From: Promethearchaeota archaeon | GTDB lineage: Archaea > Asgardarchaeota > Hermodarchaeia > Hermodarchaeales > Hermodarchaeaceae | DNA length: 64,000 bases | Direction: 5' to 3' | Assembly: GCA_048939245.1 (NCBI GenBank) | Contig: JBHLPR010000007.1 | Location: 74-64,073 of the forward strand | Notes under the pieces: generated by a model | The model's database searches: none | The model's input: only the letters and a program-made list of their open reading frames with translations | Told to the model about the DNA's origin: nothing | Shown here: positions 1-64,000 of the stretch, piece after piece | Layout: the number at the start of each line of letters is the position of its first letter | How positions within the stretch are numbered: position 1 is the stretch's first letter | Made by a program: the position numbers and the translations under genes

Positions 1-356
1 TGGAATTTAGTAAAATCATCTTCCCCCTCGAAACCTTGGAGAACCTCCGTGGTAAACTAGAAACTGTGAATTCCCTCCCTGAATCGATTGACATATTCAC
101 CACTATTCGCAATTTAGAGCAGCAATGGCTAGAAAAAATCAAAGAACTCGACGAATGGCACAAGGCCCTTCGCGTATTTCTTGCTGACTTTAATCCCGCT
201 GCGCCGAAAGCTGAACGTAATCGTCAACTCAACGAAATTGAAAAACGAATTCGAGAAACCTATACTCGAGACGATACAGCAAGCTATCTAAATTGGGCTG
301 CTCGCGAACTGGCAGCCGCCATGATCGAACAAAAAGCAAAAGCCAAGAAGAAATAA
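1..356 (+). CDS. C-terminal part of a helical/coiled-coil protein (5' end outside the window); first visible gene of the tubulin-like operon
   Basis: The reading frame is open from nt 3 to the TAA at 354-356, so the TTG at 36 in the ORF track is probably internal. Charged heptad-like sequence (LEQQWLEKIKELDEWHKAL, NEIEKRIRETY) with a Lys-rich tail. The stop is 12 nt before the next ATG. No family recognised. Confidence 0.5.
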   Translation, partial: EFSKIIFPLETLENLRGKLETVNSLPESIDIFTTIRNLEQQWLEKIKELDEWHKALRVFLADFNPAAPKAERNRQLNEIEKRIRETYTRDDTASYLNWAARELAAAMIEQKAKAKKK

Positions 357-368
357 GGTTGAATCAAC

Positions 369-1718
369 ATGGAAACAACAGAAGAAGGACCGCGAGTCGC
401 GGAAGTATTTGCCATCGGAATTGGAGAATGCGGAAGCAACCTCGTTGGTGCTTACCTCAAACAAGCACGAGAAAGCATGCTACCGCCACGAATCCGCGGA
501 TATCTATGTATGAATACTGATCGCTCCGATATCACAAAGCTTCGCCAAAAATATGATATCCCAAAGGAAAATACCCTCCTTTATGGCGCCTCAGACATTG
601 GGTGTGGAGGTAACTTTAGTGATGGCTACGATTATGTCCACAATTTCAAAGATGTCATAATGGGTCAACTAACCCAATTAGGCTTTGAAGGCGTTTCAGG
701 ATTTGTCATCTTCACCTCATCAGGAGGTGGAACCGGCTGTGGAGGCGCGCCCGCATTAATTGAGATTCTAAAAGAGCGATTCCAAGAGGAGGAAGGGCGC
801 CGAATTTTCGTCTATGTATTCACCGTCCTCCCCTTCAAGGATCAAACTTCGGAAGCTCTTAACACAATGTGGTCACTATCAAAACTACTTCGTGGACAAT
901 TAGAAGATCGCGGCGCTGATCTCGTCTGTCTGCTTAGTAATCGGGCAATGCTTCGACGAATTCTTGCCTGGCGAGAAGGGGAAGTAGCTGATTTCTTGCA
1001 AAAACAATTACAGATTGATGTGGCCAAAGTCACCGATGTTGAAGGCATGGTTCCATCGACTGTTGATGGTGCTGACGATGTATCCAAAGCACAAGAATCC
1101 GCGTTCGTTGAGCTCGTAAATCCATTAGCTTTACGGTTTGTGGAGCACATGCTTAGCCCGGGAGTCGTTGAATCTGGTAAAGAGGTCTTCCCCACGACAG
1201 ATATAGCCGATTACGCTAGAAAACTTGATCCAATTGTCGTACCTTGTTTATATACTGATGTAAGTCTAATTCCCTCTGCAGGCAATATCCCTACACAACT
1301 GAAAACAATGGTAAAATATGCCGTCGAACATTGTAGTTTCGCGGAAATTGGATCGGAACCTGGCGCTTCTTCAACCTATTATACTTTCTCAGGAACCCGT
1401 GAATACGCCCGCGCTGAATATGATCCACATATTAAACAAGCACTCCGCCCATACACAGCAAAGGGTGCTGCAATAACCCCTTGTTTTGTCTCATACGAGG
1501 ATGAAAACCACCCATCAGATTTGCTTCTCCTGTTAGGATTACCTCAAATCCCCGAAATCGAAGACTTAGTTAATTCAGCAACTGAACTCGTTGACCTCCA
1601 TTCAGGTCCCTCTCCTCTTCGGAGAGGCTGGTTTAAGAAATCCAAGGGTGTCAGTGAAGAGGTTCTTCGTGCAGCTATCCGTGATGTCGCTGAACTCTTT
1701 AATCTCGAAATGAAGTAA
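369..1718 (+). CDS. Divergent tubulin/FtsZ/CetZ-superfamily GTPase (449 aa)
   Basis: The translation shows the superfamily loops in canonical order: T1 GIGECGSN (nt 417-440), NTD (513-521), T3-like GCGGNFSDG (600-626), T4 signature GGGTGCGGAP (723-752), LPFKDQTSEALN, T6-like SNRAML, T7-like TTDIAD (1194-1211). ATG start with a weak SD-like AAGGTTGA upstream. Confidence 0.8.
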   Translation: METTEEGPRVAEVFAIGIGECGSNLVGAYLKQARESMLPPRIRGYLCMNTDRSDITKLRQKYDIPKENTLLYGASDIGCGGNFSDGYDYVHNFKDVIMGQLTQLGFEGVSGFVIFTSSGGGTGCGGAPALIEILKERFQEEEGRRIFVYVFTVLPFKDQTSEALNTMWSLSKLLRGQLEDRGADLVCLLSNRAMLRRILAWREGEVADFLQKQLQIDVAKVTDVEGMVPSTVDGADDVSKAQESAFVELVNPLALRFVEHMLSPGVVESGKEVFPTTDIADYARKLDPIVVPCLYTDVSLIPSAGNIPTQLKTMVKYAVEHCSFAEIGSEPGASSTYYTFSGTREYARAEYDPHIKQALRPYTAKGAAITPCFVSYEDENHPSDLLLLLGLPQIPEIEDLVNSATELVDLHSGPSPLRRGWFKKSKGVSEEVLRAAIRDVAELFNLEMK

Positions 1719-1727
1719 GGTCCACGT

Positions 1728-2756
1728 TTGTGGAGAGGACAAATATTGATAACAGCAGAAGAATTGCTGGAACGCATCCTCATTCTTACTACAGTAAACT
1801 CCACTCTGATTCATGCACTCATTACTATTGAGGCAGAAGGAAGCCTTAATCCTACACAAATTAAGCAGCTTGCTCATGGTGTTGCAGCCGTCCGTGAGTC
1901 CGTTAAACAAGCTTTAGGTGATTCAAAGAACAATCATACAACCTCTGGCTCCTCGTTTGTAGATGACACCATTAGAGTCATTCTTACTCATCTTGAACGA
2001 ATTGAAACTGCTCTGGACTCGTATGCTGACTCACGAAAAGAAAAAATCTCCAAAGTGGAACTTAAAGAACCCATCCTCGCTACTCAACAATTGATTGCAG
2101 AAGCTAGTGAGGACCTCGCCGGTCTAACAGGAAAACCCTTTCAACGGCGCCTTTCAGTTTATGACCCTGATAAGCTCCTCCCCCCAATTCAGCAACTACT
2201 GGATAAATATTCGAGTCGAAGCCATATTCTTCTACCCAATTATTGGTTTGAAGCTTGTCGAGAATTATTCCGTTATAGCGAACCACGTGAGGTAATCAAA
2301 GAAATCACCCAGATTGCCAGTCAGGTCTTTTACACCCTTATTCGCCGGTTCCTTGCTGAAGCACCCTGTGCCGGGCTTCTTCAGGAAATTGCTCGAAAAG
2401 GTACGATGGGAACTGATCTCACCAGTCGTGAGCGAAACAAAATCGTTGGAACCTGTAGCGAGTTTTATGATCGATTTAATAATGCTCTAAAAGCTAATTC
2501 AGTTAAAGACACACTCGCTGAAGCCAAACGGAACCTCCGCTCTTTCGATTGGGGACCAGCTGATGCGGAGAAACGAGTAGTGGGTGTGATTCATCGCAGT
2601 GCTCGAGAACTCCTGGACAAAGCATCTGATAGTAAAACGCTTTCCGACATGGAACGTATTACCAACGCCTTATTATGTCACTATATTTGTGCGCTAGCGG
2701 CTGATCTCTATGGTTTACCTCGTCTCAGCCAATTATTAACAGATATGAAAGTCTAA
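1728..2756 (+). CDS. Hypothetical all-helical protein (342 aa), third gene of the tubulin-like operon
   Basis: Long ORF starting at TTG 1728, 9 nt after the upstream stop. The first in-frame ATG is about 225 codons in, so a non-ATG coupled start is required. Helix-rich sequence with no recognisable motif. Confidence 0.6.
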   Translation: MWRGQILITAEELLERILILTTVNSTLIHALITIEAEGSLNPTQIKQLAHGVAAVRESVKQALGDSKNNHTTSGSSFVDDTIRVILTHLERIETALDSYADSRKEKISKVELKEPILATQQLIAEASEDLAGLTGKPFQRRLSVYDPDKLLPPIQQLLDKYSSRSHILLPNYWFEACRELFRYSEPREVIKEITQIASQVFYTLIRRFLAEAPCAGLLQEIARKGTMGTDLTSRERNKIVGTCSEFYDRFNNALKANSVKDTLAEAKRNLRSFDWGPADAEKRVVGVIHRSARELLDKASDSKTLSDMERITNALLCHYICALAADLYGLPRLSQLLTDMKV

Positions 2757-3355
2757 GCGGGATAGAGGCGTTTCTTAAGTTTGGCATTCCCAGTCTCTAC
2801 ATCGTAATCAATCAACTCAGCCCGGGAGAGGTCTCCTAAGGCTTTTCTGATTGCAGTCGGTTCGTGTCCGGCAGTTTTGGTTATTTCATCGCGACTCATT
2901 ACCTGCTTTCTTCCATGCAAAATGAACAACGTCTTTGCGTGGGGTTGAGCATAAAACACATCTTCAAGTAACGCAATATACAAGGCTAAAAGTTCCTGTA
3001 CAGGAATTGTGGCTTCCTGCTCGGAAACCAGCTCTTTATAGGTGTCTGACATTTTTTCCAATTGGGTCTTAATGGCGTTCAGCTCCGATTCCAAAGCACG
3101 GTTCTTGACCATCAAGTCGGTTGTCTGCTCAGCCGATTCTTTCAATTCATTTATTGTTCTCTCCAACCGTTCGATAGTAGCTGTTTTATTTTGTAGCTCA
3201 TTGGCTAATTCTTCAATACGGGCTTCAGCGGTTGCGTTCAATTCCTGTTGTTCCAAAAGTTCGTTGTTCATATCTTTGACAATTTTGTTTATTCTTTTCA
3301 CTGCTTTTGACACTTCACCTGGATAATCCTTGTCGGTTGATTTTTTGGTTGCCAA
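2753..3355 (-). CDS. Coiled-coil protein with C-terminal winged-helix (MarR/TrmB-like) DNA-binding domain
   Basis: The N-terminal ~115 residues are heptad-rich (ELLEQQELNATAEARIEELANELQNKTATIERLERTINELKE). The C-terminal ~80 residues (nt ~2756-2998) read like a wHTH (MSRDEITKTAGHEPTAIRKALGDLSRAELIDYD). TTG start. The stop overlaps the stop of the convergent gene by 4 nt. Confidence 0.6.
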   Translation of the reverse strand: MATKKSTDKDYPGEVSKAVKRINKIVKDMNNELLEQQELNATAEARIEELANELQNKTATIERLERTINELKESAEQTTDLMVKNRALESELNAIKTQLEKMSDTYKELVSEQEATIPVQELLALYIALLEDVFYAQPHAKTLFILHGRKQVMSRDEITKTAGHEPTAIRKALGDLSRAELIDYDVETGNAKLKKRLYPA

Positions 3356-3399
3356 TTAATTCACCTTTCAATATCAATGTACAAAGTGTAGGTTAACCT

Positions 3400-4455
3400 C
3401 TATTTATCACTAGGCTCTTTCTCTTCTTCTGGTCTTTTCGCGATACGATTACTAATCCGATTTAATTGAGGAGGCGCGGGTGGAGCCACTATTGATTCTT
3501 TTTTGAAATTAAAAACGGTAATCATCTCATCTTCAAGCTGAACTTTGACTTTCTGACTCCTATCCACTTTTCCAATCTTGGTTGCTTTGAGTCCCTGTTC
3601 TTCAAAAATCGCAATAACTGCGTCTACATTTTTGGGAATGGTAGATACGATAAAACCAGTCGAGATGTACATTTTCAGCCAGGTGCTAAGATCAAGATCA
3701 GTTGGAATAGAAATAGCGGATAAATCGATGGTTGCTCCTTTTTGCGCGTATTCTAGCATCAATAGTGTCGTACCGATGATGCCACCATTACTCAAATCCT
3801 TTGATGCAGAAAGAAGACGTTTATCAGCCAGGATTCGCATCGCTTCATATCGGGCGAGGATCTCCTTTGAGGATTTAAAGGTCGTTGTATCCCATCCAAA
3901 TTCATAATTCGGAGAAATACGTCCTTTCAGGTCAATAGCTAGAATCAGTGCATCGCCCGGTTGAGCTCCTCCTGCACTAATGTAAGACTCCCGCGGAACC
4001 GTTCCACACATTGAAGCACTGACACTGTTAATAGGAGCATGCGGAGTCGTATGTCCACGAACCACCTCAACTCGGAATTTCCGTCCCGCTTCACAAATAC
4101 CCTCCATGAACTTCACACCTGCTTTCATTTTGGTAAAAGCGATGTTAACCATTGCCACAATTGGCCGTCCACCAGCAGCATAAATATCGTTAACGTTAAC
4201 AAGAATTGCCGCATACCCCGCTACATAGGGCTTGTTCTCTGCTAACTCGGGAATAACCGCATCGGTAGAAAGCAAAATGAGCTTGTCACCACCAAGGTCA
4301 ATAGCCGCTGAATCCTCTCCGATGGATGATAACACATGAGGACATTTGAAGCCTTCTTTTTGGAGTATAGTCACCAATTGGCCAATTGGTTGCTTTCGAC
4401 GTAAACCCCAGTAATCCTTGACCCCTGAGACAATAGTGGACAATTTTTTTGGCAT
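3400..4455 (-). CDS. AIR-synthase-related (PurM/ThiL/SelD-like, COG2144-type) protein
   Basis: PurM-superfamily N-domain motif GEDSAAIDLGGDKLILLSTDAV and the C-domain pattern. ATG start. Pro-rich charged C-terminal tail. Confidence 0.7.
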   Translation of the reverse strand: MPKKLSTIVSGVKDYWGLRRKQPIGQLVTILQKEGFKCPHVLSSIGEDSAAIDLGGDKLILLSTDAVIPELAENKPYVAGYAAILVNVNDIYAAGGRPIVAMVNIAFTKMKAGVKFMEGICEAGRKFRVEVVRGHTTPHAPINSVSASMCGTVPRESYISAGGAQPGDALILAIDLKGRISPNYEFGWDTTTFKSSKEILARYEAMRILADKRLLSASKDLSNGGIIGTTLLMLEYAQKGATIDLSAISIPTDLDLSTWLKMYISTGFIVSTIPKNVDAVIAIFEEQGLKATKIGKVDRSQKVKVQLEDEMITVFNFKKESIVAPPAPPQLNRISNRIAKRPEEEKEPSDK

Positions 4456-4576
4456 ATGAATGCAGGCTCCATTGAGAGAATCGAGGTTGTTGGATTCGAT
4501 AAAACTTGTGGTTCATAAATAGTAAGACAAAATCGACTCACGTTTTGGTAGACGGAGACGAAGGGCAAATGTAGAC

Positions 4577-4584
4577 TATATAAA
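4577..4584 (+). promoter_or_regulatory. TATA-box-like element upstream of the LLM oxidoreductase gene
   Basis: TATATAAA lies 46-53 nt upstream of ATG 4630 in a divergent intergenic region. Position only, no experimental support. Confidence 0.3.
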
Positions 4585-4629
4585 CAGCTTCGACTAATCC
4601 CGCTTAGCTTTCTTCATCAGCTAGCAAAA

Positions 4630-5583
4630 ATGGTGGGCAAAATGGATTTTGGTGTACAAATTGAGCCTCAATTCGGATTTACATTCGATCAGGTTAAGAC
4701 TATTACAGAAGTGGCTTTGAAAAATGGGTTTGGTACCATCTGGTTTTCGGATCATTTTCTACTAGATAAGGATGCCACGAATCGGGTGCTCCTCGATCCA
4801 TGGTTGTTGATGGCGGCTCTTACTCAGCAAAACTCACAAGTGCGGGTCGGAAGCATGGTTTTTTGTCAAAGTTACAGAAATCCTGCCTTAGCCGCAAAGA
4901 TGGCCGCTTCATTGGATGTCCTCTCAAACGGACGGTTGGAGTTTGGGATTGGTGCAGGGTGGAAGGAAATCGAATACAAAGCCTATGGGTACCCCTTTCC
5001 CTCTGCGAAAATGCGTATTCGTCAAATGAATGAGGCCATCCAAATTATTCGTGGCATTTGGAATAACGAACGCTTCACCTTCAAAGGCGAATACTACCAG
5101 GTCGATGATGTGATTGCTTTCCCCAAACCCGTTCAGAACCCAATGCCGATTTGGGTGGGTGCTCAAAATGGAAAAGAGCTCATGCTTCGTGCCTCTGCGA
5201 AGTATGGGGATGGTATCAATATCGCATGGATGAGTACCCCTTCTGAGTTAGAACGCAAGTTTTCACGACTAGCTGAATTATGCACGAAATATGGACGGGA
5301 CCCTTCAGAAATCAAAAAATCTTTGGGATTGTGGACACGGATTTTCAGCACAGAAGAAGAAATGAATTTGGCAATCAAAGAAAATGCAAAAACGCGGAAT
5401 ATCCCAACAACTCAGTATCGAGAGAGAGTCAGCAAAGCTCTATGGGGCACTCCAGAATTAATGGTAAATCGTCTACGCCAATTTCAAAAAATAGGCGTTG
5501 ATCATTTCATTTTCATGTTTCCCCACACGCAGGAAGTCGACCAAATAAAGTCCTTAGGAACGTCCGTAATCTCCAAATTATAA
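4630..5583 (+). CDS. Luciferase-like monooxygenase (LLM) class flavin/F420-dependent oxidoreductase
   Basis: Typical LLM TIM-barrel sequence (GFGTIWFSDHF, LDVLSNGRLEFGIGAGW, PIWVGAQ). Confidence 0.8.
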   Translation: MVGKMDFGVQIEPQFGFTFDQVKTITEVALKNGFGTIWFSDHFLLDKDATNRVLLDPWLLMAALTQQNSQVRVGSMVFCQSYRNPALAAKMAASLDVLSNGRLEFGIGAGWKEIEYKAYGYPFPSAKMRIRQMNEAIQIIRGIWNNERFTFKGEYYQVDDVIAFPKPVQNPMPIWVGAQNGKELMLRASAKYGDGINIAWMSTPSELERKFSRLAELCTKYGRDPSEIKKSLGLWTRIFSTEEEMNLAIKENAKTRNIPTTQYRERVSKALWGTPELMVNRLRQFQKIGVDHFIFMFPHTQEVDQIKSLGTSVISKL

Positions 5584-5797
5584 CTACTGACTGAAATCTA
5601 ACTGGCTCATGCAAAGAGGTTGCATGTATAGTCGGCATCGGTTTGCCGCTCATTTTCACACAATAATACATAGCATCACACCTCTATCCTGCAGCAACCG
5701 GTAACTTCTAATGAATAATTTTGCACATGCCTGTCACTTAAAACAAGCAATGGCAATGCTGAACCCTCTCCGCGTAGTGCATTATTCCTGATAGCCA

Positions 5798-6541
5798 ATG
5801 GTGTCAAGATTGGGGTCCAAATCCATCGTCGTTAATTGTGACAACATCTTCAAGACCTATGAAGACGGAGACATTAAAGTCGAAGTTCTCAAGGGTCTTG
5901 ATTTTTCTGTAGAAACAGGTGAATTTGTCGCTATTGTAGGAACAAGTGGAAGTGGAAAGACCACTCTGGTTAATCTTATAGCCCTTTTAGACTCCCCTAC
6001 TGCCGGCGAAATTAGCATCGAAGGACAATCAGTAAATGGTTTGGACGATACAACCCTTTCCCAACTCCGCCGTGATAAAATCGGTATTGTCTTTCAAGGT
6101 TTTTATCTACTAGACATCATGAACGCTCGCGAAAATGTAGAAGTCCCAATGGTGTTTGCAGACATACCGAAAAAAGTGCGAATTGCCCGTGCCCTCGAGC
6201 TTCTCGATTTAGTAGGCATGCGCGATTTCGCAGAACAATATCCAACGGAGATGTCAGGTGGGCAGATGCAACGAATCGTATTCGCACGAGCGATTGCCAA
6301 TGACCCAGTTCTCCTTCTAGCCGACGAACCAACAGGTAACTTGGACACTGCAACTGGATTTGAAATCATTCGACTATTCAAAGAACTAGCTCACAATCGT
6401 CAAAAAGCCGTAGTAGTTGCTACACATGATCCAGAAGTTGCCAGTTCGGCTGATCGAATTCTAGTACTTCGACATGGAAGGCTCCACACTGATACATCAA
6501 TGTACGGACGAGATAGTGATTCAGAGGAGGAGCAATCGTGA
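5798..6541 (+). CDS. ABC transporter ATP-binding protein (MacB/LolD-like), module 1
   Basis: Walker A GTSGSGKTT, Q-loop, signature MSGGQMQR, Walker B LLLADEPTGNLD, H-loop ATHD. Confidence 0.9.
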   Translation: MVSRLGSKSIVVNCDNIFKTYEDGDIKVEVLKGLDFSVETGEFVAIVGTSGSGKTTLVNLIALLDSPTAGEISIEGQSVNGLDDTTLSQLRRDKIGIVFQGFYLLDIMNARENVEVPMVFADIPKKVRIARALELLDLVGMRDFAEQYPTEMSGGQMQRIVFARAIANDPVLLLADEPTGNLDTATGFEIIRLFKELAHNRQKAVVVATHDPEVASSADRILVLRHGRLHTDTSMYGRDSDSEEEQS

Positions 6542-9447
6542 GCTCAAAGTCAACTCCACCTACGATTGCCCCAAACGCTCATGGAAGCCATTGGTATGTA
6601 GCAAGTTATGTTGGAACTAGCGTTCGAAAACACAAAACCCGGTTCTTCAGTTTACTTATCGGAATAATGATTGGAATCGCTTTAGTCGCCTCTGTTTTTG
6701 TGTGGACTGACACTGACCGACGGGTAGCCACCATTGACTATTTTGACGCAAATCTTTACCAATACGGCATTCATCAGGTCTACGAATCTCCTATTGATAC
6801 CCAACTAATCTTTGATGTGGAAAATTGGTTTACGTCCCAACCGGAATATCTGGATTCAGATATCATCTACCATTCAGTAGGCTTCCTCAATGAAACCAAT
6901 TGGAATTCTTCAACTACTTATCTCCCACACCCATATTCTCGAGGAATCAAGGATTTCCAAACCTTTTTTGTTGATAATTCCTTTCTACGACAGGTAGCAA
7001 CCCAGTTCGATTTTGATGGAGTATTTGAATTATCTCCTGGCCAATGTTTAGTGAGTCAACGCGTGGTCGACGACGCTGAACTTATTCTAAATCAGACTAT
7101 CACCATTGGCAATTCCATCAATATCTCAATAGCATCTATGTATCGAGAACCTGTAACCCTTGGCGATCTGTACCCAATTAATAGCACAAATCTACTGGTT
7201 GTCGGTATTTACAATATCACCTATAGTGATACTGTACTTTACACAACGGAAGGAGGAACGTATCGGGCAAACTATCCCGGATCGATTAACGAACAGATTT
7301 TTGGCTGGAATGATGGCATCATTATGCATTACAACCAATTGACTTCAAATCAGCGAGATACACTAACAGCCAATTCTTTATTTCCCAAACTTCTCATCCA
7401 GCTAAATCCTATAGAAGTAGCCGCTGCTGGCTTAGATAGTGTGCCGCAGGTTATTCGGGAAATAAACTTACGATTACAGTTTCAGTTTCCACGAAGAATC
7501 ACAGTAGAAGGAGAACACCAAATTTTTCTTCTTGAACAATATATTGCAGCCAGCCAATCCCGCCAAACAATTGCTGTCTTATCTCTCCCCATCATCCTGC
7601 TTTCAATATTGTTGACTATCTTTGCTACTACAATTTTTCTTAGTGGACGCCGCTCTGAGGTCGCGATTCTTCGCGCGAGGGGGGCTAGTTTTCGCCAACT
7701 CTACGCCGCTTTCACCTTTGAATTCATGCTGATTGGCACAATTGCGCTTTGTTTGGGGGTAGGTCTTAGTCTCATACTTGGTTCTCTAATCCCCGCTTCA
7801 ATAGGCTTCCTACAATTTGATCCTGTCATTTTCTATCGATTTCTAATCCATGTACGGCTTGATCCCCTCATATGGGTAATTTCTCTACTAACTTGTCTAA
7901 TCCCTCCCTTGATTTTCACAATGATAAATGTGCGGACATTTCTACGCACCGAAATTTATGAAGCCATGGTGGGCACAACTCCGGTTGTAGATTCAGATTT
8001 CAGTATCACAATTGTCTATGCTATAGCCACTTTTGCATTACTCGGGTTTCTCCTCGTGGTTGTTCTTTTCATTCCCGTTACTTCCTCCATCGCAATACTT
8101 CTCTTCATCTATGCTGTAATAGTATGGACGCTGTTCAGTGATATTGGATCTCGCATCGTTCGTCAAATTATTGCCGGAATAACCCGTAGCTTTCAACCAC
8201 TTTTTGGAGAGAAGACTTTCATCTTTGAAAAAAGTATGAGAACGCGCCGCCAGCGAATTGTTCCTCTCCTCCTAATACTCACTTTAACCTTCTCAATTAC
8301 CATCTTTGCAGTGGTTGAGGCGCACACTGTTCAGGATAATGTTTACACCCAAGTGAGCTATTTCATGGGTGCAGACTTACGAATCGAAACCGGTTTTATC
8401 CATCACAATCATACCACTGACATCTTATCCATTCCAAATATAGAGTCAGCTACCGCCATTATCTACACGACAGGAACAATTGGCCCTGTTTCCATTACAA
8501 TTTATGGTATCGATGTCGAATCTTATGCAACAACTGGAAATTGGGATCCTTCTAGTACGGTTGGGGAAGTACCATCAATAGTGCTTAACAGACTTCAGAA
8601 TAGTTCAAACGGAATCATCCTTCCTTGGACCGTAGCAGAACAACTCAACAAGGTTGTTGGAAATAATCTTGTCCTCACGCTCCACCAACAAGGCGCTGGG
8701 GTATTGGGGGATGCCTCATTTCGTATTGTAGGTTTGGGACGCAGTGCTCCAGGATTAGGCTATTTTGATCCGAATGATCCAACTCGACCCACCGATTCAA
8801 CAAATGGCTTTCAATTTCAAGCTCCACAAATTTTTGCCTTAATTAACAGTCAATATCTGATAACTCGGAATATGACCAATACACGACTAATGCTAGCCCG
8901 TTTTTCCGAAAATGCATATGTCGAAGAGGTTCAACACCAAGTTTCCAGCCTTAATTTCACTTCAGCTGTCTACTCTCCAATGACCTTCTCTTTAGAGGAC
9001 ACCTACCCTGAAGCCTATCTTTTCAACCGGGGCGTGGTAAGCCTGCTCTCAATTGGCTTCTTCGCATGTGTTATTATCAGCATTATTGCACTGGTTCTCT
9101 TCGTGGGAATCATCGTCACCGAACGTCAAACAGAATATGCTATTATGCGTGCCGTGGGAAGCACCCAACGCCAAATCAGTGCGATAGTCGTAGGCGAATT
9201 CGTGGGTCTAATCCTCACTTCCTTCCTTGTAGCTTTACTGCTTGGATTCTTTTTCTCATGGCTCTTAATGCTCATCCTGCTTGGCTTGTTCCCTTTCCCA
9301 TATGTCATACCCTTCCATCTAAGTGTTCCTCTACTCATGTTACTTGCGGTCCTTGGAGTAGTGCTTATTGGAATAAGTATTGGAACCTATATCCCCGCCC
9401 GCCGGGCTGGGCAAACTAATGTTGGAAAAGTGCTGCGGAATTTATGA
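6538..9447 (+). CDS. Large FtsX/MacB-type ABC permease with two FtsX domains and two extracytoplasmic domains (969 aa), module 1
   Basis: GTG start overlaps the ATPase stop (GTGA). N-terminal TM, then a ~330-aa loop, a TM bundle, a second ~230-aa loop and a C-terminal FtsX-type TM bundle ending in PARRAGQTNVGKVLRNL. Confidence 0.85.
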   Translation: MSSKSTPPTIAPNAHGSHWYVASYVGTSVRKHKTRFFSLLIGIMIGIALVASVFVWTDTDRRVATIDYFDANLYQYGIHQVYESPIDTQLIFDVENWFTSQPEYLDSDIIYHSVGFLNETNWNSSTTYLPHPYSRGIKDFQTFFVDNSFLRQVATQFDFDGVFELSPGQCLVSQRVVDDAELILNQTITIGNSINISIASMYREPVTLGDLYPINSTNLLVVGIYNITYSDTVLYTTEGGTYRANYPGSINEQIFGWNDGIIMHYNQLTSNQRDTLTANSLFPKLLIQLNPIEVAAAGLDSVPQVIREINLRLQFQFPRRITVEGEHQIFLLEQYIAASQSRQTIAVLSLPIILLSILLTIFATTIFLSGRRSEVAILRARGASFRQLYAAFTFEFMLIGTIALCLGVGLSLILGSLIPASIGFLQFDPVIFYRFLIHVRLDPLIWVISLLTCLIPPLIFTMINVRTFLRTEIYEAMVGTTPVVDSDFSITIVYAIATFALLGFLLVVVLFIPVTSSIAILLFIYAVIVWTLFSDIGSRIVRQIIAGITRSFQPLFGEKTFIFEKSMRTRRQRIVPLLLILTLTFSITIFAVVEAHTVQDNVYTQVSYFMGADLRIETGFIHHNHTTDILSIPNIESATAIIYTTGTIGPVSITIYGIDVESYATTGNWDPSSTVGEVPSIVLNRLQNSSNGIILPWTVAEQLNKVVGNNLVLTLHQQGAGVLGDASFRIVGLGRSAPGLGYFDPNDPTRPTDSTNGFQFQAPQIFALINSQYLITRNMTNTRLMLARFSENAYVEEVQHQVSSLNFTSAVYSPMTFSLEDTYPEAYLFNRGVVSLLSIGFFACVIISIIALVLFVGIIVTERQTEYAIMRAVGSTQRQISAIVVGEFVGLILTSFLVALLLGFFFSWLLMLILLGLFPFPYVIPFHLSVPLLMLLAVLGVVLIGISIGTYIPARRAGQTNVGKVLRNL

Positions 9448-9466
9448 TCAAAGAAGTGAAGAAAAA

Positions 9467-10483
9467 ATGACAGTACGCAATAACCTCGTCAGCGGTTTAA
9501 TCAAAGAAGAAGAATTTGCCGATGTCCCCGAAAATCTAGTCTTAATGGCAAATGATGTCTACAAAATCTATCAGACTGGTGAGATTGAAACCGTTGCTCT
9601 GCGTGGCGTGTCCTTCCAAATCTTCCAAGGTGAAATTGTGGCTGTTGTAGGACCCTCAGGAAGTGGAAAGACTACTCTGGTAAATCTTTTGGGCGGAAGC
9701 CTTCGACCTAGTGCTGGTCAAGTGTATTGGTCAAATATTAAACAAGACATAGCAAAACTGGATGAACGAATCATAACCAATGCTCGTCGAGGGTTTATTG
9801 GCTTCGTTTTCCAAGTTGACAATTTACTACCTCACTTAACAGCCAAACAAAACGTAGAATTAAGTGCCCGAATCGCAGGACTGTCAAAGACTTGGCGACG
9901 AGAGCGGGCAATCGGGCTTCTGGAAGCTGTTGGGCTCAAGCATCGCATGAATCATATTCCTGCCAAATTATCCGGGGGCGAACGTCAACGAGTGGCAATC
10001 GCTGGTGCGCTCATGAATAATCCTGCACTTGTTCTTGCTGATGAACCTACTGGCGATCTCGATCTTATCAACGCAGAAGAAATTCTTGACCTCTTCAAAG
10101 ACCTCAATGAACAATATGGAACCGCATTCCTCATAGTTACACACAGCCAATTAATCGCCTCCAAAGCTCGACGAACCCTAGAACTCCGCGATGGAATTAT
10201 CAGTGGGACACATGATGCAGGAGTTCACCTCAGACAACTTGAAAGAACCCGTGTGTTAGAAGTTGATAACCAAGATAGATTACCTCTCCCTAAGAATATT
10301 CTAAGGGACCTAGGGCTTCCCCGACGATTCCAAGTTGAGGTTGAAGAGGGACGAATTATCCTTACCCCCTCAACGGTTGAAGATGCGGTTGCTGTGAAAG
10401 TGCAATTAGTCACCTGCCGAATTTGTGGAAAACTCGTTAAATCCAATCGGGTAACATGTCCAGAATGCGGAACTGCGCTTTGA
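9467..10483 (+). CDS. ABC transporter ATP-binding protein with C-terminal AbrB/SpoVT-like domain and zinc ribbon, module 2
   Basis: Walker A GPSGSGKTT, signature LSGGERQR, Walker B LVLADEPTGDLD. Tail has RLPLPKNILRDLGLPRRFQVEVEEGRIILTP (nt ~10250-10366) and CRICG-x12-CPECG (10412-10465). ATG 9467 is preferred over the track start 9380, which overlaps the upstream permease. Confidence 0.85.
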   Translation: MTVRNNLVSGLIKEEEFADVPENLVLMANDVYKIYQTGEIETVALRGVSFQIFQGEIVAVVGPSGSGKTTLVNLLGGSLRPSAGQVYWSNIKQDIAKLDERIITNARRGFIGFVFQVDNLLPHLTAKQNVELSARIAGLSKTWRRERAIGLLEAVGLKHRMNHIPAKLSGGERQRVAIAGALMNNPALVLADEPTGDLDLINAEEILDLFKDLNEQYGTAFLIVTHSQLIASKARRTLELRDGIISGTHDAGVHLRQLERTRVLEVDNQDRLPLPKNILRDLGLPRRFQVEVEEGRIILTPSTVEDAVAVKVQLVTCRICGKLVKSNRVTCPECGTAL

Positions 10484-10515
10484 GAGTATGAAAACAGGAA
10501 GGAGCAAAGACACCT

Positions 10516-13500
10516 TTGGTTCATAAATCGGAAAAAAATGTCCAATCTCCGAGCACGGAGAAATCCACCTTCAATGCTTCCCAAAGGAAACCAAGGGATA
10601 GTAGTCTTAGTAGGCGGCTATATGTTACTAAGTATGTACTCAACGGGATCCGCCATCATAAACGCCGTTCCATCAGTTTACTCATTGGCATCATGATTGG
10701 AGTTGCCTTAATCAGTTCTGTCTTCGTATGGACTGAAACAGGTGCTCGTGTTGCGGTGGACGATTATTTCGCCAGCATCTCTTTCCACTACTATTGTGTT
10801 CAAAACCAAAGTCCAACCACAGATGATCCTCAAGCCATTTTTTCGGTGAAAGAATTTGTTGATACCCACGCAACGACACGAGCATCTCATGTTGTCTTTA
10901 GTTCAATTGCTCTAATTGATTCTACTTTTCTTAATCCCACTGATTACTATTTACCCTATGCCTACGCACGGGGAATCAAAGATTGTCAAGTCTTTTTTGT
11001 GGATAATGATTTCCTTGCCCGTGCTGAACGGTCTTTTCGGATTATTGATGGGCAATTCCGTCTATCTCTGGGAAGCGTTCTTGTGAGCCAACATGTGGTT
11101 GAAGACTTGGAAGAAGTAATAGGGCGGCAGGTTTCTGTGGGAAGTATAATTGATTTGTCTGTTGCTCAAAGATACCAGAACACAAGAACTATTGGAGCAC
11201 TTAATATAACTAATCTTGTTGGGTTACGCATTGGTGGCATTTACCAAGTTATTACCCACCTAGAACCCCTTCTTGAATCCTTTCCCACACAAAGTCGACG
11301 TAATTGGGATCCAATTCAGGATTCGGAAACAGTCTTCGGATGGTATGATAGTGTTATTGTCTCAAAGAACGTATTTGACAGTGACATCTATGATCAAATT
11401 GCTGTACATGTAATGTTTCCCCGCTTACTTGTTGAAATCATCCCTGCTAGCTTCTATTCTACTCGGTTGGAAGAGCTTCTCGTTGGGTTTGACGCATTGT
11501 TAACGGATATTCAGATGAATAATGATGTAACCGTTGGAGGACGGAATCAACTTCTCTTCTTGCAAGAATACATCGAAGTCTATTATGAAAGACAGACCAT
11601 GGTTTTCTTAGTTCTACCGATGGTGATTTTATCTGTTCTTCTCACAACCTTCACCGCTTCACTTTTCCTTTCGAATCGACGAACGGAACTGGGAATCCTA
11701 CGATCTCGTGGAACAAGCTATCAGCAACTCTATTCCATACTTATGATTGAATTCCTCGTTTTAGCTACAATCGGCACAGTTTTAGGAGGACTTCTTGGAA
11801 TTCTACTCGGTTGTTTGATTCCTTCGGCTTTTTCATTCCTAGCCTTCAACCCAGTGAGTATCTTCAGGCATCTTAGCTTAACATCAATTAATCTCACGGC
11901 CTGGGTTATAGCTGGAGTGGCCTGTATAGTACCCGCTACAATCTATATCTTCCAAAAGACCCGCTCCTTCCTACGGTCTGAAATATATGCCGAGCTTCGT
12001 GAAACCAATTCCAAGTGGAAAAGCAGTTCGAAATTCCAAGTTGCTTATGCATTTATTATAATACTGATTTCAATCCCTTTGACTTACGTTGTCCTGTCTA
12101 TTCCCATCACAACAGACATCGCTCTTATTTTCTTCATTTTTGTAATAGGATTTTGGATACTTCTTGCTGACGCTATTGCCCGTCTAATTCGACCCGGAAT
12201 AGCCACGTTTTCCAGATTATTCACTCCCGCAATTGGTCAAAAAAGCCAACTCTTTGTGAAGTCTTTAAGAGTGAAGCGAACTCGGGTTGTCCCCTTACTA
12301 ATGATTTTGCTCCTCACTTTCTCTATCACAATCTTTTCGGCTGTTGAAGCGCAGACCTATCAAATTCATCTCGATCAACAGATTAACTACTATGTTGGTG
12401 CAGATATCCATGTATATTCGGATCGTGTTTTTGCTAGCCGGATAAATGAAATTACTGCTCTCCCACAAATCGACACGGCGACAGCCTTTATTGAGGTTCA
12501 AGCTGAGATTGGAGAATCCGATTTAAAACTCATGGGTGTGAACCCATCAGCATATGCGGAGGTTGGGAACTGGGATGAGTCGAGTATGGTAGATGACGAT
12601 TATCGTGCGGTTTTCGCCCGACTAGCAGCTAATCGCAATGGAATCATCCTGCCTGCACATATCGCTACGCTCTACAATCGACGAGTTGGAGATACCATCC
12701 CTGTTCAAGTACGTGACCAACGGTCGTTAGTAGTCGACTACAAACTTTTTGATATTGTGGGAATTATGAACAAAGCTCCGGGGTTAGGCTATTCCAATCC
12801 CTCTGATCCCCAATTGGTGCCTACACCAAATCCTGGTTTTGGATTTCAAAAAAGTAATGCCTTCGCTTTGTGTCACCAGCATTACTTTCTGGTAGAAATT
12901 CCCTCATTCGATCCATACGCTGTTACTGATTCGACTCGATTATTTCTAGCAAAATTGAATCCTTCTCAAGACGTTCAAGCAGCTCAGGATGCTCTAGAAG
13001 ATCTTGAATTTATTTTTCAAACTTGGTCTCCCTATACTTTTGACTTAGAAGAAGCCTACTATGATGGTTACTTATTTTCGCAGGGAGTTATTGGGCTTCT
13101 CTCCGTGGGTTTTCTTGCCTCACTGGCTATTAGCGTGGTCGCTTTAACGGTTTTTGTCAGCATTATTGTATCCGAAAGAAAAACCGAGTATGCCATATTA
13201 CGTGCCTTGGGTGGGTCCCGACGCGATGTTACTTCAATGGTCTTTGTGGAGTTTGTTAGTCTTATTTTATTAGCATTTTTCTTCAGTGTAGTAGTTGGAG
13301 TTTCCTTCTCGTGGCTGCTGATGTTTGTAATTATCAAACTCTTTCCTCAGCCTTTTATCGTTCCGTTCACGATTATCTATCCCCTCAATCTTCTAATCGT
13401 GGTCTTAGGGTTTGTCGTTCTTGGATTATTGACAGGTGCTTACCTCCCTGCTCGTCGTGCTGGGCAAGTTCAGGTCAGTAGTTTGCTCCGTAATCTCTAG
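10516..13500 (+). CDS. Large FtsX/MacB-type ABC permease (994 aa), module 2, paralog of 6538-9447
   Basis: Same architecture and shared blocks with module 1 (SLLIGIMIGVAL, ARGIKD-QVFFVDN, APGLGY, PARRAGQVQVSSLLRNL). TTG start. Confidence 0.85.
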   Translation: MVHKSEKNVQSPSTEKSTFNASQRKPRDSSLSRRLYVTKYVLNGIRHHKRRSISLLIGIMIGVALISSVFVWTETGARVAVDDYFASISFHYYCVQNQSPTTDDPQAIFSVKEFVDTHATTRASHVVFSSIALIDSTFLNPTDYYLPYAYARGIKDCQVFFVDNDFLARAERSFRIIDGQFRLSLGSVLVSQHVVEDLEEVIGRQVSVGSIIDLSVAQRYQNTRTIGALNITNLVGLRIGGIYQVITHLEPLLESFPTQSRRNWDPIQDSETVFGWYDSVIVSKNVFDSDIYDQIAVHVMFPRLLVEIIPASFYSTRLEELLVGFDALLTDIQMNNDVTVGGRNQLLFLQEYIEVYYERQTMVFLVLPMVILSVLLTTFTASLFLSNRRTELGILRSRGTSYQQLYSILMIEFLVLATIGTVLGGLLGILLGCLIPSAFSFLAFNPVSIFRHLSLTSINLTAWVIAGVACIVPATIYIFQKTRSFLRSEIYAELRETNSKWKSSSKFQVAYAFIIILISIPLTYVVLSIPITTDIALIFFIFVIGFWILLADAIARLIRPGIATFSRLFTPAIGQKSQLFVKSLRVKRTRVVPLLMILLLTFSITIFSAVEAQTYQIHLDQQINYYVGADIHVYSDRVFASRINEITALPQIDTATAFIEVQAEIGESDLKLMGVNPSAYAEVGNWDESSMVDDDYRAVFARLAANRNGIILPAHIATLYNRRVGDTIPVQVRDQRSLVVDYKLFDIVGIMNKAPGLGYSNPSDPQLVPTPNPGFGFQKSNAFALCHQHYFLVEIPSFDPYAVTDSTRLFLAKLNPSQDVQAAQDALEDLEFIFQTWSPYTFDLEEAYYDGYLFSQGVIGLLSVGFLASLAISVVALTVFVSIIVSERKTEYAILRALGGSRRDVTSMVFVEFVSLILLAFFFSVVVGVSFSWLLMFVIIKLFPQPFIVPFTIIYPLNLLIVVLGFVVLGLLTGAYLPARRAGQVQVSSLLRNL

Positions 13501-13555
13501 GCTCCAGCCAGAACTGTAAGATGAAGATTTCAACGTCTAGACCGCGTAATTCATT

Positions 13556-13858
13556 CTAGGGGGTTTCTCGCTTCTCAAGTATACCCTCACGCCGCAATTC
13601 AAATACCACAATATTGTGGGGGTCGGGACACGCTACATAGGCGCGGTTAGGATCTGGTTCCCACGGTATTGTTCCACCAAATTCAAGTATGGTGATAAAG
13701 GGAAACATCGCATTATACGCCCACCGACAGATTTTCTCTTTTTCTTCAGGTTTGGAGAGATCGAATTCATCTCTGACTTTGTAAAGACGGCATGGGCTTT
13801 TACCTTTTTCAGCTCGCAATTCATGAACGCGGGCAATGATTCTATACACCTTCGGCAT
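13556..13858 (-). CDS. TIGR04076-like small Cys-containing protein
   Basis: 100-aa ORF with the pattern recalled for this family (G-x-SPC, CRWAYNAMFPF, ACPDPHNIVVFELRR). Assignment is from memory of the family, not searched. Confidence 0.55.
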   Translation of the reverse strand: MPKVYRIIARVHELRAEKGKSPCRLYKVRDEFDLSKPEEKEKICRWAYNAMFPFITILEFGGTIPWEPDPNRAYVACPDPHNIVVFELRREGILEKRETP

Positions 13859-13928
13859 TGATGATCACAGCTGCTCTCAGTGTCGATGCAAGTCATATCC
13901 TTTCATATTGTTCGAATTTCGTTGGTGT

Positions 13929-14663
13929 TTATCCCGTTCGTGTTATCAAGTCATCCCGATTAAATAGGCGAACGGCTACCCGGAATAGGATGATGTCTAC
14001 AATTATCAGGATGAGTGCTCCGATAATGAAGATGGTCCAGCCTAATCCAACAAAGAACCCAGAATATGCAAACACCATGGCTGGAAGTACAAGAACTCCA
14101 CCTGTTTGATAGGCCTCATAAACGGTATCGGCTCGTCCTGAAATGATAACCATTAATCCAACGGCGAGGATAGAGAATAAGATAGGAAGCAGGAGAGCTT
14201 GAACTAGAGACAGAAGATCCGGCCAAATCCACAAAAGAGAAGGAGCCATGAAGAAGACGACTCCATTGACAATTAAAACAGCAAGGGCAAGATTTCCATA
14301 GGATACAAGTAGCCCAGGAATAAGTGCAGTGAGGAACTTAGCCAGAAGCAACTCACCGTCTGACAACGGGGTGGCTAACAGTGGAACAAGTGTGTGCCGT
14401 TCCTTTTCTCCGACAATTGAATCTGCTGCTATAAGAATCGGAAGCATGACAGGTAGCATGATTACTACTGCTCCCATGATGCTGTTCATCATCACGCTAA
14501 AGGAAAAGGCGTCCATAATCTCCAAAGAGAGGAGCCACCAAGTCATTAAACCACCAAATGCCACCGACATAATTACGACAAGAATTGGAATCATACGAAC
14601 TTGACGACTTTTGAAAACCATGCGCATTTCTGCTCGTGCCATGAACCAGACTTTTTGCCGCAT
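13929..14663 (-). CDS. ABC-2 type transporter permease
   Basis: Multi-TM protein immediately downstream of an ABC ATPase. ATG 14663 is 1 nt after the ATPase stop. An alternative TTG at 14678 would overlap it. Confidence 0.7.
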   Translation of the reverse strand: MRQKVWFMARAEMRMVFKSRQVRMIPILVVIMSVAFGGLMTWWLLSLEIMDAFSFSVMMNSIMGAVVIMLPVMLPILIAADSIVGEKERHTLVPLLATPLSDGELLLAKFLTALIPGLLVSYGNLALAVLIVNGVVFFMAPSLLWIWPDLLSLVQALLLPILFSILAVGLMVIISGRADTVYEAYQTGGVLVLPAMVFAYSGFFVGLGWTIFIIGALILIIVDIILFRVAVRLFNRDDLITRTG

Positions 14664-14664
14664 C

Positions 14665-15606
14665 TTAGTTCCCCCCAATCACCTTGAGATAAACCGCTTC
14701 AAGATCGGGTATTCGTTCTCGCAGCTCTACCACCTTATGACCAGATTCTAGTAAGGCTTGGAGAATCTGGGGATTCTTGGTCTCCGGATCCTCAATATCG
14801 AATACAACCCGGGGGTCCTCAATGGCCACAGATTTGACTAGTCCAGTTGACTTGATAGTTTCAAGACTTTTTGATAAATCCTCATCAGCTAGTTGAAGTT
14901 CATAGGTTCGAACAGTCCAGAACTTACGTCGCAATTCTTTTGGTCGGCCAACTTCAACTAATTTACCTTTAGAAATGAATCCAACGCGATCACAGAGTGC
15001 TTCAACTTCAGATAGCAGATGTGTACAAAGAAAGAAGGTTTGCTGTCCCCCTGCAGCTTGCTTATCGATAAATTGCCGAACCCTCTTTGACATGATGGGG
15101 TCCAAACTGGATGTTGGCTCATCCAAAAAAACCACTGGAGGGTTATGAATCATCGAGCGTGCAATCGATAACTTCTGTTTTAATCCCGTTGAGAAGGTCG
15201 CCGGTGAATCGTTTTGTCGATCTGAAAGTTCAAGGAATTCCAACAACTCGGCTATTCGATTATCGAGCGCCTCTTCAGGAACATCATAAAGCCTCCCAAA
15301 ATATTGGAGATTTTGATACGCGGATAATCGGTCATAATGGGTTGTTGCGCCATCCTCCGGGAGCAGCCCGATAACCGATCGCACTTCTACTGGTTGTTTT
15401 TCAACATCATAGCCTTCGATGGAAATCGAACCCTTACTCGGTTCCAAAAGGGTTGCAGCAATTTTCACTGTGGTGGACTTTCCAGCTGCATTAGGACCTA
15501 AAAATCCAAAGACTTCTCCTCGACGCACATCGAGGGAAACCTCGTTGACCGCAGTTACTTTTTCGAACTGCTTAGTTACACCTGCCATTTCAATCGATAT
15601 AGCCAC
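14665..15606 (-). CDS. ABC transporter ATP-binding protein (ABC-2/CcmA-like)
   Basis: Walker A GPNAAGKST, signature FSTGLKQK, Walker B VVFLDEPTSSLD, plus a C-terminal accessory domain. Confidence 0.9.
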   Translation of the reverse strand: MAISIEMAGVTKQFEKVTAVNEVSLDVRRGEVFGFLGPNAAGKSTTVKIAATLLEPSKGSISIEGYDVEKQPVEVRSVIGLLPEDGATTHYDRLSAYQNLQYFGRLYDVPEEALDNRIAELLEFLELSDRQNDSPATFSTGLKQKLSIARSMIHNPPVVFLDEPTSSLDPIMSKRVRQFIDKQAAGGQQTFFLCTHLLSEVEALCDRVGFISKGKLVEVGRPKELRRKFWTVRTYELQLADEDLSKSLETIKSTGLVKSVAIEDPRVVFDIEDPETKNPQILQALLESGHKVVELRERIPDLEAVYLKVIGGN

Positions 15607-15820
15607 TTTGAACCCTCGCCTTGAACAAGCAGATATTCTGCTTAAGATGATTTTGGTTCAAACAAAACTTCCTGCTTGGCTTAAAATTCATCCTTTTATC
15701 AAAGATGCATTTGGAGTTTGAAGATATGATGTGGATGAAAACATCGTGCTACAGAAACCTTGGTTTGGTGCGAAACTTTAAGGCAAAAGCAGTAGATATC
15801 TTCCAGACCCGGTGGATTCC

Positions 15821-17041
15821 ATGAGCACTTCCATAACTTATGATTCACGCATCACTGCAAGACACCAGGTAATTCAAGATTTAATTTCTGCCAAACATGA
15901 TCTTATTGGCTATATTTACCCTCATGTGCCCCTTGAACTCTTTTTGGCTCATAATTTAACGCCTACTCTCCTCTGGGCTGACCCAAAAATTCCAGGAGCT
16001 TATGAATCAAGTCTGCAAACCTTCTGTTGTGCATATTCTCGAAATCTGTTCAGCCAACGCTCAAAAAACCATTTGCCCCCACTCAAAGGTATTGTTTTTC
16101 CCGGTGGTACGTGTGATTCATTGCAGAATCTGGGAGATGTCTGGCGGGCTCGATTTCCCAGTGACACAATTCTTCGATTAACTTATCCAGTGGCCAATGA
16201 TGGAGCCGCAATAACATATCTTAGCGAAGAGCTCCGCGAACTGAATAAACACCTGGAAATCACACTGGGCACACGATTCTCAATGGAAAAATATCAACAA
16301 GCAGTGGCGCTAATAGCGGAATTCCGCGCGGCATCACAATTTATCACTGCTGCGCGAATCCTCCAACCTTTACTCTATCCCTATCTTGAATATACCCAAT
16401 TAGTTCGCCAATTTCTCACTGCTCCCAATGTGCAACACCTTCAAGCAATCGAAGGCATTGCAAGCCACCTACAAGATGAGCTTCGAAAAACTCAGCAGCT
16501 ACCAACAGTTGAGGCACTTCGTTATGGGTTGCTCACAGGAAATCTTCCCGAACAAGTAGATATTCACACAAAAGACGACCCCCGAATAATGATAATGGGT
16601 GGCATGGTGGATCCCGAAGGTATTGCCATCCACTTCAACAATGCCAAAACCAATGCAAACCTAGAAGATGTAGAGATAACCTTCGATCTATTATCCTTTA
16701 CTTTTCGCACAACCTTTGCCAAAGCTCCCAATCTTCAAGGTGACCCTTTCAACGAAATGGCTCAAAGTATACTTTCTGCTCCTTCTGAACCTACTCAAGA
16801 AGGCTTGTCCGATCGGTTGGAATTCACCACCCAGATATTCGATCGTTTGAAGATATCGGGTCTAATAGTCTGTGAGCAATCGTTCTGTGATCCTGACCAA
16901 TTTGAGGTTCCGGACATCCTTAAACTTGCAGAAAAAAAGAAAATTCTCACCGTTCGCGTCCCATTGGACCCTGAATTCTCCGATCGTGCTCGATTGGAAG
17001 GTCGGCTTCAAAGTTTTCTCGAAACACTTACCGCAAGATGA
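15821..17041 (+). CDS. 2-hydroxyacyl-CoA dehydratase / benzoyl-CoA reductase family subunit (HgdB-like)
   Basis: Family-like N-terminus (IGYIYPHVPLELFLAHNLTP) and conserved Cys positions. ATG 15821 (GTG 15812 also possible). Its stop overlaps the next start (ATGA). Confidence 0.75.
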   Translation: MSTSITYDSRITARHQVIQDLISAKHDLIGYIYPHVPLELFLAHNLTPTLLWADPKIPGAYESSLQTFCCAYSRNLFSQRSKNHLPPLKGIVFPGGTCDSLQNLGDVWRARFPSDTILRLTYPVANDGAAITYLSEELRELNKHLEITLGTRFSMEKYQQAVALIAEFRAASQFITAARILQPLLYPYLEYTQLVRQFLTAPNVQHLQAIEGIASHLQDELRKTQQLPTVEALRYGLLTGNLPEQVDIHTKDDPRIMIMGGMVDPEGIAIHFNNAKTNANLEDVEITFDLLSFTFRTTFAKAPNLQGDPFNEMAQSILSAPSEPTQEGLSDRLEFTTQIFDRLKISGLIVCEQSFCDPDQFEVPDILKLAEKKKILTVRVPLDPEFSDRARLEGRLQSFLETLTAR

Positions 17042-18297
17042 TATGGAAAAAGGTGAATCATATGCCCCCTAAATCGACCGCTAACGCATCTGAAACCAAA
17101 GAAAAAGCCTATCGCAAACTTAACACTAGCAAGCTTCTCCGAGAAACAATGACCCTACATATCCTGAGTACTAAACAGGCATCTCAAGAAGGTCGATTAG
17201 CTTGGGTCACTTCGGGTTTTCCCGTCGAAATCCCGGTAGCTTTTGATGTCACAGCAGCTTATCCTGAACAATATGGCGCTATTGTTGGGTCTGAAAAATG
17301 TGGTCCATTACTTTGTGGGTTTGCTGAGGAACTGGGCTTTTCGCAAGAACTCTGTTCATACGCACGCTCAAGTATTGGGTCAGTCAAAAATCCTGATCAG
17401 AGCCCACTAACCGGGCTCCCGACACCACAGGCGCTTCTAGCCTGTAATAACATCTGTGGAACTGTGCTTCCTTGGTATGAAGCTGTATCTGAGATGACCG
17501 GTGCTCCGGTATACCTTGTGGACACTCCGCCTTTAGAAGGTAATCAATCTCCTCATCATCTTACTTATGTGAAGTCGAGTCTCGAAGGACTAATTGGTTT
17601 TTTAAGTCGAATTTTCTCCCGCGATTATGACGAAAAGAAATTACGTGCCGTTGCAGAAATATCGAATGAGGCTGTGGAATTGTGGACTCGCGCACTAGAA
17701 GCCTGCCGTAATAAACCCTCCCCCTTGAATTGTGCAGATCGATTTCTATCCATGGCCCCTATAGTCTCCTTAAGAGGAACCCCACAAGCCATCAGTTTTT
17801 ACCAGGCGTTTCTCGCGGAAGTGGAAGATCGTGTCAAAAATGGAATCGGTGCAATTGTCGATGAGCAAGTGCGGCTCCTTTGGGATAACATTCCACCGTG
17901 GTTTACCATCTACAATTTCTTCAACACGCTAGCGAAAAGGGGGGTGGTCTTCCCTGCCGACTCTTATACTCATGCCTGGTCTGCCAGCATCCCTCGCGGA
18001 GCAACAATCGAAAGTATTGCTAAAGTCTATTCCAATGTTTATCTCAATAAGGGGCTCAATGCGAAAATTGATAAAATGTGTACACTCATCAAAGACTACG
18101 ATTTAGAAGGATTTGTGCTGTTTTCAGTTCGTTCCTGTAAACGCTATTCCTTAGGACAAATGGTGACCAAAGAAGAAATTACACGAAGAACCGGTGTTCC
18201 TGGTGTCATAATCGAAGGTGACATGGTGGATAGCCAACAATACAGCGAAGCTCAAGCACAAACCCGAGTCGAAGCCCTCCTTGAAATGATAGTTTGA
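17038..18297 (+). CDS. 2-hydroxyacyl-CoA dehydratase family subunit (HgdA-like)
   Basis: Blocks LAWVTSGFPVEIPVAFDV, AYPEQYGA, CSYARS and GVPGVIIEGD are typical of the HGD-D family. Confidence 0.8.
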   Translation: MIWKKVNHMPPKSTANASETKEKAYRKLNTSKLLRETMTLHILSTKQASQEGRLAWVTSGFPVEIPVAFDVTAAYPEQYGAIVGSEKCGPLLCGFAEELGFSQELCSYARSSIGSVKNPDQSPLTGLPTPQALLACNNICGTVLPWYEAVSEMTGAPVYLVDTPPLEGNQSPHHLTYVKSSLEGLIGFLSRIFSRDYDEKKLRAVAEISNEAVELWTRALEACRNKPSPLNCADRFLSMAPIVSLRGTPQAISFYQAFLAEVEDRVKNGIGAIVDEQVRLLWDNIPPWFTIYNFFNTLAKRGVVFPADSYTHAWSASIPRGATIESIAKVYSNVYLNKGLNAKIDKMCTLIKDYDLEGFVLFSVRSCKRYSLGQMVTKEEITRRTGVPGVIIEGDMVDSQQYSEAQAQTRVEALLEMIV

Positions 18298-18309
18298 GAG
18301 CCGATAACA

Positions 18310-19098
18310 GTGGTTAGAAATTCCATCTTTGGCATTGGCATCGATGTGGGCTCAACTACAACGAAAGCGGTTCTGCTCGATGAAGATCATAAGGCTATTG
18401 CCCGTTTCCTCCTTGCTACTGGTGCTTCAGCTCAGAAGTCTGTACAACGCTGTTTAGACGAATTATCCGCGATAGCTCAAAGAGACCTCTCGGCTGTTCC
18501 CTCTATCAGTACCGGCTATGGTCGACGACAAGCCATTACTGCCCAAAAATCGGTGACTGAAATTACTTGCCAAAGTGTTGGTGTCCATTTTCTAAATCCT
18601 GAAATTCAAACCTTAATCGATATCGGAGGGCAAGATTCAAAGGTCATTCGCATTGGTTCAGACGGACGTCCCACCGATTTTGAGCTTAACGATAAATGTA
18701 GTGCAGGAACGGGGCGGTTCCTTGAAGTGATGGCCCAAGTCTTGGAAATCCCAATTGACGAGTTAGGTTCCCTTTCCCTCAAAGCCAAGACCCCTTCTAT
18801 CATCAGCAGTACCTGTACTGTTTTTGCTGAGAGCGAAGTCATCGGACATATCGGAACCGGACACGATCCTGCAGATATTGCTGCTGGTGTTCATAAAGCC
18901 ATGGCAACAAAAATTGCTACCCTCGCACGTAGGGTTGGAATCACACCTCCCATTTCAGTAACAGGCGGGGTCGCATTAAATCCCGGGTTCCGTCATTATC
19001 TGGGTCAAGAACTACATACCGATTTATGGGTTCCTCAAGAACCCCAATACACAGGGGCATTAGGTGCTGCTCTTCTCGCACTGCCAAAAGGTGAATGA
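18310..19098 (+). CDS. CoA-substrate-specific enzyme activase (BcrAD/BadFG/HgdC-type ATPase)
   Basis: Acetate/sugar-kinase fold motifs GIDVGSTTTKAVLLD, DIGGQDSKVI and CSAGTGRFLE (cluster-bridging Cys region). GTG start. Confidence 0.85.
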   Translation: MVRNSIFGIGIDVGSTTTKAVLLDEDHKAIARFLLATGASAQKSVQRCLDELSAIAQRDLSAVPSISTGYGRRQAITAQKSVTEITCQSVGVHFLNPEIQTLIDIGGQDSKVIRIGSDGRPTDFELNDKCSAGTGRFLEVMAQVLEIPIDELGSLSLKAKTPSIISSTCTVFAESEVIGHIGTGHDPADIAAGVHKAMATKIATLARRVGITPPISVTGGVALNPGFRHYLGQELHTDLWVPQEPQYTGALGAALLALPKGE

Positions 19099-19152
19099 GT
19101 AACAGTTATGGGCTGAAGAACCATCCTGCTCAGACATAGAGGATGTAAAAGC

Positions 19153-19683
19153 ATGACCGTAATTCCATATCAAGATAAGAAACCAAAAATTGCTAAGGAC
19201 GTGTATATCTCACCACGCGCCTCTGTCATTGGAGCAGCAACTATTGGGGCTCGGAGTAGTGTGTGGGAACACGCCGTTATTCGTGCGGACTATAATACCA
19301 TCTCAATCGGGACCGACTCAAGTATCCAAGATAACTGTACAGTCCATTGTGATCTCCGGTTTCCTACCATAATCGGGAACCGTGTTACCCTCGGGCATAA
19401 CTCAGTAGCCCACGGGTGTTCAATCGGGGACAACGTCCTGGTCGGTATAGGGGCTGTTCTTCTCGATGATGTTCACGTTGGACACCACTCGATTATTGGT
19501 GCTGGAAGTGTTATCACTCCAGGAAAGAAAATTCCTCCAGAAAGCCTTGTAATCGGCGTACCAGGAAAAGTAGTTCGATCCCTCACAAAAGTTGATTTAA
19601 TGGAATTAGATACTAACTGGAAAGTATACGTTGAACTTAGCCGCCGATATCTCAAACAACTCCAGCAAGTTCAGAAGAAATAA
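19153..19683 (+). CDS. Gamma-carbonic-anhydrase-like left-handed beta-helix (hexapeptide repeat) protein
   Basis: Hexapeptide repeats and family blocks (VWEHAVIRAD, IGTDSSIQDNCTVH, VTLGHNSVAHGCSIGDN). Confidence 0.85.
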   Translation: MTVIPYQDKKPKIAKDVYISPRASVIGAATIGARSSVWEHAVIRADYNTISIGTDSSIQDNCTVHCDLRFPTIIGNRVTLGHNSVAHGCSIGDNVLVGIGAVLLDDVHVGHHSIIGAGSVITPGKKIPPESLVIGVPGKVVRSLTKVDLMELDTNWKVYVELSRRYLKQLQQVQKK

Positions 19684-19822
19684 GTTGCGTACTCAACTCT
19701 GGGCATGTGTTAGGGTCTTATGCTGTTCTAAAACCAAATTATTTAATAGTGGTAAGATAATCTGCCATCAGCGTGTTGCACACCAACACCATACGGAAAG
19801 TCACACTTTGCAGGTGGAACCT

Positions 19823-20923
19823 GTGAAAATTACTGTTAGCCTAATTAAAGCAGATATTGGTAGTATTGGTGGTCACGTCCGAACCTGTGATGTGACCACT
19901 GATGTCATCTGTCAAGCCATCGATGAAGCCCACGAATCTGGACTTATAATCGACTACAAAATCTGGAATGCGGGTGACGATAGCGAGATTCTGATGACAC
20001 ACAATCGTGGCGTTGACGACGAAAAAATCCACAAACTAGCCTTCAATGCGCTAATGAAAGGTGCGGAGAATGCTAAAGAACGTGGTCTGTACGGAGCCGG
20101 ACAAGACATCCTGAAAGAAGCCTTCAGTGGAAATGTCCGTGGAATGGGTCCCGGTGTTGCAGAGATGGAGTTTGAAGAGCGTCCTTCTGAACCATTCGTG
20201 GTTTTCACTGCGGATAAAACAGCACCAGGTGCCTTCAACTATCCAATTTACCGAGTATTTGGTGACCCATTCAATACCGCAGGGTTAGTCATTGATCCGA
20301 AGATGCATGATGGATTCATTTTCGAAGTCTTTGATATCAAGAACAACAAAATGGTCAAACTGGAAACTCCTACTGAAACCTATGATTTATTGGCGCTAAT
20401 CGGTTCAACAGAAGATTATGTGATTAAACGAGTTTACTCCCGGGATAAAACCCGAGGTATTGGGGCGGTCATCTCCACTGAAAAACTCTACGCCATAGCT
20501 GGAAAATATGTTGGCAAGGATGATCCTGCTGCTATTGTTAGAGCCCAGAGTGGCTTCCCTGCCACAGGTGAAGTGCTTGAAGGGTTTGCCCTGGGGCATC
20601 TTGTCCCCGGATGGATGCGTGGTAGCCACAACGGACCGTTGATGCCGGTACCTCTCCATTACTCACAATGTACACGATTTGATGGACCCCCCCGCGTCGT
20701 TGGGCTAGCCTTCAGCATGAAAGACGGGAAATTGACTGAACCCATAGACGTCTTTGATGACCCAGCATGGGATTTGACTCGAGACCAATGCATGTACGTA
20801 GCTGATTACTTGCGACGTCACGGACCCTTTGAACCTCATCGCCTTCCTCCTTCATCCATGGAATACACAACGCTTCCCAATGTACTGAAAAAATTAAAAG
20901 ACCGCTTCAAGGCCATCAATTAG
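19823..20923 (+). CDS. fbp: Bifunctional fructose-1,6-bisphosphate aldolase/phosphatase (archaeal class V FBPase)
   Basis: N-terminus (M)KITVSLIKADIGSIGGH matches the conserved start of this family, so GTG 19823 is preferred. The track ORF from 19631 overlaps the upstream gene. Confidence 0.9.
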   Translation: MKITVSLIKADIGSIGGHVRTCDVTTDVICQAIDEAHESGLIIDYKIWNAGDDSEILMTHNRGVDDEKIHKLAFNALMKGAENAKERGLYGAGQDILKEAFSGNVRGMGPGVAEMEFEERPSEPFVVFTADKTAPGAFNYPIYRVFGDPFNTAGLVIDPKMHDGFIFEVFDIKNNKMVKLETPTETYDLLALIGSTEDYVIKRVYSRDKTRGIGAVISTEKLYAIAGKYVGKDDPAAIVRAQSGFPATGEVLEGFALGHLVPGWMRGSHNGPLMPVPLHYSQCTRFDGPPRVVGLAFSMKDGKLTEPIDVFDDPAWDLTRDQCMYVADYLRRHGPFEPHRLPPSSMEYTTLPNVLKKLKDRFKAIN

Positions 20924-20982
20924 CATATTGTCCTCATTCAATCGGGAACTATAACTGTAGTCAATGTTACTGGATTATTTCC

Positions 20983-21141
20983 TCAAGCACTTGTCTCCTC
21001 ACTGTGCTTAGGAGCAGTAATACCAAGAAGGTAGGCTAAAGTGGGAACCACATCAATAAACTTAGCAGAATCTGTTTTTTCTAGATTATCGAAGTTCTCC
21101 TTTCTTTCCACTAGCCCCTGGGCATCAGATGCTGTTTTAAA
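20983..21141 (-). pseudogene. Possible C-terminal remnant of an alkaline-phosphatase-superfamily (phosphodiesterase/sulfatase-like) gene
   Basis: 53-codon open frame with no ATG, preceded by TAG, reading FKTASDAQGLVERKENFDNLEKTDSAKFIDVVPTLAYLLGITAPKHSEETSA. The DVVPTLAYLLGI block resembles the C-terminal motif of that superfamily. Lies directly downstream of the tRNA 3' end. Confidence 0.25.
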
Positions 21142-21164
21142 CTACAGCCTAATTTGAGAAGTAG

Positions 21165-21240
21165 TGGCGGGCCCGCAGGGATTTGAACCCCGGATCTACA
21201 GGTCCGAAGCCTGTCGCCGTATCCACTTGGCCACGGGCCC
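21165..21240 (-). tRNA. tRNA-Arg (anticodon UCG), 76 nt with encoded CCA
   Basis: The reverse complement folds by hand into a cloverleaf. Acceptor GGGCCCG/CGGGCCC, D arm GCC-AAGTGGATA-GGC, anticodon stem ACAGG/CCTGT with loop CTTCGGA (TCG at 34-36), T arm CGGGG-TTCAAAT-CCCTG, discriminator G, CCA. Confidence 0.9.
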
Positions 21241-21272
21241 ATAATAGAGACAGGCGAGTTACGATTCGCCCT

Positions 21273-21280
21273 ATTTTAAC
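21273..21280 (-). promoter_or_regulatory. TATA-like element upstream of tRNA-Arg
   Basis: TTAAAATA on the minus strand, 33-40 nt upstream of the tRNA 5' end, within the 134-nt region shared with argS. Confidence 0.3.
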
Positions 21281-21374
21281 CGTTTCGTTTCGCTTTTTGA
21301 TGTTTCTAACCAAATCGGAAGGCGACGAAAGAGAAAAAAGGCTGACTCTGTGTACTCTCAACAGGAAAAGGACA

Positions 21375-23246
21375 ATGGTGAACATTGAAAACCCTTGGGC
21401 AGAATTCAAAAACCAGGTCACCGAAGCTCTTCGCTTATCGAGTGGTCAAGATCTTAGTCAATTCTTGGAAGTACCTGCAGACGCCCACCATGGTGATTTA
21501 GCTTGCACCGCTGCATTTCATCTCGCTCAAAAACTGAAAAAAAGTCCTTCAGAAATCGCCAAAGAACTTGCAATATTTGATCCTAGTCGGTTCCCTATGA
21601 TTGAACAAGTTGTTGCACACGGTCCGTATGTTAATTTTTACATCAACATTATTCCATATCGGCGTTTGGTTTTCGACGCTATCGCAAAGAATTCGGGTTC
21701 TTATGGGAACTCTACGCTATTCACTGGAAAACATGTAGTCGTTGAATACCCCGCTGTAAATCCAAACAATCCCCTACATATCGGCCATGCTCGAAACGCA
21801 GTCTTAGGGGATACTACCGCTCGAATCTTGGAGGCTGTCGGTTATGATGTCACACGAATGGACTACATCAATGACTTGGGATTACAAATTGCTGTAGCCT
21901 ATTGGGCACTAAAAAATCTAGATGCTAAACAATACAAAGGCAAATACGACCAGATTATCGGTCGCCTTTATGTAGAAGCCCAAGAAAAGTACGATGAATC
22001 GGAAGTACGACGATTCCTGAAGCTCATGGAACAAGGCAATAACAAAACTGCTACTGAAGTCCGAAAAATGTCAGAACGCGTTCTCCGCGCACACCATAAA
22101 ACCCATAATCAGCTAAATGTCCACCATGACCTCCTAGTCTGGGAAAGTAATATTGCTCATTCAGGGCTTTTTGCGGAAGCCCTAGAAAAAATCCTTGAGG
22201 CCCCCATGATATCACAACCCCAAACAGGTGAGAAGGCAGGTTGTGTCATCGTAGATCTGAGCGCCTATGAAGAATTCCAACAATTAAAGGACACCGAGAA
22301 AGTATTAGTGCGCTCCGACGGCGTCGCAACATATACAGGAAAAGATATCGCTTTTCATTTCTGGAAATTTGGTATCATTGAAGATCCTTTCAAGTACAAG
22401 CCCTTTCAAAGTCCAAAGAGCAAGGAAGATTCCTTGTGGACAACCACGCAACGGGGAGAACCTGGTCATTATCAACCTGCAGACATAATTTACAATGTCA
22501 TCGGAATGGCTCAAAGTCAAGCACAACGCACCGTCTATCTGACTCTGAAGACTCTAGGTTATGAAAACGCTTCTAACAACTACTATCATCTCGCATACGA
22601 ATTCGTAAACCTTCCAGAAGCTCGATTCTCGGGACGAAAAGGAACGTGGATTGGATTTAGTACTGACGCAGTAATCCGTGAAGCTACACGACGTGCAAGG
22701 AAAGAAGTGAAAAAACGCAATCCATCTGCTGACAGGAAATTCCTCCGGGAGGTAGCTGAAGCCATCGGATCCGCGGCAGTTAGATATTCTTTGATCAAAG
22801 TCGCTGTGGAAAAACAGATTGTCTTCAAATGGGAGGATATGCTCAACTTTGATGGAAACGCAGCACCTTATTTGATGTACACCCATGCACGCGCAAGCTC
22901 CATTCTTCGTAAAGAAGAAGCCCCACGAAAGGCGCGAATTAGTGTATTAACGCGCCCCTTTGAAACCGAACTCATAAAGCTTCTCGGTCGCTTTCCCGCA
23001 ATTGTCCTCGAAATCATTCAAGGTATAAAACGTGAAGTCTGGGGAACACGCATCGAACTCTTCCATCTTGCAGAATATGCTTTTGAGCTCTGCGTCTCTT
23101 TCAACTCATTTTACAATCATTGCCCAGTCCTCAAAGCGGAAACAGCTGCCCTCAAAAAAGCACGACTTGTACTTGTCGCACATTGCAGACTAGTACTATC
23201 CAATGTACTCGATCTTTTGGGAATCCGCCCGTTAGAACGCATTTAG
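21375..23246 (+). CDS. argS: Arginyl-tRNA synthetase
   Basis: Class I signatures: HIGH-like PLHIGHARN, an Arg-tRNA-synthetase N-domain and a DALR-type anticodon-binding C-terminus ending in ...LLGIRPLERI. ATG 21375. The track extension back to 21183 runs antisense through the tRNA. Confidence 0.9.
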   Translation: MVNIENPWAEFKNQVTEALRLSSGQDLSQFLEVPADAHHGDLACTAAFHLAQKLKKSPSEIAKELAIFDPSRFPMIEQVVAHGPYVNFYINIIPYRRLVFDAIAKNSGSYGNSTLFTGKHVVVEYPAVNPNNPLHIGHARNAVLGDTTARILEAVGYDVTRMDYINDLGLQIAVAYWALKNLDAKQYKGKYDQIIGRLYVEAQEKYDESEVRRFLKLMEQGNNKTATEVRKMSERVLRAHHKTHNQLNVHHDLLVWESNIAHSGLFAEALEKILEAPMISQPQTGEKAGCVIVDLSAYEEFQQLKDTEKVLVRSDGVATYTGKDIAFHFWKFGIIEDPFKYKPFQSPKSKEDSLWTTTQRGEPGHYQPADIIYNVIGMAQSQAQRTVYLTLKTLGYENASNNYYHLAYEFVNLPEARFSGRKGTWIGFSTDAVIREATRRARKEVKKRNPSADRKFLREVAEAIGSAAVRYSLIKVAVEKQIVFKWEDMLNFDGNAAPYLMYTHARASSILRKEEAPRKARISVLTRPFETELIKLLGRFPAIVLEIIQGIKREVWGTRIELFHLAEYAFELCVSFNSFYNHCPVLKAETAALKKARLVLVAHCRLVLSNVLDLLGIRPLERI

Positions 23247-23362
23247 CTAAGCTCATAATCAGACAAACTAGTCTTGAATGGTAAGAGATTTATATTACTA
23301 TTTGCACTAATTATCTCAATCAACGAGAACAACAAGCTCGTTCTAATGGAGGTTAATTCCTT

Positions 23363-24304
23363 TTGAAAATAAATTATTGTCACTGGGAGCCCGACAAAGG
23401 ACTGGAAGATATTCAAGCGAAAATCTATTCGGAAGCTTCTGGGCTCCCTGTAAGAGCTGAACAAATTCGGGCTCGTAATATGAGCCGCGATCCCAAAATG
23501 ACTCGATACGCATTGACTGAGGCAGGTGCACCTCTCGCCTATATTACATCACGGGATTCAAGTTCTGAGCGAGGACGAACTTACATCGGATATCCTTGGA
23601 CCATGCCTAATGTGCCTGTTGAGGTCCAAGAGACGTTGTTTAATGAATTATTTGCATTCTTGGAAAAGCGAAAAGAGACAAAGGAAATCGCCACAACGGT
23701 GGTCCTTACAGCCAAGATTGCTGATAAGCAATTTGCTTACTGGGAGAAAAAGGGCTTTGTCGAAGACGAAAGACTCTACCGATATAATCTCGATTTCGAT
23801 ATCGATGAAATAAACAAGTGGAAGTTAGGCACCACGCTTAACGCGTTAGATAGTCGAGTAGCAACATCAAAGGATCTGAAACACCTGTATGAGCTGTCAC
23901 AAGTTGATCCCTTGCTTGCCGGAGAATTCAGTACGGAAGAAGCTCGAGAGAGCTATTTCAAAAATCGCGTACTCAAGGATGGCCATGCAGTAATTCTCTT
24001 TGATAAAAGACAACCTGTCGCAGCCAGCGCTCCACTTCGCATAGAACCCGACCAACTCTTCCTCATCGGAGATGAACCACGAGTCCTGATGCGATTTACA
24101 GCTATCCGACCCGGATACCAGTATGCCTGGAAGCGCTTAGTATATGAAATCGCCAAAGAAACAAAGTCTGCAGGATGGAGCGATATTCCCCTACGTTCCA
24201 CCTTCCACTTCACCACCAACGCGCCAGTCGCCATAAACTTTGCAGAGATGCGCCCTGAACTTGAGATGTTTGAAGTCATACTCAAGAAACCGCTAACCAC
24301 TTGA
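23363..24304 (+). CDS. Hypothetical protein, possibly tandem GNAT-like acyl-CoA N-acyltransferase fold
   Basis: 313-aa ORF with a TTG start. Weak GNAT-like blocks (FAYWEKKGFVEDERLYRY). Product uncertain. Confidence 0.45.
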   Translation: MKINYCHWEPDKGLEDIQAKIYSEASGLPVRAEQIRARNMSRDPKMTRYALTEAGAPLAYITSRDSSSERGRTYIGYPWTMPNVPVEVQETLFNELFAFLEKRKETKEIATTVVLTAKIADKQFAYWEKKGFVEDERLYRYNLDFDIDEINKWKLGTTLNALDSRVATSKDLKHLYELSQVDPLLAGEFSTEEARESYFKNRVLKDGHAVILFDKRQPVAASAPLRIEPDQLFLIGDEPRVLMRFTAIRPGYQYAWKRLVYEIAKETKSAGWSDIPLRSTFHFTTNAPVAINFAEMRPELEMFEVILKKPLTT

Positions 24305-25182
24305 TACTAAAAAACGGGCTGAAAACTTTGAAGCCAACAGTGGCCATCGTGGATACTGATTCCTTTCCCCAAGCCATTGAAATAATCGGTGGCTTGAACG
24401 ATCTCAATACACCGAATCGAAGAGTAATCGTCAAAGTGGGGATCTACAACCCAAAGACAGGTATTTGTACGACTGTAAAAACACTCAACTCCATCATCAG
24501 CGTATTTGATCATGCCCCAGAAATCCTCGTCGCTGAATCAGACAGCGGAGCTGGTCCCGGGCAAATACGATTAGAGGTCTGGAACGAATGTTATACCGAA
24601 AAGGCAGTCCCATTCAATCTCTCCACCGATGAACACACCCAACCGGTCACTATCGCCGGTGAAGAAATCCCTTTTTCCCAAACCCTCTTGGACCATAAAA
24701 CTTTCGTCAGCACACATGTCCCCCGCCGCTACGAAAACGCAGGTCTTGATGATCTGATGAACATGGGGTTTGTAATCAAGAATTTGCTAGGATTAGTTTT
24801 AGACATAAATAAGCACCGATTCCATGACCAACTGGCTACTGCTCTCATCGACATGTATGAAGCGGCAGGGGGCATTGACCTAGCCGTCATAGATGCGACG
24901 CATGCTTTTCTTGGCTGGAAGAAAGAACGGATCACCTTGTCTCCCGAACTACTCCTCGTCGGAAAAGATGCGTTCGCAGTAGAAGCAGTTGGGATGCATA
25001 TGATGGGATTTAATCCAACCGATATGCCCGTTTTACAAGAAGCTCGAAAACGAGGATTAGGGGAAATCAACATTGATAACATCAATATCGTAGGAGATAT
25101 CCACATTCCCAGGCAGCTTATTATCAAAGCGTTTAGCAAAATGATACCAAAGGCTGTTAGAAAAGAATACGGGTGGGAATGA
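24301..25182 (+). CDS. DUF362 domain protein
   Basis: The start overlaps the upstream stop by 4 nt. Blocks VIVKVGIYNPKTG, VAESDSGAG and LAVIDATHAF resemble DUF362. Confidence 0.6.
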   Translation: MILKNGLKTLKPTVAIVDTDSFPQAIEIIGGLNDLNTPNRRVIVKVGIYNPKTGICTTVKTLNSIISVFDHAPEILVAESDSGAGPGQIRLEVWNECYTEKAVPFNLSTDEHTQPVTIAGEEIPFSQTLLDHKTFVSTHVPRRYENAGLDDLMNMGFVIKNLLGLVLDINKHRFHDQLATALIDMYEAAGGIDLAVIDATHAFLGWKKERITLSPELLLVGKDAFAVEAVGMHMMGFNPTDMPVLQEARKRGLGEINIDNINIVGDIHIPRQLIIKAFSKMIPKAVRKEYGWE

Positions 25183-25190
25183 ACGAAATG

Positions 25191-25772
25191 CTATTCCCAA
25201 TCGTCAAAGGCTTTGAGTTTCTCTGCGAAGCCTTTCTCAAGTTTTGATAGCTTTGGTGGAATAACCGCTTTGGCATAGGCTTGGTTCGGATTTCGGGCAA
25301 AGAAATTCTGGTGATATTTCTCGGCTTTATAGAATGCTGTGAAAGGTTCGATGGTTGTCACAATGGGCTTAGAATACTTACCCAATTTATCGAGTTCCTG
25401 AATCAGCTTCTCGGTAACCTGCTTTTGATTTTCATCATGATAGAAGACCACTGAGCGGTACTGGGTGCCAACATCGTTGCCCTGGCGATTCAGTGTTGTT
25501 GGATCATGAGTGGCAAAGAAAACCTCAAGAAGCTCACGGAAACTGATAAGGGTCGGATCAAAGGTGATTTGAATTACTTCAACGTGACCTGTTCGACCTG
25601 TACTCACTTGTTCGTATGTGGCGGTTTCTGCGGATCCGCCCGAATATCCGGATTCAACTTTATAGACTCCTTTGAGTCGTAGAAAGACAGCTTCTGTACA
25701 CCAGAAACATCCCCCACCCAATGTCGCTTGTTCCACGTTGTGAGTCTCTTCAGATTTTATTTCATTATTCAT
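25191..25772 (-). CDS. msrA: Peptide-methionine (S)-S-oxide reductase
   Basis: Active-site motif GGGCFWCTEAVF and conserved GHVEVIQITFDP and GNDVGTQYRS blocks. Confidence 0.9.
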   Translation of the reverse strand: MNNEIKSEETHNVEQATLGGGCFWCTEAVFLRLKGVYKVESGYSGGSAETATYEQVSTGRTGHVEVIQITFDPTLISFRELLEVFFATHDPTTLNRQGNDVGTQYRSVVFYHDENQKQVTEKLIQELDKLGKYSKPIVTTIEPFTAFYKAEKYHQNFFARNPNQAYAKAVIPPKLSKLEKGFAEKLKAFDDWE

Positions 25773-25834
25773 ACTTCATTTGCAAGAATTCATGCTTCAA
25801 AAACCCAGTGAATAAACGAGGTCCATCGGAGTGC

Positions 25835-27157
25835 TTAGTCTTCTTTGGGGAACTTTTTGAAGACATCTTCGAGGGTGGGTTTCCCGATTTCTTGGAGCTC
25901 ATAGCGCACTCGAACTGAAGGTTTGTTAATTTTGACGACGCGCCCCAAATCAATAGGGGTACCTATGACCACCACTTCTGCATCGACTGCATTAATGGTC
26001 TTCTCCAGCTCTTTGACCTGTTCTGCCCCATAACCCATAGCGGGGAGAATTTCACTCAGGTGGCCGTACTTCTCAAAGGTTCTTTTAATCGATCCCACCG
26101 CAAAGGGGCGTGGATCGATGATTTCGGCAGCACCAAACTTATCTGCGGCGACCCATCCTGCACCGATTTCCATTTCACCATGCGTCAAGGTAGGACCATC
26201 TTCGATGACTAGAGCACGTTTGCCACGAATCGCTTCAGGGTTGTCAACAAAAAGGGGCGAAGCGGCATCAATGATTATGGCGCGTGGATTTACCGCCCGG
26301 ATGGTTCGTCGGACTTGTTCTACGCATTCGGGTTCAGCAGTATCGATCTTGTTGATAATAACTACATCTGCCATGCGCAAATTGGTCTCACCTGGATGGT
26401 ACATGACTTCATGACCTGCACGATGGGGATCAGCAATTACAATATGAATATCAGCTACATAGAATGGAAAGTCATTGTTACCCCCGTCAAAGACAATCAC
26501 ATCGGCTTCCTTTTCAGCTTCTTCAAGGATTTTTCCATAATCGACGCCCGCGTAAACCACTGCACCTCGGTCTATGTGAGGCTCATATTCCTCCATCTCT
26601 TCGATGGTGGTTTTGTATTTCTTGAGGTCCGCAAGGGTTTCAAACCGTTGGCATACCTGCTCCGCTAAATCACCGTATGGCATGGGGTGACGAATCACAA
26701 CCACTTTCAATCCTTTCTTTCTGAGAATCTCAACAACTCGCCGGCTCGTTTGACTTTTTCCAGCACCCGTTCGAACAGCACAAATCGCTACGACTGGCTT
26801 CTTACTTTTCAACATCGTCGTAGTGGGACCCATTAATCGAAAATCTGCACCTATCGAGTGGACCCAAGACGCTAAATGCATTACATCAAGATGAGCCACG
26901 TCACTATAGGCAAAGATGACCTGCTCAATATCATGCTCTTTTACCAGAGCCGGTAGAATCTCCTCAGGATAAATCGGAATTCCCTTTGGATAAAGTTTCC
27001 CCGCAAGAACAGGAGGATAAATCCGATCTTCGATACCAGGGATTTGTGTTGCAGTAAAAGCAACTACTTCATATTCTTCGTTATCTCGGAAATAGACATT
27101 GAAATTATGAAAATCACGGCCTGCTGCACCCATTATAATAACTCGCGTTCGTGCCAT
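25835..27157 (-). CDS. COG2403-family P-loop protein (usually annotated GTPase / cyclic 2,3-diphosphoglycerate synthetase-like)
   Basis: N-terminus IIMGAAGRDFHNFNVYFRDN, P-loop RTGAGKSQTS, then RHPMPYGDL, GGNNDFPF and EDGPTLTHGEM. True activity cannot be told from sequence. Confidence 0.8.
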   Translation of the reverse strand: MARTRVIIMGAAGRDFHNFNVYFRDNEEYEVVAFTATQIPGIEDRIYPPVLAGKLYPKGIPIYPEEILPALVKEHDIEQVIFAYSDVAHLDVMHLASWVHSIGADFRLMGPTTTMLKSKKPVVAICAVRTGAGKSQTSRRVVEILRKKGLKVVVIRHPMPYGDLAEQVCQRFETLADLKKYKTTIEEMEEYEPHIDRGAVVYAGVDYGKILEEAEKEADVIVFDGGNNDFPFYVADIHIVIADPHRAGHEVMYHPGETNLRMADVVIINKIDTAEPECVEQVRRTIRAVNPRAIIIDAASPLFVDNPEAIRGKRALVIEDGPTLTHGEMEIGAGWVAADKFGAAEIIDPRPFAVGSIKRTFEKYGHLSEILPAMGYGAEQVKELEKTINAVDAEVVVIGTPIDLGRVVKINKPSVRVRYELQEIGKPTLEDVFKKFPKED

Positions 27158-27385
27158 AATGAACTACACATCCAGTAATGGGCACGGGTGTTCCTCTCCA
27201 GTAAAAGCATTACGTTTCATCAGAAAGATACGAATTCCTATTAATTCAGATACAAGGCTGGGGACAGATACTAATTTGATAATTCGCTGGCTACGACTGA
27301 GGTTTACAAATTAAAAAGATGTCTTAGTAAGGTTGAGGGGCTGTAGAATGTTTGTTCGAAAAAAATTCCCTCCCTAGCTATTCTA

Positions 27386-27718
27386 TTAAAAATCTTCTTT
27401 TTTTATTCTATAATCGTGGCATTCGTAGTCTATTTCTATAAAAAGAAAAGAAGAGTTTTCAAATCCTTTAGATTTGGTAAAAGATGTCATAATGACTCCA
27501 TCCAGAAAACGCTTTGGCGCCTTAAAAATCGCGTTTTGGGTGGGATTGCGCCTTCCTGAATGCACTTTTTCAAGTGAAAAACCAACCGATAACAAATAAA
27601 AGTCGCCATTTCCCAGCTCATAGCTAGTGAGGAGATGTTCCATGCGGGGTAAAAATGGACAAGGTTTCCTCCTTGTTGCGGTAAGGCTAATCAAGTTCCT
27701 CATCGCACCTTTTCTCAA
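27386..27718 (-). CDS. Doubtful hypothetical ORF in the long psmA-upstream gap
   Basis: The only ORF above 60 aa in an 826-nt gap. No recognisable motif, atypical composition, and several possible starts. Confidence 0.2.
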   Translation of the reverse strand: MRKGAMRNLISLTATRRKPCPFLPRMEHLLTSYELGNGDFYLLSVGFSLEKVHSGRRNPTQNAIFKAPKRFLDGVIMTSFTKSKGFENSSFLFIEIDYECHDYRIKKEDF

Positions 27719-27934
27719 AAGGTAGGGATGAGGTAATCCTCTTACCTATGGGATGAAGTTTTTTTCTCTCACAGGGGCTTTATCCCATGTACCTCTTTTT
27801 ATTCGATTAAGTTCAGACCTTTTATCAAATCCAACTAGGTCTGTCCCTTTACAAAGAAATGTGAAACTGGTGACCAGCTAGTTTTTCGAAAAGATAATCA
27901 AGTAGAGACCGGTTCATTGATGATAGAGACAAAC

Positions 27935-27942
27935 TTTTATAA
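27935..27942 (+). promoter_or_regulatory. TATA-box-like element upstream of psmA
   Basis: TTTTATAA lies 42-49 nt upstream of ATG 27984. Positional argument only. Confidence 0.3.
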
Positions 27943-27983
27943 CTCCGCACAGTGAACGTGCTTCTACCAGAGGTCGAACTGCA

Positions 27984-28694
27984 ATGATGGAAAGAAGTCT
28001 AGCCTATGACCGTGCAATTACCATTTTCAGTCCAGAAGGTCGATTATACCAAGTTGAGTATGCGCTGGAAGCGGTTCGTCGGGGCAAGACCGCAATTGGT
28101 GTGAAAGCTGCCAATGGTGCAGTGATTGGGGTTCACAAAGAAGCCACCTCTCCCCTGATGGACTTAGAGCAAATCCAGAAAATCTACGTGGTAGACAAAC
28201 ATATTGGATGCGCTATTGCCGGCCTACATGCCGATGCTCGCGTTCTCGTAGATTTTGCGCGTGTTCAAAGTCAGATCAACCAAATCACCTACGGCGAACC
28301 AATCGATGTCGAAGTACTTACCAAAAAGGTCTGTGATCTAAAACAGAACTACACACAGGTTGGCGGCATTCGTCCCTTTGGGGTTTCCTTACTAATTGCA
28401 GGGGTTGACTCGCAGGGTCCCCAAATTTTTACCACCGATCCCTCTGGATCTTATTGGAGCTGGCGAGCTACAGCAATTGGTTATAACTCTGAAGCCGCTC
28501 GGGAATATTTAGCAAAACATTACAAGCCATCAATTAAGCTGATGCCTGCGGCAGTTAAACTCTGCATTGATACCCTGAGGCAAGTCGTAGAAGAAAAACT
28601 CGATGAAGAAGCCATGGAAATCTCGATTGTGGACACCGAGAAACGAGTATTTACTCCTCTAGCCAATGAAGAAATTCGTGACCTTCTCACCTAA
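27984..28694 (+). CDS. psmA: Proteasome alpha subunit
   Basis: Canonical N-terminus YDRAITIFSPEGRLYQVEYALEAV and alpha-subunit body. Confidence 0.92.
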   Translation: MMERSLAYDRAITIFSPEGRLYQVEYALEAVRRGKTAIGVKAANGAVIGVHKEATSPLMDLEQIQKIYVVDKHIGCAIAGLHADARVLVDFARVQSQINQITYGEPIDVEVLTKKVCDLKQNYTQVGGIRPFGVSLLIAGVDSQGPQIFTTDPSGSYWSWRATAIGYNSEAAREYLAKHYKPSIKLMPAAVKLCIDTLRQVVEEKLDEEAMEISIVDTEKRVFTPLANEEIRDLLT

Positions 28695-28756
28695 AGTTCT
28701 TCTTACTGAAATATTTACAACCTTTGAAAGAGATCCAACTTTAGGTTGAGATAATA

Positions 28757-29314
28757 TCAATCGTCTAAGTCCCAGTCATCCTCGTCGTCTTGTTTTTTAT
28801 CCTTCTTCTTTTTTCCTTTCATTTCTTGAATTTGAATTTCTAAAGGACGATCAATCCTTAATACTTGGTCTGCTGCGTTTTGCACAGCAACACTGAATCC
28901 GGGTTCAAATCCTATGGCTATGGTTTCAAGGCCGTGTTCTCGGGCACGCCGAAGAATTGGGGCGGTTCTGGCATGACGGCTGAATATTACCAAGAGCTTA
29001 GCGCTATCACCTAAGATTAGGTCCATCGCATCGATGGTCATATGTAGATGAACATCTGATGTGGTCACAACCGGTGTAAATCCGCTATTGGAGATGGCTT
29101 CCAATAATTTGGTACTTGCTCTTTCGTTTAAGTAGACCTTTGCCACGCCAATTTTTCCCAGAGCACCGATTTGGTCTTTGAGATCATCTAAGCGGATTGC
29201 AAATTCGCGACGAAGGACGTTAGGACCATCAATGAGAAATGCGACTCTGCCAGATCGGCGTAGCCTCGTGACTAATCGAACTAGACTTCTTATCCGGCCA
29301 GTGCGAGATGACAT
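28757..29314 (-). CDS. NYN-domain (LabA/TIGR00288-like) protein with Lys/Asp-rich tail
   Basis: AFLIDGPNVLRR followed by a PIN-like fold pattern. C-terminal KGKKKKDKKQDDEDDWDLDD. Confidence 0.7.
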   Translation of the reverse strand: MSSRTGRIRSLVRLVTRLRRSGRVAFLIDGPNVLRREFAIRLDDLKDQIGALGKIGVAKVYLNERASTKLLEAISNSGFTPVVTTSDVHLHMTIDAMDLILGDSAKLLVIFSRHARTAPILRRAREHGLETIAIGFEPGFSVAVQNAADQVLRIDRPLEIQIQEMKGKKKKDKKQDDEDDWDLDD

Positions 29315-29466
29315 TGGTGGTCCAACTCGGGGGTGAGTCAGTATTGTTTTTAAAGGTGTGTTATTGTTCTTTCCTCAATCCTCCTTGATATCCCTTAATT
29401 CTTTTGTTTAGATACGGAAAGTTTAACTGCCTGTCTTTGATGTAAACCAAAGCGGGGAAAATACCA

Positions 29467-30147
29467 ATGAAACAAGTCATCGCACAAGAAAAAGCATGGG
29501 AGATGATTCGTGGCGCAAAAAGTGCTGGTGGTCAAATCGTTTCAGCCACAATTCATATCCGTATTGCAGAAAGTACCAATCCGACAGATTTCCAGAAAAC
29601 AGTTAGCGCAATTTTAGGTGATGGCTTTACCCAACCACGAGGACGAGCAGTAATTGTTTGGGGCGAACAAGCTGCCGATATCAGCGATATTGCTAATCTT
29701 TGGTTATCTTACGGGGTTATCGAATCCTCAGAAATATTATCAACTTGCCGAAATTTAGCAGGGAAAGCAGGATTCGGTGAGATGGGAAAACTACGGTTGA
29801 CCTGTGTATTGGAGTTTTCCGAACGAAATCGCATGGTCACCCTTCATGACCTCGCTTATCCAGCAAAAGGGGGTGACGCAGTAGCCGATACCATTGCTTT
29901 ACGACCCTACAAAGCGGTTAGCGAAAAAGGCGAATATACATTTCGGACACTCCCTGAATTGAAAGAATTCCTCACTAAAGTCAAGGATGCCGAAACCCAT
30001 AAATTCGACGATAAAACAGGGAAATGGGTTCGCTGGATCGAGGTAGAACAAACCGAAGATAAACTCCTCGTCAACATTCCGAGCCAAAAAGGCTCCAAAA
30101 AACTCCAAATCGATCTTCAGACCGGCAAGGTTGAGGAAAAGAAATAA
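29467..30147 (+). CDS. Hypothetical soluble protein (226 aa)
   Basis: Clean ATG ORF with coding-like composition. No family recognised. Confidence 0.6.
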   Translation: MKQVIAQEKAWEMIRGAKSAGGQIVSATIHIRIAESTNPTDFQKTVSAILGDGFTQPRGRAVIVWGEQAADISDIANLWLSYGVIESSEILSTCRNLAGKAGFGEMGKLRLTCVLEFSERNRMVTLHDLAYPAKGGDAVADTIALRPYKAVSEKGEYTFRTLPELKEFLTKVKDAETHKFDDKTGKWVRWIEVEQTEDKLLVNIPSQKGSKKLQIDLQTGKVEEKK

Positions 30148-30249
30148 TTCCTGCTTCTCCTCTATTTTCCAAGGAGCAGGCTTATTAGACTCAAAGAACT
30201 AATGTCTACGCCCTAAGAACAAGCTATCAAAGAATTGAGGTCACCGTCT

Positions 30250-30915
30250 ATGTCAGATGAAGAAAAAACCGAATCGGAAGAAGAAAAGAAAATTGAAGAA
30301 AAACGCAACGTCGCCAAACAACTTGCCACCTCTTTCCCAAAATTCATCATCAATGGGTTAATCGCGTTAGGGATTGGGCTCTTCTACATTTTCGTAATTC
30401 CTCTCTTCATCGTACTTGATAGTTATCCCATACTCATTCTACCTACAGTCTGGGACCCTGCTGGAGTGATTATTCTATCTGGTTATTCTCTAATCCGGAT
30501 TGGCATCTTACTGGTTATTTTATTATTTGGCATCGAAGCCCTCCTGCAATTTGCACGATCCGCGGATGCATTCTCTGATTACATCATTAGCCGGCTACCT
30601 GGTATGCGGTCCACTGATCGTTATCATCCTCGACGCATTCCCCTGAATTTGATATACATCTTTATGGTATTAGCCGTCTACGTTATTGTATCACCCATCT
30701 TTATCACCGGTATCTTTCCCATTGAAGTCTTACAACCCTATTTTCAGGTTCTTGCCGTCGCCTTAGTTCTTTTCTTTGTCTTAGTCTTCATTTATGATTT
30801 GGCAAAATCCATTCAAAAATCAGCGAAACGGGGTATTGATAAGTTCGGTAAAAGACTTGCTCGTCGATACGAAGATGAGGAAAAAGAACCCGAAAAACTG
30901 GATTCAATGTATTAA
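30250..30915 (+). CDS. Hypothetical membrane protein with acidic N- and C-terminal tails
   Basis: ATG 30250 (MSDEEKTESEEEKK). About 5 hydrophobic helices, ending in EDEEKEPEKLDSMY. Confidence 0.6.
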   Translation: MSDEEKTESEEEKKIEEKRNVAKQLATSFPKFIINGLIALGIGLFYIFVIPLFIVLDSYPILILPTVWDPAGVIILSGYSLIRIGILLVILLFGIEALLQFARSADAFSDYIISRLPGMRSTDRYHPRRIPLNLIYIFMVLAVYVIVSPIFITGIFPIEVLQPYFQVLAVALVLFFVLVFIYDLAKSIQKSAKRGIDKFGKRLARRYEDEEKEPEKLDSMY

Positions 30916-30917
30916 TA

Positions 30918-31808
30918 TTAATTTGTAGGCTTAGCTGTGGCCTCGGTTGTGTTCGGTGAAATTTTTTTCGTTGTCTTTGGTATAGTCTCAGCAATTTCAG
31001 ATAGAATTTCTGCCGTTTTACGAAGCCCAGCTAATCGCATCACTTTTTCTGGTGGAGGATCCAGGCCAACAAGGATTTGCATATTCGAATTGATATTATT
31101 GGCTCGGACAAAAGACCAAAATTCTTCCAAGGCTTTGAGTTGTGGTTCAATAACTTCGGTGTACTCATCATCTTTAGGTTGAGGTAATTCAATGCGTAAA
31201 TACCAAGTATCCTGCATATCCTGGAGGATTTCACCTGATAACTCATGCATCTCCATTAAGAAAGTAAGTAACGGTTCAAGAGCCTCTCTCCGAACAATGT
31301 CACCGTCTGGGTCCAAGCTAACCACCCGTCGTTTCAAATCCACGATGAAAATCCCGTTTCCCACCGCGAAGTACCATCGATTTTCAAGTGCATATCCAAA
31401 GACCTTTTGTTTAGTAGCAGTTTCTAAGTACTTTTTGAAAGTCTCGAAGTTGGCTTCAGAATCATCTCGTTTAAATTCGATAAATCTGCGGAAGTATGTG
31501 AGTGGGTACCGTGGCTCGTGAGGGTGATCACGTTTAGCACCTGATTTTAAGTATGATTGCAGTGCACGCGTACTGACTTGAAAACAAAAAGAGGGTAAAT
31601 CACTGGTTCTGGCTCCCAGTGCGATGAGAATGTTTAAGAAAACGCGATCAGGACACATAGGTTTAATCGTACACCGCATACGATCACGCTGGCATTCTTT
31701 ACAAGTGGTTGCCATCTTCGTAAGGACTTGGGTGAGCATGAACCGACCCATGGTTGGATTCCCAAGTTCCTCCAACTGTTCAAATCGGTCCTGATATTTC
31801 ATGTACAC
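30918..31808 (-). CDS. Hypothetical protein with N-terminal Cys cluster
   Basis: 296-aa ORF with CKEC-x7-C-x6-C near the N-terminus. No family recognised. Confidence 0.6.
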   Translation of the reverse strand: MYMKYQDRFEQLEELGNPTMGRFMLTQVLTKMATTCKECQRDRMRCTIKPMCPDRVFLNILIALGARTSDLPSFCFQVSTRALQSYLKSGAKRDHPHEPRYPLTYFRRFIEFKRDDSEANFETFKKYLETATKQKVFGYALENRWYFAVGNGIFIVDLKRRVVSLDPDGDIVRREALEPLLTFLMEMHELSGEILQDMQDTWYLRIELPQPKDDEYTEVIEPQLKALEEFWSFVRANNINSNMQILVGLDPPPEKVMRLAGLRKTAEILSEIAETIPKTTKKISPNTTEATAKPTN

Positions 31809-32071
31809 CCTATGTCACCAAACGTTACCCAATGAAATTCTACTCTTCACTCTTTATTTGCAGATAAATTCTATTAGACAGGCTCTACAAACGCTTTAGC
31901 GCTTCTAAACCTTTCGGTGTCTAAATGCACCATTTGATTTCCATTACTGCCTTATTCGTTGGTGAATTGGCGAATTTAGTTTTTTTTCTCAAGATGAGCA
32001 AAGCATAAAAGACTTAACGCTCTCCATCGAAGCGAATTTCACACATACAATATCTCGGGGTGTACATTTTC

Positions 32072-32641
32072 ATGACGGAACGAATCATTGACCTTCGTTT
32101 TCATGGCCGAGGAGGCCAAGGTGCCTGGACCGCTTCAATCCTCCTAGCTCGAGCTGCAATCTTTGAAGGTAAACACGCGCAATCTTTCCCCTTTTTCGGA
32201 CCCGAAAGAAGCGGAGCACCAGTAGAAGCCTTTGCACGCATCAGTACCAAAGAAATCGAACTTCATAGTAAAGTGTATGAGCCAGACTATGTCGTGGTCA
32301 TCGATCCTTCGCTTCTCGACCAAGTACCAGACACCATTATCGCGGGAACCAACAAAAAAACGAAACTCATTGTTAATACCCGTGAAGACGGAGGCACTAT
32401 ATCTAAAAAACTAGGATTCAAAGGAGAAGTCTGGACAATAGCAGCCACGGATTTAGCCCGAGAAATCCTTGGGCGCCCAATCGCAAACACCGCCATGTTA
32501 GGCGCATTAATTCGAGCGACTAATTTAGTGAAGCTTGACAGCTTATTTACCGAGGTCACCAATCAATTTGGCGACCGAATCGGAGAGAGAAACGCCACCA
32601 TTATTAAACGCGCCCATGATGAGGTGAAGAAACATGCCTAA
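32072..32641 (+). CDS. porG: 2-oxoacid:ferredoxin oxidoreductase gamma subunit (POR/VOR type)
   Basis: FHGRGGQGAWTAS motif. First gene of a gamma-delta-alpha-beta operon. Substrate (pyruvate or another 2-oxoacid) is not determinable. Confidence 0.85.
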   Translation: MTERIIDLRFHGRGGQGAWTASILLARAAIFEGKHAQSFPFFGPERSGAPVEAFARISTKEIELHSKVYEPDYVVVIDPSLLDQVPDTIIAGTNKKTKLIVNTREDGGTISKKLGFKGEVWTIAATDLAREILGRPIANTAMLGALIRATNLVKLDSLFTEVTNQFGDRIGERNATIIKRAHDEVKKHA

Positions 32642-32909
32642 GAAAAAACTCCCTGGATCCAAAGACATTCCCCCTGCCGGGGTCACCTGGAAACCCGCTA
32701 CCGACTATAAAACCGGAGATTGGCGCAGTAAACATCCAGTCCGTGATAAAGAAAAATGCACCCGCTGTCTTACCTGCTGGATTTTCTGTCCTGATGCCGC
32801 CATCACTTGGGACGGAGAAGACATTCATTTTGACCTAAATTATTGCAAAGGCTGTGGCATCTGCGCCGAAGAATGCCCTGTCAACTGCATCGAAATGGAG
32901 GATGAGTGA
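32634..32909 (+). CDS. porD: 2-oxoacid:ferredoxin oxidoreductase delta subunit (2x[4Fe-4S] ferredoxin)
   Basis: Two CxxCxxCxxxCP motifs (CTRCLTCWIFCP, CKGCGICAEECP). Overlaps the gamma stop by 8 nt. Confidence 0.85.
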   Translation: MPKKKLPGSKDIPPAGVTWKPATDYKTGDWRSKHPVRDKEKCTRCLTCWIFCPDAAITWDGEDIHFDLNYCKGCGICAEECPVNCIEMEDE

Positions 32910-32915
32910 ACCCAA

Positions 32916-34142
32916 ATGCCCGCTAAACAAACCCTCATGGGTATCAATGGCGACGAAGCAGTCGCCTATGCAGCTAAACACGCGCTCGTCGACGTGTGCG
33001 CCGCCTATCCCATTACCCCCCAGACTATTATCGTCGAAAAATTCGCCGAATTTGTTGCCAATGGCGAAGTGGAAACCGAATTCGTCCGAGTTGAATCTGA
33101 ACACAGTGCCCTCAGTGCCTGTCTTGGGGCCTCTGCCGCAGGCGCCCGCACCTTTACCGCCAGTGCCGCAAACGGGATCGAACTCATGCACGAAGTCATC
33201 TTCCTCACCTCCTCAATCCGTCAACCCGTCGTCATGGCCGTCGCTGACCGTTCACCCAGCGGCCCAATCAACATTCACGGCGACCAAACAGTCTCCCTTG
33301 CCCAACGCGACACCGGCTGGATCATGATGTACTGCGAAAACTCCCAAGAAGCCTACGACTCCACCCTCCAAGCCTTCCGCATCGGCGAACATCCCGACGT
33401 ACAACTACCCGTCATGACCATGCTGGACGGCTTTGTCCTCACCCACACCCTCGAGAACGTCTATCTCCTCGACGAAGTCGATGCCCACAAATTCGTCGGA
33501 CGCCGACAACCTATGATGATGACCATCGACGGGAAAAAAGTCCCCCTCAAATTAGACCCTAAGACCCCAATCACCATCGGGCCACTACAGCTTTTTGATT
33601 ATTACATGGAATCCAAGCTTCAACACAGCGAAGCCATGGAAAAAGCCCGTCCCGTTGTTACCCAAATCAACAACGAATGGGCGCAACTCACCGGACGCAA
33701 ATACGGTGATGGCTACCTCCAACCCTTCAAAGTCAAGGACGCAGATGCTGTTATTCTCACCAGCGGTAGCTCCGCAGGCACTGCCCGATTCGTCACCCGC
33801 CAACTTCGTGCCCAAGGCAAAAAGGTCGGACTCCTCAAACTCCGCACTTTCCGCCCTTTCCCCGATAAGAAACTGGTCAAACTCCTCGCGGACGTCCCCG
33901 TCGTCGGAATTTTTGAGCGCACCCACACGACAGGAAGCCTTGGCGGTCCAATATTCAATGAGGTGCGTAGTGCCCTCTACGACCACGACACCCGTCCTAC
34001 CATCCTCGGCTACTATGGCGGACTCGGTGGACGCGACGTCACCCCCGATCACTTCCACGCCATCTATAAAGAACTACTCAAAATCAAGGAAACGGGCAAA
34101 GCCCCGCGCAATCCCATCAAATACATCACCGTAAGGAAATAA
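32916..34142 (+). CDS. porA: 2-oxoacid:ferredoxin oxidoreductase alpha subunit
   Basis: Blocks GDEAVAYAAKHA, YPITPQT, ESEHSALSAC and GLLKLRTFRPFP are typical of POR alpha. Confidence 0.9.
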   Translation: MPAKQTLMGINGDEAVAYAAKHALVDVCAAYPITPQTIIVEKFAEFVANGEVETEFVRVESEHSALSACLGASAAGARTFTASAANGIELMHEVIFLTSSIRQPVVMAVADRSPSGPINIHGDQTVSLAQRDTGWIMMYCENSQEAYDSTLQAFRIGEHPDVQLPVMTMLDGFVLTHTLENVYLLDEVDAHKFVGRRQPMMMTIDGKKVPLKLDPKTPITIGPLQLFDYYMESKLQHSEAMEKARPVVTQINNEWAQLTGRKYGDGYLQPFKVKDADAVILTSGSSAGTARFVTRQLRAQGKKVGLLKLRTFRPFPDKKLVKLLADVPVVGIFERTHTTGSLGGPIFNEVRSALYDHDTRPTILGYYGGLGGRDVTPDHFHAIYKELLKIKETGKAPRNPIKYITVRK

Positions 34143-34158
34143 CCTGGAGGAAAAGAAC

Positions 34159-35142
34159 ATGACTCAAGAAACCCCCAAATGGCGAGCCCGCTTAAAAGAC
34201 CTAGCTGAACAAGAAGAACTCTTCACCAGTGGCCAACGTCTCTGCGCTGGCTGTCCTGCCGGCTCCATGGCCCGGATGGCCATGCATGCCCTTCCCCGAC
34301 CCAAAAATACAATCGTCAGCCAAGCCACGGGCTGCCTCGAAGTTGCCTCCACCATCTACCCCTACAGCGCCTGGCGTGTCCCCTGGATGCACAGCCTTTT
34401 CGAAAATGCGCCCGCCAACGCAAGCGGCATCGAAGCCGCCTACAAAGCCCGCAAACGCCAAGGTCTCGAAGACGATGTTCCCGATCTCCTCATATTCACT
34501 GGAGACGGCAGCGGATTTGACATCGGCGTCCAAGCCGCCAGTGGCGCCATAGAACGCCGACACAATTTCCTCTACATCATCTATGACAACCAAGCGTACC
34601 AAAACACTGGAATACAACGTTCTGGAGCAACGCCGAAGTATGCGTGGACAACGACGAGTCAGGTTGGAACTGCGGTACCAGGGAAACCAATTTGGAAGAA
34701 ACCCATTGCATTAGTCTACGCCGCCCATGATCCCGCATATTGTGCAACAGCGTCCGTATATCATTGGCGTGACTTCATGATGAAGGTACGCAAAGGGATG
34801 GAAAAGCAGGGACCAGCCGTAATTGTTGTCCTGAGTCCGTGCCATCGCAACTGGCGGTATCCCGAAGAACTCGGGATGAAGATGGCAAAACTCGCGGTGG
34901 AAACCTGTTTTCACCCACTATGGGAATACGATGGAGAAACCCGCACCTATTCTATGTCCTCACCAAGTCTACGGTATGTGAAGGATCCGTCGAAGAAGAA
35001 GCCCATCGAAGAATGGTTAGAACCTCAGGGTCGGTTCCGACACTTATTCCGCCCGAAGCGCCGTGACGATTTCATTAACGATTTCCAGAATCTCGTAGAT
35101 GAGGATTGGGCATTTATCCAGAAGCTTACAAAGATGGGCTGA
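34159..35142 (+). CDS. porB: 2-oxoacid:ferredoxin oxidoreductase beta subunit (TPP-binding)
   Basis: CAGCP Cys motif, TPP motif GDGSGFDIG...YDNQAYQNTG, and C-terminal SPCHRNW. Confidence 0.9.
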   Translation: MTQETPKWRARLKDLAEQEELFTSGQRLCAGCPAGSMARMAMHALPRPKNTIVSQATGCLEVASTIYPYSAWRVPWMHSLFENAPANASGIEAAYKARKRQGLEDDVPDLLIFTGDGSGFDIGVQAASGAIERRHNFLYIIYDNQAYQNTGIQRSGATPKYAWTTTSQVGTAVPGKPIWKKPIALVYAAHDPAYCATASVYHWRDFMMKVRKGMEKQGPAVIVVLSPCHRNWRYPEELGMKMAKLAVETCFHPLWEYDGETRTYSMSSPSLRYVKDPSKKKPIEEWLEPQGRFRHLFRPKRRDDFINDFQNLVDEDWAFIQKLTKMG

Positions 35143-35184
35143 TTCTATCTGGGTGGAATTGAGTAGTTTGACTTGCATATCAAA

Positions 35185-35499
35185 TTAGCTCATCCTTTGT
35201 CTCAATATCACAAAAGTGATAACAATTAGTGTTACAACGATGACTGCAACTACTATTATGATAGCTAGTGGTGGGATGATGGGTGTTGGTGGCGGAACAA
35301 TGTATTTGGGTTGCCAAAGGAAGGAGCTGGTCCACCAAGGGCGTGCGGGTGGGTCTGTTAGAAGAAGTGCGTTCCATTTGTCGTTGGTAGTTCGTTTGAT
35401 TGAATTCATAGTAGCTGAAGACATAGCCTCCATAGATGAGTGGTTCGTCACCTGGAGCTTCAAAGATGATGAAGAGCTTGTTGAAGAGGTTTTGCTCAA
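35185..35499 (-). CDS. Possible small C-terminally anchored membrane protein (start uncertain)
   Basis: The C-terminus PPPTPIIPPLAIIIVVAVIVVTLIVITFVILRQRMS resembles the Pro-stalk plus TM anchors of neighbouring proteins. The N-terminal third is Ser-rich low complexity, and an antisense ORF (35216-35518) competes with it. Confidence 0.3.
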   Translation of the reverse strand: MSKTSSTSSSSSLKLQVTNHSSMEAMSSATMNSIKRTTNDKWNALLLTDPPARPWWTSSFLWQPKYIVPPPTPIIPPLAIIIVVAVIVVTLIVITFVILRQRMS

Positions 35500-35558
35500 A
35501 GATGGACCATCAATATAAATAAGAAGTGGTTTAAATAGAATGTTAAGAGGGCTAGTCA

Positions 35559-36311
35559 GTGAAAGGGCATCGCCAACGGCTCATTTTTTTTAGTGCTCTG
35601 GTCTTTTGTATGTTTTTCTCTCTGCTAATGCCGGCGATGGCTCAGCCTGACCTTGATCCTAATGTGACTTTGAGATATCGGCATCTATGGCCGGGTTGGA
35701 AAAGTGATTATTACGTTGAATTGGAAGCGGGTCGCTGGACAATATTGGTTGAAAGTGATCAATTCTGGGGATTAGAGGTAAAAATCACCGTATCATTGTA
35801 TAGTGACTTTCATACTGTTCTTATTGACAGTGGCGAAGGTAATGGAAATTACCCGGTAGTGAGTTTTCTTCTGAATTCCAGTGACACGGTGTATATTCGT
35901 GTCAGTGAAAATGCTGATGGGGGCTCCTCAGGATTCTTTGACGTAGGGGTGTACGATGATTTCCATCTGCTCATACGCCCTTTCACTAACCCCTTTCTAA
36001 TGATTACAATCTTCATAATTATAATGGTGCTTGTCTTTTTCGTGATATTCAGCTTGGTCTGTTTTTTTAGTATAAAATCTCGGCGGAACCTCGAACATAT
36101 CTCGAAGGAGAGCGTATATGATGTTACCCAGCTGCCTCGTCAGACGCGGCGGATTCTCCGGGAGCAACTGCCACCTACTTGCCCCAATTGCGGTGGGAAA
36201 CTACGATATGGCTCTGTCAAATGGGTAGGTCCCCATACGGCTGAGTGTCCTTATTGTGGTCAATCAGTACCTTTAGAGCTAATTGATATAGAAATCAACG
36301 AAGCCGAATAG
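35559..36311 (+). CDS. Membrane protein: signal peptide, PPC-like beta-sandwich ectodomain, TM helix, cytoplasmic zinc ribbon
   Basis: GTG start. Hydrophobic leader ending in AMAQP. Ectodomain pattern YYVELEAGRWTILVE...DTVYIRV...FFDVGVYDD. TM helix, then C-terminal CPNCG-x17-CPYCG. Confidence 0.6.
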   Translation: MKGHRQRLIFFSALVFCMFFSLLMPAMAQPDLDPNVTLRYRHLWPGWKSDYYVELEAGRWTILVESDQFWGLEVKITVSLYSDFHTVLIDSGEGNGNYPVVSFLLNSSDTVYIRVSENADGGSSGFFDVGVYDDFHLLIRPFTNPFLMITIFIIIMVLVFFVIFSLVCFFSIKSRRNLEHISKESVYDVTQLPRQTRRILREQLPPTCPNCGGKLRYGSVKWVGPHTAECPYCGQSVPLELIDIEINEAE

Positions 36312-36360
36312 ATCGCTATAAGTTTTCACTGAGAATGGCAGATCACGGCTGCTCTAGCTT

Positions 36361-36843
36361 TTATAAGGGGATTTGCGCTAGCCGGAACTCGATGTAATAG
36401 TGACTCATGAATCCTGGGAAAATGGTGGGTGAGAGGTCGGGTGTGGCACTAATGTACTGGTTGTGGTATCGATTCCATATTGTGTCGTTTTCAACAAATT
36501 CTAGGGCGATTGGATAGCCATCGATGGCTAGGGTAATATTCTGTTCTGAAATTTGGAATCCGACGATATTATAACTCCATTTCAACAATACGTCATTGCA
36601 CATATATTCCGGCTCGGGTGTGACGACGAGTTGTCCGGAATTTCCTTTGAGGAATAGAGTAACATTCCACTGCATGGCCATTTCAAACCCGCCATGGTGC
36701 TCTCCTGAATCGTTGAAGTAAAGGGTGCCTGTCATTATTAGGCTAGGCTGGTTAACATAGATTAAGGTCCCCGCTGCAATAAGACTTGTAATGAACACTA
36801 CGATAGAAACTAACCCAACTACTATTTTTGTTCTTCTTTCCAT
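36361..36843 (-). CDS. Hypothetical N-terminally anchored extracytoplasmic protein
   Basis: ATG 36843 (MERRTKIVVGLVSIVVFITSLIAAG). A single TM helix, then a beta-rich domain. No family recognised. Confidence 0.55.
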   Translation of the reverse strand: MERRTKIVVGLVSIVVFITSLIAAGTLIYVNQPSLIMTGTLYFNDSGEHHGGFEMAMQWNVTLFLKGNSGQLVVTPEPEYMCNDVLLKWSYNIVGFQISEQNITLAIDGYPIALEFVENDTIWNRYHNQYISATPDLSPTIFPGFMSHYYIEFRLAQIPL

Positions 36844-37063
36844 TGGCACCCTACATCCAATGTACCCTAGTAGCATTTTGTAGAAGGGCTTGCGTTGTAT
36901 AATATTCTAAGGATTAGAACAATCGGAACTCGATGTTCAAGAATGCAGAACGAGAAGTGATTTCTATTTGGTTTTCTCCGAATAGGAGACAATAATTAGT
37001 GTTCTAGTATACACCAGTGGATATTATAGTCGGGGACACTTCATTGACTTGTGGAGGTGTAGC

Positions 37064-38188
37064 ATGGCTAATAAGAAGCCGCGGAAACAGTTTGTAAACC
37101 CGCTTCTCGTTGCTTGTTTGGGCTGTCTTTTAATTGGATATAGCTTAGTGTACCCTATTTACTTGGTTTCAAATGGGAGTCCACGATATGCTTGGGAGGG
37201 TTTACAATACGATTCGCTGCAACCAATTTACGGGATTGTATCTAGCGATAGTCAGAACTATAATTTTGAATTTGAGCCCTCAGGACTTTATGAATTGACG
37301 GTTGAAGTCCGGAACTTCTACACTAATGGCACCCCCGTACACATTGTTTGTACATCTGATGGTGAACTTACAACGCTTACAGATTTTTATAATGTCACAG
37401 CTGAACCAGTCAATGAGACATTCTCGTTCCATTATTCATCCCAGATCTTAATCACCGTCGAATATGCTGGGAATATAACCTTCTTTTCAGGTTGGGTAAT
37501 AGTCCAAGGGATTCGATACCCCCCACCAATACCTCCTCCTCCCTATCCTGTGTTGTACACCCTTAGTCCATTTATCGCTGGCTTAGTCGCTCTCGGTTTG
37601 GCTTTATATTGGTATCGGGCTGAGAAGCGAAATAACGCCTCAAGGAAGTGGGACCAAGCCCTCATATTTTGCACTCTTGGAGTATTACTCCTTACTTTGA
37701 GCTTTCCCTCCGTGGTGTGCCCTCACTATTATCTCTATTACCATAGTTCGGAATACACTGATTTTGGAGAATTTTCAGCCCCGGTAACGCAAACCGTGCC
37801 CCGTGTTAATTTGACACTGACCGGGCTGACTCAAAGTGAGGTAGCGCTTTATGGGTTCCATGTCACATGGTCATCAGTGACGGTCCATGTTTATTCGTTG
37901 GATGGATCGATAAACTATACGTGGAATTATGTAAATTCACAATACCCTGGCTATCAGACTCTCGTGTTTGATACTTATGGTGACACTGTTATTGAGGTGA
38001 TTCGTGAAGCAGAAGATACCGCATTCAGTTGCTGGGCAATAGCAAGTCATCGACCAGTGGAGGTTCTCCAAACTCATGCCGGGGCTTATGCCCCCTTTGC
38101 GATCGGATTCCTCATTTCTGGTGTTATTTTCTTAGTAACTGGTGTTCACTTTGCTACGAAGGGATTCCGAGAGCCATCTAAATTTTAA
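37064..38188 (+). CDS. Hypothetical membrane protein with two beta-rich ectodomains and a poly-Pro stalk
   Basis: ATG 37064. N-terminal TM helix, N-glycosylation-sequon-rich domain, RYPPPIPPPPYP followed by TM helices, a second beta-rich domain and a C-terminal TM helix. Confidence 0.6.
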   Translation: MANKKPRKQFVNPLLVACLGCLLIGYSLVYPIYLVSNGSPRYAWEGLQYDSLQPIYGIVSSDSQNYNFEFEPSGLYELTVEVRNFYTNGTPVHIVCTSDGELTTLTDFYNVTAEPVNETFSFHYSSQILITVEYAGNITFFSGWVIVQGIRYPPPIPPPPYPVLYTLSPFIAGLVALGLALYWYRAEKRNNASRKWDQALIFCTLGVLLLTLSFPSVVCPHYYLYYHSSEYTDFGEFSAPVTQTVPRVNLTLTGLTQSEVALYGFHVTWSSVTVHVYSLDGSINYTWNYVNSQYPGYQTLVFDTYGDTVIEVIREAEDTAFSCWAIASHRPVEVLQTHAGAYAPFAIGFLISGVIFLVTGVHFATKGFREPSKF

Positions 38189-38239
38189 TTGATTAATGGG
38201 CTTATGATATTTTATTCTTTGACAGCACTTTTTACCATT

Positions 38240-38740
38240 TTACTCCAAAGCTGCTTCTTTTTTCAGTCTTAGTAAGTGTTGGTATTGCCACTCTCGTTCG
38301 TTAGCTACGGCTTCGTATGTATGAGCGGCATTTGTAGCTCTATAGATAGCTTGTAGGACATAAATTGTCGAACCGATAGCATGCGTTGGAATATGTGCGG
38401 TTGCCACTGCTTGACCTGCGGCACGGGCCGAAGAGCGAGCTGCACTATCTTTTCCCACTTCACGGGCAGCGGCATGAGCATCAAGGGAAGCCTTACGTAT
38501 AACAGCCATCTTAAACACCCCGGTCTTTATCCATGTCTTGAGCGTTTCAATCGCTTTTCGAGGCCGATGGTCTTCTGGATATTCTTTTTCAAAATATGGT
38601 AAAACACGCTCAACGCAATCGATTGCCCAGACTGCCAATGTTTTCTGGTCAGTTGCTTTCACAAGTGTGACAATTCGTTCGTCTTTTCTATAGTGTGCAA
38701 GTGAGAATTTTGGTTTCTGTGTTTGTGTTTCACCATTCAC
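38240..38740 (-). CDS. Imm-5-like putative immunity-family protein
   Basis: Helical repeat pattern LAVWAIDCVERVLPYFE...DHRPRKAIETLKTWIKTG...AHAAAREV...ARAAGQAVATAH, recalled from the Imm-5-like family. Not searched. Confidence 0.5.
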   Translation of the reverse strand: MNGETQTQKPKFSLAHYRKDERIVTLVKATDQKTLAVWAIDCVERVLPYFEKEYPEDHRPRKAIETLKTWIKTGVFKMAVIRKASLDAHAAAREVGKDSAARSSARAAGQAVATAHIPTHAIGSTIYVLQAIYRATNAAHTYEAVANEREWQYQHLLRLKKEAALE

Positions 38741-38786
38741 ATTAATTCCTCATTGTGTCTCTTTGTTTTCATTCAATAGTGTTATT

Positions 38787-39374
38787 ATGGGACTAGATTG
38801 GTTTGAGTACAAGAAACAATTGCATCCACCTCTGCTGGTGAAATCAGTGGTTGAGCTCCGAATTTATGGGTTTACCAACACACCTCGAAATCTGTTGGTT
38901 GCACTCAAAAAGAGCATCGATAATCAATATTCATCCCTTTTTACTCCAGTAAGTGTACATCCGGATTTGTTGCCACTTCCTGAAGAAGGCTATGATTCAC
39001 AGCGTCGCCAATATTTGGCTGAACCATTTCTCAAAGTCCTTGATGACGTTGTGGCACCCACTTTGCATGCTCTAGCTTTAGTAAATCTTGATCTTTTTGT
39101 TTCACGCCTGAATTTCATTTTCGGACTTGCACAGGTTGGTGGGAATGCCCTTGTGGCACTACCACGGCTCAAGCCCAGCTTTTATCAACTTCCCTCCGAT
39201 GATGCACTATATTTTCAGCGCATTGTAATCGAGGCATTACATGAGCTCGGACATGTGCTCGGCCTTGGGCATTGTGAAAATTACTGTGTCATGCGTTTTT
39301 CAAATACGCTCGCTGATACAGATCAAAAGCCAGCCAAATATTGTAGAACCTGTTTTCAAAAACTAGTACGCTGA
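38787..39374 (+). CDS. amzA: Archaemetzincin (peptidase M54)
   Basis: Diagnostic HELGHVLGLGHCENYCVMRFSNTLADTD-x7-CRTC motif (HExxHxxGxxH plus a Cys4 zinc site). Confidence 0.85.
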   Translation: MGLDWFEYKKQLHPPLLVKSVVELRIYGFTNTPRNLLVALKKSIDNQYSSLFTPVSVHPDLLPLPEEGYDSQRRQYLAEPFLKVLDDVVAPTLHALALVNLDLFVSRLNFIFGLAQVGGNALVALPRLKPSFYQLPSDDALYFQRIVIEALHELGHVLGLGHCENYCVMRFSNTLADTDQKPAKYCRTCFQKLVR

Positions 39375-39521
39375 GGGGGCTCATTGGGTACCGACTAATA
39401 TTGGACTTGGTAAATACCTGCGAATCAATAATGATGGCTTTCTATGCTTTTTGAAAAGGAACTTATCGGCTATGATATATATGGTGAAATTCCAATCATT
39501 GCGTGACTTCTTGAATTATTG

Positions 39522-40673
39522 ATGGGTGAAAACATGACTGAATCGAACACTTCTCTCTGCCAGAATATTACCGACTTCGCAATTGATTTATTTCATCAAC
39601 TTCGATCTCAGAAAGGAAACCTCTTCTATTCTCCCTTCAGTATTGCGACAGCGTTAACCCTGGCCTATGCTGGTGCAAAAGGAGCGACTGCGTCACAAAT
39701 GGAGCAAGGTCTCCGGTTGACTCTGCCAGCCGAAGATATTCATCCTGCCTACCAAGCATTAATGGCTCAGCTGCATGACCACTCAGCAACACCTAGCTTC
39801 AAGCTCAAGACAGCTAACGCCCTCTGGATACAGAAAGGGCTAATCCTTCTTCCAAAGTATCTAGACGTGGTCAACAAATACTACGGTAAATCGCTTTTTA
39901 CCCTCAATTTTCAAGATGCTGAACAAGCCTCTAGTCGGATTAACGAATGGGTCAAAGAACGCACCAATGGACTCATCAAGAACCTGGTAACACCCGCAAC
40001 TGTAGCGACTTTTACTGCACTTGTGCTAACCAACGCCATTTACTTCAAGGGTTTATGGGCATCACAGTTCAAAGAAGGCAATACGCAGACTGCACCATTT
40101 ACCCTAATAACTGGTGATGACATTCAGGCTCCAATGATGTATCAAACAGGGCAGTTTGGATATTTTGAGGGTTCTGGGTTTCAAATTCTCGAAATGCCTT
40201 ATCACGGACAACAGCTATCTATGGTAATTCTTCTTCCGCAAAGTGGAACTAAGTTCACAGATTTTCAGAACGAGGTTACATCTGCAAAACTCTCTGAGTG
40301 GCTATCGAAAATTCATTTTCGCCAAGTCCGCGTTTATCTGCCACGCTATAGGTTACGTATGGAGGTTGAACTAACTTCTTCGCTACAGGCCTTGGGAATT
40401 ATTGATGCGTTCTCTCAAATGAAAGCTGATTTTTCAGGAATAAGTGCATTTCCCTCACTTTTTCTTACTGCTGTTCTGCATAAAGCCCTTATCGAAGTGA
40501 ATGAGGAAGGAACTGAAGCCGCCGCTGCAACCGCTGTAATCATTGCTCCAACAGGCATTGGAACCGAACCGGCTATTCCTGTTTTTCGGGCAGACCGTCC
40601 GTTCATTTTCTTGATTCGTGATATACGTACAAATACAATCTTGTTCATGGGGCGTCTAATGAATCCAAAATGA
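39522..40673 (+). CDS. Serpin (inhibitory-type hinge, no signal peptide)
   Basis: Serpin blocks NLFYSPFSI, NAIYFKGLW, LSMVILLP, the reactive-centre-loop hinge EEGTEAAAATA (nt 40503 onward) and the serpin signature FRADRPFIFLIRD. Confidence 0.9.
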   Translation: MGENMTESNTSLCQNITDFAIDLFHQLRSQKGNLFYSPFSIATALTLAYAGAKGATASQMEQGLRLTLPAEDIHPAYQALMAQLHDHSATPSFKLKTANALWIQKGLILLPKYLDVVNKYYGKSLFTLNFQDAEQASSRINEWVKERTNGLIKNLVTPATVATFTALVLTNAIYFKGLWASQFKEGNTQTAPFTLITGDDIQAPMMYQTGQFGYFEGSGFQILEMPYHGQQLSMVILLPQSGTKFTDFQNEVTSAKLSEWLSKIHFRQVRVYLPRYRLRMEVELTSSLQALGIIDAFSQMKADFSGISAFPSLFLTAVLHKALIEVNEEGTEAAAATAVIIAPTGIGTEPAIPVFRADRPFIFLIRDIRTNTILFMGRLMNPK

Positions 40674-40885
40674 ACTGATTAGAAGACTACAAATTGCACG
40701 TTAAGCATTGGCATCTTTGATCACGTTGTTGCACTTATCTTCTGTCCTCTGCTTATGACACTTCACCTGCATTTATATGGCAAATCAGTTTTTACCCAGC
40801 TCGTAGAAATAAGATCACAACTAAGATGTGATACATCTAGTCGCTTGAAGACCAAGTAAAAATTACATGTTGGGAAAAAACGAAA

Positions 40886-41764
40886 ATGCGCATCCGATCG
40901 TTTCAAATAACGGATAAACCTGCAATCATAGAAATTTCTAAGCATACCTGGGGGGGTTATGATCAGCTTCCATATGAATTGGACGGACTCGTAGCGAACC
41001 CGAATTCTTACTTGTATGTGTTGGAACATAAGGGTCGTGTAGTTGCATTTGCGAATCTCAACATCATCGATGGCGGAAAGACGGGTTGGATGGAACATAT
41101 GCGAGTCCATTACCGCTATCGAAAACGAGGATTCGCATGGGCTATGACCCAGCATCTTCTTTCAGAAGCCGAAGGGTTGAATATCGAAAGGTTACGACTA
41201 GCCACCACTATCGAAAATGACGCGACACAGCGAATTACCAACCGGATTGGTATGCAGCAGATTCTTCAGATGAAGCTTTTTTGGAAAGATAATTTTCGGG
41301 GCATCCGCTGGAAAGACGCCTCTATTAACATTGAACCCTGTACAGTTGAAGACGCATATGCGCTTCTAAAAACTCAGCCAAATCTCATTCCAAAAAGTAT
41401 TCTCATCTATTATTGGCATGCCTTTGATCTAACGAAGGCTTATCTCATCTCGCTCAGGGAGCAATTCCAATTGTGGAAGGGAGAAGTAAATGGGAAATTA
41501 AGGACTTTGATCTTCGCATATGTGAAAAACCATGCACATACACCACTTTGGTGTTCAACCATTTATGCGTTAGATGACTCCTCCTTTTATTCAGCTCTCT
41601 CCCAACAGCTTCAAGGCGCAAAGAAGGCTTCGGCACGAAGCGTGTTATGTTTTCATTCATCACCGTTTCAGGGTGCGAACAAAATTCCAGGGCTAAAGCG
41701 TAACACATTCTCGAGTATCCTAGTATTGCTAGAAAAGCAACGTCCCTTTCTCCATCCTCGTTAA
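40886..41764 (+). CDS. GNAT family N-acetyltransferase with C-terminal extension
   Basis: GNAT motif A region RVHYRYRKRGFAWAMTQHLL and a ...NDATQRITNRIGM block. Confidence 0.75.
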   Translation: MRIRSFQITDKPAIIEISKHTWGGYDQLPYELDGLVANPNSYLYVLEHKGRVVAFANLNIIDGGKTGWMEHMRVHYRYRKRGFAWAMTQHLLSEAEGLNIERLRLATTIENDATQRITNRIGMQQILQMKLFWKDNFRGIRWKDASINIEPCTVEDAYALLKTQPNLIPKSILIYYWHAFDLTKAYLISLREQFQLWKGEVNGKLRTLIFAYVKNHAHTPLWCSTIYALDDSSFYSALSQQLQGAKKASARSVLCFHSSPFQGANKIPGLKRNTFSSILVLLEKQRPFLHPR

Positions 41765-41842
41765 GAACTGCCCGATTCCAATAACTAAAAAGGATGAATT
41801 CTGTAGCCTTACATAGTATAATGTATTGGAGATGTGATGTGA

Positions 41843-42325
41843 ATGGGTGATGCCCAAACTGCTTCAACACTTACATTTGTTGCCGCTATTCTTCAAATCA
41901 TTTTCAGTCTGATAGCTCTTATAGTCGGTTTTCTAATAGTCGGTCTTCTGTATCTGCCATTCGTATACGACCCTTATTTCCTACCCATGATGGGGCTTTT
42001 CATTCTTCTTCCTCTAATTATCTTCGGTGTTTTTGGTGTTGTCGGGTTGGTTTTTGGGCTTCTCTGGCTAAACTGGCGTCACTTTCCCAGCGAGCACAAA
42101 ACTGGGTTAATCGTATCAGGAGTTTTATCACTCATCTTTTCAAGTGGTTTTATACCCGGCATTCTTACAATCATAGCCGGTGCAATCGCGCCTTCTCCAT
42201 CAGCATATCAAGGTTATGCACCTGTTAAACCTCCTATAGCCCAACCACGCACACGTTGTCCGCATTGTGGTGCAAATGTAACGCGACAAGATCGCTTCTG
42301 CTGGCGTTGCGGCGCTCAACTGTAG
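41843..42325 (+). CDS. Small multi-TM membrane protein with C-terminal zinc ribbon; paralog of 56166-56528
   Basis: Four hydrophobic helices. Shares the block WLNWRHFP...GFIPGILTIIAGAI with the paralog. C-terminal CPHCG-x10-CWRCG. Confidence 0.6.
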   Translation: MGDAQTASTLTFVAAILQIIFSLIALIVGFLIVGLLYLPFVYDPYFLPMMGLFILLPLIIFGVFGVVGLVFGLLWLNWRHFPSEHKTGLIVSGVLSLIFSSGFIPGILTIIAGAIAPSPSAYQGYAPVKPPIAQPRTRCPHCGANVTRQDRFCWRCGAQL

Positions 42326-42431
42326 AAGACTCGGGCTCTATTCATCTTTGCATGACTTGATGCTATAATCACTTTTCTACTTGAAGTGCAGTAATTACAC
42401 ATGTAAACAAGCCTCATGGATTATTCCAGCG

Positions 42432-42776
42432 ATGTTAATTGACGAGTACGAATTTGGAAAAATTACTATCAACGGGGAGACCTATCACACTGATGTGCTG
42501 ATATTTCGTGACCGTGTCCGTGACCAATGGTGGCGACAGAAGGGTCATGAATTACGCATCGAAGATATCAAATGTGTGTTAGCTGCGCACCCAGAGCTGC
42601 TCATCGTTGGTACTGGATTCACTGGACTGCTTCGAATACCTGAAAAAACCAGCAAAGAATTACACAAGCATAAAATCAAACTGATCGCAAAGAAAACGCC
42701 AGAAGCATGCACGCTCTCCAATTCCCTGATGAAAGCGGATCGAAATGTGGTATCTGCCCTTCATATAACCTGTTAA
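42432..42776 (+). CDS. MTH938/NDUFAF3-like (DUF498) domain protein
   Basis: IDEYEFGKITINGETYHTDVLIF...PELLIVGTG pattern of the family. ATG 42432 is preferred over the upstream TTG. Confidence 0.6.
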   Translation: MLIDEYEFGKITINGETYHTDVLIFRDRVRDQWWRQKGHELRIEDIKCVLAAHPELLIVGTGFTGLLRIPEKTSKELHKHKIKLIAKKTPEACTLSNSLMKADRNVVSALHITC

Positions 42777-42985
42777 CATATTACAGACTAAATTCGACTT
42801 GCTAGACTCAAGCGAATAAAAACTAAAATTAACTTGGTTTTTCCTCTTTATGCAAGCATAGTAATTTTGTACTTGACTAAACCACTTTTGAATCTGCAAA
42901 TATGCACTTTTCGTTTTTGTGGGGGTGCCTCCACGAATGTCTTCTTATTCGAGTTTTTCCACCAAATGTTTAGGGTGTTATTAAG

Positions 42986-43585
42986 ATGTTTCTAGTTACG
43001 GATGTGAAGAAAGCTTGGAATATAATCGCTCAACCCCAAAGCACCTTTGAGACTGAAAAGAAAGTTGAAGGCTTTTGGTCAGTTCTACGCTGGTTTTTAG
43101 TTCTCAACATAGTTCTAGCGGTATTGACTCCCCTTGTAAGTTGGTTTGGTTTTCCTGCAAACATCATTCATTCAGGAACGAATGCACAAATGGGTGCTTA
43201 TATCTACGCTCCGCTTCTTGAAACGATAACCGGTCTCTCTCGATATTTCTGGGTGGGTCTCCTCACCTATATACTGAATGTTCTCAAATTTCCCCTAATC
43301 GGATTGATTTATCACATTATTGCAAAACTTCTTCGTGGTTCAGGAACGCTTCTAGATTCATTCAAAGTGGGAATTTATGCGGTTGCTCCCACACTTGTAT
43401 TTGGATGGATCCCCTATTTTGGGTTAATCTCTGGATTATGGGCAGGGTATCTGTATGTTGTTGCTTTGAATAGACTCCATGAGATTTCTTTTGGTCCAGG
43501 AATCACGGTGGTTAATTTCTTCATTGGAATACAAGTTGTATGGGCATTCACTTTTGGTTGGTTTGGTAGTATCATGCCTTGGTAG
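42986..43585 (+). CDS. Yip1-domain family membrane protein
   Basis: Five TM helices with the N-terminal soluble segment typical of prokaryotic Yip1-domain proteins. Motif-level recognition only. Confidence 0.5.
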   Translation: MFLVTDVKKAWNIIAQPQSTFETEKKVEGFWSVLRWFLVLNIVLAVLTPLVSWFGFPANIIHSGTNAQMGAYIYAPLLETITGLSRYFWVGLLTYILNVLKFPLIGLIYHIIAKLLRGSGTLLDSFKVGIYAVAPTLVFGWIPYFGLISGLWAGYLYVVALNRLHEISFGPGITVVNFFIGIQVVWAFTFGWFGSIMPW

Positions 43586-43726
43586 AATCTCTTCAAATTG
43601 AAACGCTTAGTATGCTTAGCAGGTTATCATTCAAGGCTCTAAGTTCTACATAATTCTCCAAAAACTGTCATATGTCTTGTTTAAATAACAAAACCACGCA
43701 AAGAATGAGTTTACGAGGGACTACTA

Positions 43727-44959
43727 ATGGCAGAAATGAAACGTTCTAGTAAATATCTTTTCTTCCTCATCATTTTCATGGGTCTTGTGGGTCAAATGGA
43801 CGTCTGGCTCTCACTCATCGAAAGCTATGCTGCACCGTATATCCTTGCTGAAGCCGGGCTCACTGCCACTCCTTGGCTATTTGGGTTTTGGCAAGGTGTC
43901 TTTGGCGTCATTGTATTTCTAGTCTTCTTCATCGGCTGGTTCTCTGACTCCTTCGGGCGCAAAATCGGAATCCTGACGCTAGTTCTAGTAATGGGCATCC
44001 CCGCTGGGCTCATCATCTTAGTACCGACGATTGCCACCACAACCAACTTTCTCCTCTTCATTCTTCTCTACTCAATAGTCATTATGGGCACTACATCCAA
44101 TCTCTGGGAAGTGCCCATCACTGAAGAGTCCCCTGCAAAACACCGTGGGCTCTACAATAGTATCGCATTCCTCATCAGCGTCATTCCCCTCTATGCCCTA
44201 GTCGGTTCTACCGTTATCGAAGCATTAGGCTGGCGATGGGGTTACGGCATTATGGTTGTCCTCTTGATTATCCTCCTTGTTTTCTGGATTTTCATGAAGG
44301 AAACTACCCGCTGGAAAGACGCACAGGAAGGACGCGGAGAGAAACGTCTGGGCATTGTGGAAGCACTCAGGTCATTAGGACGCAGAGATGTCTTATATGT
44401 CGGTGTTGCCTCACTCGTCTATTTAATGTGGACTATTTCCTTCAAACTGGGCACAACATGGTCGGGCGTCTTTTTCACCAGCTTTATCACACCTGCTGAG
44501 TGGAGGACTATTCTCACAGTCGGTGGGTTAATGTTGCCTATCAGCGCGATAATCTCTGGTGTTTTACTCGAGAAATTAGGACGAAACTTCACACTCGTCC
44601 TTGGCACACTCGGGTCAATTTTCTGCTTCATCGGACTTGGAATGACCTTTCTACCAGCCTTCTTCTGGGGTGTCTACTTCTTCATGGCAATGGTCCTAGC
44701 CTGGATCTACACTTACGTAACAGAAATCTTTCCAACTAAAGTACGCTCTTCAAGTATCGGGATTTCCGTCACAGCATCACGCCTTGGCTACATTCTAGCT
44801 CCACTGATTGCTGCCGTATTACTCTTCAATTTTCCAGGAAACTGGCTCATCTTCTGGGCTGTAGCAGCTTGCTTCATGATCTTTCCACTATTCTCATTCC
44901 TGACAAAGCCCTATGAAACAAAAGGAAAGGAACTTGAAACTATCGACGAAGAGAAGTAA
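43727..44959 (+). CDS. MFS transporter
   Basis: About 12 TM helices, with the MFS loop 2-3 motif SDSFGRKIGIL. Confidence 0.8.
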   Translation: MAEMKRSSKYLFFLIIFMGLVGQMDVWLSLIESYAAPYILAEAGLTATPWLFGFWQGVFGVIVFLVFFIGWFSDSFGRKIGILTLVLVMGIPAGLIILVPTIATTTNFLLFILLYSIVIMGTTSNLWEVPITEESPAKHRGLYNSIAFLISVIPLYALVGSTVIEALGWRWGYGIMVVLLIILLVFWIFMKETTRWKDAQEGRGEKRLGIVEALRSLGRRDVLYVGVASLVYLMWTISFKLGTTWSGVFFTSFITPAEWRTILTVGGLMLPISAIISGVLLEKLGRNFTLVLGTLGSIFCFIGLGMTFLPAFFWGVYFFMAMVLAWIYTYVTEIFPTKVRSSSIGISVTASRLGYILAPLIAAVLLFNFPGNWLIFWAVAACFMIFPLFSFLTKPYETKGKELETIDEEK

Positions 44960-44978
44960 CCTCAACACAACTAAAAAC

Positions 44979-45021
44979 GCCGGTTGGACTTGCATTCACC
45001 GGCTCCCTTCTTTTCTTTTTC
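44979..45021. terminator. Hairpin plus T-rich tract between convergent genes
   Basis: GCCGGT-13 nt-ACCGGC (44979-45003) followed by TCCCTTCTTTTCTTTTTC. Lies between the MFS stop and the NIF3-like stop. Confidence 0.3.
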
Positions 45022-45057
45022 TCGATACAGCTACTTCGAGGTATTGCTATACATTAA

Positions 45058-46011
45058 TCAGGTTCGCTTATGTCGAAAGAAACCAGAACATGCATATGGT
45101 TTGACACCCTTTTTCTCTAATTCGTCGAGAATTAGATTCATGCCAATAGAATCTGAGCTATCGTGACCAGCGATAACGACATAAATTCCTTCCTTTTCTG
45201 TTTCCTTTTTGAGGGCATCCGTCCAATGCATTGTGATTATAGTACTGACACCAGCACGCGCAAGTTTGGGAATGGATTCAGGTCCTGGGCTAGTTCCACC
45301 GGTGAAGAAAACGAATTTCTCACCCACACTCCCTTCAGAGTTCCCTATAAGAATTTCAGGACCTGCGCCTACCTTTTCTGCGGCTTGATATTCGGGAATT
45401 TCGAGTAGGATATCGACTAGGTCACCGAGGGTCATTGGATCTTGATCTTTGAGAAACTTGGTAAGGTATTGATAACCAAGAGAATCGGCCGGTGTGTGAG
45501 CACACATAAAGGGCATATCAAGTAGTCGTGCTGTGTCCATGGTTTGGGTGTGATTCCGGGCTTTTGTAGCCCAATGAACCTCTTTTAGTCGTTTTGCCAT
45601 TGCGGACTCGGCTTGCGCGATGGGAACGCCAACTTTCGCCCAATGTTCGGGTTGAAGCCGCATAACAAAGTCTAATCGTGAACTCCCAATACCGTGGGGG
45701 TGATGGGCTAGAACTAAATCGATTTTTTTCTCTTTATCTTCCAGTCGGTCTGCGAGTAGAATTTCTCCTGGAGTGATATCGATACCTGCTAACAGACTTT
45801 TAATTTCTCGTTCAGGGTCTCCATAGAGTAATCGGCAATCTGTGTAGGGGTTCCACATGACATCTTTATCGGCAAGGTCTTTCTTCTTGCCCTCCAGTTT
45901 TTCGAATTTCTTCTTTGATGCCTCAAGAACCTTTTGAACCTTCTTTTCGCCACGGGGATCCGCTTTTATCCCCATATCAACAATCATGTGATAAATGTCT
46001 CCGAGCTTCAT
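45058..46011 (-). CDS. NIF3-family (dinuclear metal centre) protein
   Basis: LVLAHHPHG, MCAHTPAD and VIAGHDSSDSIG blocks are consistent with the NIF3 His/Asp metal ligands. Confidence 0.6.
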   Translation of the reverse strand: MKLGDIYHMIVDMGIKADPRGEKKVQKVLEASKKKFEKLEGKKKDLADKDVMWNPYTDCRLLYGDPEREIKSLLAGIDITPGEILLADRLEDKEKKIDLVLAHHPHGIGSSRLDFVMRLQPEHWAKVGVPIAQAESAMAKRLKEVHWATKARNHTQTMDTARLLDMPFMCAHTPADSLGYQYLTKFLKDQDPMTLGDLVDILLEIPEYQAAEKVGAGPEILIGNSEGSVGEKFVFFTGGTSPGPESIPKLARAGVSTIITMHWTDALKKETEKEGIYVVIAGHDSSDSIGMNLILDELEKKGVKPYACSGFFRHKRT

Positions 46012-46072
46012 GACTTACGCGTAAATCTCCACTTGTTTGAATGTTTCGGATGCAAAAAGAAACGTGGACATA

Positions 46073-46687
46073 TTACCGTGTTGACTTTTTAGCTGATTCT
46101 TTGAGGATGCCTTTCTTCACTGCATCATCTAGTATTTCTTGTGTGTACTCCCACAATATCTTGGATCCAGTTTCCATATGCTTCTTTGCGTCGACGATTT
46201 GTGATTTGATGATGTTGTGAATTTTCCAAGATTGACCACCATTGAGGTATGCAAGGAGAAGAGGTTGCATTGAGTCAATAGTTCGTGCGTATCGTGCTTC
46301 AGGTGTGTCTTGGGCTTCAAACTCTTCCCATAATTTATGGAATTCTTGTTGTTGGTCAGACGGTAATAAGGCAAAAAGTCGGTTAGCTGCCTTCGTTTCC
46401 CGGTCGGTTTTATCCTTGGCATGCTCCATATCGTAGATGAAGGTGTCCCCTGCATCAACTTCTACGATATCATGGATGAGCAACATTTTGATGACTTTGA
46501 AAAGATTGATCGTGGGCTGATTGGCATATTCGCCCAGTATAACAGCCATAATCGCAATATGCCAGGAGTGCTCTGCATCCGTTTCTTTCCGGCTTGCATC
46601 TACCAGCCAAGACTCCCGAATTACTTGTTTCAGTTTGTCGGTTTCAGCGATGAAATCCATTTGTTTCGAAAGGCGAATAGGATTCAT
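46073..46687 (-). CDS. HD-domain phosphohydrolase (YfbR-like 5'-nucleotidase family)
   Basis: ETDAEHSWHIA ... LLIHDIVEVDAGD motifs. ATG 46687 is preferred, because the track extension to 46903 overlaps the upstream gene. Confidence 0.8.
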   Translation of the reverse strand: MNPIRLSKQMDFIAETDKLKQVIRESWLVDASRKETDAEHSWHIAIMAVILGEYANQPTINLFKVIKMLLIHDIVEVDAGDTFIYDMEHAKDKTDRETKAANRLFALLPSDQQQEFHKLWEEFEAQDTPEARYARTIDSMQPLLLAYLNGGQSWKIHNIIKSQIVDAKKHMETGSKILWEYTQEILDDAVKKGILKESAKKSTR

Positions 46688-46742
46688 ATAGAATAGGTGG
46701 GGTGAGGGTGCATATTGCTTTGCCGGACAATAAAGGGGATGG

Positions 46743-47738
46743 CTACTCGTCTTCACGGGTCTCTCGATTGGCTTCACCGGTATTACTAAATGTCTTAGCT
46801 GGAATCTGCTCAGGTTGGTCTGTCGCTCCTTTAGCGCCGAGATAATTGGTGATATCAACATCCACGACGCATAAGGCGGAGAGTTGTTGGGTCTCCCGTG
46901 CATCCATGTACGCTTTGAGCCGTTTTATTAAGCTCGGAAGGTACCGATCATATGCAAGAAGCATGATTAACGGCATATAGATGAATATGAAAGGATTCAA
47001 TAAGGTGATTAAGACGACGAACCAAGCCGGAACCCAGGGCCATGGTGGGGTAACCACAGTTGTTGCATAGATAATGCCGATATAAATGACGATGTAGCCG
47101 TAGTATAAGAGAACTGAGATTCCCGCATATCCTGCTAACAAATACGTGAGCACTCGTCCCGCGCTGAAAAGTTCCTGGGAACCACTGGGTGGCTGACCAT
47201 GAAAGAGTATTTTTGCGTCGTCTATGAGCCATGAGGATGGGAGTATGGTTCCAAGGGCGATAAAGACAATTGGAAAGATTACGGCTGCGGTGTTCCATGC
47301 ATTGACCGCTAAAGGAAGCGATGGATTCCATATCACGAAATATTGGCCGATATAGGTGGCTACGGTAAGGGAAACTCCAAAAGTGAGGAGTAATGCGAAC
47401 ACCGCTCTTCGAAAGACAGCATAAAGGGGATTAGGTTTCTTGGTGGGCACTCCATAATAATAGGTTTCACTACCCGGGTTGAGTAATCGGTTTAATGGTA
47501 ATACGAGCCATCGTGGTGTGACTGTAGCCATCCATAAATAAAATGGGATGGCGAGGATTGGGAGTAGATAGAAGAGGATTAACCAGTCTGTGACGCCGTT
47601 TCCTGGTATTATCGGAATGATATCGATTGATCCATATACGAAGAGGGGTAGAATATAATTGAGAATCGCCCAGATTACATCTAATGTGATAACCACAAAG
47701 ATCGTAGAAATGACGATGTAGTAGGTCTTTCGTTCCAT
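46743..47738 (-). CDS. Hypothetical polytopic membrane protein
   Basis: 331-aa ORF with about 8 hydrophobic helices and a charged C-terminal tail. No family recognised. Confidence 0.6.
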   Translation of the reverse strand: MERKTYYIVISTIFVVITLDVIWAILNYILPLFVYGSIDIIPIIPGNGVTDWLILFYLLPILAIPFYLWMATVTPRWLVLPLNRLLNPGSETYYYGVPTKKPNPLYAVFRRAVFALLLTFGVSLTVATYIGQYFVIWNPSLPLAVNAWNTAAVIFPIVFIALGTILPSSWLIDDAKILFHGQPPSGSQELFSAGRVLTYLLAGYAGISVLLYYGYIVIYIGIIYATTVVTPPWPWVPAWFVVLITLLNPFIFIYMPLIMLLAYDRYLPSLIKRLKAYMDARETQQLSALCVVDVDITNYLGAKGATDQPEQIPAKTFSNTGEANRETREDE

Positions 47739-47817
47739 ATTGGTACACCTCTAATATCCCATTCTCTAGCTAAGTAAGGGTACCTACTAAAAAGTTCTTG
47801 AGATTTAGACTAAGGCG

Positions 47818-49140
47818 CTAGGATTTTGTGGATTCTTCCTTGAACCGGATATCAAAGGTCTCTAATTCCTTTAAAATTGGCTCATAGATTTCTGGCAAAA
47901 TTGGAATTTGGACGCCCTTTTGCTGAATGTCACCTGATAGAATCATGTGTGAGGCGATAGCTGCCGGAAGCGCAACGGTTCGGCTCATGGATGAATCTCC
48001 ATTGGGAATACCATAATCGATAAGCGTAGAGCGAATATGTTCACGGGACTGATCTTTATGCTCGATGGTAAACTGGTGTTGCATAACAATCATGTCTCGT
48101 TCTCCCGGTTTATATTGCAGCTTTTCTTGAAAGAGTGAGACCAATACATCAATTGGCGCGCCATGGTCCAAGGGGATGTCTTGGTTGCTAAAAAGCCCTA
48201 ACCATTCATATCTCTCGATTATGGGGTCATCTTCAGGGAGGTTTAAGCGTTCAGCAACTGCCTTCTTTGGGTTGGATCCTGCTGGGAGTTTGAGATATTT
48301 TCGGAGGAATCGGCTATATGACATGTCATAGAGCGATTGCTCATCCAGTTCAAGGAGACCTAACTGGCTGATATTGAACATTGTTTTACACCAACCCGGG
48401 TATCGGAGGGTTCCCCGAAGCATGGTCTGGATTCCTTTCAAACCATAGATGTTAATGTACTGAAGCGAATCCCGATTTGGATAACCTTCAAAATCTCCAA
48501 GCTCTGGCACTGATTCCTTATGGCAGTTGTTAAACAACTCCTCTCCAGGAATTTGAACTTTCTTTCCATCCTTTCGGAATATGGCAGAATTCCGTCCTGC
48601 AAGTAGCACACCGCGTGGGCTCCAAGAGAGTTTATACCCAAAAGGATTGGTGTTTGCGTCTGGGGCAGGTAGTCCCCCTGTGAAGCTTGTAAATTCAAGG
48701 ATTTTGCCTTTTTCTTGTTGAGCTCGATGGATGATTTTCATGGCGGACATGTGATCTTGACCAGGATCGACACCACATTCGTTAAGGAGTATGATGCCTG
48801 CGTGTTTTGCGCGGTCATTTAGAGTTCGCATCTCTTCCGATACGTATGAGGTAGTCACCATGTCTACCTTGGTGCGTAAGCATTCTCGTGCTACTTGGGC
48901 ATGAAAGGTGTATGGAAGGAGAGAGGCTACAAGGTCAGCTGGTTTCACCAGGTCTTTGAGTTCCTTTGTCTGGCGGCTAATGTCAAATGCTTTCGCTTCG
49001 CCATTGGGGTGATCTCCAATAAGGTTCATCGCTTTGCTTACCGTTCGGCTGGCAACAGTTACTTGATAATTGTGATGTAGCATATACTCAACAAAGGGTC
49101 GAGCAACAAGACCGGCACCAAGAACTAAGACATGTTTCAT
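47818..49140 (-). CDS. Saccharopine dehydrogenase (L-glutamate-forming; SDH/LYS9-type, AASS C-terminal-half homolog)
   Basis: Rossmann start VLVLGAGLVARP. Blocks LLPYTFH, MVTTSYVS, CGVDPGQDHM, FTGGLPAP, GYPNRDS, LRGTLRYPGW and ERDMIVMQH match the SDH domain as I recall it. Confidence 0.9.
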   Translation of the reverse strand: MKHVLVLGAGLVARPFVEYMLHHNYQVTVASRTVSKAMNLIGDHPNGEAKAFDISRQTKELKDLVKPADLVASLLPYTFHAQVARECLRTKVDMVTTSYVSEEMRTLNDRAKHAGIILLNECGVDPGQDHMSAMKIIHRAQQEKGKILEFTSFTGGLPAPDANTNPFGYKLSWSPRGVLLAGRNSAIFRKDGKKVQIPGEELFNNCHKESVPELGDFEGYPNRDSLQYINIYGLKGIQTMLRGTLRYPGWCKTMFNISQLGLLELDEQSLYDMSYSRFLRKYLKLPAGSNPKKAVAERLNLPEDDPIIERYEWLGLFSNQDIPLDHGAPIDVLVSLFQEKLQYKPGERDMIVMQHQFTIEHKDQSREHIRSTLIDYGIPNGDSSMSRTVALPAAIASHMILSGDIQQKGVQIPILPEIYEPILKELETFDIRFKEESTKS

Positions 49141-49176
49141 TTCAGTATCCTCAAGACTTTGTTTCGGCGTGTTTTA

Positions 49177-50505
49177 TTACAAATACTTTTTGAGATATTC
49201 ATATTCGGGTGTAAGCTTCCCCTGATAGACTATTACGGCTTTTTTCACCTCAGGGAGAAGGTCTAGCTGGTCAAAGGGCACTGTGTAATCTGCATTGACA
49301 ATGGAAGGAATAAACTGTTGAAGGGTTTCACTGAAAGATGTTGATGCTTCCCGCGGTAATTCTGTTGGCAGATTATCAACGGCCATGACAACCACCCCAT
49401 CTCCTGAAATGCCTACTTTTGTTTTTTCGTCTAGCGGGTTATACACAAAGGTTGGGTGATTAGGTTTCGTGCAATTGACGGTAAACTCTATAGCCCCCTG
49501 GATGTCACAGCTAATATCACCCACTATGAGAAGACTCGGATGTCCATTTGAGTCCTCCCAAAGTTTCCTGAGTTCCGCCTTTGTTACCATTCGTGGGTAT
49601 TTATCGGTCCAGTAGATGCAGTTCATCAAAACGGTAAGATAGGGAAGGTATTGGGCAAAGGCTGATTCGTATTTGGTCTTGCCATAGTCATAATAGTGCT
49701 GCAGCTTAAATGGTTGCGAGGAATCCTTAGGACGTACTGTATCTTCTTCGCGGAACACAACCTTGTATAGGATATGATTGTCAGGGGTTAGTTTCGACAG
49801 CTCATCAGAGGTAATGGCTTTGTGCGGTAATAAATCGAAGATGGCTTGGGCTCCCTTTGAGGTGTTTCCATACCCGATAAATCCAACCACCAATGGTGCT
49901 AGTTCGGATGCAAAGCCCTCAGTTTCTATCTGGTGCCCGACCTGCTTAATCGCGCTTTGGAGTTCGTCCATTCCTCTATATTGGTAAGTAGGTTTGAGTG
50001 TTGCAAAGGGATTCGGTGTCACTCCTTTTTCGGTTAGGCGTTCCCCCAGTCCACGAAGTGTTTCAGCCATGCCTGCATAGCCTGCCCAATTCCCAAAAAA
50101 GACTAATCTCCGTTCGGATTCTGCCTCGACAATGCGCTCATAGTCAATGAGGGTCACACCAACATCGAGCATTTGCTTTAGCATTGCCATGTTGTATTCT
50201 TGCCCCTTAATCACATGGGCAAAGAACAGATACACCTTCCCTGGTTCGAATAATTCTTTGGGGATTTCTTTAATTCCGAAAATGACGCGGGCCTCGCTTT
50301 GCCTTAAATCGCCGACCGAAGCCCCCGCCTTCTTATAGGCTTCTTCAGAAAATGCACGCTGCTCGGAAGGTTCTACGATAAATTCAAATCCATATTCCTT
50401 TATCAGTTCCCGAACATCTTTGGGAACTATGGGGGTTCGGAGTTCGAAGGCTTTGTTTTCCCTTCGGATACCAACCGTATTCATCAGAACATTCCTCACT
50501 TCCAT
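49177..50505 (-). CDS. Lysine-ketoglutarate reductase / saccharopine dehydrogenase (L-lysine-forming; AASS N-terminal-half homolog)
   Basis: Blocks IGIRRENK-x-ELRTP, FFAHVIKGQEYNM, LIDYERI, FFGNWAGYAGM, GYGNTSKGAQAIF, GDISCDIQGAIEF and AVDNLPTELPREAS match the LKR domain of AASS. Alternative ATG at 50484. Confidence 0.9.
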   Translation of the reverse strand: MEVRNVLMNTVGIRRENKAFELRTPIVPKDVRELIKEYGFEFIVEPSEQRAFSEEAYKKAGASVGDLRQSEARVIFGIKEIPKELFEPGKVYLFFAHVIKGQEYNMAMLKQMLDVGVTLIDYERIVEAESERRLVFFGNWAGYAGMAETLRGLGERLTEKGVTPNPFATLKPTYQYRGMDELQSAIKQVGHQIETEGFASELAPLVVGFIGYGNTSKGAQAIFDLLPHKAITSDELSKLTPDNHILYKVVFREEDTVRPKDSSQPFKLQHYYDYGKTKYESAFAQYLPYLTVLMNCIYWTDKYPRMVTKAELRKLWEDSNGHPSLLIVGDISCDIQGAIEFTVNCTKPNHPTFVYNPLDEKTKVGISGDGVVVMAVDNLPTELPREASTSFSETLQQFIPSIVNADYTVPFDQLDLLPEVKKAVIVYQGKLTPEYEYLKKYL

Positions 50506-50642
50506 AATTGAAGGCTTCTCGGTTAAGCTCTCCGATAAAAAAGTCTAGTGGCTGCGCAAAGAAAACCAGGGTCTAACCATATCAGAACAAGCTACAACAT
50601 TAAAGTCAAAGGAAAACCCTTTGGAAATCTGAGTTGGAGATT

Positions 50643-51986
50643 ATGGTTGATGAGGTTTTACAAAAAATCGACGAAAATGCAAATCGTGCAATCGAAGCAG
50701 CCAAACACCTCTGCAGCATTCCTACAGTTGCGGCTAAAGGAGAAGGAATAGAGGAAACGGCTGAACTCGTTCAACAAATGCTTGAAGAGGCGGGAATCGC
50801 TTCTCAGTTACACAAAACCAGTGGCGCTCCGGTGGTAACCGGTTATCTTGATGTTGGGGCAAAGCGAACGCTCCTTTTTTATGATCATTATGATGTGCAA
50901 CCAGCAGAACCATTTGATCTTTGGGTCTCACCTCCCTTCGACCCCGAAATCCGTAATGGTCGAATCTATGCGCGGGGAATTGCTGATAATAAAGGCGATA
51001 CGGTATCGCGAATTTGGGCCATTCGTGCCTTCAAAGACGCTGGAGTAGAACTTCCAGTTAATATCAAGTTCGTAATCGAAGGCGAAGAAGAAATTAGCAG
51101 TCCAAATCTACCGGATTTCACCAAGAAGAACAGCGACTTCCTTAAAGCCGATGCTGGGATTTGGGAATTTGGTAGTGCAGGGTTTGACGGGACCCAAGAG
51201 GCATGGCTGGGGCTAAAGGGTATTTTGTATGTCCAATTGGAAGTTGAACGGCTCTCGCATGACGCCCATTCCAGTAATTCCGCCATCTTACCCTCTGCGC
51301 CTTTCCGATTGGTTTGGGCTCTTAATTCGTTAAAAGATGTAAAGGAACGCATTCTCATCGAAGGCTTTTATGATGCTGTAGTTCCCATGACGACAAAGGA
51401 ACGTGAATTTGTGGCCAAGATAGATCTCGAAGAGGAAGCGCGGCGGAAGTTCTATGGCATTGATGAGTTCGTCAATAATTATCAAGGTGATGCTTTACGT
51501 GAGGCGTATTATTATCAACCACACCTCAGTATCGACGGCCTTACGAGCGGCTATCAAGAAAAAGGTTCAATGACCGTTCTACCTGCCAAGGCCTCCGCCA
51601 AGATTGACTTCCGACTTGTTGAAAACCAACAGCCCGATGATCTCGTCAAAAAACTTCGGAACCACTTAGACAACCACAGGTTTACTGATGTGAAAATTGC
51701 CTGGTATGAAGGGTATTCTGCGGCTAAAACACCAGTTGACCATCCCTTCGTTAATATTGTAAATAAAGCAAATCAAGCCATCTTTGGGCACGCTATTCGT
51801 ATTCATCCCACCTGTCCGGGGTCCGGTCCGCTCTACCTTTTCAAAGATTATGTGCCTATGATTTCCATCGGCATCGGTGACCACGATTCTCGTGCTCATT
51901 CCCCTAATGAAAGTGTATTGGTAGAGAACTATATCAAATCAATGAAACGAATTGCTGTGATAATTGACGAAATGGCAAAATGGTAA
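50643..51986 (+). CDS. M20-family metallopeptidase (CNDP/DUG1-like dipeptidase type)
   Basis: YDHYDVQPAEP...W-x-SPPF...NGRIYARGIADNKG and IEGEEEISS blocks. Confidence 0.85.
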   Translation: MVDEVLQKIDENANRAIEAAKHLCSIPTVAAKGEGIEETAELVQQMLEEAGIASQLHKTSGAPVVTGYLDVGAKRTLLFYDHYDVQPAEPFDLWVSPPFDPEIRNGRIYARGIADNKGDTVSRIWAIRAFKDAGVELPVNIKFVIEGEEEISSPNLPDFTKKNSDFLKADAGIWEFGSAGFDGTQEAWLGLKGILYVQLEVERLSHDAHSSNSAILPSAPFRLVWALNSLKDVKERILIEGFYDAVVPMTTKEREFVAKIDLEEEARRKFYGIDEFVNNYQGDALREAYYYQPHLSIDGLTSGYQEKGSMTVLPAKASAKIDFRLVENQQPDDLVKKLRNHLDNHRFTDVKIAWYEGYSAAKTPVDHPFVNIVNKANQAIFGHAIRIHPTCPGSGPLYLFKDYVPMISIGIGDHDSRAHSPNESVLVENYIKSMKRIAVIIDEMAKW

Positions 51987-52121
51987 AGTGCTACCTTAGC
52001 GAATCCCAAGCCTGGCAACTCAGTTCAAACGTCGTCTGACCAAATCTGTTGGTGCTTTGGTATCTAAACTAAAATAGGAACTTCCTATACAATTTTAAGG
52101 TAAAGCTTCAAAGCACAGGTT

Positions 52122-52940
52122 ATGACCGAAAAAAGAGATTATTTGTTATTTCAGGTCCTGAACATCATCACCATCATTTCAGTGTTAATCGTCAACATCC
52201 TTGCCAACGCACTACCACTTTTTAACGTAAATACAGGACAAGTATCTGATGCCTATCCTAATTTCTTCACTCCTGCAGGCTATGTGTTTTCAATCTGGTT
52301 CATCATCTATCTTCAAGCGATAATCTTCTTGATTTACCAAGGGCGTCCAAGCCAACGTAGTGAAGGGTACCTTCAGAAAATTGGCATCTTCTATTTCCTC
52401 GCTGGCCTAGCTAACATCGGGTGGATTTTCGTATTCCACTACTCATATGCCTATATGGTCGCTAATCCTCCATTCTACCTACTCTCAGTAATTTTTCTAA
52501 TCCTTGTCTTCCTAATGTTGCTTCTCGTGTATCTACGGTTAGGCATAGGAATCGACGCGGTCTCCAGAAATGTAAAACTAGCTGTTCACCTCCATGTCAG
52601 TGTTTACCTCAGCTGGCTTTCAGTGGCTACAATTGCTGGATTGGCTTCAGCAATTAACGTCTTAATCCCAGGCATTCCTTCGGAAATCCAGCATATTGCT
52701 ACTGCTGCTATGCTATTCGTGGCAGTGCTCCTCACATTACTGATGATTTATCTTCGGCGCGACTTCACTTTTGGACTCGTTGTATTATGGTCTGCAATTG
52801 GAATTGGTGTAAAATGGCTGACAATCCCAGTGATTCTCTACTCTTCAATCACCGCTGCGATCATACTCGTCATTGGATTAATCCTCATTCCATATCTCAA
52901 GAAATCAAATCTCATCCATTATTACAAAGGAACTGAATAG
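52122..52940 (+). CDS. Polytopic membrane protein, possibly TspO/MBR-related
   Basis: The N-terminal pattern NxLANALPLFNVNTGQVSDAYPNFFTPAGYVFSIWFIIY resembles long TspO-annotated proteins. Weak assignment. Confidence 0.45.
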   Translation: MTEKRDYLLFQVLNIITIISVLIVNILANALPLFNVNTGQVSDAYPNFFTPAGYVFSIWFIIYLQAIIFLIYQGRPSQRSEGYLQKIGIFYFLAGLANIGWIFVFHYSYAYMVANPPFYLLSVIFLILVFLMLLLVYLRLGIGIDAVSRNVKLAVHLHVSVYLSWLSVATIAGLASAINVLIPGIPSEIQHIATAAMLFVAVLLTLLMIYLRRDFTFGLVVLWSAIGIGVKWLTIPVILYSSITAAIILVIGLILIPYLKKSNLIHYYKGTE

Positions 52941-53089
52941 ATTTCAACTCTCCGAAAATCGCCCAATAGCTTCTAAGGCAACTTTTACAGTGGATTGTGG
53001 AAATTCGTGAACTAGCTGCTATGGGTTCTTTGTAATTTGGAATACCTCCTAGGTGATAAGCCAACTTGGTTCCAAGGCATTCACTCTAT

Positions 53090-54007
53090 CTATTCGCGTC
53101 GCTTAACCACAATAACACCAATCACTATTACAGCAACAACAATAACAATCGCAGATATTACTATACCAGCAATCGGGTTCGTTGGTACAATCCCAGAGAC
53201 GTCAATAAGCCAACGCGCAATTACCCTCATTAATCCCCATTCCGAGTCCGGATCGTTCAATTCATCTTGGAATGTTGTTTCATCACGCGATTCCCCTTCT
53301 TCAATTTCAGGATGCGGACTTGAAAGGAAAACCACTCCCAAACCGTACCGAAACGTTACCATACAGGGAAGCCCATTGAGGGCATAACTGGCAATAGTAG
53401 TAACATGCGACATATCTGGGGCATCAAAATAACTACCTGTCCAACTTAGCGTTGCGTATGAGTCGGGAAGATCGTTTAGATCAGGCCCTGTTCCGTTCTT
53501 ATGGATAGTAATTGTTACAAGGTTCTTACCCGCCGGGAGATCAGGAAGCGTATATTGTAGTTCTACATCAAAAAGCCCAAAATATGACCATTCAAAGAAA
53601 GTACCTCCATAGATTCCAATGAATGCTCCGCCACGAACTATGAAATCGCGAATGATATCATATGCTACGATGCCCATTTCATCTCTCAACGTATAAGGTG
53701 ATATACCTGGCATGACCAGCATTGAGTGTCCCTCAAGAGAGCCATTCAACATATGATCGGGAGAGAGTAAGGAAATTTCCGCGTTCATCCAATCTAACAT
53801 TTGAATAAGTGCCGTTCGGCTAGCCAAATTCTCTGTAGAATGACCACCCGTATACACTGCAACACGTACGCCAGATAAATCCGAAGAATCTTGTGCTGCC
53901 ACTTCAATTTGTGGCACCTGCAAAAGAGAAAAACCTGGTAAAATGGAAATAAGTAAAAAAATAGTGAGTATCTGATACTGGTTCTGTCGTATCATTAAGC
54001 TCTGCAT
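53090..54007 (-). CDS. Secreted, C-terminally anchored class I glutamine-amidotransferase-like (BPL_N-like) domain protein
   Basis: Signal-like N-terminus. VRVAVYTGG...MLVMPG...GGAFIGIYGG...SSPHPE pattern. C-terminal TM helix AGIVISAIVIVVAVIVIGVIVV followed by KRRE. Confidence 0.5.
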   Translation of the reverse strand: MQSLMIRQNQYQILTIFLLISILPGFSLLQVPQIEVAAQDSSDLSGVRVAVYTGGHSTENLASRTALIQMLDWMNAEISLLSPDHMLNGSLEGHSMLVMPGISPYTLRDEMGIVAYDIIRDFIVRGGAFIGIYGGTFFEWSYFGLFDVELQYTLPDLPAGKNLVTITIHKNGTGPDLNDLPDSYATLSWTGSYFDAPDMSHVTTIASYALNGLPCMVTFRYGLGVVFLSSPHPEIEEGESRDETTFQDELNDPDSEWGLMRVIARWLIDVSGIVPTNPIAGIVISAIVIVVAVIVIGVIVVKRRE

Positions 54008-54353
54008 GAAATATTACCTCAGCATTTTATCCGTTGGTCTTTCAACAAATATGCTCGGAAATTATCTGGTTTAAAATCTGACCAAAACTTCCCCAATTCA
54101 TACATTTTTAAGAACAGCATGGTTCAGAAATCGAAGGGTACCAAAAAAGAGACACACAATTGCAGGGAACCGAGAACTTAAGTTCAGAATAACTGGTTCA
54201 TCACGGGGTGAATCGCCAATCCCACTCGAAAAGCAAAGCAACCACACAACCAATGAATTACCCACTGTTCCAACAACCGCGGTTTCACTTGACTCCCATT
54301 CACGGGCAACCTCAACCTATCTCTCAGTTGGACTCATTTCCATTGGAGCCATA

Positions 54354-54653
54354 TTGGCGACAATCAATATTGTTAACGCGATTTACCTCCAACTCTTCAT
54401 CCTTCTTCCCAATCTCCCTGAATGGATGAGGTTTCAAATCTGGAATTATTTAATTTTAGATACCTTTCAAGTCATCGGTATCGTACTAATGATTAGTAGT
54501 GCAGTCATTGTCTATTACGAAAAATACTGGCCCTATGGAGGCATCATTGGAATATGGGGTGCATTATCGACAATTCAATTCCTTAGTCTTCTATTAGGTG
54601 GATTAGGTGCCTTCATCAATCTATGCAGTCGCCCCGAACCGAAGAGAACATAA
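54354..54653 (+). CDS. Small membrane protein (start uncertain, possibly frameshifted N-terminus)
   Basis: Three hydrophobic helices. The frame is open from 54075, and a hydrophobic segment (YLSVGLISIGAI) continues upstream of the first usable start, TTG 54354. Confidence 0.4.
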   Translation: MATINIVNAIYLQLFILLPNLPEWMRFQIWNYLILDTFQVIGIVLMISSAVIVYYEKYWPYGGIIGIWGALSTIQFLSLLLGGLGAFINLCSRPEPKRT

Positions 54654-54699
54654 ACGATAGGTGCCACACAATCAGTATCTAAACCGAGGTGATACTGTC

Positions 54700-55026
54700 A
54701 TGCCCTCCATAATCGATGTTTGGGATCATGTGCAACAAATGCGACAACCATGGGCTCCGAAAGAAATCGCCCGTGTGAACGACCAAGTAATCCGGTTAGC
54801 GCTCTTCGATGGCGAATTTCCCATGCATAAACACTCAAACGCCGATGAGCTCTTTTACGTCCTAAAAGGACAAATTACAATTCGTATTAAAGAACAACCC
54901 GATATCGTTTTAACCGAAGGTAAGATGGCGGTTATTCCCCGAAACGTGGAGCATTCTCCTAAAAGTGTGAAACCCTCATACATTCTAATGTTTGAGCCAT
55001 TAACCCTCAACCCTCGGGGTGACTAG
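54700..55026 (+). CDS. Cupin-domain protein
   Basis: Cupin motifs MHKHSNADELFYVLKG and AVIPRNVEHSP. Confidence 0.75.
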   Translation: MPSIIDVWDHVQQMRQPWAPKEIARVNDQVIRLALFDGEFPMHKHSNADELFYVLKGQITIRIKEQPDIVLTEGKMAVIPRNVEHSPKSVKPSYILMFEPLTLNPRGD

Positions 55027-56062
55027 TACTAAAACTGGAAAACTAGTACAAACCAACATACTTTTTGCATCTTTGCAGCACCGTTCCTTGGCGATTCTGC
55101 AATTGCAAAATTACTCTTGGAAATACACTGGTCCCATTTTCGATGCGCATACTCACGTCTGGGAGAACACTAATCTCACACAGACGGTTGAAGAACAAAG
55201 GCATATAGGTGTCAAATCTCAATTGATAATCGTCCACCTACCCGAGATTCAAGCAATTATTGAAGAACAATTTCCAAACACGTTCATTTTTGCCAAATAT
55301 CTATCAACACAAAATATTATCAATTTACAAATCGAAGTCCTCTTAGAAGAAATCAATCAGATGCATGAACAAGGCTTCTCACTAGCAAAGATGTGGGCTG
55401 CTCCAGCTTGGCGAAATTACTACAAGGGATATGAAGGAACATTTCGGCTCACAGATACTCAATACAGACCCATTTTCGACAAGTTAGCATCAGAAGACTT
55501 TCCCCTCTTATTACACATGGCTGATCCAGACACATACTATGCCACAAACTACGCAAACTCCGAAAAATTTGGGACAAAAGAAGAACACCTAGAAGAACTC
55601 GAACAGTTACTCCAAAACTATCCAGACTTACAATTCCAACTAGCTCATTTTGCGGCCCAACCTGAAATTCATCGACTTCCCCACCTTGCCGAATGGTTCG
55701 AGACCTACGACAATGTTGTCGTCGATACGGCCTCTTCTCGCTGGATGGCCCGTGAGCTCAGTAAAGAACCTGATATTGCTCGTGACTTTCTCATCCATTT
55801 TTCAACACGCATCCTCTTCGGAACAGATGCCACGTTAAACGCTTCAGCCAATCCAGTAGACGGCTCTCAATTATCTCCTTACAAAGCTCGATTTATTGCA
55901 CAGCGCATTCTCTGGGAAACCAATGATCAACATACGCCTTTGCCATTTCCTGACAAGGACACCGAAACTATTGGAGGCACGTTCATCAATGGACTGAATC
56001 TCCCCCAACGCGTGCTGCGCAACCTTTACTGGGCGAACGGCCGCCGTCTATACAATTACTGA
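55019..56062 (+). CDS. Amidohydrolase-family (TIM-barrel metal-dependent hydrolase) protein
   Basis: N-terminal metal motif FDAHTHVW, later LLHMADP and FGTDA. GTG start overlaps the cupin gene. Confidence 0.7.
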   Translation: MTSTKTGKLVQTNILFASLQHRSLAILQLQNYSWKYTGPIFDAHTHVWENTNLTQTVEEQRHIGVKSQLIIVHLPEIQAIIEEQFPNTFIFAKYLSTQNIINLQIEVLLEEINQMHEQGFSLAKMWAAPAWRNYYKGYEGTFRLTDTQYRPIFDKLASEDFPLLLHMADPDTYYATNYANSEKFGTKEEHLEELEQLLQNYPDLQFQLAHFAAQPEIHRLPHLAEWFETYDNVVVDTASSRWMARELSKEPDIARDFLIHFSTRILFGTDATLNASANPVDGSQLSPYKARFIAQRILWETNDQHTPLPFPDKDTETIGGTFINGLNLPQRVLRNLYWANGRRLYNY

Positions 56063-56165
56063 TTCTCCTTGGGCGTAAAACCTTCCAATATCATAAAGAT
56101 TTAATTAGAGCGCTTTAAGCAACAAGCCTTCATCACTAATCTTTGGTACGGAGGCACCTCGCAAT

Positions 56166-56528
56166 ATGTCTGATGAATCAACTGTCACTACACTCGTGCT
56201 CATTGGAGCAATCTTCCAAATAATCATTGGAATTCTCTTCCTCCTCGGTGGAGCAGGCAGCAGCATAGGCACAGCAATTGGTTTCATTTTCTGGGGCATT
56301 AGCAGCCCGCTTGATTGGCTTTGGGTCATCGTCCCTGGTGTGCCTTTAATGGTCTTTGGAATCCTTGGTCTAGTGTTTGGTCTCAACTGGCTCCGATGGC
56401 GTCACACACCAATGGACTATAAGCAAAAACTTATCCTAACAGGTGTTCTCGCCCTGATCTTCACCGGCTTTATTCCCGGGCTTTTGGTGTTGATTGCTGG
56501 CGCAATTATTCCTGAAGAAACAGCATAG
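56166..56528 (+). CDS. Small multi-TM membrane protein, paralog of 41843-42325 without zinc ribbon
   Basis: Shares LNWLRWRHTP...GFIPGLLVLIAGAI with the paralog. Confidence 0.6.
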   Translation: MSDESTVTTLVLIGAIFQIIIGILFLLGGAGSSIGTAIGFIFWGISSPLDWLWVIVPGVPLMVFGILGLVFGLNWLRWRHTPMDYKQKLILTGVLALIFTGFIPGLLVLIAGAIIPEETA

Positions 56529-56593
56529 CCGTGTCAACGCGAGTCTTGTTGTTGACCTACTTCGCACTTTTTTTGAGAGATTATGCATCAAGC

Positions 56594-56818
56594 TCACGTT
56601 TCTTTCCGCAGAATAAAATAGCTGAGCGCTACTCCCGTTACGATGCATCCTACTACCTGGCAACTCATGATTAAGTGATCCAGAAAGGGAATTTGAAGAA
56701 TTACACTTGTAACAATGAGAAAAAAAGGAACGAATACAGCGATTCCAACTCCAATAAAAGCCATGATGCCCATTGTGAAATCCAATCGATCATTGAACCG
56801 AGAATCACGTGACATCAA
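56594..56818 (-). CDS. Possible small two-TM membrane protein
   Basis: 74-aa ORF with two hydrophobic helices. No family recognised. Confidence 0.35.
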   Translation of the reverse strand: MMSRDSRFNDRLDFTMGIMAFIGVGIAVFVPFFLIVTSVILQIPFLDHLIMSCQVVGCIVTGVALSYFILRKET

Positions 56819-56936
56819 CTAGCACCAACAACTAGCACACCGATTCTCCGCTGGTTTTTACATTTACGGTAACGGCTAAAAACTGACCATAACGCGAGCG
56901 CCTAAGAATACAAATACAACCAAACCCACCAGTGCT

Positions 56937-57590
56937 ATGGTGGTGAAAGCAATCGAAGAAATAATATTTCGTATCATCTTTGTTATACTATACATCCTAT
57001 TCGCGATTCCACGAGTTTACTATCGACGCAAAGCCTCAAAGGCTAAACAAATACCCACCAAACAACCTCCCAAAACTAGCCCACTCCGTTCATGGGCGCA
57101 CACGGCGATCACTATTAGCATTCTTGGTATGCTCATCGCCTACCTCCTCTACTTACTAATCCCCCCTTGGATACCCTGGTTTCCACTACCTTTTCCAGCA
57201 ATCCTTCGCTGGATTGGTTTACCTCTCGGACTTGCCGCAATTCCTCTCCTCATCTGGACCCATCGCACCTTGGGGCGTTATTACTCACCTGAAATAGAAA
57301 TACAGAAACAACATCTACTCATCAGAACCGGCCCTTATTCCCGCATACGCCACCCAATGTATGTGGTTTTCATCTTAATCACCCTCGGCACAATACTTCT
57401 CGCAGCCAATGTCTTTGTTACGATTTTTGGTCTCCTTGTCTGTTTCTTACTCTATCCTATATCAAAACAAGAAGAGCAAATACTCATCAAAGAATTTGGC
57501 GACCAATATCGCGAATACATGAGACATACCGGTCGATTCCTTCCCCCTTTTCGTCGCAAACAAGAAATATCTATCAGAGCTGAGGGATAG
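56937..57590 (+). CDS. Isoprenylcysteine carboxyl methyltransferase (ICMT) family membrane methyltransferase
   Basis: C-terminal catalytic block GPYSRIRHPMYVVFILITLG...EEQILIKEFGDQYREYM. Confidence 0.8.
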   Translation: MVVKAIEEIIFRIIFVILYILFAIPRVYYRRKASKAKQIPTKQPPKTSPLRSWAHTAITISILGMLIAYLLYLLIPPWIPWFPLPFPAILRWIGLPLGLAAIPLLIWTHRTLGRYYSPEIEIQKQHLLIRTGPYSRIRHPMYVVFILITLGTILLAANVFVTIFGLLVCFLLYPISKQEEQILIKEFGDQYREYMRHTGRFLPPFRRKQEISIRAEG

Positions 57591-57597
57591 TCCAACG

Positions 57598-58407
57598 ATG
57601 AAAGAGAAGCACACAACTACGTATCAAGGAATTCAACTTTACAAAGACGAAGCTGCTGTTCTCAAAGAACTTGAAGAAAATACAAAAGCACCAATTCCCG
57701 CAAGTGGAACTGCTTTCTATAAAACCGGTTTTGTTCATAAAGACCAGCACGTCATAGGTCTGAGTCTTCATAACAAAGGACTCAAATTCCTTCCTGACTC
57801 ACTTCAAGAACTTGTTTACCTCGAACGACTTTACCTCCGAGATAATCTTCTCACCACTCTCCCGCACACTATTGGTCACCTAGCTAACCTTCAGAATCTA
57901 GATGTCTTCAATAATCGAATCACTACTCTTCCTGAAAGCATTGGGGATCTCACCAAACTTCGTCGATTTGACCTATCTCGCAACTTTGTACCAACACTCC
58001 CTGAAAACATCGGGCAACTCCACTCACTGGAGCGTCTTGGACTTCTCAACGTCCATTTAGAATTCCTTCCCAACACCATTGGTCAACTCACCAATCTCTG
58101 GGATCTTATTGCATCCATCAACCACCTTGTCAATCTCCCTGATTCCATCGGTAAGCTAATCAAGTTAAAACGACTCACACTCCACGATAATTCCCTGACC
58201 ACCCTTCCTGACAGTCTAGGCAATCTAGTTGATCTTGAACTCCTCTCCCTCCATACAAACAACCTCACCCAACTTCCCTCGACTCTGACAAGAATAACAT
58301 CCCTCAAGGTCCTTCGACTTGAAAAGAATCAAATACAAGAATTATCATCCGCCCATAAAAGTTGGGTAACAGAATTACAATCGCAAGGCTGTGGAGTACG
58401 ACTCTAA
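57598..58407 (+). CDS. Leucine-rich repeat protein
   Basis: ATG is 7 nt after the ICMT stop. About 8.5 tandem 23-residue LRRs of the LxxLxLxxNxLxxLPxSIGxLxx type. Confidence 0.85.
   Translation: MKEKHTTTYQGIQLYKDEAAVLKELEENTKAPIPASGTAFYKTGFVHKDQHVIGLSLHNKGLKFLPDSLQELVYLERLYLRDNLLTTLPHTIGHLANLQNLDVFNNRITTLPESIGDLTKLRRFDLSRNFVPTLPENIGQLHSLERLGLLNVHLEFLPNTIGQLTNLWDLIASINHLVNLPDSIGKLIKLKRLTLHDNSLTTLPDSLGNLVDLELLSLHTNNLTQLPSTLTRITSLKVLRLEKNQIQELSSAHKSWVTELQSQGCGVRL
57751..58344 (+). repeat. Array of about 8.5 in-frame 69-nt (23-aa) LRR units inside the LRR gene
   Basis: Units start at VIGLSLHNKGLKFLP, LERLYLRDNLLTTLP, LQNLDVFNNRITTLP, LRRFDLSRNFVPTLP, LERLGLLNVHLEFLP, LWDLIASINHLVNLP, LKRLTLHDNSLTTLP, LELLSLHTNNLTQLP and LKVLRLEKNQIQEL. 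Confidence 0.8.
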
Positions 58408-58475
58408 ATCCATCGAATGAAGGCTACTATTAAATCCCCTCAAACGACTCGTGAGTAACATTGAGGTCTACTCAA

Positions 58476-59111
58476 ATGTCGAAACCAGCCATTACATTTC
58501 TTGGTAACGCGGGATTTCTCCTTGAATATCACGACTCCACTCTCCTCATAGATCCCCCAAATAAAGCCGCGGGTGACCAGAAAGGCGACATCGTCTACTG
58601 TACACACCGTCATCCAGATCACGTTGGCGGTGTCAACATTTTCATGGAACAAAACCCCGTTGCCTTCCTCATCGGCAGCATCCAAATCGCTAAGAAATTC
58701 CCGCAATGGATTCAGCGCCAGGTCACTGTGGCATCTGGTGAAATCATTCAACAACACCCCTGGATCCTCAGATTCATCCAAGAGCCCCACGGTCTCACCA
58801 AAGGCACCACAAATCTCGGCGTCATTGTCCGAACAGAGGACTTTGCTTTTGGTCATGTTGGTGATGCTGTGCGTTTTGGTAATTTTGCCGATACAAAACT
58901 TGATGTTCTCGCAGTGCCTATTTTCGGCGGCTTCACTGCTTCACCTAAACGGGCCATCGAGGAACTGAAAACCTTTGATCCGCCACTCCCCACTATTGTA
59001 CCAATGCATTCGGTATTTCGAAGCCCAAAGGGGTTCTGTAAACGTCTGAAACGTGAAATCCCCGGCACAACCTGCCTTGTCCCTATAAAAAATGAAAAAT
59101 TACCAATCTGA
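58476..59111 (+). CDS. MBL-fold metallo-hydrolase
   Basis: HxHxDH motif in CTHRHPDHVGG. N-terminal beta-lactamase-fold pattern ITFLGNAGFLLE. Confidence 0.75.
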   Translation: MSKPAITFLGNAGFLLEYHDSTLLIDPPNKAAGDQKGDIVYCTHRHPDHVGGVNIFMEQNPVAFLIGSIQIAKKFPQWIQRQVTVASGEIIQQHPWILRFIQEPHGLTKGTTNLGVIVRTEDFAFGHVGDAVRFGNFADTKLDVLAVPIFGGFTASPKRAIEELKTFDPPLPTIVPMHSVFRSPKGFCKRLKREIPGTTCLVPIKNEKLPI

Positions 59112-59192
59112 AAATTTACCAATTCTAAAAACGCACGTTTTCTCTACAATGAGAAGGATAAATTGCATTGGTAGAACGGCCTCAAGCAGTAA

Positions 59193-59807
59193 CTAAATGA
59201 ATTCTTTTGCTTGTGAATAAAGGTCGCTATCGATTTTGTGGGCTTCATAGAGCACGTATAAAAGTCCAACAAAAATTGGAATACCAATTCCAACTAAAAT
59301 TATTGGTATAACACGTAACAAGCTAGGAAGGTAGTAAGGGGATATCAGATATGGACAACTAAGATGAGAAAATAGGAAGATCGATACTAAACTCGCTCCA
59401 TGGATAAGATACACCGCCCTCAGATTTTTTATGTCTCCATCTAGCTCTGTCATCTTTGCCTCCATGGCTAGCTCTCTAATTCCTCCTAATATAAACCACA
59501 TCATGATAAGGTTCAATATTCCCCCAATTGCATAGATTGGCCAAAAGGCGTTGATCCAAACATAGGGGAATAAACAATTATCGATGACAAATAGTTCAGT
59601 TATATCTGGAATCATAATAATGATCAATACAATCGACAGATATCGTGCTCTCTCGAAGGAAGGAGAATACTTCATACATTCAGTAAGACCCATCAAGATC
59701 AGGATAAATCCAAGAAAGTCAGGTAAGAAATTGAATGATGCAAATCGGAAATCAAAGGCCGTAATTAAAAATCCCCAGAAAATTTTCATGAACCCATAAT
59801 TAGTCAA
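59193..59807 (-). CDS. Hypothetical polytopic membrane protein
   Basis: 204-aa ORF with about 6 hydrophobic helices. No family recognised. Confidence 0.55.
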   Translation of the reverse strand: MTNYGFMKIFWGFLITAFDFRFASFNFLPDFLGFILILMGLTECMKYSPSFERARYLSIVLIIIMIPDITELFVIDNCLFPYVWINAFWPIYAIGGILNLIMMWFILGGIRELAMEAKMTELDGDIKNLRAVYLIHGASLVSIFLFSHLSCPYLISPYYLPSLLRVIPIILVGIGIPIFVGLLYVLYEAHKIDSDLYSQAKEFI

Positions 59808-60020
59808 CCAAAACCCCCTTCAAATAGGTGATTCGACGCAGTTCTATTTAACATATTATGCTGAATGCTATCAATAACGTACGAAAAAGGACATTTGAGA
59901 TGGACAGCTTATTCACTTTTTCACCAAACATCAATGCTAGCGCCATAGGTTCTCCAAAGAGAAGGGTTTTTGCTAGGATTTAATATACTCCTGCGCTTAG
60001 CAGCACTTTGGGAGTGGATT

Positions 60021-60560
60021 TCATAAAGAAAGAAAATTCAGGATTTGGTCCTCTTTCAGGCTATAAAAGTGGAGAAGGGTTGCTTGAATTGTTTCAATGC
60101 ATTCAAACCCCATACTTTCAACCAATCTTCTGCTTGTGTCAAAATCCATATGACTTGGATAGACTGAAAGTAATCCGCCAGCTTTCAACACACGTTGAAT
60201 CTCTTTTAGCAGAGTCAGCCGTCGTTGATGCGTGAAATAGTGGGAGTGAATGACATCATAGAGGAGGCAGATATCAATCTGGTCATCATTTAAAGGGATC
60301 ACTAACTCACCCGACGTCTGGAGGATTTCGATGTTCGATAAGCCCTCATTCACGGCACGTTGTTCAAGTAATCGTAGCTCCTTAGCACTTTTATCGAGTG
60401 CAAAGACCCTCCCCCTCTTCCCCACAATTCGTGCTACAGGAACTGCGTAAAAACCAGGACCACACCCGAAATCGAGAACCTTCTGTTTCGGCTCGATACC
60501 TACCCGTTTGAGGAATGGGACAGCTAACTCTTTGAGCCAACGATCTGCATCAGATTCCAC
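60021..60560 (-). CDS. Class I SAM-dependent methyltransferase
   Basis: Motif I VLDFGCGPGFYA, followed by an acidic post-I residue (FALDKS) and LKAGGLL. Confidence 0.8.
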   Translation of the reverse strand: MESDADRWLKELAVPFLKRVGIEPKQKVLDFGCGPGFYAVPVARIVGKRGRVFALDKSAKELRLLEQRAVNEGLSNIEILQTSGELVIPLNDDQIDICLLYDVIHSHYFTHQRRLTLLKEIQRVLKAGGLLSVYPSHMDFDTSRRLVESMGFECIETIQATLLHFYSLKEDQILNFLSL

Positions 60561-60741
60561 ATTTTTAGCCCCCTCGACTACTTTGCAGCACCAATATTTG
60601 AAATACTATTTAGAGCTAACGAATTAATCCACTCCGCCTCAAAAAATCGAATCAGCGCTTTAAATCAAGGCTAGCCACTAAACTTTTTTAGTCCAATTTT
60701 CTAATGCGCTAGTGTGGAATGGCTGCACTTAGAGGGATTGA

Positions 60742-61107
60742 ATGTTTCCAATCATCATTGTTATTGTGACAAGCCTACTGTCAACGGTTTTGCTCACTCT
60801 TGGTCTTGTTGCATTTTTCGCCATTGCCACAGCCCTTTCCACTGGACAAATCCTCAGTGACCGTGATATCCGTGGAGAAGGCTTCAGCTTCCGTTACTTC
60901 CTCTGGCTCTACCACCGACGACCTCGAACTTGGGCAACGGTCATTTATATCTCAAGCCTCGCAATTAGCTTTCTAGTCAATATCCAAATATTCCTCGCAC
61001 TTTACTATGGCAGCCCATTAATACAGTACCTATGGGTTTCACTGCCTACTGCCCTGCTAATGCTTGTTCCAGTTGGGTTCTGGTTCATCCTACGATATCC
61101 AAAATAA
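60742..61107 (+). CDS. Hypothetical small membrane protein
   Basis: 121-aa ORF with 3-4 hydrophobic helices. Confidence 0.5.
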   Translation: MFPIIIVIVTSLLSTVLLTLGLVAFFAIATALSTGQILSDRDIRGEGFSFRYFLWLYHRRPRTWATVIYISSLAISFLVNIQIFLALYYGSPLIQYLWVSLPTALLMLVPVGFWFILRYPK

Positions 61108-61301
61108 TCTTAGTCTGATGTCCAATCAGAAAATCACTAGCCACATCATCGAACCCTGCACTACGCTGGCGATTTTGCGCTTTCCCAATGGGGGGCACGC
61201 TCGCCTTGGAGACGTGGTTTTACGTGGTGTCATGTGGAAACCATTAAGTATAAAAATTAGGTAAGCCTAAATTTGCTTGTCGATGCTAATGGTGAACTCT
61301 C

Positions 61302-61922
61302 ATGTGCCTCTTCGGACTGGAACTGTTTCCTGTGCTAACACTTGGATTACTGAACGGATGGATCCTTCTCACCATATTCTTCATCACCGAACTCTTTTTG
61401 GTACTTTCTTTTCCCAAAGGTACGCGGGGGCGCCTCTTTGAATACACACATTCCAGATGGGCGAGCCATCACCGTGTCATGCTTATCATCGGCAAGACGT
61501 TTGGTCTTCTCTATATTCTGCTCCTCGCTTTTTCACCTTTGAAACTTAGTTCACCATTTTTTTATCTAGGCATGATTTTCTACATCGTTGGGTTGACTGG
61601 TTTTGTCGTCGCTATCATAAATTTCCGAAGCACTCCACCGAATCAACCAGTGACCCATGGCCTATATCGGTACTCGCGTAACCCCCAAATACTCACAATC
61701 CTCATAACTATGTTAGGCGTCAGTCTCGCTGTGGGTTCAGGGGTGGCACTCATTCTGTTACTACTCTCTACAGTGTTTTCCCGTGCTCGGATTATTGAAG
61801 AAGAAAAAGCCTGCCTTGCACAATACGGCGAGGCTTACCGTGACTACTTGGAACGAGTTCCTCGCTATCTCCTCATTCGAACGAAGGTATCAAAATACTC
61901 CATCCATACACTAGTGGAATAG
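61302..61922 (+). CDS. ICMT/phospholipid-methyltransferase-like membrane methyltransferase family protein
   Basis: GLYRYSRNPQILTILITMLG ... EEEKACLAQYGEAYRDYLERVPRY resembles the C-terminal catalytic block of the family. Confidence 0.6.
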   Translation: MCLFGLELFPVLTLGLLNGWILLTIFFITELFLVLSFPKGTRGRLFEYTHSRWASHHRVMLIIGKTFGLLYILLLAFSPLKLSSPFFYLGMIFYIVGLTGFVVAIINFRSTPPNQPVTHGLYRYSRNPQILTILITMLGVSLAVGSGVALILLLLSTVFSRARIIEEEKACLAQYGEAYRDYLERVPRYLLIRTKVSKYSIHTLVE

Positions 61923-61989
61923 CTATACGCCCAAAGGGAAGCTTTGAAGCTACTTCTAATTCGCTAAGCCATGTAACATCAAAAATAGT

Positions 61990-62787
61990 CTATAGTAATG
62001 TGATTATCATTCCCCATTGACCGACACTTAACTGGAGTTCGTCTCTGTATTCTTTGACATACCCTTCTTCGATTCGAATAACTGTGTTCTCTTTTACTTG
62101 TCTAATCTGTTCATTCCAGAGTACGAGTTTGATCGAACCAGTATCATCTGAAAGATTTACCTCAGCTACCCTGAGCTCTTCACCAGTCTTTCTCGACATC
62201 ACCGTACGTGGACTTGAAAGCTGATCCACGCTTCCCTCGACAAGAACTCTCTGCTTACCTTTCTGAATCTCTGTAATCCGTGACATGGATCGTGGAAACT
62301 GATCTGACATCCGTTTTTCGTAGTAGATGCCGGTCCACGCTGGATTGTCATGGGTTGTACCGATCTGTGCAAATCCCAGGCTCTTATAGAACGGATTCGT
62401 TCGAACATTCCACTCCGGAGTACCTAGCACCCACAGATCTGCGGACAGATATAGTTCCCAGACTAGTTCGAACGCCTTTGTCGCGATTCCCTTTCTCATA
62501 TAATCCGGGTCGACCCAGATTCTCTCACAGACTTGATATCCTGGACCTCGATTCCCCACAATGAAGCCGCCAACAACTTCTGAACCCAACAGAATCTTTC
62601 GATATTGCAGCCACCTATTCTCAATTGCCTTCATATTCCATTCAACGGAGTCATAGCCTGGGGGACCACCCGGACCAGGAGCACCAAATTCCAAATCTGA
62701 ATCAAATGCCCTTCTACATGTTTTTGTAAGAATCTCCGCATCTGCAACCTCTGCCTTGTGTAAAGAAATTTCACTAGAATGATCCAT
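61990..62787 (-). CDS. GNAT N-acetyltransferase fused to a C-terminal SSB/RPA-type OB-fold domain
   Basis: GNAT blocks (IWVDPDYMRKGIATKAF, NVRTNPFYKSLGF) in nt ~62287-62787. The OB-fold pattern ITEIQKGKQRVLVEGSV...VAEVNLSDDTGSIKLVLWNEQ...IRIEEGYVKEYRDELQLSVG in nt ~62002-62286 matches archaeal SSB/RPA OB domains. Confidence 0.8.
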   Translation of the reverse strand: MDHSSEISLHKAEVADAEILTKTCRRAFDSDLEFGAPGPGGPPGYDSVEWNMKAIENRWLQYRKILLGSEVVGGFIVGNRGPGYQVCERIWVDPDYMRKGIATKAFELVWELYLSADLWVLGTPEWNVRTNPFYKSLGFAQIGTTHDNPAWTGIYYEKRMSDQFPRSMSRITEIQKGKQRVLVEGSVDQLSSPRTVMSRKTGEELRVAEVNLSDDTGSIKLVLWNEQIRQVKENTVIRIEEGYVKEYRDELQLSVGQWGMIITLL

Positions 62788-62788
62788 T

Positions 62789-63061
62789 CTAAACACCACG
62801 AAATCCAGGATAACACCCTGCTATCTTCGCTTTTCTGAACGCTATCAACCAACAGCTAAGACCATTATAAATCATTAACTCTGTTACCTCCCCATTATTC
62901 AAAACTAAAATAATTTCATCCAAAGCCGCCTCCTCAACCCCACGCTGTGCTAGCGCCTCGACGCCGCCCCAAAGGCAAGCATCCGCCTGTAATAGCCCGT
63001 GTTCTATGCCCAAACCATAATAGTAATACAAATTAAACAGGAATCTTTGAGTATTCATCAT
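62789..63061 (-). CDS. Possible small protein translationally coupled to the GNAT-OB gene
   Basis: 90-aa ATG ORF whose TAG stop ends 1 nt before the GNAT-OB ATG. No family recognised. Confidence 0.35.
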   Translation of the reverse strand: MMNTQRFLFNLYYYYGLGIEHGLLQADACLWGGVEALAQRGVEEAALDEIILVLNNGEVTELMIYNGLSCWLIAFRKAKIAGCYPGFRGV

Positions 63062-63117
63062 TAGGGCAGAGTATGTCAGTTCCTTAAAATGAATTAACTG
63101 GGTGTGTTCTAAGGGAA

Positions 63118-64000
63118 TTGCAGAGAAAAAGACCTCAATTTCACTCGAACCTTAATTCTCTGTTTACAAAAACCCAGAAAGCACTGATAATCACATTCAT
63201 TATTTTTATTTTCATTACCTATCCACTACTACTATTCATGATTCGCCCAATGCAATCTTCAGCCCGATATACGCCTGGGGCAACCCATGTACAGGTTGAT
63301 ACAGATGGAAACGGAATCATACACGTCGTCTGGCAGGAATTCTTCGAAGAACCTGATGCCTCCGTGTATTCCGTGATAAAACTCCGCTCCTATTCTAACT
63401 CCTCATGGTCTCCCGAAGCGATAGTACTCTCTCCTTACACTCCAAACTTGTACGGCTATGTGACCTACGATGAATATGCGTCAAGTCCAACAGCTTTAAC
63501 ATGCAATGATGCAGGGCAAATAGCCATCGGGTGGTTTCACTTAGGCGGCTCTTCTTCCACGAAATTCGCAGGTCCTGCATTCTATCGATTCTTTAATGGG
63601 ACTCACTGGTCGGCTGTTCATAGATTCACGAATAACACCAACATTGGTATGTTTGGACTGAAGTTTTCACCTATTGGCATCTTATACGCGGTCTGGAAGG
63701 AAATCGAAGACTCTTATGGATCTGCTTGGCAAATCTATTGTCAGGCAATCGGGTCTCCTGATCCGCCAATTCTCCTTCTCCGTGATAGCGAGACTGAAAC
63801 CCTTGTTAATTGGGGGCATCCACTTGAATTACTACCCGAAGCAAATGGACGGCTTCATTTCCTTTGGGGGTACGACTCTCTCCATTACCGCTCATATTTC
63901 AACGGAACACTCTCCAAAATCCAAAATATTTCAACCAGCGTCAGGGAATGGAGAGCCATCATGGACTCCGGACACCGAATCCACCTTACCTGGAGTCAAT
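63118..64000 (+). CDS. N-terminally anchored repeat protein, possibly beta-propeller-like (3' end outside window)
   Basis: The frame is open from 63088 to the window end and is not in the ORF track. TTG 63118 gives a TM helix (ALIITFIIFIFITYPLLLF); alternative ATG at 63238. Recurring blocks such as GIIHVVW, IAIGWF, ILYAVW, RLHFLW and RIHLTW. Confidence 0.5.
   Translation, partial: MQRKRPQFHSNLNSLFTKTQKALIITFIIFIFITYPLLLFMIRPMQSSARYTPGATHVQVDTDGNGIIHVVWQEFFEEPDASVYSVIKLRSYSNSSWSPEAIVLSPYTPNLYGYVTYDEYASSPTALTCNDAGQIAIGWFHLGGSSSTKFAGPAFYRFFNGTHWSAVHRFTNNTNIGMFGLKFSPIGILYAVWKEIEDSYGSAWQIYCQAIGSPDPPILLLRDSETETLVNWGHPLELLPEANGRLHFLWGYDSLHYRSYFNGTLSKIQNISTSVREWRAIMDSGHRIHLTWSQ

Follow-up and report, generated by a model that had tools for sequence, protein, structure and literature searches.

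A conserved gene trio around a GTPase of the Asg.Tub family in Asgard archaea

A gene for a GTPase of the tubulin superfamily and its two neighbours make up a conserved trio of Asgard archaea that has not been described before; the GTPase family itself was noticed in 2023. The trio lies at the start of the window, by which we mean the whole stretch of 64,000 nucleotides of a Promethearchaeota archaeon that was analysed (contig JBHLPR010000007.1). The reading that we favour, with a probability of about 0.6, is that the trio would represent a GTP-driven filament system, restricted to Asgard archaea and encoded in the chromosome, which works with two dedicated accessory proteins and outside FtsZ-based division. 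It draws on sequence comparisons and on predicted structures, and the locus on which it is built comprises the following features.

3-356, 369-1718 and ~1.73-2.76 kb, + strand: the three co-oriented ORFs at the window start
3..356, + strand: gene 1, last 117 codons and stop codon (TAA at 354-356); the rest lies beyond the window edge
357..368, + strand: spacer of 12 nt from the gene 1 stop to the ATG of the GTPase gene, GGTTGAATCAAC, with a weak SD-like GGTTGA inside
369..1718, + strand: GTPase gene (Asg.Tub family), 449 aa
1732..1738, + strand: SD-like GGAGAGG, 7 nt upstream of the gene 3 start
1746..2756, + strand: gene 3, 336 aa, its start set by comparison with relatives

The three ORFs and the GTPase motifs quoted in the original prediction are present and co-oriented, with the motifs in the order claimed, and the claimed distance of 12 nt from gene 1 to the GTPase gene was confirmed; relatives carry GGTGA or AGGATGA at the site equivalent to GGTTGA. 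On the other hand, gene 3 had been said to start at TTG 1728 alone, but the conserved N-terminus MITAEELL places its start at TTG 1746, so that the spacer behind the GTPase gene is of 27 nt and not of 9 nt. The start codon before this N-terminus is ATG (L001), GTG (L012, L016) or TTG (L006, L010) in close relatives, where a purine-rich SD sequence (GGGGAGG, GGAGAG or GGGGGAG) always precedes it, and the NCBI annotation of gene 3 gives 336 aa too (P0121). Intergenic spacing across loci is 0-30 nt, or the genes overlap, from which co-transcription of the three genes would be expected. The translational coupling that had been claimed is putative: stop and start codons abut or overlap in some Thor and Borr orthologs, but the window has spacers of 12 and 27 nt, each with an SD of its own.

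ORF 369-1718 encodes a complete two-domain tubulin/CetZ-type protein. It scored 66.3 bits against Pfam PF00091 (Tubulin; cutoff 33) over residues 12-195, and its AF2 model (pLDDT 83.3, pTM 0.86) contains a GTPase domain, helix H7 and the T7 loop, followed by H8 and a C-terminal activation domain with its sheet present, and three C-terminal helices. A Foldseek search of the PDB with this model rendered 1052 matches at E<=1e-3, the top 50 of which were all tubulin or CetZ; OdinTubulin (3e-20), CetZ1 and CetZ2 (TMt 0.79, RMSD ~4.3 A), BtubA/B, gamma-tubulin and AtubA/B were found at E values of 1e-18 to 3e-20. Together with the hhalign comparison described below, these searches (PF00091, AF2, Foldseek) upheld the fold. 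Residue conservation was mapped on 72 homologs, with residues classed as invariant or as conserved in >=90%, and the motifs are these.

417..440, + strand: T1 loop GIGECGSN, residues 17-24; G19, E20, G22 and N24 invariant, C21 >=90%
Residues 49-51, + strand: NTD; N49 and T50 invariant
Residues 78-86, + strand: T3-like GCGGNFSDG; G78, G80 and G81 invariant
723..752, + strand: T4 signature GGGTGCGGAP, residues 119-128; G119, G120, G121, G123, G125, G126 and P128 invariant
Residues 154-165, + strand: LPFKDQTSEALN, present as listed
Residues 190-195, + strand: SNRAML, T6-like; N191 invariant
975..1076, + strand: family-specific, poorly conserved H6-H7 insertion, residues ~203-236, of low AF2 confidence
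1191..1211, + strand: T7 loop PTTDIAD, residues 275-281 (TTDIAD, 276-281); P275, D278 and D281 invariant, T276 and T277 >=90%

No variation was seen across the family in the loops that contact the nucleotide or in the T7 acidic pair, and the PF00091 score together with conservation in >=90% or all of the 72 homologs indicates that the motifs did not arise by chance. T4 aligns to GGGTGSGG of CetZ, and GGGTGCGG fits the signature GGGTG(S/T)G save for Cys in place of Ser/Thr. T7 sits in the model between H7 (237-265) and H8 (279-285), and D278 and D281 align with the T7 acidic pair of CetZ, 'vvDa.dI' (D..D/E). Two details of the original description needed adjustment. A Cys had been noted in each of the three phosphate-binding loops; those of T1 (C21) and T4 (C124) are conserved in >=90%, but C79 of T3 is Val in the consensus. 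Moreover, the insertion, which had been put at ~45 residues, is of ~25-35, with a gap of ~24 residues against CetZ (~219-242); its pLDDT is ~47-55 in the 10-residue blocks from 201 to 240, falling below 50 at 203-205 and 220-235, and its consensus is undefined among the 72 homologs.

The original prediction had spoken of an undescribed system, but the GTPase family is already on record as 'Asg.Tub', defined from four sequences by Santana-Molina, del Saz-Navarro & Devos in 2023 (PMC9871819): Thor SMTZ1-83, Thor AB-25, Heimdall LC-3 and Heimdall B3-JM-08. The sequences of these founders carry the GIGECGSN, GGGTGCGG and VTTDLADYARKL motifs. The Thor AB-25 contig is our locus L055, 62% identical over residues 5-448, and a Heimdall LC_3 homolog (P0108) is 50% identical; 139 Asgard homologs were found in all, at 49-93% identity. 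In that study the position of Asg.Tub was unstable, outside CetZ and between it and tubulin, its C-terminus matched nothing, and its genomic context was described as 'unknown genes, mostly coiled-coil'. The 'CetZ-related Asgard archaeal clade' that serves as an outgroup in a recent preprint (bioRxiv 10.64898/2026.02.15.705738) may be the same family. Surveys with four sequences thus missed a conserved module.

Among characterised families, CetZ (Haloferax volcanii CetZ1 and CetZ2, PDB 4b46 and 4b45; Methanosaeta 3zid) comes nearest in sequence and in profile. The family profile found CetZ1 at 1.8e-11 and tubulins at ~3e-5, the latter confined to a part of the GTPase domain, and hhalign against true CetZ gave 99.8% over both domains (E=1.6e-29, 340 columns, residues 13-413 against CetZ 3-365, 23% identity), which includes a homologous C-terminal domain. 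The mosaic with eukaryotic tubulin seen in the original prediction is weak in the light of these values. The two-domain fold with its additional C-terminal helix is common to both proteins, as are a T5 of LP type and an acidic T7. It could be the case, therefore, that the GTPase is an Asgard CetZ ortholog doing the work of Haloferax CetZ, in cell shape and motility-linked morphogenesis, with neighbours that are incidental; its nearness to CetZ in sequence, in both domains and in TMt, the label 'Tubulin-like protein CetZ' that P0108 bears in the database and the published statement that Asg.Tub is 'more closely related to CetZ than to eukaryotic tubulins' (PMC9871819) would fit. We consider this unlikely in view of several differences. 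No CetZ_C domain (PF21011) was found in the window protein at E<=1, against 167 and 184 bits in the true CetZs P0202 and P0204; T1 reads GECGSN and not GQAGG as in CetZ; and at ~23% identity the GTPase differs further by the 25-35-residue H6-H7 insertion, by C-terminal helices with W-F-x-x-x-K-G (W421, F422, K426 and G427 invariant, S425 >=90%), and by an obligatory two-partner operon. Descriptions of CetZ come mainly from Euryarchaeota (PMC9856176), whereas the GTPase family is Asgard. In the score list, family members at 715 and 495 bits are followed by CetZ at <=75 bits, a drop that argues for a separate family; published trees put Asg.Tub outside CetZ, in an unstable position. Finally, CetZ contexts are unrelated, and the neighbours of the GTPase gene are strictly conserved and therefore not incidental.

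In sequence, the likeness to FtsZ and to tubulins is more distant. The FtsZ model TIGR00065 scored 25.7 bits (cutoff 295.2) with a match limited to the N-terminal 127 residues, FtsZ_C gave no match in the GTPase, FtsZ is absent from the top 50 Foldseek matches, and the C-terminus consists of folded helices (pLDDT 82-94) without the flexible tail of FtsZ type. OdinTubulin (7evb), AtubA/B (9f6t) and BtubA/B, which are top Foldseek matches, superpose over the full length with TM 0.60-0.66, but identities with these prokaryotic and Asgard tubulins are 13-18%, there is one gene and not an A/B pair, and Tubulin_C (PF03953) had no match in the GTPase. The protein is neither FtsZ, nor canonical CetZ, nor true tubulin, and belongs to Asg.Tub. 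The original view is thus supported that this is a GTPase of the tubulin/FtsZ superfamily, distinct from canonical FtsZ and CetZ, whose nucleotide-binding loops and T7 are intact.

The novelty lies in the context. In every one of the ~85 loci with enough flanking DNA, from Hermod-, Thor-, Borr-, Sif-, Hod- and Heimdallarchaeia, the GTPase gene lies on the same strand between a gene 1 homolog directly upstream and a gene 3 homolog directly downstream, with gene 1 or gene 3 homologs fragmented in a few assemblies; a divergent ortholog (P0184) has the same layout, and flanking genes outside the trio vary between clades. The neighbours are thus conserved with the GTPase across Asgard classes, the opposite of what had been set beforehand as a sign against the module. 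At least 128 species genomes, from Asgard groups under six different labels (Heimdall- and Hodarchaeia among them), carry the family, a distribution consistent with vertical inheritance. Identity between classes is 22-30% for the partners, compared with 52-64% for the GTPase, so that the partners evolve two to three times faster and yet are retained. Next to a second paralog found in Hodarchaeales lies gene 1 (E=1.4e-91) but no gene 3. The convergent ORF 2753-3355(-), whose C-terminal part gives a weak winged-helix-like signal (TFIIE_alpha), was considered as a fourth member and rejected, its linkage being confined to the Hermod clade.

The full gene 1 protein has ~899 aa, and 0.9-1.17 kaa across loci (~100-130 kDa), is Pfam-less, and is probably all-alpha, to judge from its composition and from weak matches to helical families. 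Its Hermod and Heimdall versions match each other in BLASTP at E=3e-31. The translation in the window aligns to residues 758-873 of P0161 and 783-899 of P0160, and this C-terminal stretch is the best-conserved part of the protein (W799, W809, H810, I840, T843, Y852 and L853 in P0161 numbering). P0172, a 781-aa partial protein that shares the locus-tag prefix ACFFCF, is probably the missing N-terminal part of gene 1 on another contig, since 781 + 1 + 117 = 899. No significant internal repeats were found by hhalign between seven slices of gene 1 (at most 26%), and gene 1 had no match in Pfam, NCBIfam, PADLOC or the PDB.

Gene 3 encodes a protein of ~340 aa (38 kDa) whose AF2 model, with 36 closer homologs in the alignment, agrees with the all-helical fold proposed originally: its N-terminal ~130 residues form long, low-confidence helices, and its C-terminal ~200-residue domain is compact, with residues 131-336 at a pLDDT of about 90. 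This domain is marked by the motifs YSxRSHLLLPxYWFEACRELxRY, EAPxARLLQ and FDWGPxDxEKRV. Neither Foldseek searches with this model (best E 0.85 in the PDB and 0.54 in BFVD) nor profile searches of PDB, Pfam and NCBIfam gave a match, and gene 3 is unrelated to gene 1 by hhalign (0.35%). For both partners, single sequences and cross-class profiles rendered sub-threshold helical or coiled-coil noise only in Pfam, NCBIfam, PADLOC and PDB. Membrane-targeting sequences and DNA-binding or other functional domains were not found in the partners by Pfam, NCBIfam, profile and transmembrane/amphipathic searches, and the transmembrane and amphipathic scan showed no clear membrane anchor; the one borderline segment is the N-terminal helix of gene 3, ILILTTVNSTLIHALITI (KD19=1.57).

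CetZ, FtsZ and tubulins form head-to-tail protofilaments and hydrolyse GTP on assembly, and the T7 acidic pair completes the active site in the subunit that follows along the protofilament. From its conserved residues and predicted fold we infer that the GTPase would likewise bind GTP, assemble head-to-tail into protofilaments and hydrolyse GTP on assembly. The products of genes 1 and 3 would then be accessory subunits dedicated to the GTPase and expressed from one transcript with it: gene 1 an obligatory partner, for example a scaffold, bundler or anchor gripping the polymer through its conserved C-terminal ~110 residues, and gene 3 a modulator or adaptor, dispensable in the second paralogous copy. 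These partner roles are guesses, because neither protein has a recognisable functional domain. Precedents exist in BtubABC, where the gene of a tubulin-type polymer lies next to that of a helical accessory protein (BtubC), though the present partners are not TPR or kinesin-light-chain-like, and more generally in FtsZ, a polymer regulated by helical accessories (SepF, FtsA, ZapA and EzrA), of which EzrA is large and all-helical; the module has no SepF gene.

It might also be that the GTPase does not polymerise and works in a stable complex with the products of genes 1 and 3, either as a GTP switch or as a template of the gamma-tubulin/GCP kind. The tight operon stoichiometry would suit a complex, the obligatory partner is large, helical by composition and superficially GCP-like, and gamma-tubulin ranks among the better matches in sequence and in structure. 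However, the T7 pair is invariant, which is sensible only at a longitudinal subunit interface, gamma-tubulin matches no better than alpha/beta-tubulin, Odin or Btub, and no GCP domain (Spc97/Spc98, GRIP) or other Pfam match was found in gene 1 orthologs (Pfam at E<=1 for GCP, with three gene 1 and two gene 3 orthologs), PDB profile searches being empty as well. We regard such a complex as improbable.

DNA segregation or positioning through an adjacent adaptor, as in TubZRC/PhuZ, appears highly improbable. The module resembles those systems in being a small, compact operon around a divergent tubulin-like GTPase, with a small and a large partner, and the winged-helix-like signal of the convergent ORF might suggest an adaptor. 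But the module is chromosomal, three loci lying on complete chromosomes of 2.6-3.2 Mb (CP070658, CP070761 and CP070760), and is spread over Asgard classes in those many species genomes; no DNA-binding domain was found in the partners, the linkage of the winged-helix-like ORF ends with the Hermod clade, no mobile-element genes flank the module at the examined loci, and searches upstream of gene 1 at five loci gave two-copy chance matches only and no iteron or centromere-like arrays. The functions suggested in the original prediction (cytoskeleton, membrane remodelling or segregation) are putative, and no evidence was found for segregation.

Coming back to the filament system, at least one genome, that of Heimdall LC-3, has both the module and canonical FtsZ (OLS21975.1, PMC9871819 supplement), and the structure formed is therefore most likely not a division ring. 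The module would most likely build a non-division structure, concerned with cell shape, protrusions or internal organisation. A bolder version, which we hold as doubtful, is that the trio is a self-contained and hitherto unrecognised Asgard cytoskeletal machine in which a GTPase lineage between CetZ and tubulin polymerises with giant helical and novel-fold partners. If this were true, nothing that survives would come closer than the trio to a pre-tubulin polymer that already had dedicated 'MAP-like' proteins, and the structure that it builds would be one so far unobserved in Asgard cells.

Asg.Tub occupies a poorly resolved zone between CetZ and tubulin, and the two co-inherited partners, which match nothing known, offer together with it a well-delimited set of three proteins for expression, imaging and reconstitution. 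Should the module form filaments, Asgard cells would have, next to FtsZ and the Atub/Odin tubulins, a further cytoskeleton of the tubulin superfamily.

ORF calling located the three co-oriented ORFs that had been claimed within the opening 2.76 kb of the window, which comes from an Asgard archaeon and has an overall GC content of ca. 44%:

3..356, + strand: gene 1 fragment, the last 117 residues of a gene cut by the left edge of the window
369..1718, + strand: tubulin-superfamily GTPase gene, 449 aa
1732-1738, + strand: Shine-Dalgarno-like GGAGAGG, a purine-rich box before the start of gene 3
1746 (TTG)..2756, + strand: gene 3, 336 aa, in agreement with the NCBI annotation

All the GTPase motifs quoted in the original prediction are contained in the 449-aa protein. 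The start of gene 3, previously set at TTG 1728 with a 9-nt spacer, had to be moved to TTG 1746, as indicated by the homologous codon in relatives, the Shine-Dalgarno-like box and the NCBI product of 336 aa, so that the spacer is 27 nt. In close relatives the start codon is ATG, GTG or TTG, preceded in all of them by a purine-rich Shine-Dalgarno sequence.

Relatives of the GTPase are encoded in at least 128 GTDB species genomes, the nearest ones, labelled Hermodarchaeota, bearing GTPases 93-97% identical to that of the window. Partner-gene HMMs were run over some 85 loci taken from public assemblies and GTDB species genomes, and wherever the flanking DNA was long enough gene 1 and gene 3 bracket the GTPase gene on its own strand; a few assemblies carry them in fragments. 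These loci are labelled Hermod, Thor, Borr, Sif, Hod and Heimdall, and the layout is the same at the most divergent GTPase ortholog (P0184). The neighbours are thus kept with the GTPase across Asgard classes, between which identity amounts to 52-64% for the GTPase, 22-30% for gene 1 (BLASTP Hermod vs Heimdall, 3e-31) and 28-34% for gene 3 (BLASTP, 6e-16). Spacers within the trio are short, and stop and start codons abut or overlap in several Thor and Borr loci; among the compared loci, no conservation between clades was observed for genes outside the trio. The module is real, conserved, Asgard-specific and of the tubulin superfamily. Three of the trio loci sit on complete chromosomes. A TubZRC-like segregation system is very improbable, given this chromosomal location and the fact that neither a DNA-binding domain in the partners nor iterons upstream of gene 1 in five loci were found.

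A further ORF adjoins the trio in the window:

2753-3355, - strand: convergent ORF, 200 aa, overlapping the gene 3 stop by 4 nt

This convergent arrangement with gene 3 is seen in 14 loci of the Hermod clade, and in the loci of Thor, Borr, Hod or Heimdall no homolog of the ORF adjoins the trio. The 200-aa product has an N-terminal coiled coil with weak SMC, Rad50 and arcadin-4-like matches, and a C-terminal region weakly resembling TFIIE_alpha/winged-helix domains.

Neither partner, nor any of their cross-class profiles, rendered a match in Pfam, NCBIfam, PADLOC or PDB sequences, and the two are unrelated to each other. Gene 1 encodes ca. 875-930 aa in Hermod, Thor and Borr, and ca. 1020-1170 aa in Heimdall, Hod and the genome of P0184. 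Its product is acidic, with few Pro and Gly residues and an abundance of E, K, R, L and A; it lacks hydrophobic segments and significant internal repeats, and is most conserved in its C-terminal ca. 75 residues, the part present in the window. A 781-aa partial protein (P0172), encoded in a 7-kb contig with the locus-tag prefix of the window organism (ACFFCF), fits the missing N-terminus in length (781 + 1 + 117 = 899 aa, the length of the gene 1 relative P0160), which suggests that the assembly broke inside gene 1, P0172 probably being the missing part. The gene 3 product is all-helical; in its AF2 model the N-terminal ca. 130 residues are of low confidence and are followed by a compact domain (131-336) of pLDDT about 90 that bears three conserved motifs. 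Foldseek found nothing similar to this model in PDB or BFVD.

In some genomes there are two paralogs of the GTPase, 54-57% identical; one such second copy lies at the following locus:

L088 (Hodarchaeales, JGI 3300041085), 2566-9563: second GTPase paralog, 54% identical

The second copy in Hodarchaeales keeps gene 1 (1140 aa in L088, E=1.4e-91), and gene 3 is absent within 6 kb of it; therefore, the invariant core consists of gene 1 and the GTPase. In L088 the paralog is followed by a convergent gene whose 732-aa product contains an Arf/RagA-like small-GTPase domain, a further Arf/RagA-like gene (287 aa) lying nearby. At a Heimdall locus (L003), an Arf-like GTPase gene is located 3.4 kb upstream of the trio. 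One MAG (locus tags ACFFDP_06600-06610 and ACFFDP_08755-08765; proteins P0003/P0146/P0176 and P0143/P0181) appears to have two complete trios, the partners being 79-84% identical, which would be explained either by recent duplication of the entire module or by the binning of two strains into one MAG.

The tubulin/FtsZ fold originally proposed for the GTPase is borne out by profiles and structure alike. The Pfam Tubulin/FtsZ GTPase-domain model matches residues 12-195 with 66 bits (cutoff, 33). The AlphaFold2 model, based on 72 homologs (pLDDT 83.3, pTM 0.86), contains strands S1-S6 and the associated helices, followed by a long H7 (237-265), a loop leading to H8 (279-285), a C-terminal sheet of four strands with two helices, and three more C-terminal helices (395-443). 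Confidence is lowered at ca. 200-240 (block means 47-55; residues 203-205 and 220-235 below pLDDT 50). The best 50 Foldseek matches in PDB are all tubulin-branch proteins, at 13-18% sequence identity, including OdinTubulin (3e-20, TM 0.63-0.66), CetZ2 and CetZ1 (TMt 0.79, RMSD 4.3-4.4 A), BtubA/B, gamma-tubulin and AtubA/B, with FtsZ absent among those 50. In the alignment of the 72 homologs, the residues of T1, T3, T4, T5, T6 and T7 are invariant or at least 90% conserved, so that the GTP pocket and T7 are conserved. The window GTPase is a complete tubulin-superfamily protein. The Cys reported in all three phosphate-binding loops is present here, that of T3 being restricted to this clade.

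Among PDB sequences the best matches are CetZ structures, both in a single-sequence search (4b46, 5e-9) and with the 72-sequence profile (4b46, 1.8e-11; 3zid, 6.5e-8; 4b45, 3e-7), tubulins of every kind ranking after them (E ca. 3e-5). Aligned profile to profile with 29 bona fide CetZs, the family matches over residues 13-413 (99.8% probability, E=1.6e-29), and therefore the C-terminal domains are homologous too. The T7 acidic pair of CetZ aligns with D278 and D281, and a gap of ca. 24 residues in CetZ lies opposite residues 219-242; the insertion, originally estimated at ca. 45 residues, measures about 25-35. FtsZ_C, Tubulin_C and CetZ_C had no Pfam match in the window GTPase. Canonical CetZ identity was rejected on the lack of CetZ_C, while true CetZs score 167-184 bits, and true tubulin identity on the lack of Tubulin_C and the profile values of only ca. 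3e-5. FtsZ identity was also discarded (TIGR00065, 25.7 bits vs a cutoff of 295), in line with the predicted distinctness from canonical FtsZ.

When 1.84 billion cluster representatives were scanned exhaustively with HMMER, the family stood out as an isolated island, with two full-length representatives (715 and 495 bits) and one distant orphan, P0187, the only intermediate-scoring relative; the remaining matches, including CetZ, reached 75 bits or less and covered the N-terminal domain only. In spite of the CetZ matches, a plain CetZ ortholog is unlikely, since CetZ_C is missing, the family is isolated and its partners are obligatory. The orphan belongs to a different tubulin-like family, and gene 1 is absent at its locus:

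L087 (Logan SRR7811641), 6001-8149: P0187, 457 aa, 154 bits

The product of an overlapping downstream gene (262 aa) has a strongly hydrophobic stretch, MMVIDMSFLLGVILFFSIVAAVSSFLVFY, at its N-terminus, and a pair of SMC and ScpA genes lies ca. 2.3 kb upstream of P0187.

The GTPase corresponds to Asg.Tub, a novel CetZ-like group of Asgardarchaeota described by Santana-Molina et al. 2023 (PMC9871819), so that "undescribed" does not apply to it. That group was defined on four sequences, with an unstable placement between CetZ and tubulin, a C-terminus whose HMM matched nothing and a genome context "characterized by unknown genes", mostly coiled-coil (PMC9871819). The four proteins listed in the supplement bear the window GTPase motifs in their printed sequences; one is from Thor AB-25 (our locus L055) and another from Heimdall LC-3, P0108 being a Heimdall LC_3 homolog. 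The "CetZ-related Asgard archaeal clade" of bioRxiv 10.64898/2026.02.15.705738 may be the same group. The family is therefore known but uncharacterised, the GTPase having been named and not studied; the novelty is the trio organisation, of which, as of both partner families, the literature searched gives no description.

Other features of the window were as follows:

5798-6541, + strand: MacB-type ABC set 1, ATPase
6538-9447, + strand: set 1, 969-aa FtsX-domain permease
9380-10483, + strand: MacB-type ABC set 2, ATPase
10516-13500, + strand: set 2, 994-aa permease
21165-21240, - strand: tRNA-Arg(TCG), the only tRNA in the window
21183-23246, + strand: arginyl-tRNA synthetase gene, head-to-head with tRNA-Arg(TCG)
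32060-35142, + strand: 2-oxoacid:ferredoxin oxidoreductase island (gamma, alpha and beta subunits; POR; POR_N with PFOR_II; TPP_enzyme_C)

The two transporter sets are consecutive (5798-13500), and their FtsX Pfam domain marks a permease, not a division gene. Since the tRNA overlaps the longest ArgRS ORF call, the true ArgRS start is further downstream; at a divergent locus (L086) an ArgRS gene is found ca. 1.2 kb upstream of the trio. The island has 47-57% GC (500-nt windows) vs the ca. 44% background and a strong negative GC skew, a composition pointing to strong codon bias or to recent acquisition by horizontal transfer.

With regard to function, the GTPase would most likely polymerise head-to-tail in a GTP-dependent manner, gene 1 would provide an obligatory scaffold, bundler or anchor, and gene 3 a dispensable modulator. 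It could also be the case that the GTPase forms a non-polymerising complex or a gamma-tubulin-like template, which seems doubtful given the invariant T7 and the lack of a GCP-like signal in the Pfam and PDB searches of the partners. The module would most likely have a role outside division, because Heimdall LC-3, which carries it, also encodes a canonical FtsZ.
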